From: Tricharina praecox
Lineage: Eukaryota
NCBI RefSeq assembly: GCF_024521635.1
Contig: NW_026250404.1
Coordinates: 1,116,001-1,180,000, forward strand
Direction of reading: 5' to 3'
Length of the DNA stretch: 64,000 nucleotides
Shown here: piece after piece, positions 1 to 64,000 of the stretch
Layout: the number at the start of each line of letters is the position of its first letter
How positions within the stretch are numbered: the first letter of the stretch is position 1
Position numbers and translations under genes: made by a program
The notes under the pieces: generated by a model
Told to the model about the DNA's origin: nothing
Database searches by the model: none
Seen by the model: only the letters and a program-made list of their open reading frames with translations

Positions 1-844
1 CCGGAAAGTTCTTACGGCACATATCTCGCCTACACCGCGGGTTTTGGTGGTGCTGGTGGTGCTGGTGGTGCTGGTGGTGCTGGTGGGCTAGGGTTTGGGG
101 TGTTAACATGAAACTGTAATCTACAAGTCGACTGGCGCACGCCGCATTGCTACAGGACTTTCGAGGATGTAAAGGCATTGCCATTGAATGATCGAATGAT
201 TGAATGATTGGATATTGGTATAACTGTCGCTTCTTAGGCTCAGTAATGGTATCATACTAGTAGCTGAGCACCTTGAAAACCCGTCTCGATCGAACCGCTC
301 CGGTGCCCATTGCCCAACCGCCGCCGTCTTCGGCGTTCGCGGTACCTAAAGTCATCAGCCTAACATCCTGGCGCCGTGCCCGCCCCCGCGGCCTGCATGC
401 GTTAAACGCCCACCAGTCCCACTTTCCTCCATCCGTCGCTGTCTTGTCGCTAGGTGCATAAAGGTGCAAAAGAAGCATTTGTCCCATGACTCCCATCCAG
501 GTGTTTCTGTTCACCCGGTCTTTGTGCACAATCGCGATGGGGGCCAAGTGTAAACACTGGGTGGAATTTCGCTTGTACCGAGCATTCTGCACGGCTCAGC
601 AGAACTGCGCGGCATCATCACGAGAAGCGGGGCACTGCATTTTACTCTCAGCCCGAGTAGAGTGCTCCTTTAATCCGTGATCGTCGCGTAACTAGAGGCG
701 TGGGGTAAAGTTACGCGGCGATGCTCGAGCGCGACAGGGCGTCGTTAGTTAGCGACATCTCCATGCACGCAGCGCGATAGAGTTGAGCAAACCGAAGTCT
801 GGAGAACTCTCCAGGATTCTCTCTCTGTTGCGCTCTCTTGGTGT

Positions 845-905
845 CTCTTGCTCTCTCTTGCTCTCTCTCTCTCTCTCCCTCTCTATCTCTCTATCTCTCT
901 CTGTT
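845..905. repeat. CT-rich microsatellite (a second CT tract at ~1200-1260)
   Basis: Runs of (CT)n seen directly; typical pyrimidine-rich fungal promoter/5'UTR tracts. Confidence 0.85.
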
Positions 906-1458
906 GTTCGTTGCCATCGTGTCTCTCAACACAGCCCCATAGTTCAGCTCCACTTTCCGAGCGCGCAAATCGCACCGCAGCACTTCCCCTCCGAGGAGCG
1001 CCGGTCCGGCTGGTGCGACACAAGCGGATTGCGATCACCAATCCATGTCCCCCTGCATCCGTCCATCCATCCACCCGTCCAACTGCAGCCCTCGGCCACC
1101 GCACGTAAACAAGCCTCGTCGATAGAGTGCGCGTCACCCGGTGCGACAGTACTCGCAGATGGGCGACGAGGGCACAAACAATATATGAATGTGTGACCGC
1201 CCCTTTTCTCCTCTCTTTCTCTCTTTCTCTCTTTCCCTCTCTTTCTCCCACCGTCTCTCCCCAAGCTCATCGCGAGTCCCACGTCCCACCCTCTTTGCGA
1301 CCACATTCGTTTCCGCTCTCGACTTCCGCCCGTCCATTCGTTCCCATTGCCTTAGAATCTCTACCGAGCGCTGTATTCCCGACTCTCACGCTCACTTCTC
1401 AATCCACACTACTACCACCACCACCCAAAAAGGCCGGAAAAAAACAACAATCGACAAG

Positions 1459-1605
1459 ATGACAGACGACCTCCTCGTCAACACGCCCCTGACCACGTCC
1501 GACATCGTCTTCATGTCGGTGGGAGCGATCGGCGTGGCCGCGTGCGCGGTGTGGGCGCTGCATGGCTTCCTGACCAGAAGGAAGCAGCAGGATCTGTGGA
1601 TCTAG
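1459..1605 (+). CDS. Putative 48-aa single-pass membrane microprotein
   Basis: ATG in A-rich context after a CT-rich leader; MTDDLLVNTPLTTSDIVFMSVGAIGVAACAVWALHGFLTRRKQQDLWI has one hydrophobic segment followed by RRK; strong C/G third-position bias like the real genes in the window. Confidence 0.5.
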   Translation: MTDDLLVNTPLTTSDIVFMSVGAIGVAACAVWALHGFLTRRKQQDLWI

Positions 1606-3215
1606 GTGGTGGGCGTGTCGTGTAGGAGGAGGGCATGGAAAGGTGTGTGCATGGAGCCCATGAAGTGAGATGTGATGCTAATGGAATCTACTATAAGGGA
1701 TACCTATTATCGTGAAGCGCAAGCGGAAGCGGAGCTACGAGGGAGAGACTCGCGAGTCGAGCGACGACGAGATTGATGCGCGAAAGAGACGCCGCGGGGC
1801 GACGAGCATGCAACGCGATGGGCGTCGTTTCGCTGGCTGTATATATTACACACATTACTTGAGGCGGCGGGTGTGTGACACCGGGATGGGAACATGCGGC
1901 GATCCGGTTTGGAGGGCGGCGTTGCGGTGCGGGTTGCGCGGTAGGTAGCGGGGGCGTTGGAATGCCGTGTCGGATTTTTAAAAAACACAAGTTACAAATT
2001 GATGGATGAGGAATACCCACTTCTCTCCCGTGCTTTGCAGTAATTTCGTGACTTGCAATTGCAGCCTGTATGTGCTATTTACGCCGTGCGGAACACTCAA
2101 AGATTGTGGCCAGGAGGATACGGTACCGTAGGGCATTGTACCACCCCAATGTCAAGACAAACTTCAGCCAACACGCCAGCAATCATTTTTATGTAGATAT
2201 GTAGGCCGAAGCAATGTACTCCGCAGTCACATGTAAAGGAGGGGGCAGTAAATCACCAGAGAAGCTTATGCGTCCACGCCCAGACGGGGAGGTCTGTGGC
2301 CGTGTGCAAGCCCGCCCGCTAGCTACCTACGCACGGCCCGGATACAAGCTTTCGGGCCAAGGTGGTTCCGGAGCCAGCCCGCTCGGAGGCTGAAGTCGGT
2401 CGGTCGGCCCGAGTGAGAGTATCTATTGGAGGTACCTATTGGAGCTGTGCTGTGCTGCGAACATCATTCACGGCGTGATCATGGACACCTGGCGGTAGAG
2501 TAGAGTACTAGTAGAGAAGACGATTCGCGCGCGGCGCGTCTGGCCGATGAATCATGAGTGCATCACAGCGTGTGACTCGAGCCTTGCGATTCCACGGTTG
2601 AGGCCCGTCTGCAATATATCGGTCGAATCACCCGAGGATCCGTCCGGTCTTCCGGCGCCTCGCTTTTGTTGTGTGAATCTCGATCTCAAGCCTATCGGAT
2701 TCGATGAATTTCCTCGGTTTCCATATCCCCCCCTCCAACTGCCAGTTTTCCATCCCTCACATTCTCACCCCTTCTCGAACGTCGAACGTCACCGTCACCA
2801 GATGACGTTTCTCCCTCCCTCCCCAGGCTGATATTCTCCCCTCCAGGGGGTTTTCTTGAGGATCCAAGGCACAGCACAGCGCCTTGGTTGAAAGCAATAT
2901 ATAGAGCACCCAGGTAACTGTACATCTTCCCTGCTTAGCGACCATGCCTATATTACCGGTACTGCCATAACGTCACTCGTCCTACCTACCTACCAGCCTA
3001 CCTCCAACTACCTGTTCGCCATCCCGGCAACGAGAGCATCGCTGGAGACTGGATGCGTTCGGTGTTCATATAACCCACGCCGTTTTCCGCCGCCGCGGGA
3101 GGTGCTGGAGTTAATCGATATTCCCGTTGAAAGCTTGACTACGAAAAAGACTTCCCTCCTCCTCCCCAGAAGAACAACGACCGCACACACGCAAACACAC
3201 ACGAAACCCCGCAGC

Positions 3216-3701
3216 ATGTCCGCCAAAACCGAAGAAAAGCCACGAGTCTCTGCCCCGGTCGCTGAAGAGGAGGAGGATGACTACTCCTCGTCGGACGAGG
3301 ACTACTCCAGCGCCGACGACGACGACGACTACGAGGAAGAAGTACCACGGCAGCAGCAGCAGGCTCTCGCGCAGCGGCAGGGACAGCAGCAGGGCCAACA
3401 GCAACAACAGCCAGGCCAAGTCTCAGCGCCGCAGGCGCAAGCACCAGCGAAGGAGAAGGGCCACTCCGGCGCGCCCAGCGTAAGGCTGGACCTCAATATC
3501 GAACTCGAGGTTACCCTGAAGGCTAGGATTCATGGAGATTTGACGCTCGCGCTGTTGTATGTTGCTCTACTCCCCCCCCCCCCCCTCCCCCCAACGGCTG
3601 CGGTGGAGTTTTTGTTGCGCCGCAGGCCGTGTTGATACTTTGCTCCGTGCTACAGCAACTGAGACTGAGACTGATGCGACTTTCTTTTGCGCAGAACATA
3701 A
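3216..3701 (+). CDS. Small conserved fungal hypothetical protein (acidic + Gln-rich N-terminus, C-terminal RLDLNIELEVTLKARIHGDLTLALL motif); intron 3557-3694
   Basis: ATG 3216; GTATGT donor at 3557, CTGAT branch and GCAG acceptor ending 3694 give ...LALLT*. The C-terminal motif resembles a recurrent small ascomycete protein family (recalled, not searched). Confidence 0.7.
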
Positions 3702-4633
3702 GCCTGTTCGGTTCGGCCGGGCGGTCGGGTGGCAATGATGATGATGATGATGAGAAAACGAACGCGGGGTCCGGGATGGGGGAGGGGAGGGGGAGGGGTG
3801 GATAATGGGTTATCAATTTCCGTCGAGTTGTTTTTCTTGCTTTCTTGCTTTCTTGCTTTCCTTGGGGTTTCCTATGTATTCTTCTCTCCCTTTCGAGCGA
3901 GTTATCGAGCGTATTGTATCTTGTGTAATTTTTCTTCTTCTTCTTCTCGTCAGTGTGGGCATATCCTCGGTTCTGTAAGATAAAACATCGATATAGACGA
4001 ATTACTACGTAGGGAGCGTCTTTTCTGTGCCTGGTGATGACTTCCTTGATCCAGCCGTGGATACCGGCCGTGGATAACGAGCGGCGACGAAGTTCCTTGT
4101 TACTCGAAACAGTCGTACACGGGGCCTGTAGTGATGTCATGGCATATACAGTAGTGACTATCCTCGATCATCGCCCATCGCCCATCCCCGGCCGCGGTCG
4201 GGTACGATATTTCCCGGGTGGCCATAATGATGAGGTATCCCCCCGGGAGGTGGCCGGGAATATCGGGTAAGATCCAGCATCCCTGCCGAGCGGCCGGGTC
4301 AATCGGCGGAGGCGAGTGATAAGCTGTGTTTGTGCTTTAAGGGATGACAAAAAAAACAAGTGATGTCTGGAATCGCAGTCAGCGCTAGATCTTGGGATCT
4401 CGACACTTAGAGGTGGAGGCAGAGGTAGTCGAGTGAATAGGAGTTGGCAGTGGGCATTCAGCCAACCGAGCAGTTTGAGCTGGTGCCGATCACGGACGAA
4501 TTTGAGGAGGAAGGGGAAGGGCAGCGAGTGAGTGGGATATGTTCCTATCCTCAAATAGCTGCTGTCAGCGCTGATTAAGCCCCATAGGTACCCGATGGGA
4601 ATCTCACAGGGTGAACGGCGCCGGCCGCAAAAT

Positions 4634-5067
4634 AATGGCTCCTACATACGAGCGAGAACAGCAATTCAAGCCCGCCACTGATGTCGGAATGGCTCCTGCA
4701 TACGAGTGAGAATAGCAATCCAGGTCGCTACCGATATCGGCTCGGCTCGGCTCGGCTTAGAATCATCATCCTCAAGCTGGATGTGAAGCCGGACGCAAAC
4801 CGCTGCCGAACGCGCTCAGGGGAAAACCAAAGCTCGTCGCGGTGTGCGAGATCCAGTCTGCGCTCGGAGAGAATTCGGTCGAGTAGTGTATGGAAATCAC
4901 GAGCGAGAATAGCACTCCAGGCCGCTACCGATGTTGGCTCGGCTTGGGATTCTTGAGCTGGATGTAAATTATTGCCGAATGATTACACGTGCCGGATTTT
5001 TCCAGTCGTCGCGGTGTACGAGATCCAGTCCGGGCTCGGAGAGGATTTGATCGAGCAGTGTATGGAA
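4634..5067. repeat. Degenerate nested direct repeats (54-bp unit x2; ~170-195-bp unit x2)
   Basis: AATGGCTCCT.CATACGAG.GAGAA.AGCAAT at 4634 and 4688; 4702-4895 resembles 4899-5067 (shared ACGAG.GAGAATAGCA.TCCAGG, TCGTCGCGGTGT.CGAGATCCAGTC, AGTGTATGGAA). Confidence 0.75.
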
Positions 5068-7171
5068 GCGTATGCTGTGTATGTTCGCGAGAATTCATGT
5101 GATCGAGAAGTTGGTTGTAACTTGTCGCCAAGGTGAAGTCCGCCGGAGCCTGGGGGGTTAAGCTTGGAACTTACAGTATCATACGAGCATCCAACGTACC
5201 TAATGACGAGACACGATATCACCTTTGAAAGAGGTTCGCATTTCGACTTAATTGTAGTTGCTGACACACGCAGGGCCACATGACATCACCAGCTTATCGA
5301 TATCTCCCAGGTGCAAGATTTCGGGGGGATTTTTTGTTGAGCAGGCATCCGAATAAACGAACAAATGAGTGATCTGGTGTGATTCTTCCCATCTCCAGTC
5401 GTAAAGGTGTGTAGAAGAGTCGATTCAATCTCGAAGAAAGTTTGAATCGCACGTAGAGTAGTACTGAACGCTCTGTACGTAGTGGAACGACAAAAAGCTT
5501 GGAGTTCCAAGTGAGGAGATTCTTTGAGCGGATGAAACTCGTATGGTTCTGACATCTATTGTATGATATGTTACCGAATCGGTAGATTTATCAACGAAGA
5601 GATCCGTAACGACCCACAGAGAACAGAGTCTCGTCCAACACATCCTACCCACAGTGACAACAGCTCTCACCAGCGCATCGGTAACTACAAAACATTCACG
5701 CGGACATACCAACCCGTAACCCACCGTACTTCCCAATCCCGTGAAGAACCAAAAAGTCGAGTGCTACCATATGCATCGCTGCGTTTATGTTTTAGGCAGC
5801 CAGCTATAGTAGCGTACTCTGTCACAGGCCCACGAAAACGAGCATAAGCACAAGCACCCGGCGGAAGCCGTCGATCGAAGAAGCAGCCATGCCGCCGGTC
5901 TTGCTTTTGCCCTCGTTCATCCCGCCATCCCACCATCCCGCCATCCCGCCCTGCCATCCCACCCCATCCGGTCGGTTCCGAATCGTGGTACCTATGAGAT
6001 TCTCCAGCCTCCAGCCTCCAGGCCCGTACCGTACGTATGATATGTACTCACGTTTCGCAAAAACGATACGAGTGCAAAGCCATTGCAGGCGGACGGCCGA
6101 TCGATTCCGAAGCCACCTACTCTACACACATACTCTATTTATTCTCCGTGACTTCCTCATATGCCTCATGTGACAGACAGAGACAGAGACAGAGACAGAG
6201 ATCGAGCGAGCGAGGGAGGGAGGGAGGGAGGGAGGGGGGTCCAGAACCATCTCCCGCCCCGCGGGTCTCGCCGCTCCGCCGCACCGCTGCGTGTGGCGGC
6301 GGCGATGGTGGCGGTGGTGGTGGCCACGCTGTCGCCCGCCCCCCCTCGGTCGAGTACAGGGTTCGGCGGTACCGGTATGCATCTGTGGAGATACGTGTTG
6401 TCATGGTCATGGACTCGTGGTGGAGGCGGTTGGGTTTCTCTCTCAATTTCTCGGAAGGGAGATCTCGTGGACGATTCCGAATCTCGTGTGTGAGTGTGTG
6501 TGAGCTATGCACGCTGCAGCGCGAACTCGGTTTTCAGCTGTGTTCTGCTGCGCAGCCTGCGCTAAGCAGACTCACACATAGATACCAGTAGGTAAGTAGA
6601 GTAGGTACCTTGGAACGCGGCGGCGGCGACGGGGCAAGAGAATACAGGATACAGAAGTGTATCGGATACTTGTTTATCACAGCATCGCTCCCGACTCGGG
6701 GAGGATGTCTGGCCGCTTGGAAATCACATTGCGAGGTCGCGGCATCAGTTGGCATCAGTGATCATAGATAAGCACTCGTAAACTGGGAATGGACTGTAAA
6801 AGATGGTGGTGACGTCTATGTAGATAGATGTCCGAAGCCGGCTCATTCTGCGCTCCTCAACAGTTTGAAAATGTCGTCGTTGTTGTTGCGCATCCAGTTA
6901 ATCCGTACATAGCCGATCAACGGGAAAAATATCTCCATATGAGCCATGTAGAGTACTCTACCTACCATGGTGATGTTGCCGTGTCCACAGCCATGCACGA
7001 CGAGTCAGGCCCCCACCATCGGAGTTGGTCGCCGTTAGTTTTGTCGTATCGGGTTTTGCACCTCACTCACTAGGAGATACCGTATGCAGGAGTAGAAAAA
7101 AAAGCAGCAAAGACAACAGATACATACCGTACATGTTTCGATAGATACCCAACATGCATGCACGGCAAGGC

Positions 7172-7208
7172 GGTTGGTTAGGTAGGTAGGTAGGTAGGTA
7201 GGTAGGTA
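7172..7208. repeat. (GGTA)n microsatellite
   Basis: Tandem GGTA/GGTT units seen directly. Confidence 0.85.
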
Positions 7209-10200
7209 GAATATGTGAGTATGTTGTAAGCATCTTGGCCACGGCAAAGATTTTCATCGGATCCACCGGCTCAAAATTACAATTGCCCGGGAGAGGTTAT
7301 TGAAGTGGTGATCCATCGTCTCTTTGTCATGAATGTGTTCGGAGTTCAGGAGGCATTCATCCGACACCGCGAGTTCTTGTTGGAATACTATAGACTGCTC
7401 CAGGTACCAAGCCGTGTCAATCGATGATGGTGTATATCATGTCGATCAGGCAGCCTCCCCCCAGCGTTAGCGGGCAACTCAGGTGGCCATTCCCGGCGTA
7501 GGTGGGTACGGTACTCTATCTCGTTTGCGCCTGTTTTGTAGATACTTTGGATGGTTCTGGTTGCTCGGGAAGATATGCAAGGTACTCTACCAAGTGGGTC
7601 TCTGGATGCCCGGTTGCGGACGATACCTTCGGTACGAGGATATACGGGTAGTACTATCTTCCGTCCTGTGCGGTGTCCATGACTACATATCTCCGAGGTA
7701 GATAGACACTCTACGTTCTTCGACCTTCTCCGTGCTTCTGGCCGGTCCAGTCTTCTCGATGGCAGCCGGGCAGGTGGCGACCGTACGTAGAGAACGGGAT
7801 GTCTCTCTTTGATACAACCAAGGTCAGCGAGCGACCAAACAAGCAGTCAATACTGTGGAGTATCCAGGAACAGTCTGGAATCCTGTTAGTAAGACCATTC
7901 TGGGCACGGGCCCTGTAAATCATTCCCTCGTTTTCGGCTCTTGGGCCCCGGCTCACCCGACTGAGTGATTTCTCTAGGGGGTGTTCTAAAGTTGGAGTCA
8001 CGCTGGGGCCTGTATGGAGTTACTCTGCACTGTACAGAGCCCACTAGATACTAGCAGAGTGCATTGTGCCAGCAGAAGTTGGCCGCGGCCTGCGACGGAA
8101 GCAGTCCGCGTTCTTGCGACAGTGAGCGTGTCGAGCAGCTACTCTATACTAGTATCTAGTATGAGATATCTAGTTGTTCTCACGGGGTCGATGTCTATGC
8201 GTGATCCTGCGAAGGCGCGTTTCGAATGCACGGATAGGGTTTTCTTCCTTTTCGCCAGTTTCATCAGGAGGAAGTCATGCCGTCGCCTTTGGAGGAAATC
8301 CGTGGCGATGATGCCTGCAAAGAAAAGGGGAAGGGGGTTTGGTTAGAGTAGATGGCTGAGATGCGAGGCTTCCAACTTTTTTCTTTTGGGAGAATTGCCG
8401 AATTCTGGGCTGCGGCCTGAGATGAGAATGTTGGTGGCGTGCTGGCTCTCGGTGGGGACCTGCGATCACGAATCAGAAATTCGGGGCTAATATCGAATGT
8501 TGCGGCTGACGGATCGAGTAATTGGGTGGGTGGGTTGTAAAACGATTGTTACTGGTTGCGGTTGCGAGCTTCCCCAATGTGTAAGGATTCGACCAAAACT
8601 CACGTGTGACCCACAGTCCAGGTTTGCGAAAGGGCCCAACTGGCCTGGGGAAGGAGGGGGGGACTGCCTGTCCGGGGTGCCGTATCGATATACTATTAGC
8701 CAATCATCTCTGGCGCTTGATGCTGCATCACAGGCAAGAAGCCTCCACGGCATCGGTGTGTAGATGTCGAACTGTCCTCGATGCACTTAACCGATGCTTC
8801 GCAGCAGCAGCGGGGACGGCGGCGGGGACGGCGGCGGCGGCGACCGACACCGAGAACGTCCCGGAGGACTGCGGCCGACTCTTGTCGCTTGTGGCTTCCA
8901 CAAACAGAAGGGAGTGAATCGAATTGCCATTGCTCTCCGTGAAATGGATGACTCTCATCTCGACTCGGGTCGCCAGGAAGCTGTCAGTCCTGGACGGCAC
9001 TAAAAGGTCGAGTAATTAGCGCTGCGAAAATCATTCGCCGCCGGACCTAGTTCCTAGTGAGCCCGTAGCTTCCTTCCCATGCTTCCTTCCCTCGCTTCCC
9101 GAGGACGATGGGGGGTTGGGTTGGGTTGGTAGGCGAGAGTGAGGACACATCATGGCCACAATCACCACAACCTCCCCGCCCGCTCGCCCGCCCGCCCCGT
9201 CACGAATAAAGACGCACTGCACATGCGGCATACTTGTCCTGAGGACGGCTTTTTCATGCGGCAATGGGACGATCCTGCTCCCTCTGTTTTTCTTCTTCGT
9301 GGCGGCCGTTCGCGGAGAATTTCAAGAAGCACCGCTTCTTGAAGCAAACTGCTTCAGGGGACTGCAGCAGGCGGACGGGGCTTTGTCCGTGCTCTCATGG
9401 CCGCCAAACTGCTTGCGATCCTCTTGTCAGCGCAAGGCATCCGGAAGTGTATTTTTACTCCGCACCTTCGACTCACGGTGCCCCTGGATCGATAGTTAGT
9501 CTCCCGGCTATGGGGGGTGGAAATCACGAATTGCACTGCACTGCACTGTATAGTCGCGTATGACGGCCGGGAAAGTGGATCCCAATCCTTCAGACGTGCG
9601 CAGGATTGACATGCCGTGCCACCAGAGTGTTGTGGTGAGGTAATCTATCATCATTGGAGGTCGGATTGGCTGCCAAGAGCAAGAGGACCTAACTTAGTTA
9701 TAGGGGCGCCATCTCAGCCTTACCAAGATACTATCATCCCCTGAGCCGTGGGGTCACCAGCGCTATAACTTACTACCAACCAGTATGGTTAGTACCGCCT
9801 TCCTTGCCTGCTGTAGCGTTTAGGAGGCGACTGGGCTCGCGTTGGCATCGCGAGTCACCTGCTCTCAGCTTCCAAATGAACATCGTATTTGCGCGGCGGC
9901 TGGGCCTTTCGATGCTACGGCGCTCGCTCGAAGCACCGGCGAGCAATAGTTGGGTAGGAACGGAGCGGAACAGTGGATTGGCCCAGCGGAGCGACCGGTC
10001 GCCTACGACTAGGTAGTATACCAGTATTCCTAGCCAAGTGTCAGCCTGACAGCTGCTATAGCACATACGGTACTCCATACAGCAGCTGATGATACGAACA
10101 GTATTGGTCTGATAGGGGATGATCCAGGTTCTTTCCCCTCCACAGCCTGACCGTCTCGCAGCTCGCTCTGGCGGTCCAATGGAATGCCCTCGGGCCGGAC

Positions 10201-10843
10201 CACGTTTGTCGATATTGATGCTTGTTTGTTGCAACATGCAAGGTACCCGCCGCGGCACTGCGTGATGCCCACTGGTCACTGAGCTCGGTTGCAAACCCAA
10301 GATTGACCGACTTTATTTTGGGAGCGTGCCCTGGAGAGAAAAAGTTAGGGGGAGGGAGCAATGCGCATTGCGAAGGGGGCATTTCCAGAATCCTAGCTGG
10401 AAGTCTTCCCCCTTATCCGCAACCGGCACAAGTGAACGAGCAGCCTTGAGTGATGCGATTCCACGGCGGATTCTGGTCGCAGGTCCCACTGTCGTTGCCG
10501 TCGTGTGGTGTGCTGGAATGACTGGTCCTGTCCCGCGGCGTGCAGAATGTAGGGCTGCGGCCAGCGAAAGTCTTCAACCCCCCAGAGCGCGCAGATGCCA
10601 ATTTCCGGTGCAGCAGGCTAGGCAGTGGGTGGGTGAACTGGCGATGTCTCGATGCATCCTCGCGCGAGCAACCAGAAGCCCCGGCAACTTCTGGTTACCG
10701 AGAAGAAGACAATGCCTGGCAGCCCCAGCACTAGCTCCACCTCCAGCGCCGCCAGGGGGACAGAGGCTTTGGCTGGGGGCCGGTTGGCGAAAAGCGAGCA
10801 GACCTCACCACTATTCGGACTCACCTCCACAATCGAAAATGAG

Positions 10844-10850
10844 TATATAA
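10844..10850 (+). promoter_or_regulatory. Probable TATA box of the repeat-protein gene
   Basis: TATATAA ~215 bp upstream of ATG 11063, followed by a CT-rich tract. Confidence 0.5.
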
Positions 10851-11062
10851 CTCCCGTCGGTCTGCCTCTCTCAGCTGTTTTTCTTTCCTCACCAGCCTCA
10901 GCTTCTCCATCAATCTCTAATTCGTGTCCATCTTCTCATTCTTTAGAAGACAGCACAGTCACTCTTTGACCTCCTACTCTCATTATTTTCATAATCCACT
11001 GCTCTTTGCAACCACTCCCAATCACCCTCTATAATCTAACACCTCTCTCTACATAATTCAAA

Positions 11063-13759
11063 ATGCAGTTCCGAAAGGGTATTCAGATCGCCGCTCTCCT
11101 GTCGGCTCTCTCCCACATGGGAGCCGCCGCCCCGGCCCCGGCCGGCGGTGTCGAGGCCCGCGGTGATAACTACGGTTACACCGCTCCTACCCCCAACAAC
11201 GCCACATACACCTCCGCCGCTACCTACGGAGCTCCTACTCCCGTCGCCGGCTACCCCAAGGGCGAGGACTACGACCACACCAAGTACCCCAACGGCAAGC
11301 CGTCCGCAGGCTACCCCAAGGGCGAGGACTACGACCACGTCAAGTACCCCAACGGCAAGCCTTCCGCCGTCGACTACCCCAAGGGCGAGGACTACGACCA
11401 CGTCAAGTACCCCAACGGCAAGCCTTCTTCCGTCGACTACCCCAAGGGCGAGGACTACGACCACGTCAAGTACCCCAACGGCAAGCCTTCTTCCACCGGC
11501 TACCCCCACGGAAAGCCCACATATGTGAACGGCAAGCCTACCTACCCGGCTGCGGAGGACTGCGATGAGAACGGTGTCCCGTACTCGTCTTACCCTCACG
11601 GAAAGCCTTCCGGCAAGGGTTACCCCTCCAAGTTCGGCGGCAAGGGTGACTACCCGTCCAAGACTGGCTACCCGGCCAAGACCGGCACCGGCTACCCCTC
11701 CAAGACTCGCTACCCCGGCAAGAACCACGGAGACGACGAGTCTGACTCCGAGCACGGATCCGAGTACGAGTCCGAGGATGAAGGTCACGGACACGGCAGA
11801 AAGCCCACCGGACACGGACACGGATACAAGCCGTCCAAGCCCACCAAGCCGTCTTACCCCGTCGCTAAGCCCACCAAGCCCACCTACACCAAGCCTAACG
11901 GCCACGGATACCCCTCCAAGGGACACGGTGGTAAGGACTGGGAGTCCGAGGATGAGGACTACGTTCCCTACAAGCCTACCAGGCCTACCGGCAAGCCCAC
12001 CGGACACGGATACCCTTCCAAGGGACACGGCGGTAAGGATTGGGAGTCCGACGATGAGGACTACGTTCCCTCCAAGCCCACCTACAAGCCCACCAAGCCT
12101 GTCTACACCAAGCCCAGCGGACACGGATACCCTAAGGGACACGGCGGTAAGGACTGGGAGTCCGAGGATGAGTACACTCCCCGCAAGCCCACCGGCAAGC
12201 CCGTGAAGCCGTACAAGCCTTCGTACCCCACCAAGCAGCCCGTCAAGCCTACCTACAAGCCCACCAAGCCCACATACATTAAGCCTAGTGGACACGGATA
12301 CCCCTCCAAGGGTCACGGCGGCTGGGAGTCCGAGGATGAGTACACTCCCCGCAAGCCCACCGGCAAGCCCGTGAAGCCGTACAAGCCTTCGTACCCCACC
12401 AAGACCCCCTACAAGCCTACCAAGCCCACCTACGCCGTCGACACCCCGACCAAGAAGCCCCAGGGACACGGATACCCTTCCAAGGGACACGGTGGTAAGG
12501 ACTGGGAGTCCGATGACGAGGAGGAGACCTACCCCAAGGGTCACGGTGGAAAGGACCACGACGATTCCGAGTGGGAGTCTGACTCCGAGGACACCTACCC
12601 CAAGGGTGGAAAGCCCCACGGAGGATACCCGGCCAAGTCCACCGGCTACCCCTACGGACCCAAGGACACTGGTTACCCTTCCAAGTCCACCGGCTACCCC
12701 TACGGACCCAAGGACACTGGTTACCCTTCCAAGGGTACCGGCTACCCCCACGGAAAGCCCTCTGGAAAGCCCACCTACCCCAACGGCGGCAAGAACGTCG
12801 ATGAGGAGGATTGCGATGAGAACGGTGTCCCGTACTCGTCCTACCCTCACGGCAAGCCTTCCGGCAAGGGATACCCTTCCAAGGCCACCGGCTACCCTAA
12901 CGGACCCAAGGACACTGGTTACCCTTCCAAGGGCACCGGCTACCCTAACGGACCCAAGGACACTGGTTACCCTTCCAAGGGCACCGGCTACCCTAACGGA
13001 CCCAAGGACACTGGTTACCCTTCCAAGGGCACCGGCTACCCTAACGGACCCAAGGACACTGGTTACCCTTCCAAGGGCACCGGCTACCCTAACGGACCCA
13101 AGGACACTGGTTACCCTTCCAAGGGCACCGGCTACCCTAACGGACCCAAGGACACCGGTTACCCTTCCAAGGGCACCGGCTACCCTAACGGACCCAAGGA
13201 CACCGGTTACCCTTCCAAGTCGGTAGAGTACCCCAAGGATAAGGGCACTGGCTACCCCACCAAGTCCGTCGAGTACCCCGCTGGAGGCAAGGACACCTAC
13301 CCCAAGGACACTGCCTACCCTACCAAGTCGGCCGAGTACCCCAAGGATAAGGGCACCGGTTACCCCACCAAGTCCGTCGACTACCCCGCCGGAGGCAAGG
13401 ACACCTACCCCAAGGACACCGCCTACCCTACCAAGTCGGTTGAGTACCCCGCCGGAGGCAAGGACACCTACCCCAAGGATACCGCCTACCCCACCAAGTC
13501 CGTCGACTACCCCGTCGGAGGCAAGGACACCTACCCCAAGGATACCGCCTACCCCACCAAGTCCGTCGACTACCCCGTCGGAGGCAAGGACACCTACCCC
13601 AAGGATACCGCCTACCCCACCAAGTCTGTCGACTACCCCGTCGGAGGCAAGGACACCTACCCCAAGGCCACCCCCACTTCCACTTACCCCTCCAAGGGTG
13701 GTGAGGACGAGGAGGACTGCGATGAGGAGGAGGTGGTTCCTGTCAAGAAGACCTACTAG
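11063..13759 (+). CDS. Secreted 898-aa Tyr/Lys/Pro/Gly-rich tandem-repeat protein (putative cell-wall/adhesive structural protein)
   Basis: Intronless ORF with strong codon bias; signal peptide MQFRKGIQIAALLSALSHMGAA and pro-segment ending EAR; four repeat families; three EDCDE motifs; no hydrophobic GPI tail. Confidence 0.9.
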   Translation: MQFRKGIQIAALLSALSHMGAAAPAPAGGVEARGDNYGYTAPTPNNATYTSAATYGAPTPVAGYPKGEDYDHTKYPNGKPSAGYPKGEDYDHVKYPNGKPSAVDYPKGEDYDHVKYPNGKPSSVDYPKGEDYDHVKYPNGKPSSTGYPHGKPTYVNGKPTYPAAEDCDENGVPYSSYPHGKPSGKGYPSKFGGKGDYPSKTGYPAKTGTGYPSKTRYPGKNHGDDESDSEHGSEYESEDEGHGHGRKPTGHGHGYKPSKPTKPSYPVAKPTKPTYTKPNGHGYPSKGHGGKDWESEDEDYVPYKPTRPTGKPTGHGYPSKGHGGKDWESDDEDYVPSKPTYKPTKPVYTKPSGHGYPKGHGGKDWESEDEYTPRKPTGKPVKPYKPSYPTKQPVKPTYKPTKPTYIKPSGHGYPSKGHGGWESEDEYTPRKPTGKPVKPYKPSYPTKTPYKPTKPTYAVDTPTKKPQGHGYPSKGHGGKDWESDDEEETYPKGHGGKDHDDSEWESDSEDTYPKGGKPHGGYPAKSTGYPYGPKDTGYPSKSTGYPYGPKDTGYPSKGTGYPHGKPSGKPTYPNGGKNVDEEDCDENGVPYSSYPHGKPSGKGYPSKATGYPNGPKDTGYPSKGTGYPNGPKDTGYPSKGTGYPNGPKDTGYPSKGTGYPNGPKDTGYPSKGTGYPNGPKDTGYPSKGTGYPNGPKDTGYPSKGTGYPNGPKDTGYPSKSVEYPKDKGTGYPTKSVEYPAGGKDTYPKDTAYPTKSAEYPKDKGTGYPTKSVDYPAGGKDTYPKDTAYPTKSVEYPAGGKDTYPKDTAYPTKSVDYPVGGKDTYPKDTAYPTKSVDYPVGGKDTYPKDTAYPTKSVDYPVGGKDTYPKATPTSTYPSKGGEDEEDCDEEEVVPVKKTY
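11250..11500 (+). repeat. Coding tandem repeat A, YPKGEDYDHVKYPNGKPS x4 (60-63 bp)
   Basis: Near-identical units read directly in DNA and protein. Confidence 0.9.
12887..13219 (+). repeat. Coding minisatellite, 48-bp unit (TGYPNGPKDTGYPSKG) x7
   Basis: Almost perfect 48-bp tandem copies. Confidence 0.95.
13255..13670 (+). repeat. Coding minisatellite, 63-bp unit (DTYPKDTAYPTKSVDYPxGGK)
   Basis: 63-bp periodicity seen directly (e.g. 13501 vs 13564). Confidence 0.9.
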
Positions 13760-16700
13760 ACGGATACACCGACTGTGGCGGTAGCATCATGGAGTTTGTT
13801 TTGAGGTTGTGATTTTCTTTTTTCTATTGTTTATTATTGGATTTGTCGCTCGTTTATCATGTGGCGGGAGGGTGGATTGGAATCTTTGATGGAAAGGATT
13901 TTGTAGCCCGGTAGTGTTAATTGATTTTGGCGGATGTTCAGAAAATCTGGCTGTGCTCTTCTCGGCGACTTCAAACGTGATTAACTTGCCCATGGTCCGC
14001 TCTTCGGCATTTGCGATTAGCACTCCCGCCTCTGGCGGGCTGATCGGTTCTATTCACGATATCGCACTTAATAATGTGAGTCTTTCAATTCGGTGTTTTC
14101 TTTGCGCCTAACAGCAGCATCGCCTAATTTACGCTGCGTCATAACCAATCTCTCTAAGTGCAATTATCATAAATTCAGGGACGAAACTAAACATTTTTAC
14201 GTTTTTAGATTTGTTTGGGCCGCTGCGAGGGGCCGAGGGCACGCTGCACCACAGCTGAGAGGCGTCCAGTGTCCACCTCCGTAGACGTGCATAGGGTACA
14301 TACAGCGAGTCAACGACCCGAACCATAGACGAACACTGCGTTACGTATGACACGATTTGCAAAACCGACACAACCCAACCGACACAACTGCCACCCTGTC
14401 ACCACGTCTATTCCTTCCTCGCCTCTCCTCACGACTCGGCGCGCGCTCGAAGTCGCAGTCGCAGTTGTTCCGCACCGTACTCTTTCTCGCGTTTCTCGCG
14501 AGCCGATGCGATGCGATACGGATCGCTCGGAGATCCCGATACTCGGGTGGCTCTCGGATCAAGCTTTGGCTAGGCTAGGCTGGCTGCTGGCGCGATCGGA
14601 CCCTTGATTTCTCTGCGGCCTCTAACGCCGGGTGCTAATTTAGCGCGGTGGGAGCCGGGATTGAAAACTCTGGGCGGCAGGAAAGGCGTCGGGCGAGCGT
14701 GGGAGAAGGGGAGGTCGGGGTTTTGGGCGGAGGATTGGAATATATTCCGTTTTTTGTCGGGGAATGAAGCGGATAGTGGTTCTCGGGCGGTGTTGGCTGC
14801 TAACAATCACTGGAAGGTACCCGGGGCGGCCAGTTTGCGGCCAGTTTGCGGCCCCTGACACCTACCTTGGAAGACTCTCTTTTGTCGCCGGCTGCCTGCG
14901 CGGGCGGGATAAGTCTACTACACGGCGGCGGAGTTATCATGCAAAGACTTCCGTACGACTGGAATAGCGCGATTGATGCTGACGCTGACGCCGAAGCTCC
15001 GGGTTGTCGGGAATTGAAGGAGCGATGCCGGCAGATCGAGACTTCCGACTCCCAAGCCGAATGGATGCGAGAAACTTCTGGAGTGAGGTAAGGGATTGGA
15101 GATCTCCGGTACTAATGATGTGGCAGGTACCTGGGTCAGTCAATTTGTCGCCGTGTCGCTGTGCCGTCGACGCTTTCCGGGAGCACCGGCTCGAGTCTGC
15201 ACGACTGATACGGTGGTCGCGGTGGTAGTATCTCGCACCATGACACCGATCATATTCGTATCTACCGGCTCCATTCATTTTTGGGTATATACTCACGGTT
15301 TACCGGCTACATGTGATCTACATCCAGGGGAATCGCGTGCGCACTGGATAGCTGGATGGTTGATAAAGCGCTTCAGTGGGCATTGGTAAGCTTAATACAC
15401 CTCTCATTCGCGTGGATTGGGAAAGAACCAAGCAATAACTAACGGTGCTTCTACATAGGTGTTTTCGGTGTTTTCGGCGTTTTTGGTTTCGCCAACCTCC
15501 GAATCCCGACTCCGGAAACCCGAGGTCGCCGTCGTTTTTCAGGTACCAACTTACGGTCCACCGGCACGTACGGCGCGACCGGAACCCATCCTACACTACT
15601 ATATTCATATCATACATCCGACCGGAAGCGCGGGCACAACGGCGAGAAATTAAACCCCGAATAATCAAAGATAGGGGGCAGGTTCTACATTCGTCCGTGG
15701 ACAGAGCGACGGAAATATGTAATCGACTCGACACGGATTTCCAACGAATACAGCAGCAGCGGCGGGTGTCCGGAATCACGAAGAACCATGGCACACCCCG
15801 GTCGCCGACTCCCCGACTCCCCCGGCATGAAGGGATCGCGAAGCGAAATTCCCCAAGCGAATACTGGGCATAGCTGCTTCTTCTAGTTAGCACGCCGACA
15901 ATAGTGCAAGGATGCCTTGCAGCGAATGCTAGAGGAATTCCGTGCAATACGAGGTACCTACATCCAGAAATACAGACGGGGATCGTTTTCTGCTCTGCTC
16001 TGTGATGCTCTAGATAGGATGCTCTAGGATGCCTGACCTGGCAATCTGTCCACGTGGGAATCACGCGATTGCGAACAAACGCGAACCCCTTTTGGGCGCT
16101 TCTGCCACCGGGTCCGGGGGAGGGGGGTAGGGGGTCGGGAATCGGGGGTACATACATATTGCACGTCGCTATCGACAATCCATGAACGTCGCTGCCTAGA
16201 TTCGGACCCCATGCGGCGGTCCCAAGGCTGTCGCCTTCCCATTGCGATGTTTGGGGGGCTCAGTTTCCCCCAGTTGGGTGGATGGATGTCGGTTGCGTGC
16301 GGCGCTTGCCCGAGATCTGATTGTCCCGGCACTTTAGCCGTGGCCTGTGGGTCGCGACTGGGAGTTTCATCAGACGATTGTGCTGATCGTACCGATTGGG
16401 ATGGTTATGCTACCGCAGTGGGTTGCCCTTCTATGTAGCTAGCACTGGGTCCCAGTTCTGGACGGAGGTCACAGCAATTGTATCTCGGCGACGCTCATCA
16501 TAGGAACCCATGGGGTCGACACTCTACGGCCCGCGCTCTCCGCGATCGAGGGTCGTTGATTGGCGCCCGGTGAGAGGAGCCCGAGGATTTTTTTGTCGCA
16601 TACGGCTGGTGCTAGGTGGAAAGGGAACTTAAGGAAGGAGTGAGTACGTGTGATTGATGGTCAGCAATAGGCGCGCCGCGTTGTGGACGACAGATTCAGT

Positions 16701-17279
16701 ATCACTCATCCTATTCATCCTCCCACCCCCCATCGCATTGGTTGTGTTAACGCTTCAGGAGAGACTGCGAGAACAGAAGCTTAGAAGAAATCAGAACTGC
16801 TCCATTCCAAGAACGAAAAGCAGCGGGTGATACCGCGTGTATGTGAAGCAAGTCGCCAGGCATTGACCAAAGTCGCCAGACGTTAGTCCTTTACTTATCG
16901 ATATTCACCCGTGCTAGCACTGCACACCCTCCGTGAGTAGCGGGCAATCATATATCGCCATCTATTGCGCCGGCTGTAGATCATTTGATCTGGCATCATG
17001 CGTCCCGGCGCCAACACGTGCTAGCCGATCGGGCTCCTACATACGCCTCGCGGACACCAACGCATTCCCGAGCTCCTACACTGGTGGCAGCCTGGCAGAT
17101 CAAATTCACCGATAAATTCTCGGTCGTGTTCGATGATCCCGCATCTATGTATGCCTGCGATTGAAAGGCGGGAATGTCGCGGTATGTAAATGGAAAGATC
17201 GACATCACACAGCACATCACTCGTCCATTGAACTTTCCAACATAATGAAATTGATTTTATAACCATCTACATTGCCTAC

Positions 17280-18889
17280 CTACAACAAGCTCCTCGTGAC
17301 ATGTTCCCTCCTCCTCTCCTTGTCCTTCGGCATCTCCCAATACTTTTTAAAATCCTTCTCAACATCATACCCCATCAACCACGGCGCAAACTCCGGATCC
17401 CTCCACGCGAGCACCTCTCCGGGCGGGGTAGGATTCATGCGGAGCTTCCTGTCCCTCTCGCACTGCTCCGCGCCGTCGGGGAGGTGGTAAAGATACTGCT
17501 GGACATTCCCGCGCTCGACGATACGCGCGACGCGAGCTCGCCGGCCGCGCTCATACACCGTCAGTGCGCGTTTCACCTCCGACCTGGACTTGATGCTCCC
17601 CAGGGCGAGCCCCAGGAACGCGCCGTCTTCGAGGGCCATACCCGCGCTTTTATCATCAGCTTGGAGTCTCTGCGCACACGTAGTGGGAGCGGTGGACTCA
17701 CCCAGCAGCCAAATACGGAAGCGCGGCGTGCACGGCGTCTCCCAGGAGCACGAAAGTCCCCGCGGGATTCGACCAGGCGGGTAGATCGTTTGGGCGGATG
17801 GAGAGCTTCCACTTGTGCACCTCCGTGCACAAGCCCAGCAGCTTGGGGATGCGCGCGTCCCAGTCCGCGTACAGCGCGCACATCTCGGCTACGTTTCCTG
17901 GGACTACGGTACTGCTGTCTGGAAGGTCGTCCGGCACCAAAAGGACCATGTTGAATTGTCGCCCGCCCCGGAGGACGTAGCTTACCGCATGTTTATCCGG
18001 GCCCTGGAGGTGTCAGTGGGGAGGTGTGCGGCGGGGAGGGGGGGGGGGGAGGGGGGAGGGGGGAGGGGCGCGCACAAGCCAGTACATAACCTGCGGATCC
18101 GTCACCATTCCCGCCAGCTCGGGATCCTTCAGCATCTCCCTCGCGTCCAGAAGGAGTCTATACGCCAGATCGCCCGTCTTCTTCGGCGGATCCTTATGCC
18201 CCACAAACGCCTCACGGGTCTTAGAATAAATCCCATCGGCGCCTACCACGAGGTCTGCGGTCACCCTCTCGCCGCCCTCCAGCACCACTGTCGTCTCCCC
18301 CCCGACAAACTCAAGCGTATCAACCCTCGCCTTACACCGCACCGTGGCACCCAGCTCCACCGCGCGCTCCAGCAAACACCGGTGCAGATTCGCGCGGTGG
18401 AAGTCCCAAAACGGGCTGCCGTACTTCTCAGCGGCCTCGGCGAAGCGCATGCTCGCCAGCGGCTCGCCGCGCCACGAGAGCATGTTTACGCACCGCGGCG
18501 TGGTCCAGTACGCTGATAGTGCGGGGGCAAGCCCCCAGCGCGTCAGAATCCGCGATGCGTTCGGGTGGATCTGGATGCCCGCGCCGATCTGAGATGGTTA
18601 GTTTTTAACCGAGTGATCGCCTGTGCGCCTGAGGGTGGGTGGGAGGCAAAATACCTCGCCGATTTCAGAGGCTGCCTCGAGTACCGTTACGTTGTGCCCG
18701 GCCAACGAGATGCCGATTGCGGCGCCGAGACCGCCGAGGCCTGCGCCGACTATTACTACCTACACATACCGAAGGATACTTGTCAGCCCGGGAGTCGGGA
18801 GTGGAGTCGGGGACGGAGGGGGAGGGGGTGGCAACATTCAGTTTACACCCGGCCGTGGGGTGGATGTATTCATGTGCCGCAGACTCCAT
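17280..18889 (-). CDS. hxnX: FAD-dependent monooxygenase, salicylate hydroxylase/6-hydroxynicotinate 3-monooxygenase type (HxnX-like); 4 introns; alternative start 18922
   Basis: Spliced reading gives VVIVGAGLGGL (Rossmann), IGAGIQ, VVGADGIYS (DG motif), LLGDAVHAALPYLAAG...GMALEDG (GD motif). The symbol rests on family plus cluster context. Confidence 0.8.
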
Positions 18890-19627
18890 ATTCGTTTTGT
18901 GGGTTGTGTTTTTATTGTTCATCGTATGATAAGGCGTGGAATCTCGTGGGGAACTGTCGAGCTCGAGTGGTCATGTAGATGGGTATCAACTTGTAGGCAG
19001 GCCACCGTTGCACCCCCATTATCCATATGCCCGCGGGGCCATTGAATCGGCACAGTATTGTTATGATTTCTACGGCGATCCTCCAGAATTTTTTGAATTC
19101 CATTATACGATCGCATTCGAGCTCCCGTTGCAGCGTGTCGGCCGTTGCACGTTGTCCTTCCGTGTCTCATAATTCTCATTCCAAGTGTAACAATGACGAC
19201 GCACGATGACATGGTCCAATACTCTACTCTACCTGTACCGTAATCCGATCCACTTGCCCCGTGCTCAAAACGTATGTAGAGTTTGTAGAGTTTGTACGCC
19301 TCCGGGGAACTTGGATGTCCCACCTGACAGTCGTGCTGCCCCTTGCCGATGCCACCCGCCCGCAGTACGCCAGCCACCTGCCTACCTACATCCCAGATTA
19401 CGATCGAGATTTGGGATTGCAGGACGACAAGACAAACGGTGGATGATCGGCGGCAAATGCCAATGTGCAGTGCAGTGCAGTGCAACCAGCGTGCCGTCAT
19501 GGATACCGCATGTACATATCACACAATACAATCTCAACGAGAGCATGTGGAGATTGCAACCATGACCTTCAGAGTGTGATGCATCCGGACCTACTACGAG
19601 ACACAACCGTCCTACCAGGCTACCAGG

Positions 19628-20502
19628 CTACCACCTTGTAACCCCGCCATCAACCAGCATGTCCTGCCCCGTCATGTACGAGCTCGCATCGCTCGCCAGG
19701 AACACGCACGCGCCGCGAATATCCTCTGGCTCCGCCACGCGCCCGTTCATGATCTCGTCCTTCCAGCTCTCGAGCAGGTGCGGGAACGGCGCCGTCATCT
19801 CCGTCCGCACGTAGCCGGGCGAGAGCGAGTTGATGCGGATGCCCTGGCATGGTGTTGTCAGTAAGATGTTGGTTATGGGGGGAGGGGGGGGGGATATACG
19901 TATTTGACCAGCTCGGCCGCAATCGGCGGGACCATAGTCCTGACCGCGCCCTTCGTCGCGCAGTAGGCGCTGCTCATCTGGCTCCTGATAGCCATATGGC
20001 TCGCAATACTTGCGACGCAGACGATGCTTCCCTTCTTCGTGCCGTTCTTGATCATCTGTTTCGCGGCCAGCTGGGCAGTGAAATACACGCCCTTCCCGTT
20101 GACATCCATCAGCCGCTCGAACTCCTCCTCCGTCGTGTCCACAAACGAAACGTTCTGGTTCACGCCTGCGCAGGGCACGCAGATGTCGAGCGCCCCCGAG
20201 AAGTCGGAGATGAATTGCGCGAAGCCAGCGGTGAGCGAGGACAAGGAGCTGACGTCCACCGTGTACCATGCTGTTCGCACGTTGTACGTTGAAGTGAGCG
20301 TGTGGAAGGCCGCCGACGGCGGGATGATGTCGAAGATTGCGATGGAACAGCCCGCTTCTGCCAGGCCTTCGGCGAAGGAGAGGCCGCAGCCCCGCGCGCC
20401 GCCGGTGATCAGGGCTACGCGGCCGGTGAGGTCGAACTGCGGCTGGTTAGCGGGTCTCTTGACGTGATTGCATGGATGGGGATTGTTTACTCTCTTGCTC
20501 AT
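19628..20502 (-). CDS. Short-chain dehydrogenase/reductase (polyol-dehydrogenase-like; occupies the HxnW role in the cluster); one intron ~19845-19900
   Basis: TGGARGCG cofactor motif, CAGV, ASIAS, YCATK catalytic motif, GIRINSLSPGY and SSYMTGQDMLVDGG C-terminus. Confidence 0.88.
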
Positions 20503-21024
20503 GTTGGTATCGATAAAACGTGGGTGGATTAGCTTGTGGTAGTGTGATGGAGCCAGGAGAGCTATGGGAGTCTAAATCTCGAGCTTATTTGAGCTTAACG
20601 GAAACTGCCGTCGTAAACGTCCACCCCTCACGACGATCATCTCCCGAGCCCCGCAACGGCGAGCTGCATATCCAGTTCTCCAAGCAGCTAAGGACTTATC
20701 TTTCGGAGTTACACGTCCGCGGAAGTTGATGCATGATATGCGGGTTGGCCATTTGCAGTTTATGCATTACTGGCCCTTCTCAGCTTGTGAAGGCCGTAGC
20801 AAAGCGGGGCAGCTCACAGTTATCGATAGCAACGGCCACCCATTCCTCCCACCCGTTGCTCCGATGCGGAGGGGGATAAAAGGGCCGGGCGCCGATCAAG
20901 ATTGATTGACGTTACATAGAGCACATCTGTTTCTCGATCCATCTGTTCCCAATCCCACTGCTCCAAATCTCATCTGCTCCACCACCTTACAATCTACCTA
21001 TCAAATTGGCCCATATTCTGAACA
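20503..21024. promoter_or_regulatory. Bidirectional promoter with HGATAR (GATA-factor/AreA-type) sites
   Basis: CGATAA 20511, TTATCT 20696, overlapping TTATCG/CGATAG 20820-20829, between the divergent SDR and hydrolase genes. Confidence 0.4.
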
Positions 21025-22250
21025 ATGGCCGAAGCAGCAGCTCCACCCAAGAAACGTACGCTTCCCAGCCTTCCTGGCCTCAGCCCCAACTGACTATCCA
21101 TTCGCACAGGCATCCTCTGCTCCTACGGCGTGGACATCGACGCCGTCGCTGGGTGGCTCGGCTCCTACGGCGGGGAGGACTCGCACTCTGACATTTCCCG
21201 AGGTGAGCACGCCCATTGCCCCTCACCCATTGCCCTGTATACATACAGAGCCCAAGTTACTGACGACTGCAGGAATGTTCGCCGGCACCGTCGGCACGCG
21301 CCGCATGCTCAAGCTGTTCGAAAAGTACAACATCAAGGCGACGTGGTTCATCCCGGGGCACTCGCTCGAGACGTTTCCCGAGGAGTGCGCCATGGTGCGG
21401 GACGCGGGGCATGAAATGTACCCTCCCCCTCCCCCTCTCCCTCAATTCTAGCTTAGACGACTAACGCCCTCGCAGCGGCCTCCACGGCTACTCTCACGAA
21501 AACCCCGTGGACATGACATGGGAGCAGCAGCGGGACGTGTTAGACAAGTCCTACCGGCTTCTGACGGAATTCTGCGGGAAGCCACCACGTGGGAATGTCG
21601 TTCCGTGGTGGGAGTGCAACGAGGAGGGCACGGAGCTGCTGCTCAGCTACGGCATCGAGTATGATCACTCCATGAGCCACCATGATTGCCAGGCATACTA
21701 CCTGCGCAAGGGCGATAGTTGGACGAAAATTGATTATCAGAAGAAGGCGGAGGACTGGATGAAGCCACTCGTTAAGGGACAGGAGACGGGATTGGTGGAG
21801 ATTCCGGGGAGTTGGTATATCGACGGTAAGTGCCGCGAGCGGTGGGGGCGTGGGGGCGTGCTGATGTGTGGTGTGCTGGTAGATCTCCCGCCGATGATGT
21901 TCATCAAGAACAACGCGAACTCGCACGGGTGGGTGAACCCGCGGGACATCGAAGACATCTGGCGGGACCACTTCGACTACTTCTACCGGGAGCACAAAGA
22001 CGAGGGGTTCATCTTTCCGATCACGGTGCACCCGGACGTCAGCGGGAGGCCGCACGTCCTGCTGATGCACGAGCGCCTCATCGAGTACATCAACTCCCAT
22101 GAGGGCGTCGAGTGGGTCACCATGGAGGAGATCTGCGATGACTTCAAGAGCAGGAATCCGTACCCCGAGGGCGCGCTGAAGCCGAGTCCGCCAGGTGAGG
22201 CGATGAGGGTCAGGCCGGAGTTGGGGGTTAAGGTGGGTGGTAGCGTGTAG
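21025..22250 (+). CDS. hxnM: Polysaccharide-deacetylase (NodB/CE4) family hydrolase, cyclic-imide hydrolase type (HxnM-like); 4 introns
   Basis: Spliced protein [35 protein letters not shown]...[16 protein letters not shown]...[10 protein letters not shown]...YDHS...DDLPPMMF...[21 protein letters not shown]; no signal peptide. Confidence 0.85.
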
Positions 22251-22358
22251 TGGGGTAGGGCTGTGGAGTTGTACATATGTTTACGCGGCTTGAGATGTAT
22301 ATATACGAGCGACGAGATTATCGTTATGGTTAAGAACGTCTGCTTGCTTCTATTATGG

Positions 22359-23389
22359 CTAGGCCTGGGTTTCACGAATGATCCCTTCGATAATCTTCAT
22401 GCCCGCAAGCGTCTTCTCTTCCTTAAACTTGCGCTCGATAACCTGCAGTCCCACCGAATGGCCCTTCATAGTCAGCGGATCATCTGTATACTGTCAGTTT
22501 CACTCGTGCGCCGGTAGAGGTCCACTTCCAGCGCCGCCCTCATCGCGGTGACCAGCGCGCCCACCGTCCGCGCCATGGGCCCGGCGGTGCGGGAACGTGC
22601 TCCTGCCCCCGCGTGCTGACGGCGGTGCCCGCGTACGACAGGCGCGCACTGCACGGCTCAAACCCGGCGATCCCCATGATCGCGCTCGGGATCCGGATGC
22701 TCCGCCGATGTCGCTGCCGCCGCTCAAGCCGCCGGGCGTGAACGCTCTGTTCCGCGGGTCCGTCGTGAGCCCGAAGAGTGGCGACGAGGTTTCGCACCAC
22801 AGCAGGCTCCGCGGCACGGTGGTCTTGCTGAGGCGAGCACGATCGCGCCGAGCGAGGCGAGGACGGTGATGAGCGCGGACTGTGAGGTCACCAGCTGCGC
22901 GCACAGCGACGTGTACTATAAGTTATCGTCGTGTCCAGCCCGCGCACGTTGAACTGGTCCTTAACGGTGATCGGTCGGCCGTGCAGCGGGCCCGCGGGTC
23001 GCGAGGTATGCGTCGAGCGCCGTGGAGAAGTTCGGCTCTGTCAGGGCTCCGTAAGGACGACGCAGTGCTGGTGGACCACGGTCGCGCTCCTCGCGGAGTT
23101 TAGCGGGGCTCGTTCACTTCACTTCACTTCACGGCAGGGATACGCGGGCGGGTGCACGTCGTGATGTATATAGCCCTCCACCGCGTGCCGTCGCGTAATC
23201 GATGTCGTCCGCGTTGTGGATGGCGGTTTCGAGCAGGTCGCGACACGTCCGTCTGAGTGCCTGGCGGCCGCTGCGACGGGGGTAGATGCTATACTGCGTA
23301 CGCCGCGAGCTTGCGCGCAATCCCGTGCTGTTTCCGGCGTACGACGTCGCGCCAGTTCGGCGAATGGCGGGGGGCGCACTGGCGCTCAT
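22359..23389 (-). pseudogene. hxnN: Amidase-signature family pseudogene (HxnN-like)
   Basis: Minus-strand fragments in shifting frames: GPLHGRPITVKDQFNVRGLDTT, KTTVPRSLLWCETSSPLFGLTTDPRNRAFTPGGLSGG/SDIGG, SIRIPSAIMG...GQEHVP, GPMAR, and C-terminal MKGHSVGLQVIERKFKEEKTLA...TAG. Multiple frameshifts and internal deletions; only ~1 kb long. Confidence 0.85.
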
Positions 23390-24324
23390 GGTGCGGCTGA
23401 GGCCGAGTTGCGTGTCTGTTCGGTGAGCGAGGGATTCGGGGTGTTGCGATTCTCTCTCTGGGTCTGGCGAGCGGGGAGCGTGGCGAGCCACGGAGATAAG
23501 CATGCGTCGACAGCCTGCGCGCCGTGGTGTGGCCACTCTGCCTGCCTGCGCGACGCATGTGTTGCAGTCTTGCAGATGTCGGTCGTGCGTCGTGGGCGCT
23601 GGATGTGCGGCTCTCCTGTCCGATCGATAGTGGGAATGCTGAGGTGGGAGCATCCCACGGCCGTGGATCCTGACGAGCTTTCACTGGTTGCTGGTACGGT
23701 GGTCTAGGGTAGCAGGTAGAGTAGAGTAGAGACCTGGAGCATGAGCGTTTGGACTGGCCATGGCTTCTGCACGTCCAGCCATCCACTCCCACGGAAGCGA
23801 GTTCTTCAAGCCCATGATGCCACTTTTGCTGCTGTATGTACGGTATATAACTGCACTCTACATGCCATTCTGCAAATAACCAGTCGAGTCCCGGATGGGC
23901 ATGGCGGATAGATAGCTACCCCAGCTTCGGTGTTCCAGAAAATCAGCAGTCCGGCCGTGGCCAGTGGCCAGCAGAGTAAAGTAAGCAACGAACGACAGGG
24001 CCGGGCCTCTGCTCGGCCTACTTACTCTGCCTACTCTACGGCCCCTCCATCCCATCATGGCCACATCTAGAAAGAGGATATCGACCCAGAATCGCGCCAC
24101 AACAGCTGATTTTTTGGAAACAGAATTGTCACGCAACTTTGAACGCCCCGTCCCCCCTCCCATAGAAATAGAGCAGCATGTAACCCGCCATGCGCTCCCT
24201 TCCACTGAACGGAAGAACGAGAAGGAAAACCGGAAAGCCAAATATCCCGAGACGAATCCAGACCTGCACACCCGAGCCATCACCCGCACCCGCACCCACA
24301 CCCGCCCGCGCCACTACTCCCCAC

Positions 24325-26598
24325 ATGAGCGATCATCGCGAGCAGCCCCTCGAGAGCCACGAAGATCATCTGCAGGCTGCACGGGAAGTTACATCGAGCA
24401 TAGCAGTGCGCCCCAACGGAACGGCTAGAGCAGCAGCAGCTTCAGCTTCCCCCAGCGCCAAAAATATAACCACAGCGCTGTCCCCGAGCTCGCCCTCGAT
24501 GAAGAGACCAGCTTCGGAAATGACGCCTGGCTCGAGCACTGAGTATCCGACCCGCCCAAACCCGCCCACGCGTATCCGTCCCGACGTCGACACCGATGTC
24601 CAAGAAGTCGACGTGCTCGTCGTGGGCGCCGGGCCGGCCGGTTGCATGCTGGCGTAAGTCGATCCATCCATCACGTGTGGCGTGCTCTCCCTCTTCTCAG
24701 CGTGCCCCCCACTACCTCCAGCTCGCTGATTTGGCTTCTCTCCCGCTGCAGAACCCAACTCGCACGCTTCGGCATCAAGACCAAGATCATCGATGAGCGG
24801 CCAGACCGGACGCCGACGGGGCGCGCAGACGGGCTGCAGCCCAAGACGATCGAGACGTTCAAGCAGATGCGGATAGCGGAGCCGGTGCTGCGGAAGGGCG
24901 TCAAGATATTCGACATAGCGTTCTGGAACTCGAGTGCGGGCCAGCGATTGCGGCGGACTGGCCGGCAGGAGCATTTTCCGCCGCTCGTCGACGTGCTCGA
25001 GCCGTTCATACTCCTGGTACATCAGGGCATGGTCGAGAGTCTGTTTTTGGATGATATGAAGGAGCGTGGATTGGAGGTAGAGAGGAACTGCGTTTTTGAG
25101 ACGTGCACGGTTAAGGAGGATGAAGCGTATCCCGTCGAGGCGGTCTATAAGGATAAGGTCAAGAATACGACGAAGAGGGTGAGGGCAAAGTACATCGTTG
25201 GCTGCGATGGCGCGCATAGCTTGGTGAGGAAGTGTATGCCCGGCGTCGCGATGGAGGGCGAGACGACAGATGTGTTCTGGGGAGTCCTAGATGGCGTCGT
25301 GGAAACGGATTTCCCAGATCTGTGGAGCAAGTGGTATGTGGTTCCTCTTTTACGCACCGGTACTGGACGCTTACCACCGAAAGCAGTGCCATCTCCTCGC
25401 ACGAGGCCGGGACGATCCTCTGCATTCCTCGCGAGAAGAACATGACACGCCTCTACATTGAGCTCAATACCGTCGGCGAAACCGGTAATGGTAAGATCTC
25501 GAAGGCGATCGCCAAGGACTTTGTGATACAGCGGGCCAAAGCCATTCTGAAGCCCTACACCATCAATTGGACGTCGATAGAATGGTTTGGCGTCTACCAG
25601 ATCGGCCAGAGGGTGTCGACATCATTCTCTCACAAGAACCGGATCTTCATCGCCGGCGACGCAGGGCATACTCACTCCCCGAAAGCCGCACAGGGAATGA
25701 ACGTGTCCATGCACGACACCTACAATCGTGCGTATCCCCCATCTTCAGTAAACTTGTGCACACATTGATTCTCGCAGTCTCGTGGAAGCTCGCGCACGTC
25801 CTCCACGGCCTAGCCAAGCCCGCCATCCTCGACACGTACGCCGAGGAGCGGCGCAAGATCGCATGCGATCTGATCCGCTTCGACCACGAGCACGCCAAAG
25901 CCTTCATCAAGAACGACAGCAAAGCGCTCGCAGAGAACTTCAAGACGAACATCCGGTTCATCAGCGGGGTCGGGGCCGTGTACGGTCCCAACTCCCTCAA
26001 CCTCCCATCCTGGACGAGCACCAAGCTCGTTCCCGGCGAGCTCCTTGTCCCCGCACGCGCGGTCCGCTACGTCGACGCCAATCCTGTCGATCTGCAGCTG
26101 GACATACCAGTGCTGGGCCAGTGGCGCCTCTACTTCCTCGCCAAGGACTACCAGGCGAGCAAGTACTTTCTCGACACGATGGCAGAGTTCATCACCAGCC
26201 CACTCTCGATTCTCGGACGGGCATCGGAGAAGTCGCGGGGCGCGCCCACGCCCGCCCGCGCAGAGGCCGACGATATCGTCCAGCCCCAGCGCTATACTAC
26301 CACTGGACGACTGTTCACCCCCGCGCTGATCACGCGCACCCCGCAGGCGGAACTGGAGCTCGCCGACCTCTGCCCCATGATGAAGGATGCCCGCTGGACT
26401 GTCTACCTCGACCGCCTCGAGGGAAGGACTAGTCCGTTCAAGAAGTGGGTTGGCGGCGAGGTGCGAGAGGGCGAGACCGTGCTCGCCGTCGTCCGCCCCG
26501 ACGGCTACGTCGGCGCTATTGGGAAGTGGGTGCCAGAAGGAGTCGAACAGGCCGCCGCTTGGGTGGAGGCGTATTTTGGGGGGTTTTTGCAGGGGTAA
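24325..26598 (+). CDS. hxnV: Phenol 2-monooxygenase-like FAD hydroxylase (HxnV-like); 3 introns; alternative start 24190
   Basis: [42 protein letters not shown]...[30 protein letters not shown], and C-terminal VVRPDGYVG dimerisation domain. Confidence 0.85.
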
Positions 26599-28555
26599 AG
26601 GGGGTGGTGGGTGGTATAGCGCGCGGATCTGGGGTTGCATATGGCGTTACTTTGTTTGTTGGTGTATTTCATAGCTGGTTTAATGTGCACATTATCTAGA
26701 GGTTGGCTTATGCCGAATATGTTGAGTAGGACGGGCGATCGTTCGCTGTGCTGGCGGATGGCGGACAGAGTGAGAGTGGGAGGGTTACACAGTTGCACGA
26801 GTGATTCGAGAAATGGGTCCTTGCGGCGAGGGATCGGGTTGATTGATGATTACTGATTCATTTACTCGGGATTCTATCTCTCCGCGAGTAGGGATCTACA
26901 ATCGTACCGTGCAGCTGCTGGTATAACGGCTGGATTATGTACCCGAAACCCGAGACCCGGGAGTTGATACGACCAGTTCTCTAGACGGGTGGGTACACGA
27001 AATATCACTCGCTTTTGCGTTCGCCATCAACTTTTGAGTTCTCGGATGCAGAGGTAGCTAGGTTTTGAGTTTACTGTCTGTCTGTTTGTTTGATTTCATT
27101 CCGTACATAGGAAATTCTGGACGAAGAACAACAAGCAACAAGGGAAAAGTATGTACTGCATCGGGCCGGGCACCGGCGTTTGTGGACTTGGACGGACACG
27201 GTCCAGTACCCAATCAGCCATGATCTCTACTTCCTACTAGTAGTACCAATGCCGGATGCTACGATGATTAAACCCAAAATCTATAAAATAACAATAATCC
27301 GGGAGTCCGGGAGAGGCTACATTCATACAAGAAGTACTCGGGGATCGTGTGTAGGCAGCCGGTTTCTGCGAAACCACATGATGCGACCCTCGGCCGGCTG
27401 CCAGTTGCCAGTTGCCAACTGCCAGCAATGACAAATGTCTCGGTTAGTATTCAGCCCTAGTACGAGGGCGACGACTGTGTACCTAGCGGGCACGCATACG
27501 TCGCATAGGTAGCCTATGCAACTCCCCACACTCGCCACGTCGACGGTCGACCTCCCCTCCTCAAGCCTCGAGTCTCGAGTCTCGACAAACCACGGCTCGG
27601 TACCTACTGGTACTCTGCTGATATGTACTGGTACCAACCGGGTAGGCCCCACCCAATCCGGCGCGGCGCGGGTAGTAGCGGCAGGGCGCGGGCTTGTGTA
27701 GCGTATATATCCATCCCTATGCCGCCTTATCGAAGGACTGGCGAGATGCAATTGGCTTGCCATGCAGGATGGGTGCGATGCAGGATGGGTGCGATACCAA
27801 TTGCGGGCTGAAGATCGCGATCGACTTGTGGGTACGAGGCGTCGGAGGAGGAGAGTTTCTATTCGGGCTGCTGGGGGTCGCTTCGCAAGCTAGCCGAGAG
27901 CTGAGGGCTGAGGGCTGAGGGCTGAGGGTAGGGGCGATCCGATCCATCAAGACTTGGGTATTGACTCGAGTCAATGTTGATTTACATGCATACTCGGCCG
28001 GCTCTGAATGACCGTATGGGTGGTGGATGACGGCCATGCAACGCAGCGAGTGTGAAGCATGGCCAGGGAATTGCGATAAATACAGAGGATGCCGGAGAGC
28101 CTTTGTTGGGGCCTTTGGGCGGCCTGGAAAAGTGCCACAATCATGCTGTTCCACGCATCGTCTCAAAACTGGGCACAGAGATGTCGCCAACTACCGTACG
28201 GGGAGAAGGGGGAAAGGAAGGGGAAAGCGACACACCTACTCCGGTAAAGGAGTGAATCTTTCCTCATGGTGGGATGTTGCAGATTTTCCGAGTCTGTTCG
28301 TAGACGGCGAACTTGCCTCCGACACTCGAGCTGTAGGCAACGGTGTAACTAGGCCATTGGATTCGGGCACTCTCGTGTCACCACCCAGTTCCCAGCTTGC
28401 CAGCTTGCCAGCTTGCAGCACCTTGCTTAGCGTCAAGGTGATCAACACTGCACTGATATACATACGAGAGGATGTCCGTCGTCCGCCTCCGCTGCTCCTG
28501 TGGATATACATCCTGAGCCACAAGCTACAGCTCCTCCGAGCTTTCAATATTCACA

Positions 28556-31500
28556 ATGGCCACCGCAAAACTATCCCTCCCCACGCCGCTCCCCTCCTCC
28601 ACCAGCACGGCCACGGCCCTCTCACCTGCAGAAGCCCTCAACCCACTCGTACACTCCATCTTCACGACCTCGACGATCTCCTTCTTCCTCAATGGCGAGC
28701 AGCAGACCCTGCACAACATCGACCCGTCGGCGACCCTACTCGAGTACATCCGCAGCCACCGCGGGCTAAAGGGCACGAAACTCGGCTGCGGCGAGGGCGG
28801 GTGCGGCGCCTGCACCGTCGTGGTGCAGCAGGCGGACTCGCGGGGGCGGGTCGAGTGCCGGGCGATCAATGCGTGTCTCGCACCCATAGTTTCCGGTACG
28901 TAGTATTCCTGCTCTGCCCTGCCACTGCAAGACTGCAACCAAGCTGAGACCTCCCGCAGTGGATGGGAAACACCTCCTAACGATCGAGGCGCTGGGCACG
29001 GTGGACGCACCGCACCCGCTGCAGCAGCGCATTGCGGCACTGCACGCAAGCCAGTGCGGCTTCTGCACGCCCGGGATCATCATGTCGCTCTATGCGCTGC
29101 TGAGGAACGCGTATGATCCGCACAGGAAGGTGTTTCGCCTGGCTCGACGCATGGTTGAGGTTGAGGGCGCGCTTGACGGGAATCTGTGTCGCTGCACTGG
29201 GTATAAGCCCATCTTTGAGGTCGCTAGGAGCTTTGTCACGGAGGATTTGGGGGGCGTGTTGATGGATGAGGGGGAGGAAGAGGGGGTGGAAGAGGGGGAG
29301 GGGGCGGAGGGGCTGGGCGGGAACTGGACCGTGGATGCCGGGAAGGCGAAGGGTGTGAGTTGTGGTAGGCCCGGTGGGTGCTGTCGTGACTCCCCCAGCA
29401 GTAGTGAGAGTGGACAGTACGAGAGCTCGGACGGGGAAACGGCATCGGCGAGCACAAACTCTTCCACGCCACCTCCGGCGGAGGAGGAGCAAAAGAGCAA
29501 TGGTCAATCCACTCAGCCGGGCTTCAAAGAGTACTCGCCTGGCAGCGAGATAATCTTCCCCTTCAGTTTACGGAAATACGAGTTCAAACCACTCTGTTTC
29601 GGAAACGAGAGGAAGGTCTGGTTTCGGCCGGTCACGCTGGAGCAGGTGTTGATGATCAAGGATGCGTTTCCCTCTGCGAAGCTCGTCGGCGGGAGTTCCG
29701 AGGTCCAGGTCGAGGTCAAGTTCAAGAACTCGGAGTATGCGGTTTGCGTCTATGTCGGCGATGTGCCGGAGCTGAAGGGATTCGCTGTGGACGAGGCAAA
29801 GGGGGAAGCTGTCATTGGGGGCAATGAAATTCTCAGTCTGGTCGAGGGGGAGTGTTTGAAGTGGGGCAAGAAACTGGGGCCTCGCGGACTCGGACTGGAG
29901 GCGATCAGGAAGCAGCTGAGATATTTCGCTGGGCGCCAGGTTTGTTTTCCCCACGTAACGACATGGTGATTCAGCTCATGGAATGATGGGAATAGATCAG
30001 AAATGCCTCGACTACGGCTGGGAACATTGCCACCGCCTCGCCGATTTCCGATCTCAACCCGGTATTCGTTTGTGCTGGAGCAAGGCTGATCGCGCACTCG
30101 CTCTCAAAAGGGCCGCAAGAGCTGGATATGCGCAAGTTCTTCCTTGCGTACAGGACTACTGCGCTTCCTGCCGACGCGGTGATAACGAAGATCATTGTGC
30201 CACTTGGACATGCCAGCGGACGCGAGATCATCAAGGCGTATAAACAGGCGAAGCGGAAAGATGATGATATCGCTATTGTCACGGCAGGTCTTCGGGTGAG
30301 GCTTGGTGAGGACGGTTGTGTGGAGGACGTCTGTCTGGCTTATGGAGGGTATGTTTGCCAATTTCCCCCTAGGATGTGGGTTCTGATAAGTTTAGAATGG
30401 CCCCGACGACCGTCGAGGCGAGGAATACTCAAGAGGTGCTCATGGGGAAGAAGTGGTTTGAGCCTGCCGTACTGGAGGAAGCTATGGGTGCAATGGAGAA
30501 AGTGAGTTTTCACATAATATCACTCGCTTGCGGATTCGCACTGACAAACAGGATTTCAATCTCTCTTACTCTGTTCCCGGCGGTATGCCAACTTACCGCA
30601 AGACTGTTGCTTTCTCCTTCTTATTCCGGTTCTGGCACGAGGTTGCAGCAGAGCTGAAGATTGCCGAAGTCGACCGCTCCCTCGTCTCGGGCCTCGACCG
30701 ACATGTTTTCCTCAGTGGGACCCGAGATCATGACAACCCCTACGAGCAGGAAGTAGTGGGAAAGCAGATTCCACACGTGTCCGGCTTGAAGCAAGCAACA
30801 GGACAAGCGGAGTTTATCGACGACATGCCCAAAATGGACGCTGAGGTCTTTGGTGCATTCGTCATGTCATCGAAGGCACATGCCAAGTTGATCGAAGTCG
30901 ACTTCTCTCCCGCCCTGGAATCGCCAGGTGTTGTCGGGTTCGTCGATCATCACGACCTATCCGAAGACCGCATGCTGTGGGGAACCGTGGTGAAAGACGA
31001 GCGCTTCTTTGCAAAAGACATTGTGCGCTGCCATGGCGATATCATCGGAATGGTCCTGGCAGAATCCGCGGCGCAGGCGCAGACGGCGGCGAAGCTGGTT
31101 AGGATCGTGTACGAAGAGCTGCCCGCTATCATCTCCATCGATGAGGCCATCGCTGCTGGATCATACTTTGAGTCCTACAAGAGTATGCTGAAGACTGGAA
31201 AGCCAATTGAGGAAGCCCTGGCAAAATGTGACCACGTTATTTCGGGCGTCTCGAAGATGGGGGGACAAGAGCACTTCTACCTGGAAACCAACGCGGCGCT
31301 AGCCATTCCCAAGGAGCACGGTGAAATGGAGGTATGGTCGAGTACGCAGAACACCATGGAGACACAGGAGATGGTCTCGCAGGTTACTGGAATCCCGGCA
31401 AACCGCATTGTCGTCCGGGTGAAACGATTGGGCGGTGGCTTTGGCGGAAAGGAGGCGCGCTGTATGCCAATTTCGTGTATTCTTGCAGTTGCGGCCAAAA

Positions 31501-33086
31501 AGCTGGGACGTCCCTGCAGAGGCATGTTGAACCGTGATGAGGACATGCTCACTACGGGACAGCGACACCCATTCCAGGCGCACTGGAGAGTGGGCTTCAG
31601 TAAGGATGGCATGCTGCAGGCGCTCGATGCCGATGTTTACGACAATGCTGGGCATTCGCTCGATCTCAGCGGTGCTGTGATGGATCGTTGCCTCACGCAT
31701 ATCGAGAATGCATACTGGATTCCTAATGTGCATGTTCGTGGCCATGTCTGTAGGACCAATACGCACAGCAACACTGCGTTCCGAGGTTTTGGCGGGCCAC
31801 AAGGAAATTATATCGCCGAATGCATCATGACTACTATCGCCGACAAGTTGGGCATCGATGTCGACGCACTCCGATTCAGGAATCTCTACAAGGAGGGCCA
31901 GAAAACCCCGTTCCTGCAGACTTTAGTGGACTGGCATGTCCCCGAGATGATGGAAGAGCTGCAGGAGGCGTGTGCACTCGACGAGCGGAAGAAGGAGGTT
32001 GCCGAATACAATAGCGCGAACAAGTACAAGAAACGTGGCATCTCGATGGTACCCACGAAGTTTGGTATCTCGTTTGCGACTGCTTGTCACCTCAATCAGG
32101 CCGGTGCCCTGATCCACATCTACACCGATGGCTCGGTACTCCTTGCGCACGGCGGAAACGAGATGGGACAGGGCCTCTGGACCAAGATGATTGCCGTCGC
32201 AGCGCAAGAGCTTCAGGTCCCTTTCGAATCCGTCTTCACCGCGGACTCGTCTTCCAACACTGTCGCCAACGCCTCGCCGACTGCCGCCTCCTCGGGCTCC
32301 GACCTCAACGGCATGGCGATAAAGCACGCCTGCGATCAACTCAACGGGCGCTTAATTCCCTACCGTAAAAAGTATGGCAACGACATGAAAGCGATCGCCA
32401 GCGCCGCCTTCGTCGACCGCGTCAACCTCTCGGCCAACGGATTCTACAAGATGCCGGACGTGGGCTACAAATGGGGCAACCACATCGACCCGCTCCCACT
32501 GTACTTCTACTTCACGCAGGGCGTAGCCTGCACCGAAGTCGAGCTCGACGTCCTCACCGGCGACCACTTCGTCCGACGCACGGACATCATCATGGATGTC
32601 GGCCGCAGCATCAACCCGGCCATCGACTACGGCCAGATCGAGGGCGCGTTCGTGCAGGGAATGGGCTTGTTCACGACCGAGGAGACGCTGTGGACCGCGC
32701 GCGATGGGAAACTGTTCACCACCGGCCCGGGGACATACAAGATCCCTGGCTTCGCGGATATCCCGAAGGAGTTCAATGTGCGCCTCCTCAAGAAACCGAA
32801 GAGCCAGTGGAAGAATCTCCGCAGTATCCAGAGCAGCAAGGGTATCGGTGAACCCCCGCTGTTTCTGGGCGCGACGGTACTGTTCGCCCTCAGGGAGGCG
32901 GTTAAGGCCGCTAGGGAAGAGGTGGGCGGGAAAATGCAGGAGACGCTCGTGTTGGATAGTCCGGCGACTTGCGAGCGGATTAGGGGCGCGATTGGTGGTG
33001 ACGTGTGGGAGCGGATGAGGGTCAAGAAGGAAGGGAGGCCGTTTTTCGTTTGCGCACAGGGGGAGACGCTGGGGTTGGCTTTGTGA
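28556..33086 (+). CDS. hxnS: Xanthine dehydrogenase-family molybdo-flavoenzyme, HxnS (nicotinate hydroxylase/purine hydroxylase II) type; 4 introns (~28896, ~29939, ~30349, ~30502)
   Basis: GTKLGCGEGGCGACTV and QCGFCTPG/GNLCRCTGY 2Fe-2S motifs; FAD domain; Moco domain GGGFGGKE, TAFRGFGGPQG, KGIGEPPL; GISFATACH (extra Ala vs canonical FTAL) and an insertion before GNLCRC. Confidence 0.9.
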
Positions 33087-33940
33087 GGTGTTTGGTAGGA
33101 GGCATACAGGCAAATGGGGTTTTCAAGTTGTTGGTTGGTTGGTTGGTTGAAAATGGGGGGGGGTTTTTTTTTGTTTCTTCGTTACTTGCATGTAGCCCAT
33201 TCACTCTAGACATTGGCCGGACCGGTCGAACTTGAATGGAGCTCTGTCAACTACTTCAGGTTCACAACCACAGAGTGATCGTGAGTGATCCAACCTTGCG
33301 AAACATCCGGTTTGCTCGTAACTAGTCCGACACTATTTGCCGTCACCAGTAATATCTTGACCTACTACATGACTTTCCAAGCGTCCCTCCAGAAGAAAAA
33401 AACCTGCACTTAGAAATAATTGATGCAGGCAGCGAAAGCCTGAACGATCCTCGATGTTGTCTGCCACCACTACCGATGAGAGATAGATGATCAGATAAGA
33501 TAGGAGGAGGAGGGACTAGCCGGATCGGTGGATCTGGACGTTGTATGCAGATGGCTCTTCGAAGTTGAATAGAACCTCAACTTCTCCATATCCGTTTCTC
33601 TTCCAGGGCCACATACTTACGTCACTCGAGCGTAATCGGTCCATCACTCCACTCCTCACAGGAGCCAAATACGGTAAACCTGTGAACCCGAAGATCTTTC
33701 ATCATCCCGCCTCTATGTGCCTATGCCGATCACCGATCACCGACGGCAAAACTTAAAATAAAAAAACTTGTGTAAAAGCTGGGGAAGTTCTGGAAGATTC
33801 GCGCATCATCTATGATCTCACACTAGCTGGAGGCTAGCAGTTCAGCGAGCCGAATATCTATGAATAATGCTGCTTCCTTTTTCCATTCCGATCGATACGG
33901 GACGAATCTAGAGTATGTTACCTGACGTCAGGCGGGCAAA

Positions 33941-34024
33941 AATAAGAAGAAGAAAAGAAGAAAAGAAGAAGAAAAGAAGAAAAGAAGAAAAGAAGAAGAA
34001 AAGAAGAAAAGAAGAAGAAAAGAA
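33941..34024. repeat. A/G-rich simple repeat (AAGAAGAAAAG-type)
   Basis: Seen directly. Confidence 0.85.
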
Positions 34025-34621
34025 GTTGAGGTGTGGCGTGGAATGGCGGCGGCGGTGGTACGGCAGGCAGGTCATGATGCGATGAGGATCCCTTGATGGG
34101 GTGGACGGTGCCCTCTAGGTTCGACATCACGTTTCAACCGCTTGCTGGTCTCGACTGCTCGGGAGGAGTCCTTGGGGCGGGGATACCAGTACATTGGAGC
34201 CAGTGAAGATTTTGTACCATGCTCTACATACGGTGAATCACAAATCATCACTCCGTTGTCTAGCTGATCAGTTGCATCGATAACTAAAGATTGGATGTTA
34301 CTCGGCCGCCATGGGTTTTATAGAGGAAGTTCGAGCATTATCAATCGAGAAACCCCCCTGGATGTTACTTGGAGAGCTGCGGAAGGCGTGTCGAGGGTGC
34401 TGAAGATATTTCCTCTGGCTACTTACTTAGGCATCGTGAATGGATATATGTACTTTAAATACGTGGAGAAAAGAGATCATAGGAACATAGCGAACGTGAA
34501 GGGCCGACATCATTACATTAGGTATATAGTCCCCACCCTTCGACCGACCCGGAACCATCAGAGCGTGCACAACGACTATCCTACACTCCTCCCCGCCCCC
34601 CTCCCTCCCCCGTTCCCCGCA

Positions 34622-35032
34622 TCACAAGACCCAATCACACCTCACCCCCCTCATCGCGCCAGTAGGATTACTCGCGAGCCAAATAGCGTCCTCGACGCAA
34701 TACGCGGCGATGAGCGTCGACGTAGTGAACGTTGCAACGCCCTTATCGCCACTATCGCCATTATCACCCTTGTCGCCGGCGTAGTCGAATCCCCAGCCGT
34801 CGATCTGCCCGCACCGGTCATGCAGGTTGTTCAGCAGCCCGCTGCCAAAGTCCCGACCCCATGGCCCAAATGTCTCCACGGAGAACTTCCATGTGATTGT
34901 GTCTTGTTGAGTGCGCTTGCAGATGGCAAGGTTGCCGGAGCGGGGGGATTGTGTGGGGTCGGAGGGGGCGGCGGGGGCGAGTGAGAATATGGTGGTGGTG
35001 GCGGCGGCGGAGACGAGGGGGAGGAGCTTCAT
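34622..35032 (-). CDS. Small secreted protein, 136 aa, 4 Cys
   Basis: MKLLPLVSAAATTTIFSLAPA signal-like start; WGRDFGSGLLNNLHDRCG...W.F.Y...CVEDAI...C pattern recalls a family of small fungal secreted proteins. Confidence 0.7.
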   Translation of the reverse strand: MKLLPLVSAAATTTIFSLAPAAPSDPTQSPRSGNLAICKRTQQDTITWKFSVETFGPWGRDFGSGLLNNLHDRCGQIDGWGFDYAGDKGDNGDSGDKGVATFTTSTLIAAYCVEDAIWLASNPTGAMRGVRCDWVL

Positions 35033-35559
35033 GGTGTGGGATGGTATGATTGTGGCGGTGGTGGCGGTGATGGTGGTTCTGATCGAGGTGGTTAGATGTG
35101 TGGCGTTACTTCGACGATGGAAGATTTCCGTGGGTGGCGGCACTGTGTGCGAAGGAGCTAGCACAAGAGGTCTTTTACGCCTTTCCAGAGGCTGCGCAAT
35201 GCCACTGCGGCCACTGACAGGTCGGCATGAGTTATTACCGTACTCTACTAGAGTCGGACACGAGTGGTTACCGTCCTCTAATAGCGTCGGATACGGTGTA
35301 ATATAACAGTCGACCATTCAACGATTGAAGGAGGAGCAATGAGTGCTGCTGTGCGCGCGACAGGGATTTGTGCTGACACCAGCTCCAGTGAGCCGACCGG
35401 CGAGAAACTCTCCGCCCGGGAACGGAGGACCCCGCACGGCCGATATCTCAACTACTATATCTACCTAGTACCGTAGGTACGGGACCAGGCAACCGCCAAT
35501 GCCACCCTACCCCCCACATCGCTTGCCTACCTACCTGAAACGCGGGATCACGCAGGCCG

Positions 35560-35960
35560 AGTGAGAGGAGGCCAAGGCTTGGGCTGGCGCGAAAGTCACC
35601 AGCAAGTGGTACGAGGCACAGTCGGAAACCGGACCCGATCCCGGCGAAGGCTGCGAGGTTCCACTAGCTGAAGATAGGGCACTGTCGCACCGGATATGTA
35701 ATACCACCAGTAGTCGGGGAGCAGCCTTGCCGCCAGCTGAGGATGGTGTCGGTACAAGACCCAGACCCAGACCCGGCAGCACCTCTTCGAGTGCTATCCC
35801 CGAGTGGAAGAGAAGGGCGCTGAGGTCGAGGTACCCGGGTCACTCCAGCTGTTCTTCCCTACACACCCCTTCATGGCTTCTCCTCATGAAGAGATAGAGG
35901 ACGAGGCGGAGTGAGGAGCGGACCTTTTATTTTCCTAGTTTCATTTCCTTGTTGCGCTCT
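35560..35960 (+). mobile_element. Degenerate 3' fragment of a non-LTR (LINE, Tad1-like) retrotransposon
   Basis: Broken frames give LKIGHCRTG and GWCRYKTQTQTRQHLFECYP (C-terminal zinc-knuckle region), then LQLFFPTH..MAS and a T-rich tail; similar DNA at 48615-48675. Confidence 0.6.
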
Positions 35961-36130
35961 GGACCGTGGATATGGAAACGGCGTGTTTATTCCTATGATC
36001 TAGGTAGCTGCAAGAAATTAATGATTAAACAAAGAAAAGCTCATACTCTGTCTATATCTCCATGGGTATCATTCCGGCGTCGTACTCTGCTATACTTCAT
36101 TCCCCTATGCTTCTCCACCGAACCGGTGCC

Positions 36131-38296
36131 TCACACCACGACCACCAGCCCCGCCACTTTCAAGCACTCCAGCAACGACTGCTGCTCCGCTTCCGACAAC
36201 ATAGAGTCCCGCTGGGCATCCAGATTGGCGACCAAGAACTGTTCCAGCCTTGACGTGGTCCACCCACCAAACACGACAAACGCAATCTTCACCGCCATCC
36301 AGAGGCAACCCGCTTCGCCAATCTGACTCCCTGCGTCGTCTCCAAAGCTCGGGAACTGATTATTCCGTCCTCGCTCGTTCAGCTCCGTTTCGAGGTTTTG
36401 GCTCGAGATTTTTTTGGCAAATCCCCGCGCCCGCACGGCTTCCGCGCGCCAGTACCACGCCTTCAGCGGGATCAGAAACTCGTCCATCGGGTTGGCGCTG
36501 TACATGTCGACGGCGCTGACCATGATCTCGAGCGGCTGCCGCCACACCCCGTCGCGGCCAAGTAGATCCGAATAAAGAACTTGCCCGGTCGTATCTGTAA
36601 GGGTGCTCTCCGTGAATTCCACAGGCACCGAGCGGCCCACGGAAGAGTGTCGGCGTAGCCGGATGACAATGGCCAGCACTGCGGCGATGAAGAAACGGTT
36701 GTTGTCTAGCGAGCAAGGAACTGTGGATTGCGAGAAGGCACATCTGTACGCCACCGTTTCGTATGTCGGGCCGACACGTGCCGGGGAAAGCTGAAGGGGA
36801 AGTCCAGGAGTACCGGTGTTCGAGTTACCGGACTGGCAACCGCTACTGGTGTCTTTCGGATCCTTTTCGTTGGCGATCGGAGTTGACCCTTCGTCCTTGA
36901 AAAGTAGGTCCCCTCGGGCGGATATGGTGTCGAGTACATCTCCAAACGGAAATGGGGACGGATCGCCGGATTTCAGGAGCTCGAGCTCGTCGGGAACGAA
37001 ATATGCTCGGGCCACCGACGCAACGGCGAAGGTTAACAGAAGCGCCAGTGGCGCCCACCACAGCGATGTTCTCAAGCCCAAATACAGCGCGATGTACCCC
37101 AGCGTCATCACAACGACTGTACAATGTGACAAGATACCGACCAGCCGCTTGCGTTCGGGCCTCATCGTTGCGACGGACGAAATCACAACAGCCTCGGGAC
37201 AGAACGACAGCTCCGTACCTTCGGCGATGCGTTCCGAATAGAACCCTGCTCTGGTCGCCGATAGCGGGGTCAGGTCGATCGTTGTCTCGTCGGAAGCAGC
37301 ATCGACCAGGCGAGCGGTAATGAAGCTCCCAAGAACCGATATGGCGACTCCGGCGGCCACGAGTGCGCAGTTCTGGTTATCACGCTGCTGCACCCAGTTC
37401 ATGGCTATTACGGCCACGTCGGCCAAGATGCAAGTCAAGACCACTGCCAACCTCATCACATCCGTCAGTCCGTGGTCGAGGCAATGGCTCGCGGTAAGGC
37501 TGAAAGACACATCCGTCCAAGCCGCATACACCGCTACGCACGCTTCCGTCGCGCGCAGCTCTTCGGCATCCTGTCCATCCTCAAAAGAACTAGATCCCGA
37601 CAGATAAGCCTCTGCGACTTTTCGCGTCTTGACGGGCGCGTCGTCTCCGACAGCGCGGAACGATGCCACCATCCCCCAACCCCACTTGCGCATGTACTGC
37701 TGACTGGTCGTCACCACCGCGCCGTAGGCGATACTGCCAATGATCGGTCTGAAACCAGCGGCATAGTCGAGCGCCACCTGTGCGCCGCCCACCTTCTTGC
37801 CGTGCACATAGAACTGCGCCCAGTCTTGGGGATCGGGGTTCGTCGTCTGCTCCAGCTTCCCGTTCTTGAGCTCCAGACAGACGTCGCCGGCGGTTACGCT
37901 GGTAACATCCGCCAGCACCTCCGCTCTGGTTTCGAACTGGCGGCCGATGATGCGCTTCAGCAGCGGGGAGCCATTGAGCCGGACCAGGGTTGTGATGGCC
38001 GTGACGAGACCGATGGGTCCCGCGGCGTAGAGGAGGTGGTGTGAAGTCCGACACATGATCTTGAAGTAGGCTTTCACATGCTTTTCGCCCACCAGGACGA
38101 GGAGCGGCGCAATGTTTGCGACAAGCGCTGCCCAGACATCCGAAGAAGTAGCAATGGAAGAGTTTGCGGCAAAGGAGGGATCGATGTATATCATAAGTAC
38201 AATGAGCCGTGAGATGTTGAGAAACTGGAGAGAGTTCCGTGGCCATGACCAACGCTCAACTTTTATGAAAGCCATCTTTGCTGCGGCGAGATACAC
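36131..38296 (-). CDS. Hypothetical multi-pass membrane protein (721-codon ORF; true start may be a downstream Met)
   Basis: Long intronless ORF with several hydrophobic segments; NIAPLLVLVGEKHVK...AAGPIGLVTAITTLVRLNG...IIGRQFE...DVC resembles an N-terminal region of many fungal ankyrin-repeat proteins (recalled). Confidence 0.8.
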   Translation of the reverse strand: MYLAAAKMAFIKVERWSWPRNSLQFLNISRLIVLMIYIDPSFAANSSIATSSDVWAALVANIAPLLVLVGEKHVKAYFKIMCRTSHHLLYAAGPIGLVTAITTLVRLNGSPLLKRIIGRQFETRAEVLADVTSVTAGDVCLELKNGKLEQTTNPDPQDWAQFYVHGKKVGGAQVALDYAAGFRPIIGSIAYGAVVTTSQQYMRKWGWGMVASFRAVGDDAPVKTRKVAEAYLSGSSSFEDGQDAEELRATEACVAVYAAWTDVSFSLTASHCLDHGLTDVMRLAVVLTCILADVAVIAMNWVQQRDNQNCALVAAGVAISVLGSFITARLVDAASDETTIDLTPLSATRAGFYSERIAEGTELSFCPEAVVISSVATMRPERKRLVGILSHCTVVVMTLGYIALYLGLRTSLWWAPLALLLTFAVASVARAYFVPDELELLKSGDPSPFPFGDVLDTISARGDLLFKDEGSTPIANEKDPKDTSSGCQSGNSNTGTPGLPLQLSPARVGPTYETVAYRCAFSQSTVPCSLDNNRFFIAAVLAIVIRLRRHSSVGRSVPVEFTESTLTDTTGQVLYSDLLGRDGVWRQPLEIMVSAVDMYSANPMDEFLIPLKAWYWRAEAVRARGFAKKISSQNLETELNERGRNNQFPSFGDDAGSQIGEAGCLWMAVKIAFVVFGGWTTSRLEQFLVANLDAQRDSMLSEAEQQSLLECLKVAGLVVVV

Positions 38297-41200
38297 AGCC
38301 TGTACTAATAACTAGGAGCTAGCTGGTCTAAGCTAGGTAGTCTAGTGGCAGCGTGAGCTCTCCGCGTATCGTTGGAGCAACGCAAGGATCTCACTGACCT
38401 GTTAGAGTAGGTATAGAGTGTATGTAGCCAGGTCCTGCGCTTGGGACATGAACGTCTTCACACGCAAGAGAACGCGTAGTTATCCACAGAAACCCCACTG
38501 CCTAGGGGTTCAACAGGGAGGAACCCGGGAGACGGTGAATCTATAATATTCCCAAGATGCACAACCTCAAGATGCTTGTGAACTTGAGCTGTGCACGGGA
38601 GAGCGGATTGGCCCAAGCTCAAGATCCAAGCTCGATCTGCCGGGCTCAACGCGAGGCGGCCGTTTGCTTCCCTTCGCGACCTATGTAGGAAAGCTACGAC
38701 GGAGTTTTTCGCGTCTGGAGACCGCAGAACATCGATATATTCCCGGAGTCGACTGAGCACTCGTGTAGATATGTGTCGATATTTCAACGTTGATTCCAGC
38801 GACCGAACCGCATGTAGAGTACCAAACGTTTGTAAGTAGGCGGCGCTGGTGGTGAATGTTGAAACTTGAGAGAGAGGACGAGGCTATGATGAAGGAAAAC
38901 ACGCTCGCAGGGGGGGAAGTAGGTATTTGATGGTTTGTGCGGGGTTCGAGGCTGACAACGTAGAGTCATACTCTAATATCTACCATATTCCTATTTGTAG
39001 CTGCATGTGCGACCTCAGTTGGTGAACGAATCTTCGGCACATATCTACATATTATGCAGCTCAACATATCAACTGCCATCACGTTCGAGAGATGCAAATC
39101 GGTCGGTCGGATTTCTCGTTCTCTGCTTGGTTTCGTGTTCACTCTTCCCATCTTTGGATGTATGTTACCTACTCCTCCACTGCAAATACCAACGGCACCG
39201 GGGATGGAGCTCGGCTCCGGAATGGACTTCGTATTATGAGCAAACATATCACCGACAGGGAGTGAACACGAGTGACGCTTTATTCAAGACCCCATGGGCC
39301 ATCTACAGGTTGGGGGAAAGGGTGGAGTTGGCTCGGGGTTGGGGTGCTCTGGCAGACCGGCTCGACAAACAAAAATCTTCAGAGTAGGTGCTTGGATGAG
39401 TCCATGAGTGGTCGAACGAACGAACGATGCCTACTAGTAGTGTTGGAATAGTTGGATAGACAGATGATGATATTCCATTCGATACAGAAGAAGAACCTAT
39501 CGTCTACGGCAAAGACCTCTATTTAACACTGAGGGGCCACCTAAAGTTGGCCGCCGAACAAAGTTGGCCGCTCATCAAAGTTCGTCGCCGCGTAACCATA
39601 TACTGGTCGATAGTCCGTCGCGGCCGTCGAGACTCTTCCATCGCCAAACCTTAACTCGTGCCGAGATCTCCGGACGACTAAAGTTTGACAAGTAGTTTCA
39701 GTATTCCGATGTTGTAGATACCTGTAGTCATCTATGATGAATGATATCGAAATGTCGATAGCGTCCCATCAATATCGACATTGCTCGCCAATCTCTCCGG
39801 CGACCCATGGCTAGTCAAGTCGAGTCAAGTGACAAGTCACTTCCCTGAACGTCTGAATTCTGACGGGAGCGGAGTTGCAGGTATCGTGTATGTTGACGGT
39901 CTCTATACCATTCCGCGATTGATCACTCCGAAGCTATCGTGCCGCATCGAAAGCGGCGGGGATACATACCATACGCCGTGGTGGCTTTCTGGATAGGTAG
40001 GTATATACGGCTAGCCACTTCCCGGCGGTCGAGATACCGTACATATCCGTACATAACCATCCGTACGACACTCTTCCGAAGGTTTTGTGTTCGTGCTCAT
40101 ATTGATGGATTGTATATGCCAACTCAGAGGCTTTCCGTACTACGGTAAAGGACGCTAGGTTATCACTGTTTTCCTAGGTACCTACGCAAGTGTTCCCCAT
40201 CACAAACTGGGATACCATAAAAATTCACTCCGATCGTGTCATGATCGCTGCTTGAATATTGTAACCCGAACCGCATAAACCCGTATGTATACAGGAGGAA
40301 GAATAGTAACAGGAACGTAGGTAACATAGGTATTTCATCATCGCAAAACCACTGCGGATCCCACCGCTCCCTTCCATGTCCAATCCTGCAGGCAGAGGAC
40401 GCTGTACATACCTACCTCACCACCTGGTAACTCCAATCGCTACAGATATCTACTGCAAAACTGGATCCGAGTACATACAAGGATACCGGTAGTTAGTCAA
40501 CCTTGCGGAGTGATACCCATCTACTAAAATTCCAAACCGGATCCCGTTTTTGTTTTTCCGGTTTTCTGGGAGTGGCCGTGACAGGTCACGGGCGTCGACG
40601 CGTGGACACTGGAGTTAGAAACTGGACAGCAGCACTGTGCTGGCTGATTGACTGACTGACCAGTGACGCAGCGTTTGTGACTCGTGAGGTGGATTCAAGA
40701 CGTAGGAAGCAGCCTGCCCGCCCGTCCGTCTCCAAGTCATGCCCGAGGACGTTGACGAGCCCGGCGCGCCTGTTCATGCTCTGGCTATGTAACAAGACTG
40801 GATGGCGGTTGATGGTGGGGAGTAGACCAGAACTCCCGCTGTTTTCAGGATTTACTGTCTCCAATTCCACTCCAGATCCTGGGGATCCGGTCTTACAAAC
40901 GAGATATCGGAGTGATACTCCATGATTTACCCCTGCGGCCCGCACCGACCACCCAGTCCCTCCAATTCCGAATCGATAACTGATTGAAGCATTTCTTCGC
41001 GTGAATTCACTATTCACGAAGTTCTCTCTCTCTTTAGAAAAAAGAAAAACTCCCGTTGAATTCGGCGTTCTCTCAATTGATGAATCACTCACTTGCGTAA
41101 GCAAGTCGCCGACCAGCGCGCGGTGCGTGGGGTGGTACTTGCTATCGCACAGTGGAAATTAGAAATTAGCAGATGTGAAAACGTAACGCCACACCACACC

Positions 41201-42712
41201 ACACCATGCCCACCCACCCACCACCCACCAAACGCAGTCGCCGTGGACACAGAGATAGAGATAGTGATAGAGGAGAGATAGAGAAGCGATAGAGATAGAG
41301 AATATGGAAAGGAGAGGGAGGGAGATGATAATAGGAGCCCACGCCCACCGAACCTCTGCTCTGGCTTTCTCTTTTACGTTTTTGTGAAGGGAAGAATGAA
41401 CGAACCATCGAACGTTGCCGTTATCGCCGCTGCCGCCCGTCCGCCGCGATGAAACGAAACAGCCCTGCCCGCCAGCCTTCCTGCCCGCCCCGCCGGCCAC
41501 GAGGCCCCACCACCGCCCGCGCCCGCCCTGCCCGCCGCACCGCCCCCCCAGTACCATCACGAACCGTGTCCACACACACACGCCCCTACATGATGTCGGC
41601 ACATTTGCTATCATATTTACAATCGCACATCACGTCGCACATTCGCACATTCGCACGTCGCGACAAACGAGCCCGAGGGCTCACTGCCTCGCCCCGTCTC
41701 GTCTGGTCTGGTCTGGTCTCGCCGCGTCGTCGGTGCCTCGTCGATGCATCTCCGTGCGGCCGATGATCGATCGATTGGGCTCAGCTTAACTCAGCTCAGC
41801 TCAGCACGAGGCGATTGATTGATTGATTGAGCACTTGAGAGCTTGACGTGCTGATACCTCAACACAACACAACTTCCTCAAGCAACACAACACGTATCCA
41901 CCTGCCCCATCTCCACCCCCATCCGCAACGGCTGGCTGTCTGGCTGCCAGCCAGCACGCGCTCGCCGCGTACATACATACAGACCCCCATACAGACCCCA
42001 TACTCCACAACAGCTATCATACAGCTACATACAACAGCTACCTGCAAATCACATCGCATACATGCATACTCTACCTACATGCATGCATACGCCGGCATTT
42101 CTCGCGGACGGGAGGTGTTTGCGATTGCGATTGCAGTTGCGATTGCAGTTGCGATTGTACATGCCGCTTCTGGTTCGGCATGCATGCGTTGCGTTAGGCA
42201 GAACGAGGAAAGCCTCGGCAATGCAGCGGATCACGGCTGGACGGAGAGATACTGATACATACTAGGATACTGAGTACTGCGATACTGATATGCTGAGCTA
42301 CTGAGCTACTGAGCTACAGACACAGGGAGACACAGGGAGACAAAGAGAGAGAGACACAGAGAGAAAAGTCACGATGCCATGTGAGCTTGAGTGCGAGAAG
42401 AATTGCTTCAATGATTATAGAGTAATAGCTAAGTACTTAGGGTGACCAAAGAAAGAGAAAGAACAAGAAACTCCTCCATAGGTACGGATTATAACGCTAG
42501 AAAAACCGAAAGAAAGAAAAGCAAATTGATACCGATTCCCATTTCCAATGCCCGCGAGAAAAGAAAAGATCAAACAAAATCATCGCTCCGGCTTCGAGTT
42601 CATTTCGCTGAAAGAAACGAGAAAGAGAAAGAAAAAAACTCCCCCCCAAAAGAACGCCATTTTCCCAAAGCAGCCCCAGAAATTCACAGAAATGCAACGA
42701 GGATTATGCGAA

Positions 42713-44125
42713 TCAAACATCCAAGTTCACCAGACCGGCGCGAACAGCCTCCACAAAGTCCGCCTCGCCAATGGCGCTCCACTCTCCCTTCTTTCCACCG
42801 CCGTATAGGCCGGTGTATCCGTACGGGCCCTTGACGCTGGGCACCTCCATGGGGCGCCACTGGTTGTCGGAGGCGAGCTTGGGTGCGATGTAGCTTCCGT
42901 GCACGAGGCGTGACTTGGCCTCGAACAGGTACGGGCCGACGGCGATCTCGATATCTAGGTTGTCCGAGTTCTTCTTCTCGAGGAGCGTGCGTGCCGAGTC
43001 GAGGAGCGCAGTGATGTTGTCGGCGCGGTTGTCGCCCTCGCCGCGGATGCCGTGGCTGCCGACGCGCACCCGCACGGTCTCCTTCCAGTCCACGCCGGGG
43101 TTGGAGAAGAGCTCGGGGCAGACGGACGGGACGGTGATGGCCAGGTCCGAGAGGCGCGGGCACGAGGCGAGAAGGTTGCAGATGTGGCGGTTGTCCTCCG
43201 GGGTCTGGACGGGCTCGAAGCCGTCCTTGGCGAGCGGGATGAATTCCAGGAGCTTGAGGGTCTCGCGGGATGCGGACACGAGCGCGGAAACACCCTTGGC
43301 GGTGATGCTGGTGACGTTCGTGATCAAGATCTCCTCGAGGTTGGTGGCGGTGCGCGCCATGAAGAACAGGTCTTCGTCGCTGATGGGCTTCAGGTTCGAG
43401 TCGCCAAAGATCTTCAGTCGGCGAAGCTTGCTGAAGTCGAGGCTGGGGGTCTTGCCAAGCACCTCGGTGTCGCGGTGGCTCTCGGGGAACTCACAGACCT
43501 CATTCTTGAGACCGACAGCGAGGAACTCGAGCGAGGTCAATCGGGGGAACGAGAGAACGTTATTCCAATCCGCCGAGTCGCCATATCGCAGCGCAGTCCA
43601 GGGGATTGTCACGGTGCGCACGTTGCGGCAGTTCTGGAGGATCTGGAAGACATAGCCGACGGTATCGAAGCGATAGATTCCATTGAACCAGATCTTGCGG
43701 ACGTGGCGAGCGAGCTGCGGGTAGTCACCAAACAGCTTGGCGGTGGACTTGACCGACTTGTAGGGGTTCTGGTAGACGACGGGCAGGATCTCGACGGGAA
43801 GCGCGTTCTCGAATGCTCGGCGCATCCAGGTTTCTCCTCCCTGCCATCGGCGGATGTACAGCTCCCGCAGCGCGTGGGACAGCGCCCACTCGTGCCACTG
43901 TGCGCTCACTTGTCGGATCGCGTCCACGGAGTGCCATCGCTGCACGTCGGTCGGTACTCGGCCTCGAAGATATTTCTGGATGTACGCCTTGTTCTGCATG
44001 GGGCGGGGGGCTTGAGTGAGGCCATAGGTGTAAGTGACAGCATTAAGATCGTTGGCATTTAGCTTTGCGGCAATCGAGAGGATCTCCGAGACGAGCTCGA
44101 AGGGGAGGTCTTGAAAAGACGGCAT
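42713..44125 (-). CDS. F-box/leucine-rich-repeat protein (470 aa)
   Basis: MPSFQDLPFELVSEIL F-box-like start; LRR-like units (LTSLEF, LRRLKIFG, LEEILITNVTSITAKGVSALV, LKLLEF, LSDLAI); strong codon bias; intronless. Confidence 0.85.
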   Translation of the reverse strand: MPSFQDLPFELVSEILSIAAKLNANDLNAVTYTYGLTQAPRPMQNKAYIQKYLRGRVPTDVQRWHSVDAIRQVSAQWHEWALSHALRELYIRRWQGGETWMRRAFENALPVEILPVVYQNPYKSVKSTAKLFGDYPQLARHVRKIWFNGIYRFDTVGYVFQILQNCRNVRTVTIPWTALRYGDSADWNNVLSFPRLTSLEFLAVGLKNEVCEFPESHRDTEVLGKTPSLDFSKLRRLKIFGDSNLKPISDEDLFFMARTATNLEEILITNVTSITAKGVSALVSASRETLKLLEFIPLAKDGFEPVQTPEDNRHICNLLASCPRLSDLAITVPSVCPELFSNPGVDWKETVRVRVGSHGIRGEGDNRADNITALLDSARTLLEKKNSDNLDIEIAVGPYLFEAKSRLVHGSYIAPKLASDNQWRPMEVPSVKGPYGYTGLYGGGKKGEWSAIGEADFVEAVRAGLVNLDV

Positions 44126-47100
44126 GGTGTGAGAGGGAGAGGGAGTGAGGGTGGTAGTGGGAGTAGTTGGCAGTGGCAGTGGGAGTGGGAGTGGTGTCGA
44201 TGGTATGCTCCGAGGAAGGTGTGCTGTCAAGATTCAGGTTCAGGGCAGGCGGGGAGAATGAGCTAGGTGAGGTGGAAGCTTGATGTTGGAGCTTCTTGTC
44301 TTGGTGGCTGTTGGTGTTGATGACTATCGAAGCTTGACGGGTTCTTTGAGTTTATATATCTACGCAAGTAGGGAGAGAGAGCTCTTTGCTTTCGGCAGCT
44401 GTGACTCAATTAACAAGCAGCACTCTACGAACCTAGAGAGCTCTCTCGCTTTGTTGGTGCCGGTGCAGAGTGATCCTTCCTCGGCCGCCATGGATATTGG
44501 TGCAGCACCCAGCGCGGTGGCTAGGCCCCATGGTGGAAGATCGTGAAATTCCCACCGGCAAGGGCCCCGGGAAGGCATTGGTTATTGCGCGACCAAGTGA
44601 GAGACAGGAGCCCGTGCGTCACCTTCGGTCGACGGTTGTCCACCTTTCTTTCGCATCCCCGCCTAGTCGCATCCTAAGCTACGTGTGGAGAGTGGCCAAC
44701 CGCCAATCGCAAAAAGACTGAGATTTTCGAGATTTTCGCTTGATTGGTAAGAGCCGTCGAGGCGTGCGGCTTGGGCACCCAGCAGGCAGGTACTTTTACC
44801 CCAGACTTTCGCAAGCGGTCGGGCATCATGCATGGTCCGAGACCGTTGGCTGCTGCTGGGGCGGCCTTGGCCGGCTGTACGAGCATTCTTTGGCCGCGCC
44901 CGCAACAATTCGAGACTTGGCCTGGAGCGCATGTAGAGTAGAGTAACCGCTCGGCCGGTGACTCCGCCAAAGGGCCAAAGGAGGACAACCAGATGCCAGG
45001 CACCGCAAAGCGCAACGCAACGCATCGCATCGCGTAAAGAAGAAAAGAAACAAAAGAAAAGTGGCGAAAAACAAAAGAACGGGAGCGAATGCGCAAGAAA
45101 CTACGAAACAGCAGCTGTGGTTGTGGTTGCGTCGATCGATGCGATGGCGTTTGAAGCTGCAGTGGTTCCTCGGTTTCCCCAAGGGTCAATTGGAGCCGCG
45201 AGCGGGTGTCGACTTAGGTAACGCCCCCTCATGTGATGTGTGTGGTTGGCCAATCGCAAGGACGGGGCTGTGGGCGCCCGAATGGCCATGAACCAAACTC
45301 AGTTCCTCCCAGCGTCATCTAACCTCCCGCCAAGTATATCCAAGACGCACCGGCGTCATTACGAAGAGCAGAATTCTGCAGATTTTTTCTTTCTTTCTTT
45401 TCACTTCTGGCATCGCCCGTTTTCTTGTGCGTATGCTGGTCGGTGGTGTAGCCTGTGTGGCGTGGATAATTCGGGAACACACAACGCAAGAGAAAAAAAA
45501 CGAGAGATGGCGGAGCATTACTGGCATGGCGTAATTATGTGTCAAGCTTCAGTGAAAAAATTGCTCGTGCACTCATCCATACTGCAACTTGGAGGAGGTC
45601 GATGCCAAAACCGCTCAACTCAGCTTCCTCAATCGTTGGTTACATAATACCTATCCGATTCGATTCGCTCGTCGTCGTCGTCGTTGATGTGATGATGTGC
45701 TGGGTTGTGGCACATACCTACACATCAGATCAACCGGTTGTAAAGTGTCAATCCTCATTCTCATTACCATCCATCGATCCAATCCGGCAGCTTCGACACA
45801 AGCGCCTTGCAGCGAGTGGGTCATGCGCCGTTCCTCGGACGGCGCATCGAGCCGGCGCATGTGCTGGTGATGGTGCACGATGTTTGGGGACGCGACGGCC
45901 GGAAGACTGTGGTCCTGAGATGGCTGTCTGCTCTGTCGATTCCCATGGGCGGAACGATGGATCCTCTTGGTAAGTGGTTGCTTGGTTAACGTTGGTTATG
46001 CAAGCGGCGGAGGTGCTGCGGAGGAACATGCACGGAAATGCGATGGCCGTTCCCGCTAGCACCACACGTGCGGGCCGCTGGCAGCCGACTGACCACTCAC
46101 AGGCCTTCGCGCTTTGTTTCGGAAGTTAACTTGTCTGCGCACAGCCGTGTGAGGTTTGCCATGTTACATACAGGCGGATGTCTAGGTGTGCTCGAGCACC
46201 TGTGTTGAAGTCACGTCGACCCGGAAGCTCTTTATTTCCGTTCGGTCGTCGTCGCGTTCGATCTCAGAGGACCGTTGCCCGCGGAGCTCGTTTCCTCCCT
46301 TGGAACACGCTTGCCCCTCGGATGACTGCTCGTAAGGTGACCTACAAGCCGGGTAAATCTGCGCAACGTTTAGCGTGAAATGCTATTGATGTACCTATCG
46401 ATTTGGAGCCTTGTACCGACCGATCCGAATTCCGGATCCCGAATGAACGCGGATTGCTCGATGGACCGGTTCGGACGGAAGCTGTGGCCGCAGGTGGGAA
46501 GCATGATACATATGCGGGCGGAGAGTGAGGGCGAGCACGGCATTCTTCGTCATTCACCCTCTATGTGTCGTCTTCATCTGGTTTTCTTCGACTCCATTAC
46601 CCGACAAGCTGCCTGAAGGAATCCCGCCGGCGCGACGGAGGATCAGAGTTCTCCTTGCCCCCCTTCCCCCAAAATTCATGTGCGGTTCGTTGTCTTCAAG
46701 GTTTGCTCGTAGTGTACCTTCTCCTTGGAATTGAGCGACCATTAGCGCTAACTAGACCGTAGAACAAACGGAAAGTTTTGAGTTGCCCCACTTTTTTGGT
46801 GGTCTGCCGCAGATGTCCAGACTCCAGACTGAGCAGACTCCAGTTTTACCAGAGAGTCAGAGACTACCAAAGAGTCAGAGACTACCGCACTATTTTGAGT
46901 ATTCTTTTTTTAGCCAACGGGTGACAGCAGATGAGTTACGAGTAGGCAAAAATTTCTTCCGTCTTGGGTGCATATATGTACAGCAATTCTGTCGCCAGAA
47001 TCTTCATGACCTCGTATATCGCCGCTTCATATGTGCTCTCTACTGGTTCAAGACATTCTTGTTGATTCTAGCAGATTCGGTACCCTTTCCACTGGGAAAA

Positions 47101-47937
47101 AAGATGAGTTTTCTCCCCATACGGTTGTGCGGATATGTCGCAACTGCCAACAAGTCGCATCGCCCATGGGTTTTATGGCCTCTATGTATCAGGGATTTCT
47201 AGCAGAGTAGGTACTCTACTATGTGAGTACATAGGAGTCTAGGGGGCTCACAATTGTTGTCTAACTGCCTTTTGATCTTAGCTGCTATGCTGTTCCTCCG
47301 CACCATGGGCCTTCCGCTGGAACTCTTCGGTAGTGGCGGGACATAGCCGAGTTGCGGTGTCCCTGAAGCTGTAAGGACGAGTGCTGAAAGCGCTAGATAC
47401 ACCTCCAAGCATCGCATGTGGGAAGCCGGTCGATCCTAAGTGGCTGGGCTGGGCTGGCATTCCAAGAGGCGAAGAACCGCGGCCCAGTAGCTCAACACAT
47501 TTCTTATGTAAGTGTCCTCGATTGATTCTCGGCAGTTTGGCTGAGAGGGGGGGACCCTGGGGATTTCGAGATCACCGAGAGCGAACAGCATGGACACATG
47601 GTCAAGGGATGTTCTATGGACATCCCCCGTGGGCTGGGGAATGATCCGGAGCGGTAGGTATGTACGGTAGATCCTGGTGCGTGTGTTGAACCCCGCGGAA
47701 CGTGCGAACTGAAGGCCCTTTTCTGGTTGTACGTAATATGTCTTGGCTCGGCTCGGTTCCTCCAATTGCTGGCGGTCTTTAGAGCATGCGCACCCCAAGA
47801 GTAAGTAATACGCACAATATATCACTCGCTAAATGGGAAAGACGGACCTCGTGGGATATAAATTGAACGAGAGTATTGCCATGAGCTAGATAGGTCACAA
47901 GCAATCAGTGATTAAACAAAACAAACAAATTAAACAA

Positions 47938-48700
47938 GAAGCTGGCGGTGGATGAACCCAACGCCCGCGGGGTGGAGGGGACCCGGTACATACGTACCTC
48001 GACCGATGCGGAACCAGACCACTGCTCATCGTTCACATACCTGAAGTGCGGGATCACGGAAGCCAAGTGGGAGGAGACCTAAACATGGGACGACGCGAGA
48101 ATTCCCAACAAGAAGCACCGGACACAGCCCGAAACCTTGCCAGAAACCGGTCCCGGTCCCGGCCCGGGCCCCAAGCGCCTGAACTGCCGACAGTAGAGGC
48201 GAAGAGAAAAGCACACATAGATGAAGAGACGGGGAAAAGTGAGGGTTGATTCTCTGTCCTGCAGAGGGTGGTGAGAGAGCGGGAAGAAGCTCTCTCCATC
48301 ACAGATTAAGTTCGCCCCTCCCTTACTGACAGGAATATCCATCTGCTAACCGGTTTTGGTCGCTCCCGCCGACAATGTTCTCACCAGCCACTCCGCCACA
48401 AGATTCTGTGGGCAGAGGTTCGGAAGGGGACAGGGAGGGGCAGGATCACTTCAAGATCCAAGATCTCTTCGCAGACGAGCGGTGTAGCCAGGTCATCCTT
48501 AACTGTCCTGTCGCCACTGATGTGGGCAGGCGGACCCCGGAGGTCGCTGAGGATAGTGCAGCCAGTGAGGTGTCGGAGTGGAAGTTGAGGGAGCGGGGAG
48601 AGAGACTGGCGGAGAGAAGCAGGGCTGTGAGGTCGAGGAGCTGAGGTCACTCTCATTGTTCCTCTTCACGCCAGCATGCACGAGGACAATGGCCGCGAGA
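47938..48700 (+). mobile_element. Degenerate LINE 3' fragment (end of RNase H to C-terminus)
   Basis: Broken frames: KLAVDEPNARGVE, YLKCGITEAKWEE, KILWAEVRKGTGR, FKIQDLFADERCSQVIL...TDVGRR...SEVSEWKLRER; stops and frameshifts. Confidence 0.6.
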
Positions 48701-49606
48701 GTAGTGGAGACTCCCACGGCCATATTAATATCTGGATGTTTGTTTTGTCTAATCATCATTGCATTCTATCTTAGTAGATCATGGCAGATTGCATACTTGT
48801 TTCCACCCGGCTGTCACCGACCGCTGGCCGCGAGCTCGATACCGGTTCCCTATTGCTCTCCGCCCAGCCTTCACCGCTCAAAGTTCCTCCCCGCTCGAGA
48901 GTCAAATCCTCCACGCTCAACCCTCCCCGCTCAACCCTCCCGCTCAATACCGGCAAGAAGGAGAGAAAGAATAGAAGAACGAATGAAGGTATTCATTAGT
49001 CCAGCTCTCGTCCCATCCAACCTCCTTTAAGCTCAACCATGAATCCGGTTCCTCGTCCCTTCCAACCTCGTTTAAACTCAACTAAGAAACCCAGTTTCTC
49101 GTTCCTGCCCCCCGTGTTCTCTATGTCCTCCAACCCGTCTCCTCGATCGTCCTGTATCCTCTTTCTCACCCTGGTTCTCACGCTCTCCGAGTTTATTGCC
49201 GATGCTGATGTCTAGGCGTGAGTGAGGGCGAGGAGGCCAGATGGGGTGGGGAGGAAGAGGGGCCAGGTCTCCTCCTTCGCGCTTTCATCTCTCCGGCTCT
49301 TGCCTCTCTTTTCTCTCTTTTCTCTTCCGCCCTCGCCGCCTTTCCACCGCCGTTGTCCTCGCCCCTACCCTCTCTGGTCCTGCAATAGGATATATGGAGT
49401 TTTTTGTTTGGGCGGTGCGGAAGTTTGGATCATACGGACAGAAGGTGCGGTACTCTAGAGAGAGACGGAGAACATGCAAGGGATTGAACTGAAAGTCTTG
49501 CTTGATAGAGATAGATATGAGAAGAGCGGGCAACATGGGCGGTTTATCCATATACAGTGCTATACAGAACGACATCTGTCTTCCATGCTCGAGCTTTTTC
49601 GCTCCA

Positions 49607-49656
49607 CATTGCGTATGCCCATTGCGTATGCCCATTGCGTATTCCCATTGCGTGTC
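49607..49656. repeat. 13-bp tandem repeat CATTGCGTATGCC x~4
   Basis: Seen directly. Confidence 0.85.
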
Positions 49657-49980
49657 ATATATTCTCCAATATTACGCGTCCCGTCTTTTGGGTTTGCCAG
49701 GTTGTGGTGACGCACTTTTCTTCAGGGTTGGCCGTTACCGCTTTCGGATCAGAAGTTCGACTCGGGGGTTCCGTTGTGTCTTCCGTCCCGAGGGCCGGTA
49801 CACACTCGTCGTTAGTATCTCGATGAACGGCTGTGCGACCACCAACGGCCGTACTACGCCGTCTCCCGAGTGCCAAAGGGAGCTTAAATACGCTGTAACT
49901 ATCAGCAGATAACTTCATATCACCAGCGGGTTAACAGACTGATCTCACACCGTTGCCCTTTATACTGGGTGTCTTACATA

Positions 49981-50125
49981 CTGTATAGTGAAGGGAGGGG
50001 ATAAAAAATACGCTTTTTCCGCATCAGTACGGTCAAAAATCGTATTAGTATGGTTAAAAATACGTATTTTGACTGTCCTGATACGGAAAAAGGCGTAATT
50101 TTGACCCCCTCCCTTCACTATATAG
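49981..50125. mobile_element. 145-bp MITE-like foldback element with TA target duplication (Tc1/mariner-type)
   Basis: ~65-bp imperfect inverted arms (CTGTATAGTGAAGGGAGGGG... / ...CCCCCTCCCTTCACTATATAG); TA at 49979-80 and 50126-27. Confidence 0.75.
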
Positions 50126-50793
50126 TAGCTAGATCAACAGAGGTGGAGGTGTTTGTTGTTGTAGTGGGCCCGGAATTCGTTAGTTATACGAGATTATATA
50201 CGGGCTCGCCTATATATCCCTATGGTTCCACAAATGCGTATTTTTCTAAACACGTGTATCCTATAAACGTCTTAAATGCGTGCCTAAATGCGTATTTAAT
50301 AGCGTGTGCGACTAAAAACGTCAACACTTAAAAGCGTGGAGCGTCATGATTTCGGTCTTAAATGCACGCTTCTTGTATACGTCCCGGTCCATTAATGCGT
50401 CCCAATCGCCAATACGTTCATTGATTAATGCGCTCCGCCACCATATATACACCCACTGTATATACAGGCAGTTGTACCAAGCATACCGCTGGAGAAGCAG
50501 ACGGTGGTCAAAATCTAGATAAAATAGACAAAGAAATCCGCACAATACAAAACACTTCAGAGACTCAAACATTCCATCGCCTAGCCAGATCCATGCTAGG
50601 TAGCAGCGAATCAGCACGATTTCATAACCGGGGGTGATATCGAATGAGGGCTACATCATACGTTCATCCAGCTCCAGCATGTAATCGATATAGCTCGCCG
50701 GATTTTAATGACTTGTTTTCTGCTGTGCGATTGAGACACTGTGTATTAGACTCTGCGTGCGATCGCACCTGTGGATGGAGCTCGTACCTGACG

Positions 50794-53384
50794 TCACTCC
50801 TCTTCGATGCTAAACTCTCGGACAGCACGTGCATTTTTGGCACTCATCGCTTTCCTGCGACGTTGTGGCTGCTGTGATCGTTTCTCTCGTACGTCGTCCG
50901 AGGTATTGGCTATCTTCCTAGCTTTCAAGTTTGGTTTCATCCTGCGGCGCTCGGAAGGAGAACTTAGCCGGAGATGGCCGCTCGGCGGGCCTACCTGCGA
51001 TTCTGGCACCCGGATATTGGCAATAGGTGTGCTTTTGGTGACGTTCTTGCCGGTTACGGATGCATGATCGGAGATAGACCTCCCGACTGACAGGTTTGTC
51101 TGCTGCTCAACACTCCCAATGCCGGCAAACTGTCCAGTGGAAATGGGCGTCAGTGAAAACTGAACTTTCGTTCTCGGATTCGGGGCCGTGGTATTGATGA
51201 CGGTCCGGTCGTCTGCAGAAGAACCCGATACTTCAGCGTTGGTGGTTAGGTTGTGAAGTGGAATCTTGTCTGGACCTGGAAGGACGGTATCGGGGACGGG
51301 GAAGCGGGGTTGGGGTGGGTTCTTGTGTTCATCAGTGCCATACTTGTGCAATTCAAGGGCATATGTACCTCGCTGATGAATATCCTCGGCAGAGTCGTAT
51401 TCCTGCTCCCACCGAGCTGCAGGAACGAGCGAGAAAACTACGCATCCTTCAACTAGCTGGATGTCATCCTGATCCATTCGTTCGACAAATTTGTTGTAAT
51501 CATCTGAATCGTATATTATCGCTTCTTTCCCAGCGCTTCGACGATACCATATACTCATGTCGGCAGATGGCACGGGACCCTTGACAGACTTGCGGGCGGC
51601 ACTGTGGACAGCTCGTAGGAAATCGTCATATTCGAATGCTTTTGACAGTAAAGTCGATATCCTATTAACAACGGCGCGGTAGTGAACATTGACTTCCGGC
51701 TCGGAGAAGACGGCGCTTCCGGAAGACATCGAAGTATTGCTGTTAGTAATTAACTTGGACGTGGGAGAAATCCTTGTATGCTGGGGCTGCTCATCTGCCC
51801 TCAATTTTGACTGCCTGTTGCGATGTTGGCCAATATGTCCTCCCAATTTAACCTGAGAGGACGGAGGAGCTGATAATGGCATAGAGACGGGTGTATGTGA
51901 GGATGGCACGATTGCTGACTCGGTTTGATGACGTGTCCTCTTGCTGGTATTGTTGGAAGGAATAGGCGCCATCTGGGCCCTGTGCTGTTTAGCCGACTTG
52001 ATAACCTTCGGGTGTGGTGATGGGAACGAGCGGAGTGGTTCTATTGTAGCCTTCCGTTCGCTGCGCCCGGCAGTCGGACCCCGGGTTTGTTTTGCGGCTG
52101 TGGTGGCCACCGGCGTTGTTGTTGGCCGTGCGGTCTCACTGCCAAAGTCTCCCGATGGGTTCTGGCTGGTGGTTGTATCTGTAGATTTAGGTTGGGGCGT
52201 AGAAGGGGAAGAACGAGGCGCTTTGCCTAGAGATTCCGGCAGCGCCTTCATATTGGCAACAAGATCGCGGACAGTGGGCCGCTGTGCTATCCTGCCAGTC
52301 TTTGGACGTCCCCTCCGTGGCTTGTCATCCGGGTTCCCCGATTGGCGTCTGACTTCGTTTTCAGCGCGGCGGGCATTCTGGACGTGACGTTGGCATGAAT
52401 TCATCAGGACATCCCGGGCGAGCCTAGGCGTCCAGCCATGACCATTCTCGTTCATTCCATCCACCACTCCTAACCGGCATGAGTATGTGAAAATAAATCA
52501 TTGAGCAGGTTAAGCACTACTCACTTCGAATCATCTCCTCAGCACGCCCGTGGGCAACGTACCATGAAAACGGCATGGAGAGATCGTGACCGCATAGTCG
52601 TTTGGCTTCCGTATAAAAGTGTAATGCGGCGGCATTCCGAGTGCGCTGATCCGCATCTAGTGGTATCCCCATTCGATAACGGAGCAAACCTCCTTTGCCA
52701 AGTCCTTTGGTCACAACCAGATCCACATCAGCTGGCGGAGGCATGCGCATGGCGAGCGCGGGGTTCTGCATCGGAAAGGTGGGGGGTCTCCTGGCACGTT
52801 TGACGCACGTTGGAGGTTCAACCCGACTGTCTGGAATCAATGGTCCATCATCACTATTCTCAATATCATCCTCATCCTCATCCCCGTCCTCATCCACATC
52901 CCCGTTCTCATCCACACCTCTATCCCTGTCTTCATCCTCATACCCATCGTCATCATTCTCGTGTTCATGCCAATGGCCCCCCGCGTCTCGATCATCGCTG
53001 TGGATGATTTCGTCTTCATCGCGGCGGGAAAACACGGCGCTGGTATGGACCGGCTGCCTGGGTTCGGAACCAAAGGTAGAATTGGTCTGGCGGATGCCAC
53101 CGTCAGCACCAATCACAGTGGGAAACAACCATTGCTCTGTATACCACCTTGCGTCTCTTGGACGCGTGTTTGTCTTTGTATGCTGGCTGAGCAGGCAGCT
53201 TCTTCTTGCTCTGATTCAGGAGGGCCTGAATTTGATCAATTGTAGCTTGGTCGAGGCCAGCCAGGCTCAGTACGTTGCCGCTGGCCGCTTCTTTCCGGGG
53301 AACCGGCGCGTCGCGGGCGACACCCGCGTCATCTGACAGGTCGCCGTCGGACTCTTCGTAGTTGTGGGGCCCCGAGTATGACAT
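50794..53384 (-). CDS. Transposon accessory protein (~830 aa, unknown function); introns ~53087-53146 and ~52473-52522
   Basis: Three ORF-track segments are joined in frame by GT..GCTGAC..CAG and GTGAGT..TAG introns; lies inside the TIRs, divergent from the transposase. Confidence 0.7.
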
Positions 53385-54053
53385 TGTGAGAAGGCGGAGT
53401 GAGAGAATGGATAGAGTCGGGCGTAGCAGATGATGGGGAATCTGATGCGCGAGGTTTGGTTCAACAAATATGAGTAGTACCTGGTGGATACGTGAAGAGC
53501 AAGGGAGTAACTACGATGAGAGCTGCGTCGATTGCTACCCCCGGAAACATACGGATCGTGTGTAACATACCTCATGATAGACCGGGTAAGTATGCGCAGG
53601 CCGCCCACGGTACCCACCTCGTATGTACCTGTTATGGTTCTCCGAGCAGCAACAGAGGACATAACATCATTTTTCTCTCTGTCAAACTTTGGACACCCCT
53701 CGAGTTGGCTCCAATAAAGTTCCGCTGTGGAGGAGTCGAGACCAAGCGTCGACGCGAATACCTATGGTTACACGACGGGCGGACGAGGCAAACCTACTCT
53801 AGATTAGAGTCTGAGTCTGAACCTGTCTGCATAAGAGAACTCGCAGCCGCTAGTGCTGTTGCTGTATCGAATGGATCATCTCTTCTCATCTACCCAAATA
53901 TTCCTACACTCTCCATCCTTCGAGTTTCCCCCACGAACGTACATCACTTCCGTACACCCGAGTTGATACGACGCCAGATTTACATAGTAAGTACCATACA
54001 TCGCGAAATAGCAAATTGTATTAATTCATACCCAGGTTCAGTAGTACGGCCCA

Positions 54054-57000
54054 ATGGCGACGCCTTCCAGTCATCAACAAGATACAACCGATCCCTCAGC
54101 GGACGCAGAATCCGGCAATGACCGAGTTGGGAGAGCACCAGCTGGCGATGCAGCAGCCGGCTCCCAAACTCCACTCGGCCACCGATTCCGCGCCCCTAAT
54201 CAATCGAAATCGAATCCCATCTTCAGTGCTATCAGGGCTGCTCCACCGGCATCGGCGTCACAGATCCCGCAGAATTCCGTCGTGCACGGTCTGGTCGCCC
54301 CGCGTGCTCCGTCGAGATATAATTTCGCTCTCGCTCCAACCTCTTCGGCAGGAGACCACGATAGCGATACCCATGGAATGTTTCAAGACTCCCTGGAAGA
54401 TGAGAGTCCTGTTATAGGGACACCCAGAAGCTCTTCGGAATCGCCTAGTACCCCACATCGTGACAAGCGATCGCGGACCGACCACCCCGACACCTCGCCT
54501 GACCCGGTAGGAGTCTTTCCTTGGTGGAAGGAATCACCCATGACATCAGCTCAAAGCGATCACATTAGCTCCGAAGACGAATATGGGTATGGAGCCAATC
54601 AACCATCGGACTCGGATGAGGGTGATGAGCCTGAAGTCGCCCTGGGCGGATATTCTTACCCGGAGGAATTCATTGATGAACTATTCGATGATCTCAACAG
54701 GGACGACCCTCCAATTCCAGACGACGATCCGGAGGACATGCTCGGGGTGGTGGAGGCACTAGATATCTTCGGTTACGGGATACTAAGCGCTTTGACGAAA
54801 CAGGAAGCCGTCTCGCTGTCAATGTTCCTCGCGAAAATCAAGAGCAAGTCGCCACGCGAGGGATATCGAGCATACCAAGAAATACTGGACATTTTGATTG
54901 CTGAACGTCCTGTGGACATTCGTACCATACATGCTATGCTTGAGAGGAAGACCGGAGTGCGACACATACGTTACCAGGTACGCAGACACTGTCCGAGTTA
55001 ATGTTTTGGCTCCCCAATGCTGATACCTACATTACCAGGTGTGCGAAAATAACTGCTATTGTTTTGCCGAAAACCCCAACGCAGAAGCCTGTCCTATATG
55101 CGGAGAGCCTCGTCCTGATCGTAGGCTCTGCAAGAAAACATTCGACTGCATCGATATCATTCATCTCCTCCGTCTGAAGTACTCCCACGCGGCCACCGCA
55201 GCCCGTTTCCAGGTGTACAGAAAAGCACTTGCTGCGGACTCTGGATCCCATTCGGGAGAATTGCGAGACATATGGGATGGCAAGCTCATTCGCCGTCTGC
55301 AGGAAGAAGACATGCTTAACCAAGACACCGATCTGGCCTTTTTTTGCAGTACTGATGGCGTCAACCTCTTCCGCAGAGGCCGCCAGCATTCGGTTTGGCC
55401 TATAGTTCTCGTCAACTATAACCTTTCACCGGACATCAGATTTCGACAGGAGAATATCACTTGTTTCGGAGTTGTCCCAGGACCGAAAAAGCCGAAGGAT
55501 TTCAGTTCTTTCCTTTATCCGCTTGTGCAGCAGTTCAAGGCATTGCACAGAGGTGTCCCTGCGATAGACGGCTCAAGACTCAACGCCGAGTTTCGAATGA
55601 GGGCCTATATCGTCGCCATTGGGGCTGATATGCCTGCAAAGGACATGCTGATGGGACTCTCCGGTCACTCTGCGAAACACTATTGCAACTACTGCCTGGT
55701 TCGAGGAGTGTACAGTCAGAAGTGCAAACATATGTACGCTCCTCTTCGGGCTCCTGCGTCACCCGAAGGAGCCTCCGAGAACGCGAACCCGGAATGGCGC
55801 TCGTACAATGCCGATGCCTTGCCCTTGCGAGACCACGAAACAACTCGGATGCACGCCAGACACGTCGAAGACACTGGTGACGCTGAAGTCACCGAGAAGA
55901 CAGGTGTCAAGAATTACACGGTGCTATTGGAGCTACCATCTATTATCTTTCCTTGGAGTTTTGGGATCGATTCCATGCACTTATTCTACCTGAACATTGC
56001 CCAGTACATGCGAGACCACTGGTTAGGAACCTTTACTCCAAACATATCCACTATGGACGATGAGACAGCATTAGGGAAGGAGGAGCCATACCAAATCTCA
56101 GGAGGCTCATGGCGCGAGATTGAGGAAGATATCAATCAGATGGTGTTTCCTGTCGCGTTTGGTGACAAACCTCGGAGTATCCTTGCAAAAAGGCTCAAGG
56201 CCGCAGAATGGAAGACGTGGGTGCAGGTATGTTTGACTGCCAGCCGCATTAGCCTTGTTTATTTTCTCACCAAGTCTCAGGTTGTATCTCCCATCGTCCT
56301 TCGGAACCGACTCGCCGAGCCGTACTATTCCGAGTGGATGAATCTCGTGGAAGTATGCACAAGAAGCCCATACTCGTTCGAATTGGAACATGCTCCCATA
56401 ATTGAAGCTAAGGGATCAACAGGCTATGACTACGGCGACCGGCTACTCGATTTCCAAGGACCAACAAGCGTCGCTGCATGCTAAGTTTGTTCGTTTCGTA
56501 CATCATTACGAAGCCCACTACTACCAGTACGATTTGTCCCGCGTAGCAGCTTGCAAGACAGTATTTCACGCCTTACTACACGTTGGAAAAGCTGTCGAGT
56601 GGCTCGGCCCGATGTGGAGTTACTCGCAATGGGTAATGGAGCGTACATGCGGACTCTGGACCCCACGGGTGAAGTTAAAGAAGGCTGGATACATCGATCG
56701 GCATCTCTCGCTGGTCATCCTTCACGACACACAGATACAGTCGTTGCCTATGGCAGTTAGGCTTGACATGCTCAGTGATTCGCCGTGTCCCCATATCCTG
56801 AAATATATGCGTCGCCAACTTGAATCGCAACCTGGCGAAGAAGCCGTTGAGGAGGATGACCGCAAGTCGACATATCGCAGTCCCGAACACCAAGCGTCTC
56901 TACATACACGCGCGGGGGAGGTAGAATTGACATTCAAAGAAGTTCGGGCTCTCGTGGATATGCTTAACCTTTACGACATGAGGATTCCCGAAGAATTGAA

Positions 57001-57484
57001 TGCTATTCTAAGGGACCCCAAAAACATCTGGCGGCCCACAAAAATATATGTTCGAGCTTACAAACATCTGCGTACGAATGACCGTCACGTTGAGAATGTT
57101 CTTTCTAAAGCCTATGTGAGGAGCAAACGATTCGAGCCCGGTGTCAGCCGCGATGCAACATTTGTCCGACTCGACATCCAGGGTCAGACATGCTTTGGAC
57201 GAGTTCATTTCTTCTTTCTCTACGAAATAGAGCACGAGAATGAGATTGGTGGTGAAGGGGATGTCGACAAGGCAGTCAGCGTCCAGATGTTTGCATTCTA
57301 CGATCCCATTAGGGTGTTCCTGGATGAAGGTGTTTATCGAGTCCACGCATCCGAAGGTGATCCGGCGTCGATGCCCTCTCGACGACTTACCGTTGTCGAT
57401 GTAGACCAGATAGTCGGGCTTGTCGGTATTGTCTATAACGGTGATGGGGCATTTTTTGTTTGTCGGGACTCATGTTTCTTGTGA
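54054..57484 (+). CDS. CACTA/EnSpm transposase (Transposase_21/Tnp2 family); introns 54978-55038, 56227-56280, 56353-56422
   Basis: C-x3-C/CPICGEPR, LRDIWDG, STDGVNLF, WPIVLVNYNLSP.IRF, PGPKKPKDFSSFLYPL, GADMPA, CNYC, DSMHLFY, HALLH...GPMWSYSQWVMER; spliced frame is uninterrupted. Confidence 0.9.
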
Positions 57485-57586
57485 AGGTTTTCATGGTTAG
57501 ATCGGTTGTTGGGTACTTACAGTGTGTATGCCTGTTGATTGCTGCAGAATGTACGCAGGGAAAAGAATTACGTATGATACGTACTT

Positions 57587-57856
57587 GTCAGCTTTCACGT
57601 ATTGAGAGGCTAATACGCAATGAGGAAGCGCGCAATTATTAGCTTTACGCATAGATGAATAGACGTGTTTACGAACGCGTACGCATATAGAAAGTGACAC
57701 GCTTGTGAGGATAACCGCTAGTCAGCCTTTACGCATTGAGAAACTAATACGTAATGAGGAAGGGCGCAATTATCAGCATTACGTATAGAGAAGTATGAAC
57801 GTGTTTATAAACTCGTACGCATATAGGAAGTGACCCGCTTATGAGGATAAACGCAA
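57587..57856. repeat. 134-bp imperfect tandem duplication in the right subterminal region of the transposon
   Basis: GTCAGC...GAGGATAA.CGC at 57587 and again at 57721. Confidence 0.85.
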
Positions 57857-58540
57857 ATATGTTCTACACGCATATTTGAGCGCACTACGTTTAAAGTATC
57901 AATGTGATTATTGAACTCTACGCATATAGGGTACATCATAAATGCGGCCACGCGCATTTAGTTTCTCAATGCGTGCATGACGTATTTTGGGAGCTCCTAA
58001 ATGCGTCGTGCACGCATTACTGGAACCCTAGGATCTGGGTAAAAAAGGTGTATTTTTTACAACAGTAAAATTTTCGTAAGTAATTCTCAAAGTGCGGTGC
58101 CAGTACTGTCATTCAACGTATTTAGCATTTTTATATAATATCTCCAATCCCTTTAATACGAAGCAATTGTCTACATCTCGCCATACCGTATCTACCTTCG
58201 CGATGGCTATCATCATACTTCGAAGTTCGTAGCGAAAGCGAAAATATAGGGCCCCATTCTTTGTCAATGCCGCTTTCGCGAAGTAGTAATAACATATGAG
58301 TAGCTCCAGTCACTTCAACTTTCTCTAACTGGTTATGAGATTATTTGGATTTGATCAAGTCGTCGCCGTAGTTACCGTACACGCAAAACCACCACAGTGA
58401 GAGTGTATTACGGCGGTCGAAGGTGAGAATAATAGCCGAACATGGTCAACACACTGTGTTGCAACACAGTGCTGGTCGCCCCACACCACAACAGAGCGCC
58501 TACCGAGACAAAAGAGGAGGCAAAAGAGAGAGAGATAGAG

Positions 58541-58680
58541 AGAGCGAAAAAGAGCGAAAAAGAGAGAGAAAAAGAGAGAAAAAGAGAGAAAAAGAGAGAA
58601 AAAGAGAGAAAAAGAGAGAAAAAGAGAGAGTGGAAAAGAGAGCGGAAAAGAGAGCGGAAAAGAGAGAAAAAGAGAGCGAA
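58541..58680. repeat. 10-bp minisatellite (GAGAGAAAAA)n
   Basis: Seen directly. Confidence 0.9.
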
Positions 58681-59399
58681 AGTTGCGAGGGACGGTAGGT
58701 GACAGCGAGGAGAGGAGTTTGGTGGGGTGGGGATGGGTTAGGGGTTTACATGTCACGGAACTACTAACTATCCCTTTGGGTGGAGAGTCCAGGGCGGGGT
58801 ACTCTGTACTGTGCATTAGCGTGTGTTAAATGCATTAGCGTGGGCCATTCAGGCTAGTAGTAACAGTGTATTGAGATAGGTTCGAAGCATTGCAAAAGGC
58901 AATCAACCCACACAGTTAGAGTCATTGAAGGAATGACTCTAGTCACCGAGAATTATTGACTCTAGTCATCGAACAGGAATGACTGAGTCATTCCGCGAAG
59001 TGAAGTCGAGTGGATTGCACTGTCATCGATATTTGGGCGGTTGGTGAAAATGCGACTCACGAGAAGTTCCCGCGACCGATGAGATATTATGATATTTGCA
59101 TAAGAGTGAAACCGCGAATAACAGCCGTGATGGAATTTATTTCCGACATCTCTTTGCTCACTGCTCAGTAGCCAGCCTATCCTAGATGGGCGCTCAGTAA
59201 CCCAGCGACGCCGTCGCCCTGGCGATCACTTCATTGCTCTCTTCTGTGAAATCCAGTAACATTCACATCATGTACATTTTCACCCGCTACCGGCTTCCCT
59301 GCTTTCCTCCACGCCCACCCAGATGTAGACAGATACTCTCTGACCGGAACCCTTTGCTAGAGATGATTCATCTAGCTGCAAGTCCAAGAGACCTTGCTG

Positions 59400-59875
59400 C
59401 TACCAATGCCGTAGACATTCGCCAGCCTCAATGATATCCTGCTTAATGCAGGCTCGTCGGTCAGTAAGCAGTAGCTTCGCGCCATTAAAAACTAGTTCTG
59501 GTTCACATGAGGTGGCCGGAATCTCAAAGATATCCAGAGCCGTACGGGCAATGTCAGGATATGCGGTAACCTTGGACTTCCAAAAAAATGATCGGGTTGG
59601 TGACATAGGGTTCCGGAGCTTCGCGCAGCCAACGGTCATACTGATATAGAATCGGAGCTTGCTGGGCATTTCTGCCACGGCCACGTCCTCGGGAAGTACC
59701 TAGTCGCCGTATGGTTGTCCTGAACAGGTCTTTCATACGGATTAAACCACGTATTACTGAAGCGACAACTCGAATCGGAACTGCCAGTACCAAGATTGTA
59801 ACTAGCAGCCAGGTCGGAAGCCACTGAAAAGTGCAAAACATTACCAACCGGCTTATATGTAGTTTCCCACAACTG
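59400..59875 (-). pseudogene. hAT transposase relic (C-terminal dimerisation domain)
   Basis: YQYDRWLREAPEPYVTNPI / frameshift / FWKSKVTAYPDIARTALDIFEIPATSCEPELVFNGAKLLLTDRRACIKQDIIEAGECLRHW*. Confidence 0.85.
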
Positions 59876-60037
59876 GCGCCGGACTAAACGGCGTTGTGGC
59901 TGAGCTGTCGGCGAGATGAGGAAGTGAAGGAGGAGCTGTAGGCGAGAGGGAAAGCATGTGGTCGTAGGAAGCGTCTAGCCCGCCAGCCCAAACGCCTTTG
60001 GGCGCCGCGCCAACGTAGCCAGCCCAGACTCCAGAGA

Positions 60038-60084
60038 TCCAGCCCAGATATCCAGCCCAGATATCCAGCCCAGATATCCAGCCC
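60038..60084. repeat. 13-bp tandem repeat TCCAGCCCAGATA x~3.5
   Basis: Seen directly, just upstream of the hAT relic. Confidence 0.85.
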
Positions 60085-62102
60085 CGCGCTGAGTGGACTA
60101 CCAAGCACACTGCCATCACATTCGCACTATCATTCTGCACCTAGAATCCGGTCAGCACTGAGTACGTAGACAATGTGGGATTCAATGTACTCCGTCACCG
60201 AACTTCTTCAGGTCTGTTGAGCACCAACACACGCCACTGCTTCCTCCGGTCAATATTCACCGGGATCCCTGATCCGGCTTAGTTATAAACCATGGTAAAC
60301 CGCGGTTTCTGTGTATACGATTGGCCGGCGAGAGGGTTCCGAGCGAGAAGGTGTCATGGATGAAGAGCATCAGCCCTACCGGAAGACGGTTAATTCACCG
60401 GTCGCTTCCAATACACCCTCCACTATGTAGGGGCGTGGCTGGTCGAGCATTCGGGGGTGTATCTTCGGTGAGATCTGGGGGGATGGGGTCATCAATTAGT
60501 TTCGCATAGGTACAGCCCGTCCGAACTACATATGTCGAAGGAGTCGGGGTTTGACATCGGAGGGGTGTGTTGAAAAGTACGAGTAACATTTTTTCGATTG
60601 ATTCGCAAAATACAGCGGATGACCAGCTAGACATGCCAGACAGAAGCAGAAGTAAGTATGAAAATAAACAGCATTCTGGAGGCGTGCAAATATTACCAAA
60701 TATTACCGATATGACTAATGTGCAAAATCTTCGACGAGTGAAGATGTTGCTTGATGATGTGACTTTTGAAGGAGAATCGCGACAGGGTGGCTTTGGGTGG
60801 GGATGATTGAAACGAGTGATCGAGGTTGATGCAGTGCACACATACCACCGGTAGTAGTTATTGGTGGTTCAGTATATATGAGCATCTGCCATCTGGTCAG
60901 TGGTCAGGGCTATTCTACGCTAGTTAAGTCTAGATTGGTAGGGCTGAGATCTTACTCATGGGGAAGGAATATGAAGAAGAACCTTGCCGCCATTACCGTT
61001 GTTTTCCTCCAGCTGAAACCATGAGGCTGAGAGTTCCGGCGGGGCAGGTGCATCGCTTTACATCGAATGACTGGACCATAAACGTTGAACCCCGATTAGG
61101 TAGACAGAGAATCCACTGGTTGAACATGGATGGCGGCGGGTGGGGCTATGCGAAAGGATACATACCATACCGGTGAGCATTTCGGCAGCAATCACCACAG
61201 ACGTGCGTAGAGTCTAGACCTGTCATATCGATTGTTGCGGCTAGAGCTCTAGACACTAAGCTTGAATGCAGTGAGGGCCTCTCCTATAGGCTATTAATCT
61301 CAGCATGGACACGACTTAATACATCCCGAGTCGAAGCACTCCACATCACCGGCGTGGAGACTTTTCTGCCGGCACCTGCATCAAGTGGGCCGCCACGTCA
61401 GGGTTGCGTACGATTCAATACCCCGAACATTTCAACACGGTCTAGTCCGGTTGATTTCGCACGGTGTAGGAGTATCATAACTAGTCTCCATTGATCTCAG
61501 GGCCGGCGTAGAAATGATATCAGTTCGCCTTGGGGGCGCGATCTACATACGAGGGTTAGTTACAACCCCATGTGCTCTAGTATACTTGCTAATCTAGCGA
61601 GTCTACAGCAAGGTGAGCGGAACGTGCGCTAAATATCATCGGGGTGAGTGTTTATTCGCAAGACATCTGACACGGCGCAGCCCGCTTGCGCCATATTTAG
61701 CAGCAAAGCACACTTCTCAACCCCCTCACTCACCGTCGACTCTCGACTCTCGAGGACGCCTCCACAACCGCCATGGCATCACACTCTCAGCCACCATGTT
61801 GGCCACACATTTTGTCATGCTGCCTGCTGGCCGGCGAAGCATGGACTACTCCATGAGGAGAAAGTACCTATGTCCCCACTCTGACTACTGGTAGGGTCCC
61901 AGGCAGCCATGCCATAGGACTGACTCAATGCTCCCTTCCAATGGATATTCACCCCTCACAATAGACCCCGCTACGGGTAAGCACAGCCCTACCACTTGTC
62001 GGACCCTCAGGAATATGGCGTGAATAGATCTGTATTTAATGCTCAAGTCTGCCGTCAACTCTACCCATATCACGGCAGTTCCAACAGCATCTTTCGCTTA
62101 CC

Positions 62103-64000
62103 ATGAGAGCTTCACACCTATTACTACGAGGCGCGAGTCTGGCGGTATTCGCATCCACATGTTTGACAGCAAGCACTACAGAAATTGATCCATGCGAGAA
62201 GCTCGGCGGCATCCAACTCACAGGTCAGTAGTAAACTCTCACTCCCGGTCAGGCGTGATTGAAAGGCACATTACCGATACGGTGATACCAGAGGATGTCA
62301 ACGGTCCGACAGCATTTACGCCCACGGAGGCCCTCAACTGCTTGAGATCGGTTCCATTCTCTGCCGACGACGCCACCGAGCTCATTGAAACTCTCCGTCA
62401 CACGAATGCTTGGTATGCTGGGCAAGCCTTCTACAAGGTCCCTATAGAGCCCTTGCATGAGCTTCCAGCGTTCGACGTCGACAAGACCATCGACGGGATC
62501 GAAGCCAAAGTCAAGAGCGGACACTACAAGAATGGATTCGACTTCTTCCGCGACATCGGCCTGGTACAGACGTCCTATCGCGACATGCACACATCGTTTT
62601 ACCCAGCTTGTGGTGACTACTACCTATTCAAGTACACACATGATTATCCCCTCGTGGCCGTCTCGGATACGGCAGTTGGGACACGGGGTATCTATACCTT
62701 GAAGAGAAATGGAACCACGGCGAAACCGAAGCTAGACAAGCAAGTCGAAACAATCAATAGACTTCCTGCGGAGGAGTTCCTGATCAGACTGGCGTCTGAT
62801 CACCCTGATCTTTGGATGTACCACGATCCCGACACCAGGTTCAACATGCTGTTCGAAAACTATCCGTGGGAGCAGAACTCGGGTATCTTTAACTTTCGTC
62901 AGTACTTTGTAGGAGAAGAGGAAGAAAAGCTAGAGATTGGCTTCGTGGGAGGCGAGAAAGTCCAAGTCCAGTGGAAGGCATATTTTCAGAATCTCGAGCT
63001 TCAATTCAACTCGACCGAAGAACTGATCCAGAATGTTTGTTATTTGTCTGCCGAGGAACTCAAGCCGCTTTCACCCAAGGTTGCCGGGCCTCTCTGGAAG
63101 GAGGATCCGAGTGGAGCTCTCTGGAGTAGCGCATTTTCCCCCGAGGTCGTCGAAAAGAGAACGGCCGCGCCCTTCCCCGCCACTACCGCTACCGACTCAC
63201 CTGCAACCGCTACCGACTCGGCAGAGACGTCGGCGACACCCACGACGTCAATAGTTGGTTATCCAACTCCGGTGTCCCGCAACGAAGATGAATCGCTCGT
63301 TTGGTTCCAGGATCCAGATGGTGATAATGAAACGGTGATTCTTCGGATTTCCACCTTTGACATAGAGGAAACCGACAGCTGGTCGCTCTTCCTCAACACG
63401 ACTTTGCAGGCTTTCCACGAGAAGGGTGCGAAGAGACTCATCATCGACGTCTCCGGAAATGGTGGAGGAACCGCCATACTTGCAAAGAGATTTGTTCGAG
63501 TCCTCTTCCCAGATCTATTTGACGGAACCGACGAGCCGGATTACTATGCGAACATGCGATATCACTCAGCCCTGGACAAAGTGTGGAAGGCTGAAAAAGA
63601 TTTTGATCCGGAGAACCTCCAACACACCCTGCTGAACGAGTACGTAAACCTGAACGGCACCAACTTCACAACTTTCGATGAGGTTCTTGGCCCATACCGC
63701 AACGTCGCATTCAACGACTCGTTTACCGCCATGTCTCTTTGGCGACCCGACCTGGACAAGACCGACTTCGGGTCCAATAGCGAATGGAGCAAGGAGAACA
63801 TCATTATCGTCGGGGCTGGCCAGTGCGCTTCTACCTGTCACAACTGGATGGAATTGATGAGGAACGTCGGCGTCCGCACGTACACGTTCGGTGGGAGGGC
63901 CAACAGCACAGCGATGCAACCCGTCGGTGGTACCAAGAGTGGCACCGTTCACGACTTCAAACAAATGGTTGAGAAAACTTGGGCAGCGCTTGGCGATACG
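62103..64000 (+). CDS. Secreted peptidase S41-family protein (3' end beyond the window); intron 62224-62291
   Basis: Signal peptide MRASHLLLRGASLAVFASTCLT; ALNCLRSVPF, KSGHYKNGFDFFRDI, KRLIIDVSGNGGG, ENIIIVGAGQCASTC (catalytic Ser region), TFGGR...MQPVGGTKSG. Absent from the ORF track, probably because there is no stop in the window. Confidence 0.85.

Follow-up and report, generated by a model that had tools for sequence, protein, structure and literature searches.

A reduced, single-block hxn gene cluster without a detected hxnR regulator gene in the Pezizomycete Tricharina praecox

Tricharina praecox, a Pezizomycete described in PMC10455484 as recorded from post-fire soils only, carries a reduced variant of a known gene cluster, the hxn cluster of nicotinate catabolism, and the single-block arrangement that it displays is itself already in print. 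The window, by which we mean the whole stretch of 64,000 nucleotides analysed here (G000:C17:1116001-1180000, from a 38.4 Mb assembly in 104 contigs), contains five intact genes, hxnX, hxnW, hxnM, hxnV and hxnS, in which 17 GT-AG introns were placed after reading both strands, together with the remains of hxnN. We consider it rather probable that this is a vertically inherited hxn cluster that has undergone secondary losses and still works, under constitutive control or AreA-type control by nitrogen state. Its features are:

17280..18922, minus strand: hxnX orthologue, 6-hydroxynicotinate 3-monooxygenase type, 4 introns, FAD_binding_3
19628..20502, minus strand: hxnW orthologue, short-chain dehydrogenase, 254 aa, 2 introns, adh_short/adh_short_C2
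20503..21024, no strand: divergent hxnW-hxnM promoter region, a conserved couple
21025..22250, plus strand: hxnM orthologue, CE4-type cyclic imide hydrolase, 328 aa, 4 introns
22359..23389, minus strand: hxnN pseudogene (amidase), with frameshifts, a stop and a central deletion
23390..24519, no strand: divergent hxnN-hxnV intergenic region, a conserved couple
24520..26598, plus strand: hxnV orthologue, phenol-hydroxylase-type 2,5-dihydroxypyridine monooxygenase, 625 aa, 3 introns
26599..28555, no strand: hxnV-hxnS gap, the position of hxnR in Choiromyces/Tuber-type loci, with no remnant found here
28556..33086, plus strand: hxnS orthologue, predicted molybdenum nicotinate hydroxylase (purine hydroxylase II), 1437 aa, 4 introns

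The gene models and Pfam domains bear out the preliminary description of six adjacent genes in position, strand and family, and its proposal that these are hxnS, X, V, W, M and N orthologues is upheld by identity to cluster copies, synteny and the diagnostic residues of HxnS. As orthology references we used hxnS-linked copies from fungal contigs in place of the A. nidulans sequences, the HxnS motif pattern having retrieved 56 metagenome loci, or 39 distinct ones after merging at 97%. Identity to the hxnS-linked copies is 64-77% for W, 73-81% for M, 45-51% for V and 48-56% for X, with one W match of 28% (L031) left out as a paralogue. The V values exceed the orthology range of 40-45% given for HxnV in 10.1101/2021.04.19.440407, and identity to L051, the metagenome locus of a close relative, reaches 87% for V and 83% for S. 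The hxn neighbourhood is not due to chance, since unrelated fungal contigs show the same genes next to hxnS, with 45-87% identity. When the Tricharina genome was searched with a cluster W query the window came top of 29 matches (62-73%, against 42% or less), and with a cluster M query it was the sole match. A search with a protein named 6-hydroxynicotinate 3-monooxygenase found the highest identity in the window, at 52-63% per exon, although by score the best single row was a long unbroken 41% match on C28.

The individual proteins are in keeping with these assignments. Our hxnX model (18889-17280, minus strand) encodes 446 aa, the public model P0259 beginning 11 codons earlier, at 18922; the protein has the His-x3-Tyr substrate pair and ends, as in Sphaerosporella brunnea, in SLL, a PTS1-like but non-canonical tripeptide. 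Just 29 of 120 HxnX homologues have a canonical C-terminal tripeptide, and lost peroxisomal targeting as a special trait of this HxnX is unsupported, SLL lying within the family range (PMC13705651). Locus tags place the X homologues of Morchella, Hypoxylon, Aspergillus felis and others close to S or R. HxnW matches the 254 aa given for A. nidulans HxnW in PMC8478523 and PMC9304392, with TG(X)3GXG at 15-22, while the Pfam match of hxnM to Polysacc_deac_1 is weak (E 9e-5) and hxnV has both FAD_binding_3 and Phe_hydrox_dim. The hxnS model is identical to the public T. praecox protein P0001 and carries seven XDH domains in Pfam.

The preliminary description had allowed that the XDH paralogue might group with HxA, in which case its hxn assignment would fall; this did not happen. 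Residues that separate HxnS from HxA are defined in section 2.2 of PMC5746545. The window protein reads FATAC-H at the Ala insertion and His substrate motif, where the paralogue on C50 reads FTALF. At three further positions, whose equivalence is taken from motif context, it has Pro at bovine His954 (KTPF, against THF in HxA), Ser-Gly at 1081-1082 (ASSGSD, a motif not recovered from the C50 copy) and, before AYKQ, Ile at bovine Phe417, where HxA has Tyr. Compared with mammalian XDH, its second 2Fe-2S domain contains a 9-residue insertion and its linker is about 93 residues long rather than 34. Two changes are rare: Leu to Cys in the FATAL-H motif, shared with S. brunnea (Cys in 2 of 120), and Asn in the HGGxE motif (also 2 of 120). 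Assignment of the window XDH as HxA is ruled out by the diagnostic residues and by the distinct, canonical HxA at G000:C50:643243-647429; the window gene is HxnS-type, and its product is predicted to be a nicotinate hydroxylase.

The amidase was rightly called a relic. Its remains lie on the minus strand between a start at 23389 and roughly 22359, in pieces that occupy three frames, with several frameshifts, an in-frame stop and the loss of ~250 central codons, both ends being still recognisable. The four best pieces are 49-72% identical to cluster amidases, and the Pfam Amidase domain is matched in two frames; in L051 the N-terminal part is open, with 60% DNA identity to the relic. RNA contigs cross the relic without a joint and match it letter for letter (X1 over the whole, X2 from 22595). 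Because they agree with the broken DNA, hxnN is a true pseudogene, and the damage, present also in the RNA, is neither an assembly error nor a set of cryptic introns. Decay as recent as this could mean that the cluster is on its way out.

The intact genes are transcribed. All 15 joints listed, out of 17, in the assemblies of two presumed RNA runs from two studies match predicted introns, of which there are likewise 17, and contig depth rises from 2-8 in two stretches beside the genes to 131-1865 in bins that cover them; intron skipping and depth contrast agree, and the two runs fit transcripts. A 9-kb contig spanning X-W-M-V was not taken as a sign of a single transcript. Short spliced pieces of hxnS also turned up in two soil metatranscriptome runs, both from one study. 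Against L051, dN/dS is 0.04-0.07 for hxnV and 0.09-0.16 for hxnS (6 of 6 exons tested), and both genes are under purifying selection.

The arrangement calls for a different reading from that first given to it. A single block had seemed surprising, either ancestral and enzyme-only or independently assembled, yet PMC8478523 (sections 2.1-2.3) describes single clusters of Cyphellophora europaea and Hymenoscyphus repandus that unite all 11 hxn genes, treats the split in Aspergillus as derived and states that, outside Aspergillus, the Pezizomycotina have hxnM and hxnN within the cluster; the same co-location is noted in PMC7842363. Section 2.3 of PMC8478523 stresses the divergent couples N-V and M-W as conserved. 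Among the distinct loci that hold both genes, W-M is divergent in all three and N-V in three of four, and two blocks of the hxnN-hxnV intergenic region are 75-76% conserved in L051. Since the divergent W-M and N-V pairs of Tricharina are these conserved ones, independent assembly is unsupported. Nor can an ancestral enzyme-only state be upheld: hxnR is described as common to Saccharomycotina and Pezizomycotina (PMC8478523), and Table S4 of PMC5746545 records its linkage with hxnS for Tuber, Choiromyces and Morchella, which makes the lack of it in Tricharina a loss. Tricharina has inherited its block, and the exceptional arrangement is that of A. nidulans, with three loci. In S. brunnea, the accession numbers of X and S differ by four and their contigs have the same length, and this species probably shares the compact block, to judge from its sequence records. 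Our literature search found no paper on the Tricharina hxn cluster; the map in Figure S5B of PMC8478523, which takes in Pezizomycetes (Sarcoscypha, Plectania, Gyromitra), may already include an arrangement of this kind.

The absence of hxnR, hxnT and hxnY, first noted for the window, extends to the whole assembly in our searches. No sequence resembling hxnR, T, Y or Z was found in the window and 10 kb on each side of it (84 kb), and an HxnR profile, with positive controls, found no hxnR remnant in the V-S gap. Nor was an hxnR orthologue found in the 38-Mb draft of 104 contigs, in a search that scored first-look candidates only: four queries with HxnR, including two Pezizomycete sequences, returned distant paralogues alone, while many other C2H2/fungal-TF genes were recovered. 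The two best C2H2 proteins of the genome are 27-31% identical to HxnRs, as against the 46-59% that Choiromyces HxnR shares with 14 others, and fall outside the HxnR clade with 95/90 support in a tree that carried long-branch warnings; identity and tree, with that caveat, rule out the C2H2 genes on C17 and C15 as a displaced hxnR. A protein search with a Choiromyces-type HxnR exon gave no Tricharina or Sphaerosporella among the best 120 of 141 matches, but Morchella was missed too, which makes this a weak negative. Of 12 distinct full-length loci elsewhere, 11 have hxnR no more than 10 kb from the hxnS motif, the close relative L051 alone departing from this; in L023, L026, L032/L042, L036 and L057 it is directly upstream of hxnS. 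Loss has precedent, PMC5746545 counting 14 of 139 species, Sarcoscypha coccinea among them, as having hxnS but having lost hxnR. From the sequence, hxnR appears to have been lost from this genome.

In A. nidulans the pathway without hxnR is non-inducible and unusable, which raises the question of what drives an intact, transcribed and selected cluster here. One answer, possible but doubtful, is that the cluster is still inducible, its control having passed to, or having always been shared with, an unlinked ‘HxnR-like’ factor encoded on the same contig at a distance of about 227 kb (G000:C17:~1375700-1378500). The two zinc-finger helices of this factor have the same residues as HxnR at the positions that we take to be the base-contacting ones. 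The gene also has the three central introns with a 132-nt exon that define Pezizomycete HxnR and HxnR-like genes in 10.1101/2021.04.19.440407. However, the S6 legend of that work describes the HxnR-like gene as class-wide in Pezizomycetes and never clustered, and its occurrence in Pezizomycetes without hxn genes implies a different job; moreover, the ligand-binding region of the C17 factor is only 28-31% identical to that of HxnR. The intergenic DNA likewise argues against such a takeover, as HxnR-type GHGGGG sites are not enriched in it (14 in 4347 bp, a density of 3.2 per kb, where the window as a whole has 2.9). The hxnW-hxnM promoter contains five HGATAR motifs in 522 bp, two of them overlapping, against 1.9 per kb in the window, this being the only one of four intergenic regions with GATA enrichment.

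No hxnT orthologue was found in the assembly. The best old yellow enzyme (OYE) of the genome, on C44, falls outside the HxnT clade (SH-aLRT 99 in a quick tree of 87 rows) and was set aside as hxnT on that ground; hxnT is missing from the three Pezizomycete-type loci and present in the other nine of 12 full-length loci, and the published HxnT tree legend names no Pezizomycetes (10.1101/2021.04.19.440407). An hxnY orthologue was not found in the assembly either, the best dioxygenase showing 35-40% identity where cluster copies share 54-89%. Two unlinked SV2-type transporters, 26-59% identical per segment to the one reference copy of HxnZ, may include hxnZ. In the fungal loci used for comparison, no HxnP gene within a cluster was recognised. 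Candidate substitutes for the missing enzymes lie elsewhere in the genome, namely the OYE on C44 and amidases on C26 and C28. For A. nidulans, PMC9304392 invokes redundant enzymes at two steps, UE1 with HxnT and UE2 with HxnN, and reports that Y, P and Z deletions merely reduce growth; the two enzyme steps gone here, ring reduction and amide hydrolysis, are those it treats as redundant. Regulator aside, the losses here fall on genes whose deletion gives a leaky phenotype in A. nidulans.

A working route can be proposed on this basis, with the retained steps read from orthology with A. nidulans. HxnS would convert nicotinate to 6-hydroxynicotinate, which HxnX would decarboxylate and hydroxylate to 2,5-dihydroxypyridine, and HxnV would add a third hydroxyl. 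Ring reduction would then be taken over from HxnT by an unlinked old yellow enzyme, HxnW would oxidise the piperidinone and HxnM would open the ring, so that the route through S, X, V, W and M would end, as PMC9304392 has it, at alpha-hydroxyglutaramate; an unlinked amidase would free ammonium in place of the dead hxnN. Without HxnR, expression would most likely be constitutive or under a general nitrogen regulator of the AreA type, with no induction by metabolites of the pathway.

It is improbable, in our judgement, that detoxifying or scavenging other pyridine-type compounds (such as those from char or from the turnover of tryptophan or quinolinate) is now the chief role of the enzymes, nitrogen release having become dispensable. 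Char is rich in N-heterocycles. We found no passage on these in PMC12773724 or PMC9418001, nor any in the former on hxn, nicotin or pyridine. The broken gene is indeed hxnN, the ammonium-releasing step, and the HxnS changes to Cys in FATAx-H and Asn in HGGxE are rare; the record from post-fire soils only (PMC10455484), the spliced hxnS pieces in soil metatranscriptomes and the response of the A. terreus cluster to salicylate (PMC7842363) would also fit. On the other hand, every diagnostic substrate residue checked is of the nicotinate-enzyme type and hxnN is partly redundant in A. nidulans, while the fire fungus Pyronema omphalodes, with one XDH locus listed, is not among the hxnS species, which speaks against a general fire trait. 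It is very improbable that hxnR, together with T, Y and P, merely lies in an assembly gap or was missed and the regulon is ordinary but split: the assembly is a draft, the own-genome search was filtered and unlinked hxnR is common in Sordariomycetes (PMC5746545), but the four queries gave only distant paralogues while other transcription factor genes were recovered, L051 likewise has no hxnR near hxnS, and Sarcoscypha coccinea is coded as hxnS-only in Table S4 of the same source.

Beyond the preferred reading of an inherited, still working cluster under constitutive or nitrogen-state control, we would offer only as speculation, and an unlikely one, that in Tricharina and its close relatives the cluster has outlived its own transcription factor, been pared to the steps without back-up, been rewired to another control, whether constitutive, by nitrogen state or HxnR-like, and been put to use on the pyridine-type nitrogen of burnt soil. 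If true, this would be a natural experiment on why metabolic clusters persist after co-regulation by their own factor ends. The retained set comprises the steps without a known back-up enzyme and is relevant to the argument from toxic intermediates for clustering; Tricharina is also a species in which to seek the unidentified reductase (UE1) and amidase (UE2).

Among known systems, the loci of Tuber, Choiromyces, Morchella and Sarcoscypha coccinea belong to the same class and also have no hxnT beside hxnS; in the first three hxnR is linked to hxnS, whereas in Tricharina it was not found. Though the Tricharina cluster descends from, and probably works like, an hxn cluster, no orthologue was found in the assembly of the HxnR that defines the hxn regulon. 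With the A. nidulans regulon (PMC5746545, PMC8478523, PMC9304392) it shares S, X, V, W, M and N orthologues, the HxnS diagnostic residues and a separate HxA in the genome; A. nidulans has three loci where Tricharina has one block, with hxnR, T and Y not found and hxnN broken, W pairs with X there and with M here, and HxnX ends in SRL there and SLL here. The single clusters of C. europaea and H. repandus and those of L040/L044, L012/L035 and L016/L034 keep hxnR and hxnT, both missing from Tricharina, where, unlike in those clusters, hxnS follows hxnV head to tail with nothing upstream. It is nevertheless with these that Tricharina shares a contiguous set of X, W, M, N, V and S and the divergent W-M and N-V couples.

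The window holds several features besides the hxn genes of nicotinate catabolism. Immediately downstream of hxnS, a gene at 34622-35030 (-) that is spanned by RNA contigs encodes a small, secreted-looking protein for which Pfam returned no match, and a microsatellite with an A-rich pentanucleotide unit occupies 33936-34028. The 900-codon frame at 11057-13759 (+) has a start resembling a signal peptide and carries extended repeats of Lys, Pro, Tyr and Gly; the protein it encodes is probably secreted and part of the wall or matrix, and a Pfam scan here, covering the antisense frame only, gave no match. Pfam likewise found no match in a frame of about 470 aa at 42713-44233 (-), the N-terminus of which is F-box-like. 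The Transposase_21 (Tnp2) frames at 54045-57484 (+) are a DNA transposon of CACTA type, accompanied by additional frames without annotation at 50794-53215.

Within the T. praecox draft assembly, matches of identical score lie close to contig ends in two cases (C31:2045-4364 and C43:154390-156709; C30:10299 and C37:198323), and these pairs are possibly assembly duplicates.

Among the metagenome loci, two contain an extra gene inside the hxn cluster:

L059:2602-4379, histidine phosphatase gene, between hxnY and hxnR
L027:16316-17312, SET-domain gene, between hxnT and hxnR

In L051, the locus of a close relative, a reverse transcriptase/RNase H element (17130-19300) sits in the hxnN-hxnV intergenic region, flanked by two blocks conserved with the window. 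The Choiromyces/Tuber-type loci L032, L042 and L057 show repeated hxnS 3' fragments downstream of hxnS, alternating with an unrelated gene that is also repeated, and the HxnS-like proteins of Choiromyces number at least four.

Follow-up and report, generated by a model that had tools for sequence, protein, structure and literature searches.

Does the 7.8 kb transposon in this window, the whole stretch of 64,000 nucleotides from Tricharina praecox that was analysed, mark a distinct lineage with atypical CCTA...TAGG ends, young and potentially active, as the original prediction held, or does it belong to a family with ordinary ends? We consider the latter probable, with the locus representing the stranded last full-length copy of a CACTA family with canonical CCCTA...TAGGG ends, still making both of its RNAs and damaged at its right end. 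The features on which the placement of the ends depends are as follows.

50218..58033, no strand: whole element of CACTA/EnSpm type, with CCCTA...TAGGG as the family's ends; the missing terminal G belongs at 58033
50218..50239, plus strand: left terminal inverted repeat (TIR), starting CCCTA; 16 of 21 positions as in the non-autonomous family's end
58012..58033, minus strand: right TIR, 18 of 22 positions as in the left TIR; outer base not C
50215..50217, plus strand: likely left target-site duplication (TSD), TAT, with the family's length of 3 bp; for this copy we infer the assignment
50233..50467, no strand: left subterminal AATGCG repeats, 5 ATGCG in 250 nt
57513..58017, no strand: right subterminal repeats of ATGCG, 11 copies within 520 nt, arranged in two units of 134-136 nt

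The letters at the two ends agree with the 21-bp TIRs first described, 50219-50239 and the reverse complement of 58012-58032 being identical at 18 of 21 positions, and ATC is present on both flanks (50216-50218 and 58033-58035). The right junction reads the same in run X1, where a DNA contig covers 57633-58273 with 0 differences. At either end ATGCG has a density of about 20 per kb, versus 2 per kb inside and elsewhere, with 14 occurrences in the 7046 nt of the interior.

The same genome carries about 20 older non-autonomous elements that have the AATGCG motif in common and are 75-94% alike. The search for ends of this sister family gave 45 matches versus 9 for a reversed control, and all 35 ends retrieved without requiring the outer base read CCCTA, with the outer C found also in 13 of 14 further ends. 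An exact 3-bp duplication lies directly outside CCCTA...TAGGG in 13 of 21 sister-family pairs (12 of 20 after removal of one segmental duplicate), whereas the parse one base shorter, CCTA...TAGG, yields none in 21; the remaining pairs have a duplication of 2 bp only (2/21), of 4 bp (1/21) or none (5/21). The three right ends observed in metagenome relatives (L050, L052 and L055) all read TAGGG; both ends were found together on none of the 14 loci, L056 has no clear end, and the distant marine matches L057-L060 (23-25%) were excluded from the end counts. Two sites, C44:103793 and C20:422039, were dismissed as family ends, and the pattern CCTANGGTTCCA, with 11 matches versus 18 in the control and 9 of the 11 without subterminal repeats, was attributed to chance. 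At its termini the sister family departs from this element by 4-5 of 21 bases, and the two have no alignable interior in common; the end rule is thus transferred rather than read from sibling copies.

Judged by this transferred rule, C50218 is part of the element and the left boundary lies one base outward, at 50218, so that ATC/ATC is most likely only an apparent duplication: the exact flanking letters stand, their reading as a TSD probably does not. The right end would then be without its terminal G, and the "unusual" ends would be the family's normal ones minus the outermost base on one side. The right partner of TAT would be partly lost or altered at 58033-58036, most simply by deletion of two bases across the TAT-duplication junction. 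It counts against this reading that the copy can be parsed as CCTA plus ATC with no mutation at all, whereas the CCCTA parse requires one event. The claim that the termini mark a distinct lineage is not supported, as relatives in genome and metagenome end CCCTA...TAGGG, fitting the published CCC and CMCWR termini. The proposed empty-site test cannot tell the two parses apart, since both yield an identical empty sequence, and L050, whose flank matches G000 at only 64-78%, provides no empty site. Boundaries taken from one copy can create a false new terminus class, which an empty-site test would have appeared to confirm.

Between the ends lie two divergent genes, a transposase and a companion, with a nested repeat.

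53661..57560, plus strand: transposase transcript, to the extent that an X2 contig spans it
53987-54035 (5' UTR), 54978-55038, 56227-56280 and 56353-56422, plus strand: transposase introns, 4 of 4 joints present in X2 and in X3
54054..57484, plus strand: transposase coding span, 1081 aa, Transposase_21
50408..53488, minus strand: companion transcript, from spliced contigs of X2, X3 and X5
53087-53144, 52470-52524 and 51322-51368, with 50723-50787 and 50596-50661 in the 3' UTR, minus strand: companion introns
51233..53384, minus strand: companion coding span, 663 aa, stop-free
53489..53660, no strand: gap of at most 172 nt between two X2 RNA contigs, likely a shared divergent promoter
53680..53908, plus strand: solo LTR (TGT...ACA, 229 bp) within the transposase 5' UTR

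Both genes are transcribed and spliced, in two to three studies, as predicted, and their divergent spliced frames are uninterrupted (663 and 1081 aa). The RNA evidence comes from runs X2, X3 and X5, classed as RNA solely because their contigs skip GT-AG introns; X2 and X3 each cover 5 of 5 companion joints and X5 covers 3 of 5. Contig depth is 410 and 479 for the companion and 14 and 21.7 for the transposase, although contigs cannot rank genes. The 47-nt intron 51322-51368 is removed in RNA-type contigs of all three RNA-like runs, shifting the frame to a stop at 51233 and giving a protein of 663 aa, and the long minus-strand frame of 567 codons is therefore not the protein it was taken for. 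The start codons, at 53384 on the minus and 54054 on the plus strand, lie 669 bp apart, matching the spacer of about 670 bp in length, but not in nature: it is mostly 5' UTR and has the solo LTR inside. A shared divergent promoter is likely to fall within 53489..53660, an interval bounded by contigs, which do not mark true starts. The solo LTR, its two upstream ATGs, the 47-nt intron and three free-standing companion paralogs were all absent from the original prediction.

The transposase matches Pfam Transposase_21 (tnp2) with an E-value of 1.2e-19 (70.8 bits versus a cut-off of 28.6), upholding the proposed CACTA/CMC membership. Its DDE triad (D414, D505, E801) is intact and conserved in 88/88, 87/89 and 48/48 aligned relatives (of 89), as are the C(2)C (C524/C527) and H(3)H (H777/H781) motifs, both lying in the interval from second D to E, with the four residues kept in 86/87, 85/86, 50/51 and 50/51 aligned relatives. 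One cluster among the relatives looked up is a basidiomycete 'Tnp2' protein. Synonymous sites are saturated in comparison with the relatives, so that selection on this copy is not measurable by dN/dS. The head-to-head layout is kept in metagenome locus L047, where identity is 61% for the transposase and, over 290 aa, 34% for the homologue of the companion (E 2e-36). The family to which L047 and L055 belong has arrays of AAGTCG.

The companion comprises an acidic N-terminus, a conserved all-helical domain (about aa 205-325), a disordered linker and a PB1-like domain (about aa 525-625). Neither the helical nor the C-terminal part has a Pfam match. Five homologues of the helical domain were found in all, none of them among proteins of 817-2330 aa. 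A model from one homologue is confident (pLDDT 81); Foldseek returned no match for this domain at E 0.001, atlas matches stayed below 0.9, and the best comparison with an HTH domain (VIA-align; Z 5.2, rmsd 2.6, 62 aligned) was tied with unrelated rows. For the PB1-like part, modelled at pLDDT 55, PB1 domains fill the first 11 of 50 rows (the best with Z 5.8, rmsd 3.1 and 76 aligned), with an atlas lead of 0.85. Tentatively, the likeliest role of the companion is that of a regulatory or DNA-binding protein borne by the element, which would oligomerise via its PB1-like domain. A TnpA-like role is disfavoured by a preprint in which TnpA-like proteins are confined to flowering plants and the fungal DNA-binding domain is fused to the transposase. 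The three paralogs are 35-48% identical to the companion, and within about 30 kb of each neither a transposase match nor a family end was found.

The nested LTR is flanked by CTCTC (53675-53679 and 53909-53913), a 5-bp duplication, and supplies upstream ATGs at 53764 and 53871. Its family occupies 12 other genomic places; among nine that were parsed, the 5-bp duplication is exact at five, agrees at 4 of 5 bases at three and is lacking at one, and no full-length parent carrying gag-pol and paired LTRs is evident at these nine. The copy is 67-79% identical to its siblings. PlavakaA and other TGT...ACA DNA transposons were ruled out as its source by the 5-bp duplication and the lack of an extended inverted repeat.

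By what is established for CACTA elements, the transposase would load on the subterminal repeats, alone or together with the companion, and pair the ends, followed by cleavage at the terminal C and insertion with a 3-nt stagger. Loss of the terminal G at the right junction would probably prevent excision, leaving the lone copy stuck in place. The upstream frames added by the LTR would probably lower translation of the transposase, provided that the 5' end is near 53661. At most, this copy may work in trans on the roughly 20 older non-autonomous elements sharing AATGCG.

The original description as young and potentially active is not sustained. The element is single-copy in the 38.4 Mb assembly, where neither a near-identical second copy nor a decayed sibling was found; no excision or empty-site joint occurs in any of the four runs examined, whose contigs drop rare forms and show presence rather than absence. 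To this are added the damaged right end and a nested LTR sharing 79% identity with its closest sibling. The claimed freedom from RIP-like decay does hold (TpA/ApT 0.68 versus 0.74 for bases 1-50000), but is uninformative on age in single-copy sequence. Once neutral substitution exceeds about 2%, frames without stops become improbable (P 0.047 at 2%; 0 of 300 at 3%), and the copy must thus be either recent or under selection; a stranded relic cannot mean one both old and unselected.

This bound bears directly on the alternatives. A recent arrival, in which an LTR-bearing lineage jumped or crossed in lately and was damaged on the right at or soon after insertion, would retain canonical ends and possibly weak mobility. 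It accommodates the stop-free frames, the absence of CpG or RIP decay in the element and the lack of any substitution in X1 DNA across six listed pieces. However, the LTR family is native here, yet the search for decayed siblings of the element found none, and no excision joint was seen; we regard this scenario, which departs from the stranded copy only in residual mobility and timing, as unlikely. Doubtful as well is an immobilised single copy caught in domestication, with the end lesion fixing the element, the LTR frames throttling the transposase and the host retaining the companion. On that reading the companion's fungal protein family, of no known kind, with a helical and a PB1-like domain and three times free-standing in this genome, may be a sequence-specific regulator of AATGCG arrays, analogous but unrelated to plant TnpA.

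Incipient domestication of an old and fixed copy, from which the host retains one gene or both, chiefly the companion, strikes us as quite improbable. The damaged end, the divergence of the LTR from its siblings, the 4 differences in 22 between the ends, and two intact frames transcribed in several studies would all suit it, as would a companion family with free-standing members. On the other hand, 3-4 mismatches in 21 between an element's own ends also occur in 8 of 21 non-autonomous pairs, and the catalytic residues are all kept. Least probable of all is an intact and mobile lineage with shorter CCTA...TAGG ends and a true ATC duplication: despite the exact, mutation-free ATC and two intact spliced genes, the left flank would have to end in C by chance, no second copy exists, all 35 sister-family ends and all three metagenome right ends have the outer base, and none of the 21 pairs fits.

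The element, probably a stranded copy, can then be set beside known systems. Judged from its Transposase_21 domain, DDE triad with C(2)C/H(3)H, ends, TSD and subterminal arrays, the element is a cut-and-paste member of CACTA/EnSpm (CMC). The left end has the CMCWR/CCC form of its family and the right lacks the outer base; the 2-3-bp TSD is clear in the sister family and ambiguous in this copy; subterminal arrays are present, and a divergent second gene accompanies the transposase, as in the Sly family. In plants a single co-oriented unit yields both TnpA and TnpD, whereas here the second gene is separate and divergent, with no Pfam match and no demonstrated TnpA likeness. Plant En/Spm and CACTA elements are alike in Transposase_21, 3-bp TSD, subterminal arrays and many non-autonomous derivatives; on damaged termini, the passages of PMC8195511 treat the loss of an entire end.

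Both CCC/CCCTA ends and CMC elements with two divergent genes are already in print. CCCTA is one base from CACTA and fits the CMCWR consensus as given in PMC3227409, and the passages of PMC1636069 on TRC elements place CCC ends in animals and fungi. There, SmTRC1 and Tribolium TRC carry Transposase_21 and CCC ends (CCCTAG in Tribolium), but have 2-bp duplications against mostly 3 bp here, and those passages contain no separate divergent gene. The fungal EnSpm of the CMCT clade, in the sections of PMC12730594 covered, likewise have C(2)C and H(3-4)H between D and E, and a TSD range of 2-5 bp that includes our 3 bp; they differ in starting with CAC in rusts, in clade ends CA..TG 'in most cases' and in carrying TET/JBP genes, none of which was observed in this element. 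Those sections hold no Pezizomycete EnSpm, and their main text has 0 occurrences of CCTA. The listings of openly searchable literature on CCCTA EnSpm in fungi and on the host species' transposable elements, Repbase and subscription journals aside, contain no description of this family. According to the passages of PMC4592977 on Sly1-1 of Neurospora crassa, that ascomycete CMC element has a DDE transposase with C(2)C and H(3)H, a second gene, low copy number and a duplication with a third nucleotide, and in Chaetomium globosum the homologues of both genes lie next to each other and are transcribed in opposite directions. By the same account Sly1-1 spans 11.5 kb, against 7.8 kb here, and shows signs of recent movement; the likeness is one of layout and description rather than of aligned proteins or ends. 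Beside these systems, the locus puts on record a CCCTA-ended family in a Pezizomycete that makes 3-bp duplications and counts about 20 non-autonomous members besides one full-length, expressed relative; it also offers a defined companion protein for fungal two-gene CMC elements.

The element had been predicted to carry atypical CCTA...TAGG ends of a distinct lineage, flanked by a duplicated ATC. Indeed, 50219-50239 matches reverse-complemented 58012-58032 at 18 of 21 positions, and ATC is present at both sides. Since a C precedes the left CCTA, we searched the host genome assembly with CCCTANRGT...ATGCG, which yielded 45 matches versus 9 for the reversed pattern, 39 of the 45 representing ends of a non-autonomous sister family. 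A second search, without the required outer C and with two mismatches allowed to remove the bias toward C, returned 39 matches, of which 35 sister-family ends and the left end of the element carry the C; the remaining three are the right end of the element (T) and two unrelated places. The outer C was also recovered in 13 of 14 additional sister-family ends by fuzzy matching in fetched stretches. Among 21 sister-family pairs (0.1-2.1 kb), an exact 3-bp duplication lies outside CCCTA...TAGGG in 13 (12/20 without one segmental duplicate with identical flanks), two show 2 bp only, one 4 bp and five none, three of the latter with two of three bases matching. Thus, the sister-family rule is CCCTA...TAGGG with 3 bp. 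A metagenome scan returned 14 loci, and the right end, visible in three (L050, L052 and L055), reads TAGGG in each; L050 and L052 are 92% alike, with the alignment ending one base past TAGGG and unrelated flanks.

The junctions of the element itself read TAT|CCCTA (left) and TAGG|ATC (right), and under the family rule the boundary moves, so that ATC is most likely only an apparent duplication. A single event explains this most simply, namely a two-base deletion spanning the right-hand junction with a TAT duplication; other fitting routes are a G-to-A change combined with one further change inside the duplication, and a 2-bp duplication plus loss of one base. Ends of CCTA with ATC would require no mutation in this copy, and the sister-family ends match those of the element at only 16/21 and 17/21 positions with unalignable interiors, which counts against the CCCTA reading; however, the CCTA parse fits none of the 21 pairs. 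Both parses predict an identical empty site. An assembly slip at the right end is excluded, because a contig of the DNA sequencing run X1 crosses the junction with no differences. We conclude, with CCCTA...TAGGG as the family ends, that the novel-looking feature of the element is a one-copy lesion.

The sister family occupies about 20 sites (e.g. C10:40613-42030, C28:700900-703012 and C47:66559-67993), with copies 75-94% alike, the segmental duplicate set aside, and the terminal 8 bases themselves palindromic (CCCTAGGG). These ends fit L050/L052 (up to 22/22) better than the element, and a cognate transposase gene was not found in the assembly. Two element pairs (C27:82326-83897 and C59:26680-28251; C1:1884459 and C70:24028) are identical and share their flanks, one member lying on a large contig and the other on a small one; they reflect segmental or assembly duplication rather than new jumps.

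The element was further compared with contigs of four of seven runs, X1 and the RNA-type X2, X3 and X5 from three studies. The anticipated two spliced genes were corroborated, as X2 and X3 contigs skip 4/4 plus-strand and 5/5 minus-strand introns, and X5 contigs splice 3/5 of the latter:

53987-54035, 54978-55038, 56227-56280, 56353-56422, plus strand, transposase introns, spliced in X2 and X3 contigs
53087-53144, 52470-52524, 51322-51368, 50723-50787, 50596-50661, minus strand, companion introns, spliced in X2 and X3 contigs

The spliced products, transposase of 1081 aa and companion of 663 aa, are stop-free. The companion frame is accordingly spliced and open as proposed, but its 567-codon open frame holds a 47-nt intron, so a DNA-only reading misses the companion end at 51233. 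The companion 3' UTR holds two minus-strand introns, 50596-50661 and 50723-50787, more than 440 nt beyond the stop. Without the 47-nt splice the frame extends to 825 aa and stops at 50794, adjoining the intron 50723-50787, and an alternative companion form is therefore possible.

The plus-strand frame matches Pfam Transposase_21 (E 1.2e-19), as foreseen, and retains D414, D505, E801, C524xxC527 and H777xxxH781, each nearly invariant across 89 relatives of at least 500 aa. Relatives number 5147 among cluster representatives at E 0.001, the best at about 49% identity. At the metagenome locus L047, a 61% identical transposase has a companion homologue (34% over 290 aa, E 2e-36) upstream of it on the other strand, and L055 derives from the same family by deletion; the head-to-head layout is thus inherited. 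L051 and L052 are one locus, diverging within the last 125 bases of L051, and the related transposase gene in L052 is split by a ~4-kb insertion (about 1260-5400).

A repeat at 53680-53908 starts with TGT, ends with ACA and is flanked by CTCTC on both sides, with 12 other genome places to which this copy is 67-79% alike. Over the nine places with both ends parsed, leaving out four unparsed ones, a 5-bp duplication is exact in five, matches at 4/5 bases in three and is missing in one. We read it as a solo LTR, located within the transposase 5' UTR because the X2 transposase contig begins at 53661. It contributes both upstream ATGs of a UTR starting there; a longer UTR would bring others.

The companion matches no Pfam family. 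Its conserved domain is all-helical in a predicted model of the L047 homologue (pLDDT 81), and shows no clear fold match, the best comparison (Z 5.2) being level with unrelated rows. The C-terminal domain looks PB1-like: PB1 domains are the top 11 of 50 rows (Z 4.6-5.8) for a weak model (pLDDT 55), and an atlas lead points to the same assignment. Three paralogs (C27:318150-319100, C13:274580-275050 and C27:459470-460890) lie amid ordinary genes, and within ~30 kb of each there is neither a transposase match nor a family end; at least two retain the PB1-like part. They may reflect capture from the host or be leftovers of old elements. The L047/L055 family combines a diverged companion with a different subterminal motif, AAGTCG, which in this one comparison would suit a sequence-specific binder. 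Passages of a preprint (10.64898/2026.08.24.746577) restrict TnpA-like proteins to flowering plants, with the fungal binding domain usually transposase-fused, arguing against a plain TnpA analogy.

Contig C17 of the 38.4 Mb assembly of Tricharina praecox, a Pezizomycete, contains the window. A 149-bp palindromic MITE-like repeat (49979-50127; 40-nt arms, 88%; TACTG...CAGTA-type ends) lies 90 bp left of the element, with 44 candidate genome places, 40 of which were scored and gave 82 matches; 1.4 kb to the right is a minus-strand hAT dimerisation-domain fragment (59400-59699; PF05699, E 3.6e-11). Together with the LTR these form a small transposon cluster. A long GA-rich simple repeat of 10-12-nt units (58511-58690) is found 480 bp to the right.

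By DNA, the two exon proteins and Pfam, searches that give lower bounds, the element is single-copy, and no empty-site joint occurs among the contigs of the four runs, which leaves the suggested potential activity unsupported. X1 contains the element, both junctions included, at a depth like that of the flanks; it shows no substitutions and two small gaps, at 50211 (a TA repeat beside the left junction) and 53538 (a C run in the spacer). RIP indices match background as claimed, but carry no age signal, since this is expected of a lone copy. That both frames remain open has low odds beyond ~2% neutral substitution (P 0.047 at 2%, 0/300 at 3%); hence this is either a recent copy or one with selection acting on its genes. 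Synonymous sites are saturated against relatives. The element is real and expressed, and probably stranded.

ATGCG occurs 5 times in 250 nt at one end and 11 times in 520 nt at the other, versus 14 times in the 7046-nt interior. The analysis shows the ends, the duplication length, the motif arrays, two spliced genes and intact catalytic residues, and we consider the mechanism as a whole, with CACTA-type biology and a stranded copy, rather likely. The missing terminal base would hinder excision, the upstream frames of the LTR may damp transposase output, the companion may regulate or scaffold, and the two proteins might serve the older non-autonomous family in trans. Subterminal-repeat end binding, DDE excision, 3-nt staggered insertion and non-autonomous derivatives are established for CACTA elements, in part in passages of PMC8195511.

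The element is a member of a known superfamily, and no earlier description of this family was found in the literature searched, with Repbase outside its scope. In the parts of the sources consulted, rust EnSpm elements start with CAC and make 3-bp duplications (PMC12730594), mobile Cryptococcus CMC elements start with CACTG or CACGG (PMC12810828), and PMC3227409 cites CCC and CMCWR as the consensus termini. Animal TRC elements have CCC ends, CCCTAG in Tribolium, but duplications of 2 bp as opposed to mostly 3 bp in the sister family (passages of PMC1636069). Neurospora Sly1-1 is likewise a two-gene CMC element, whose Chaetomium homologues are, according to passages of PMC4592977, divergently transcribed like the element here.
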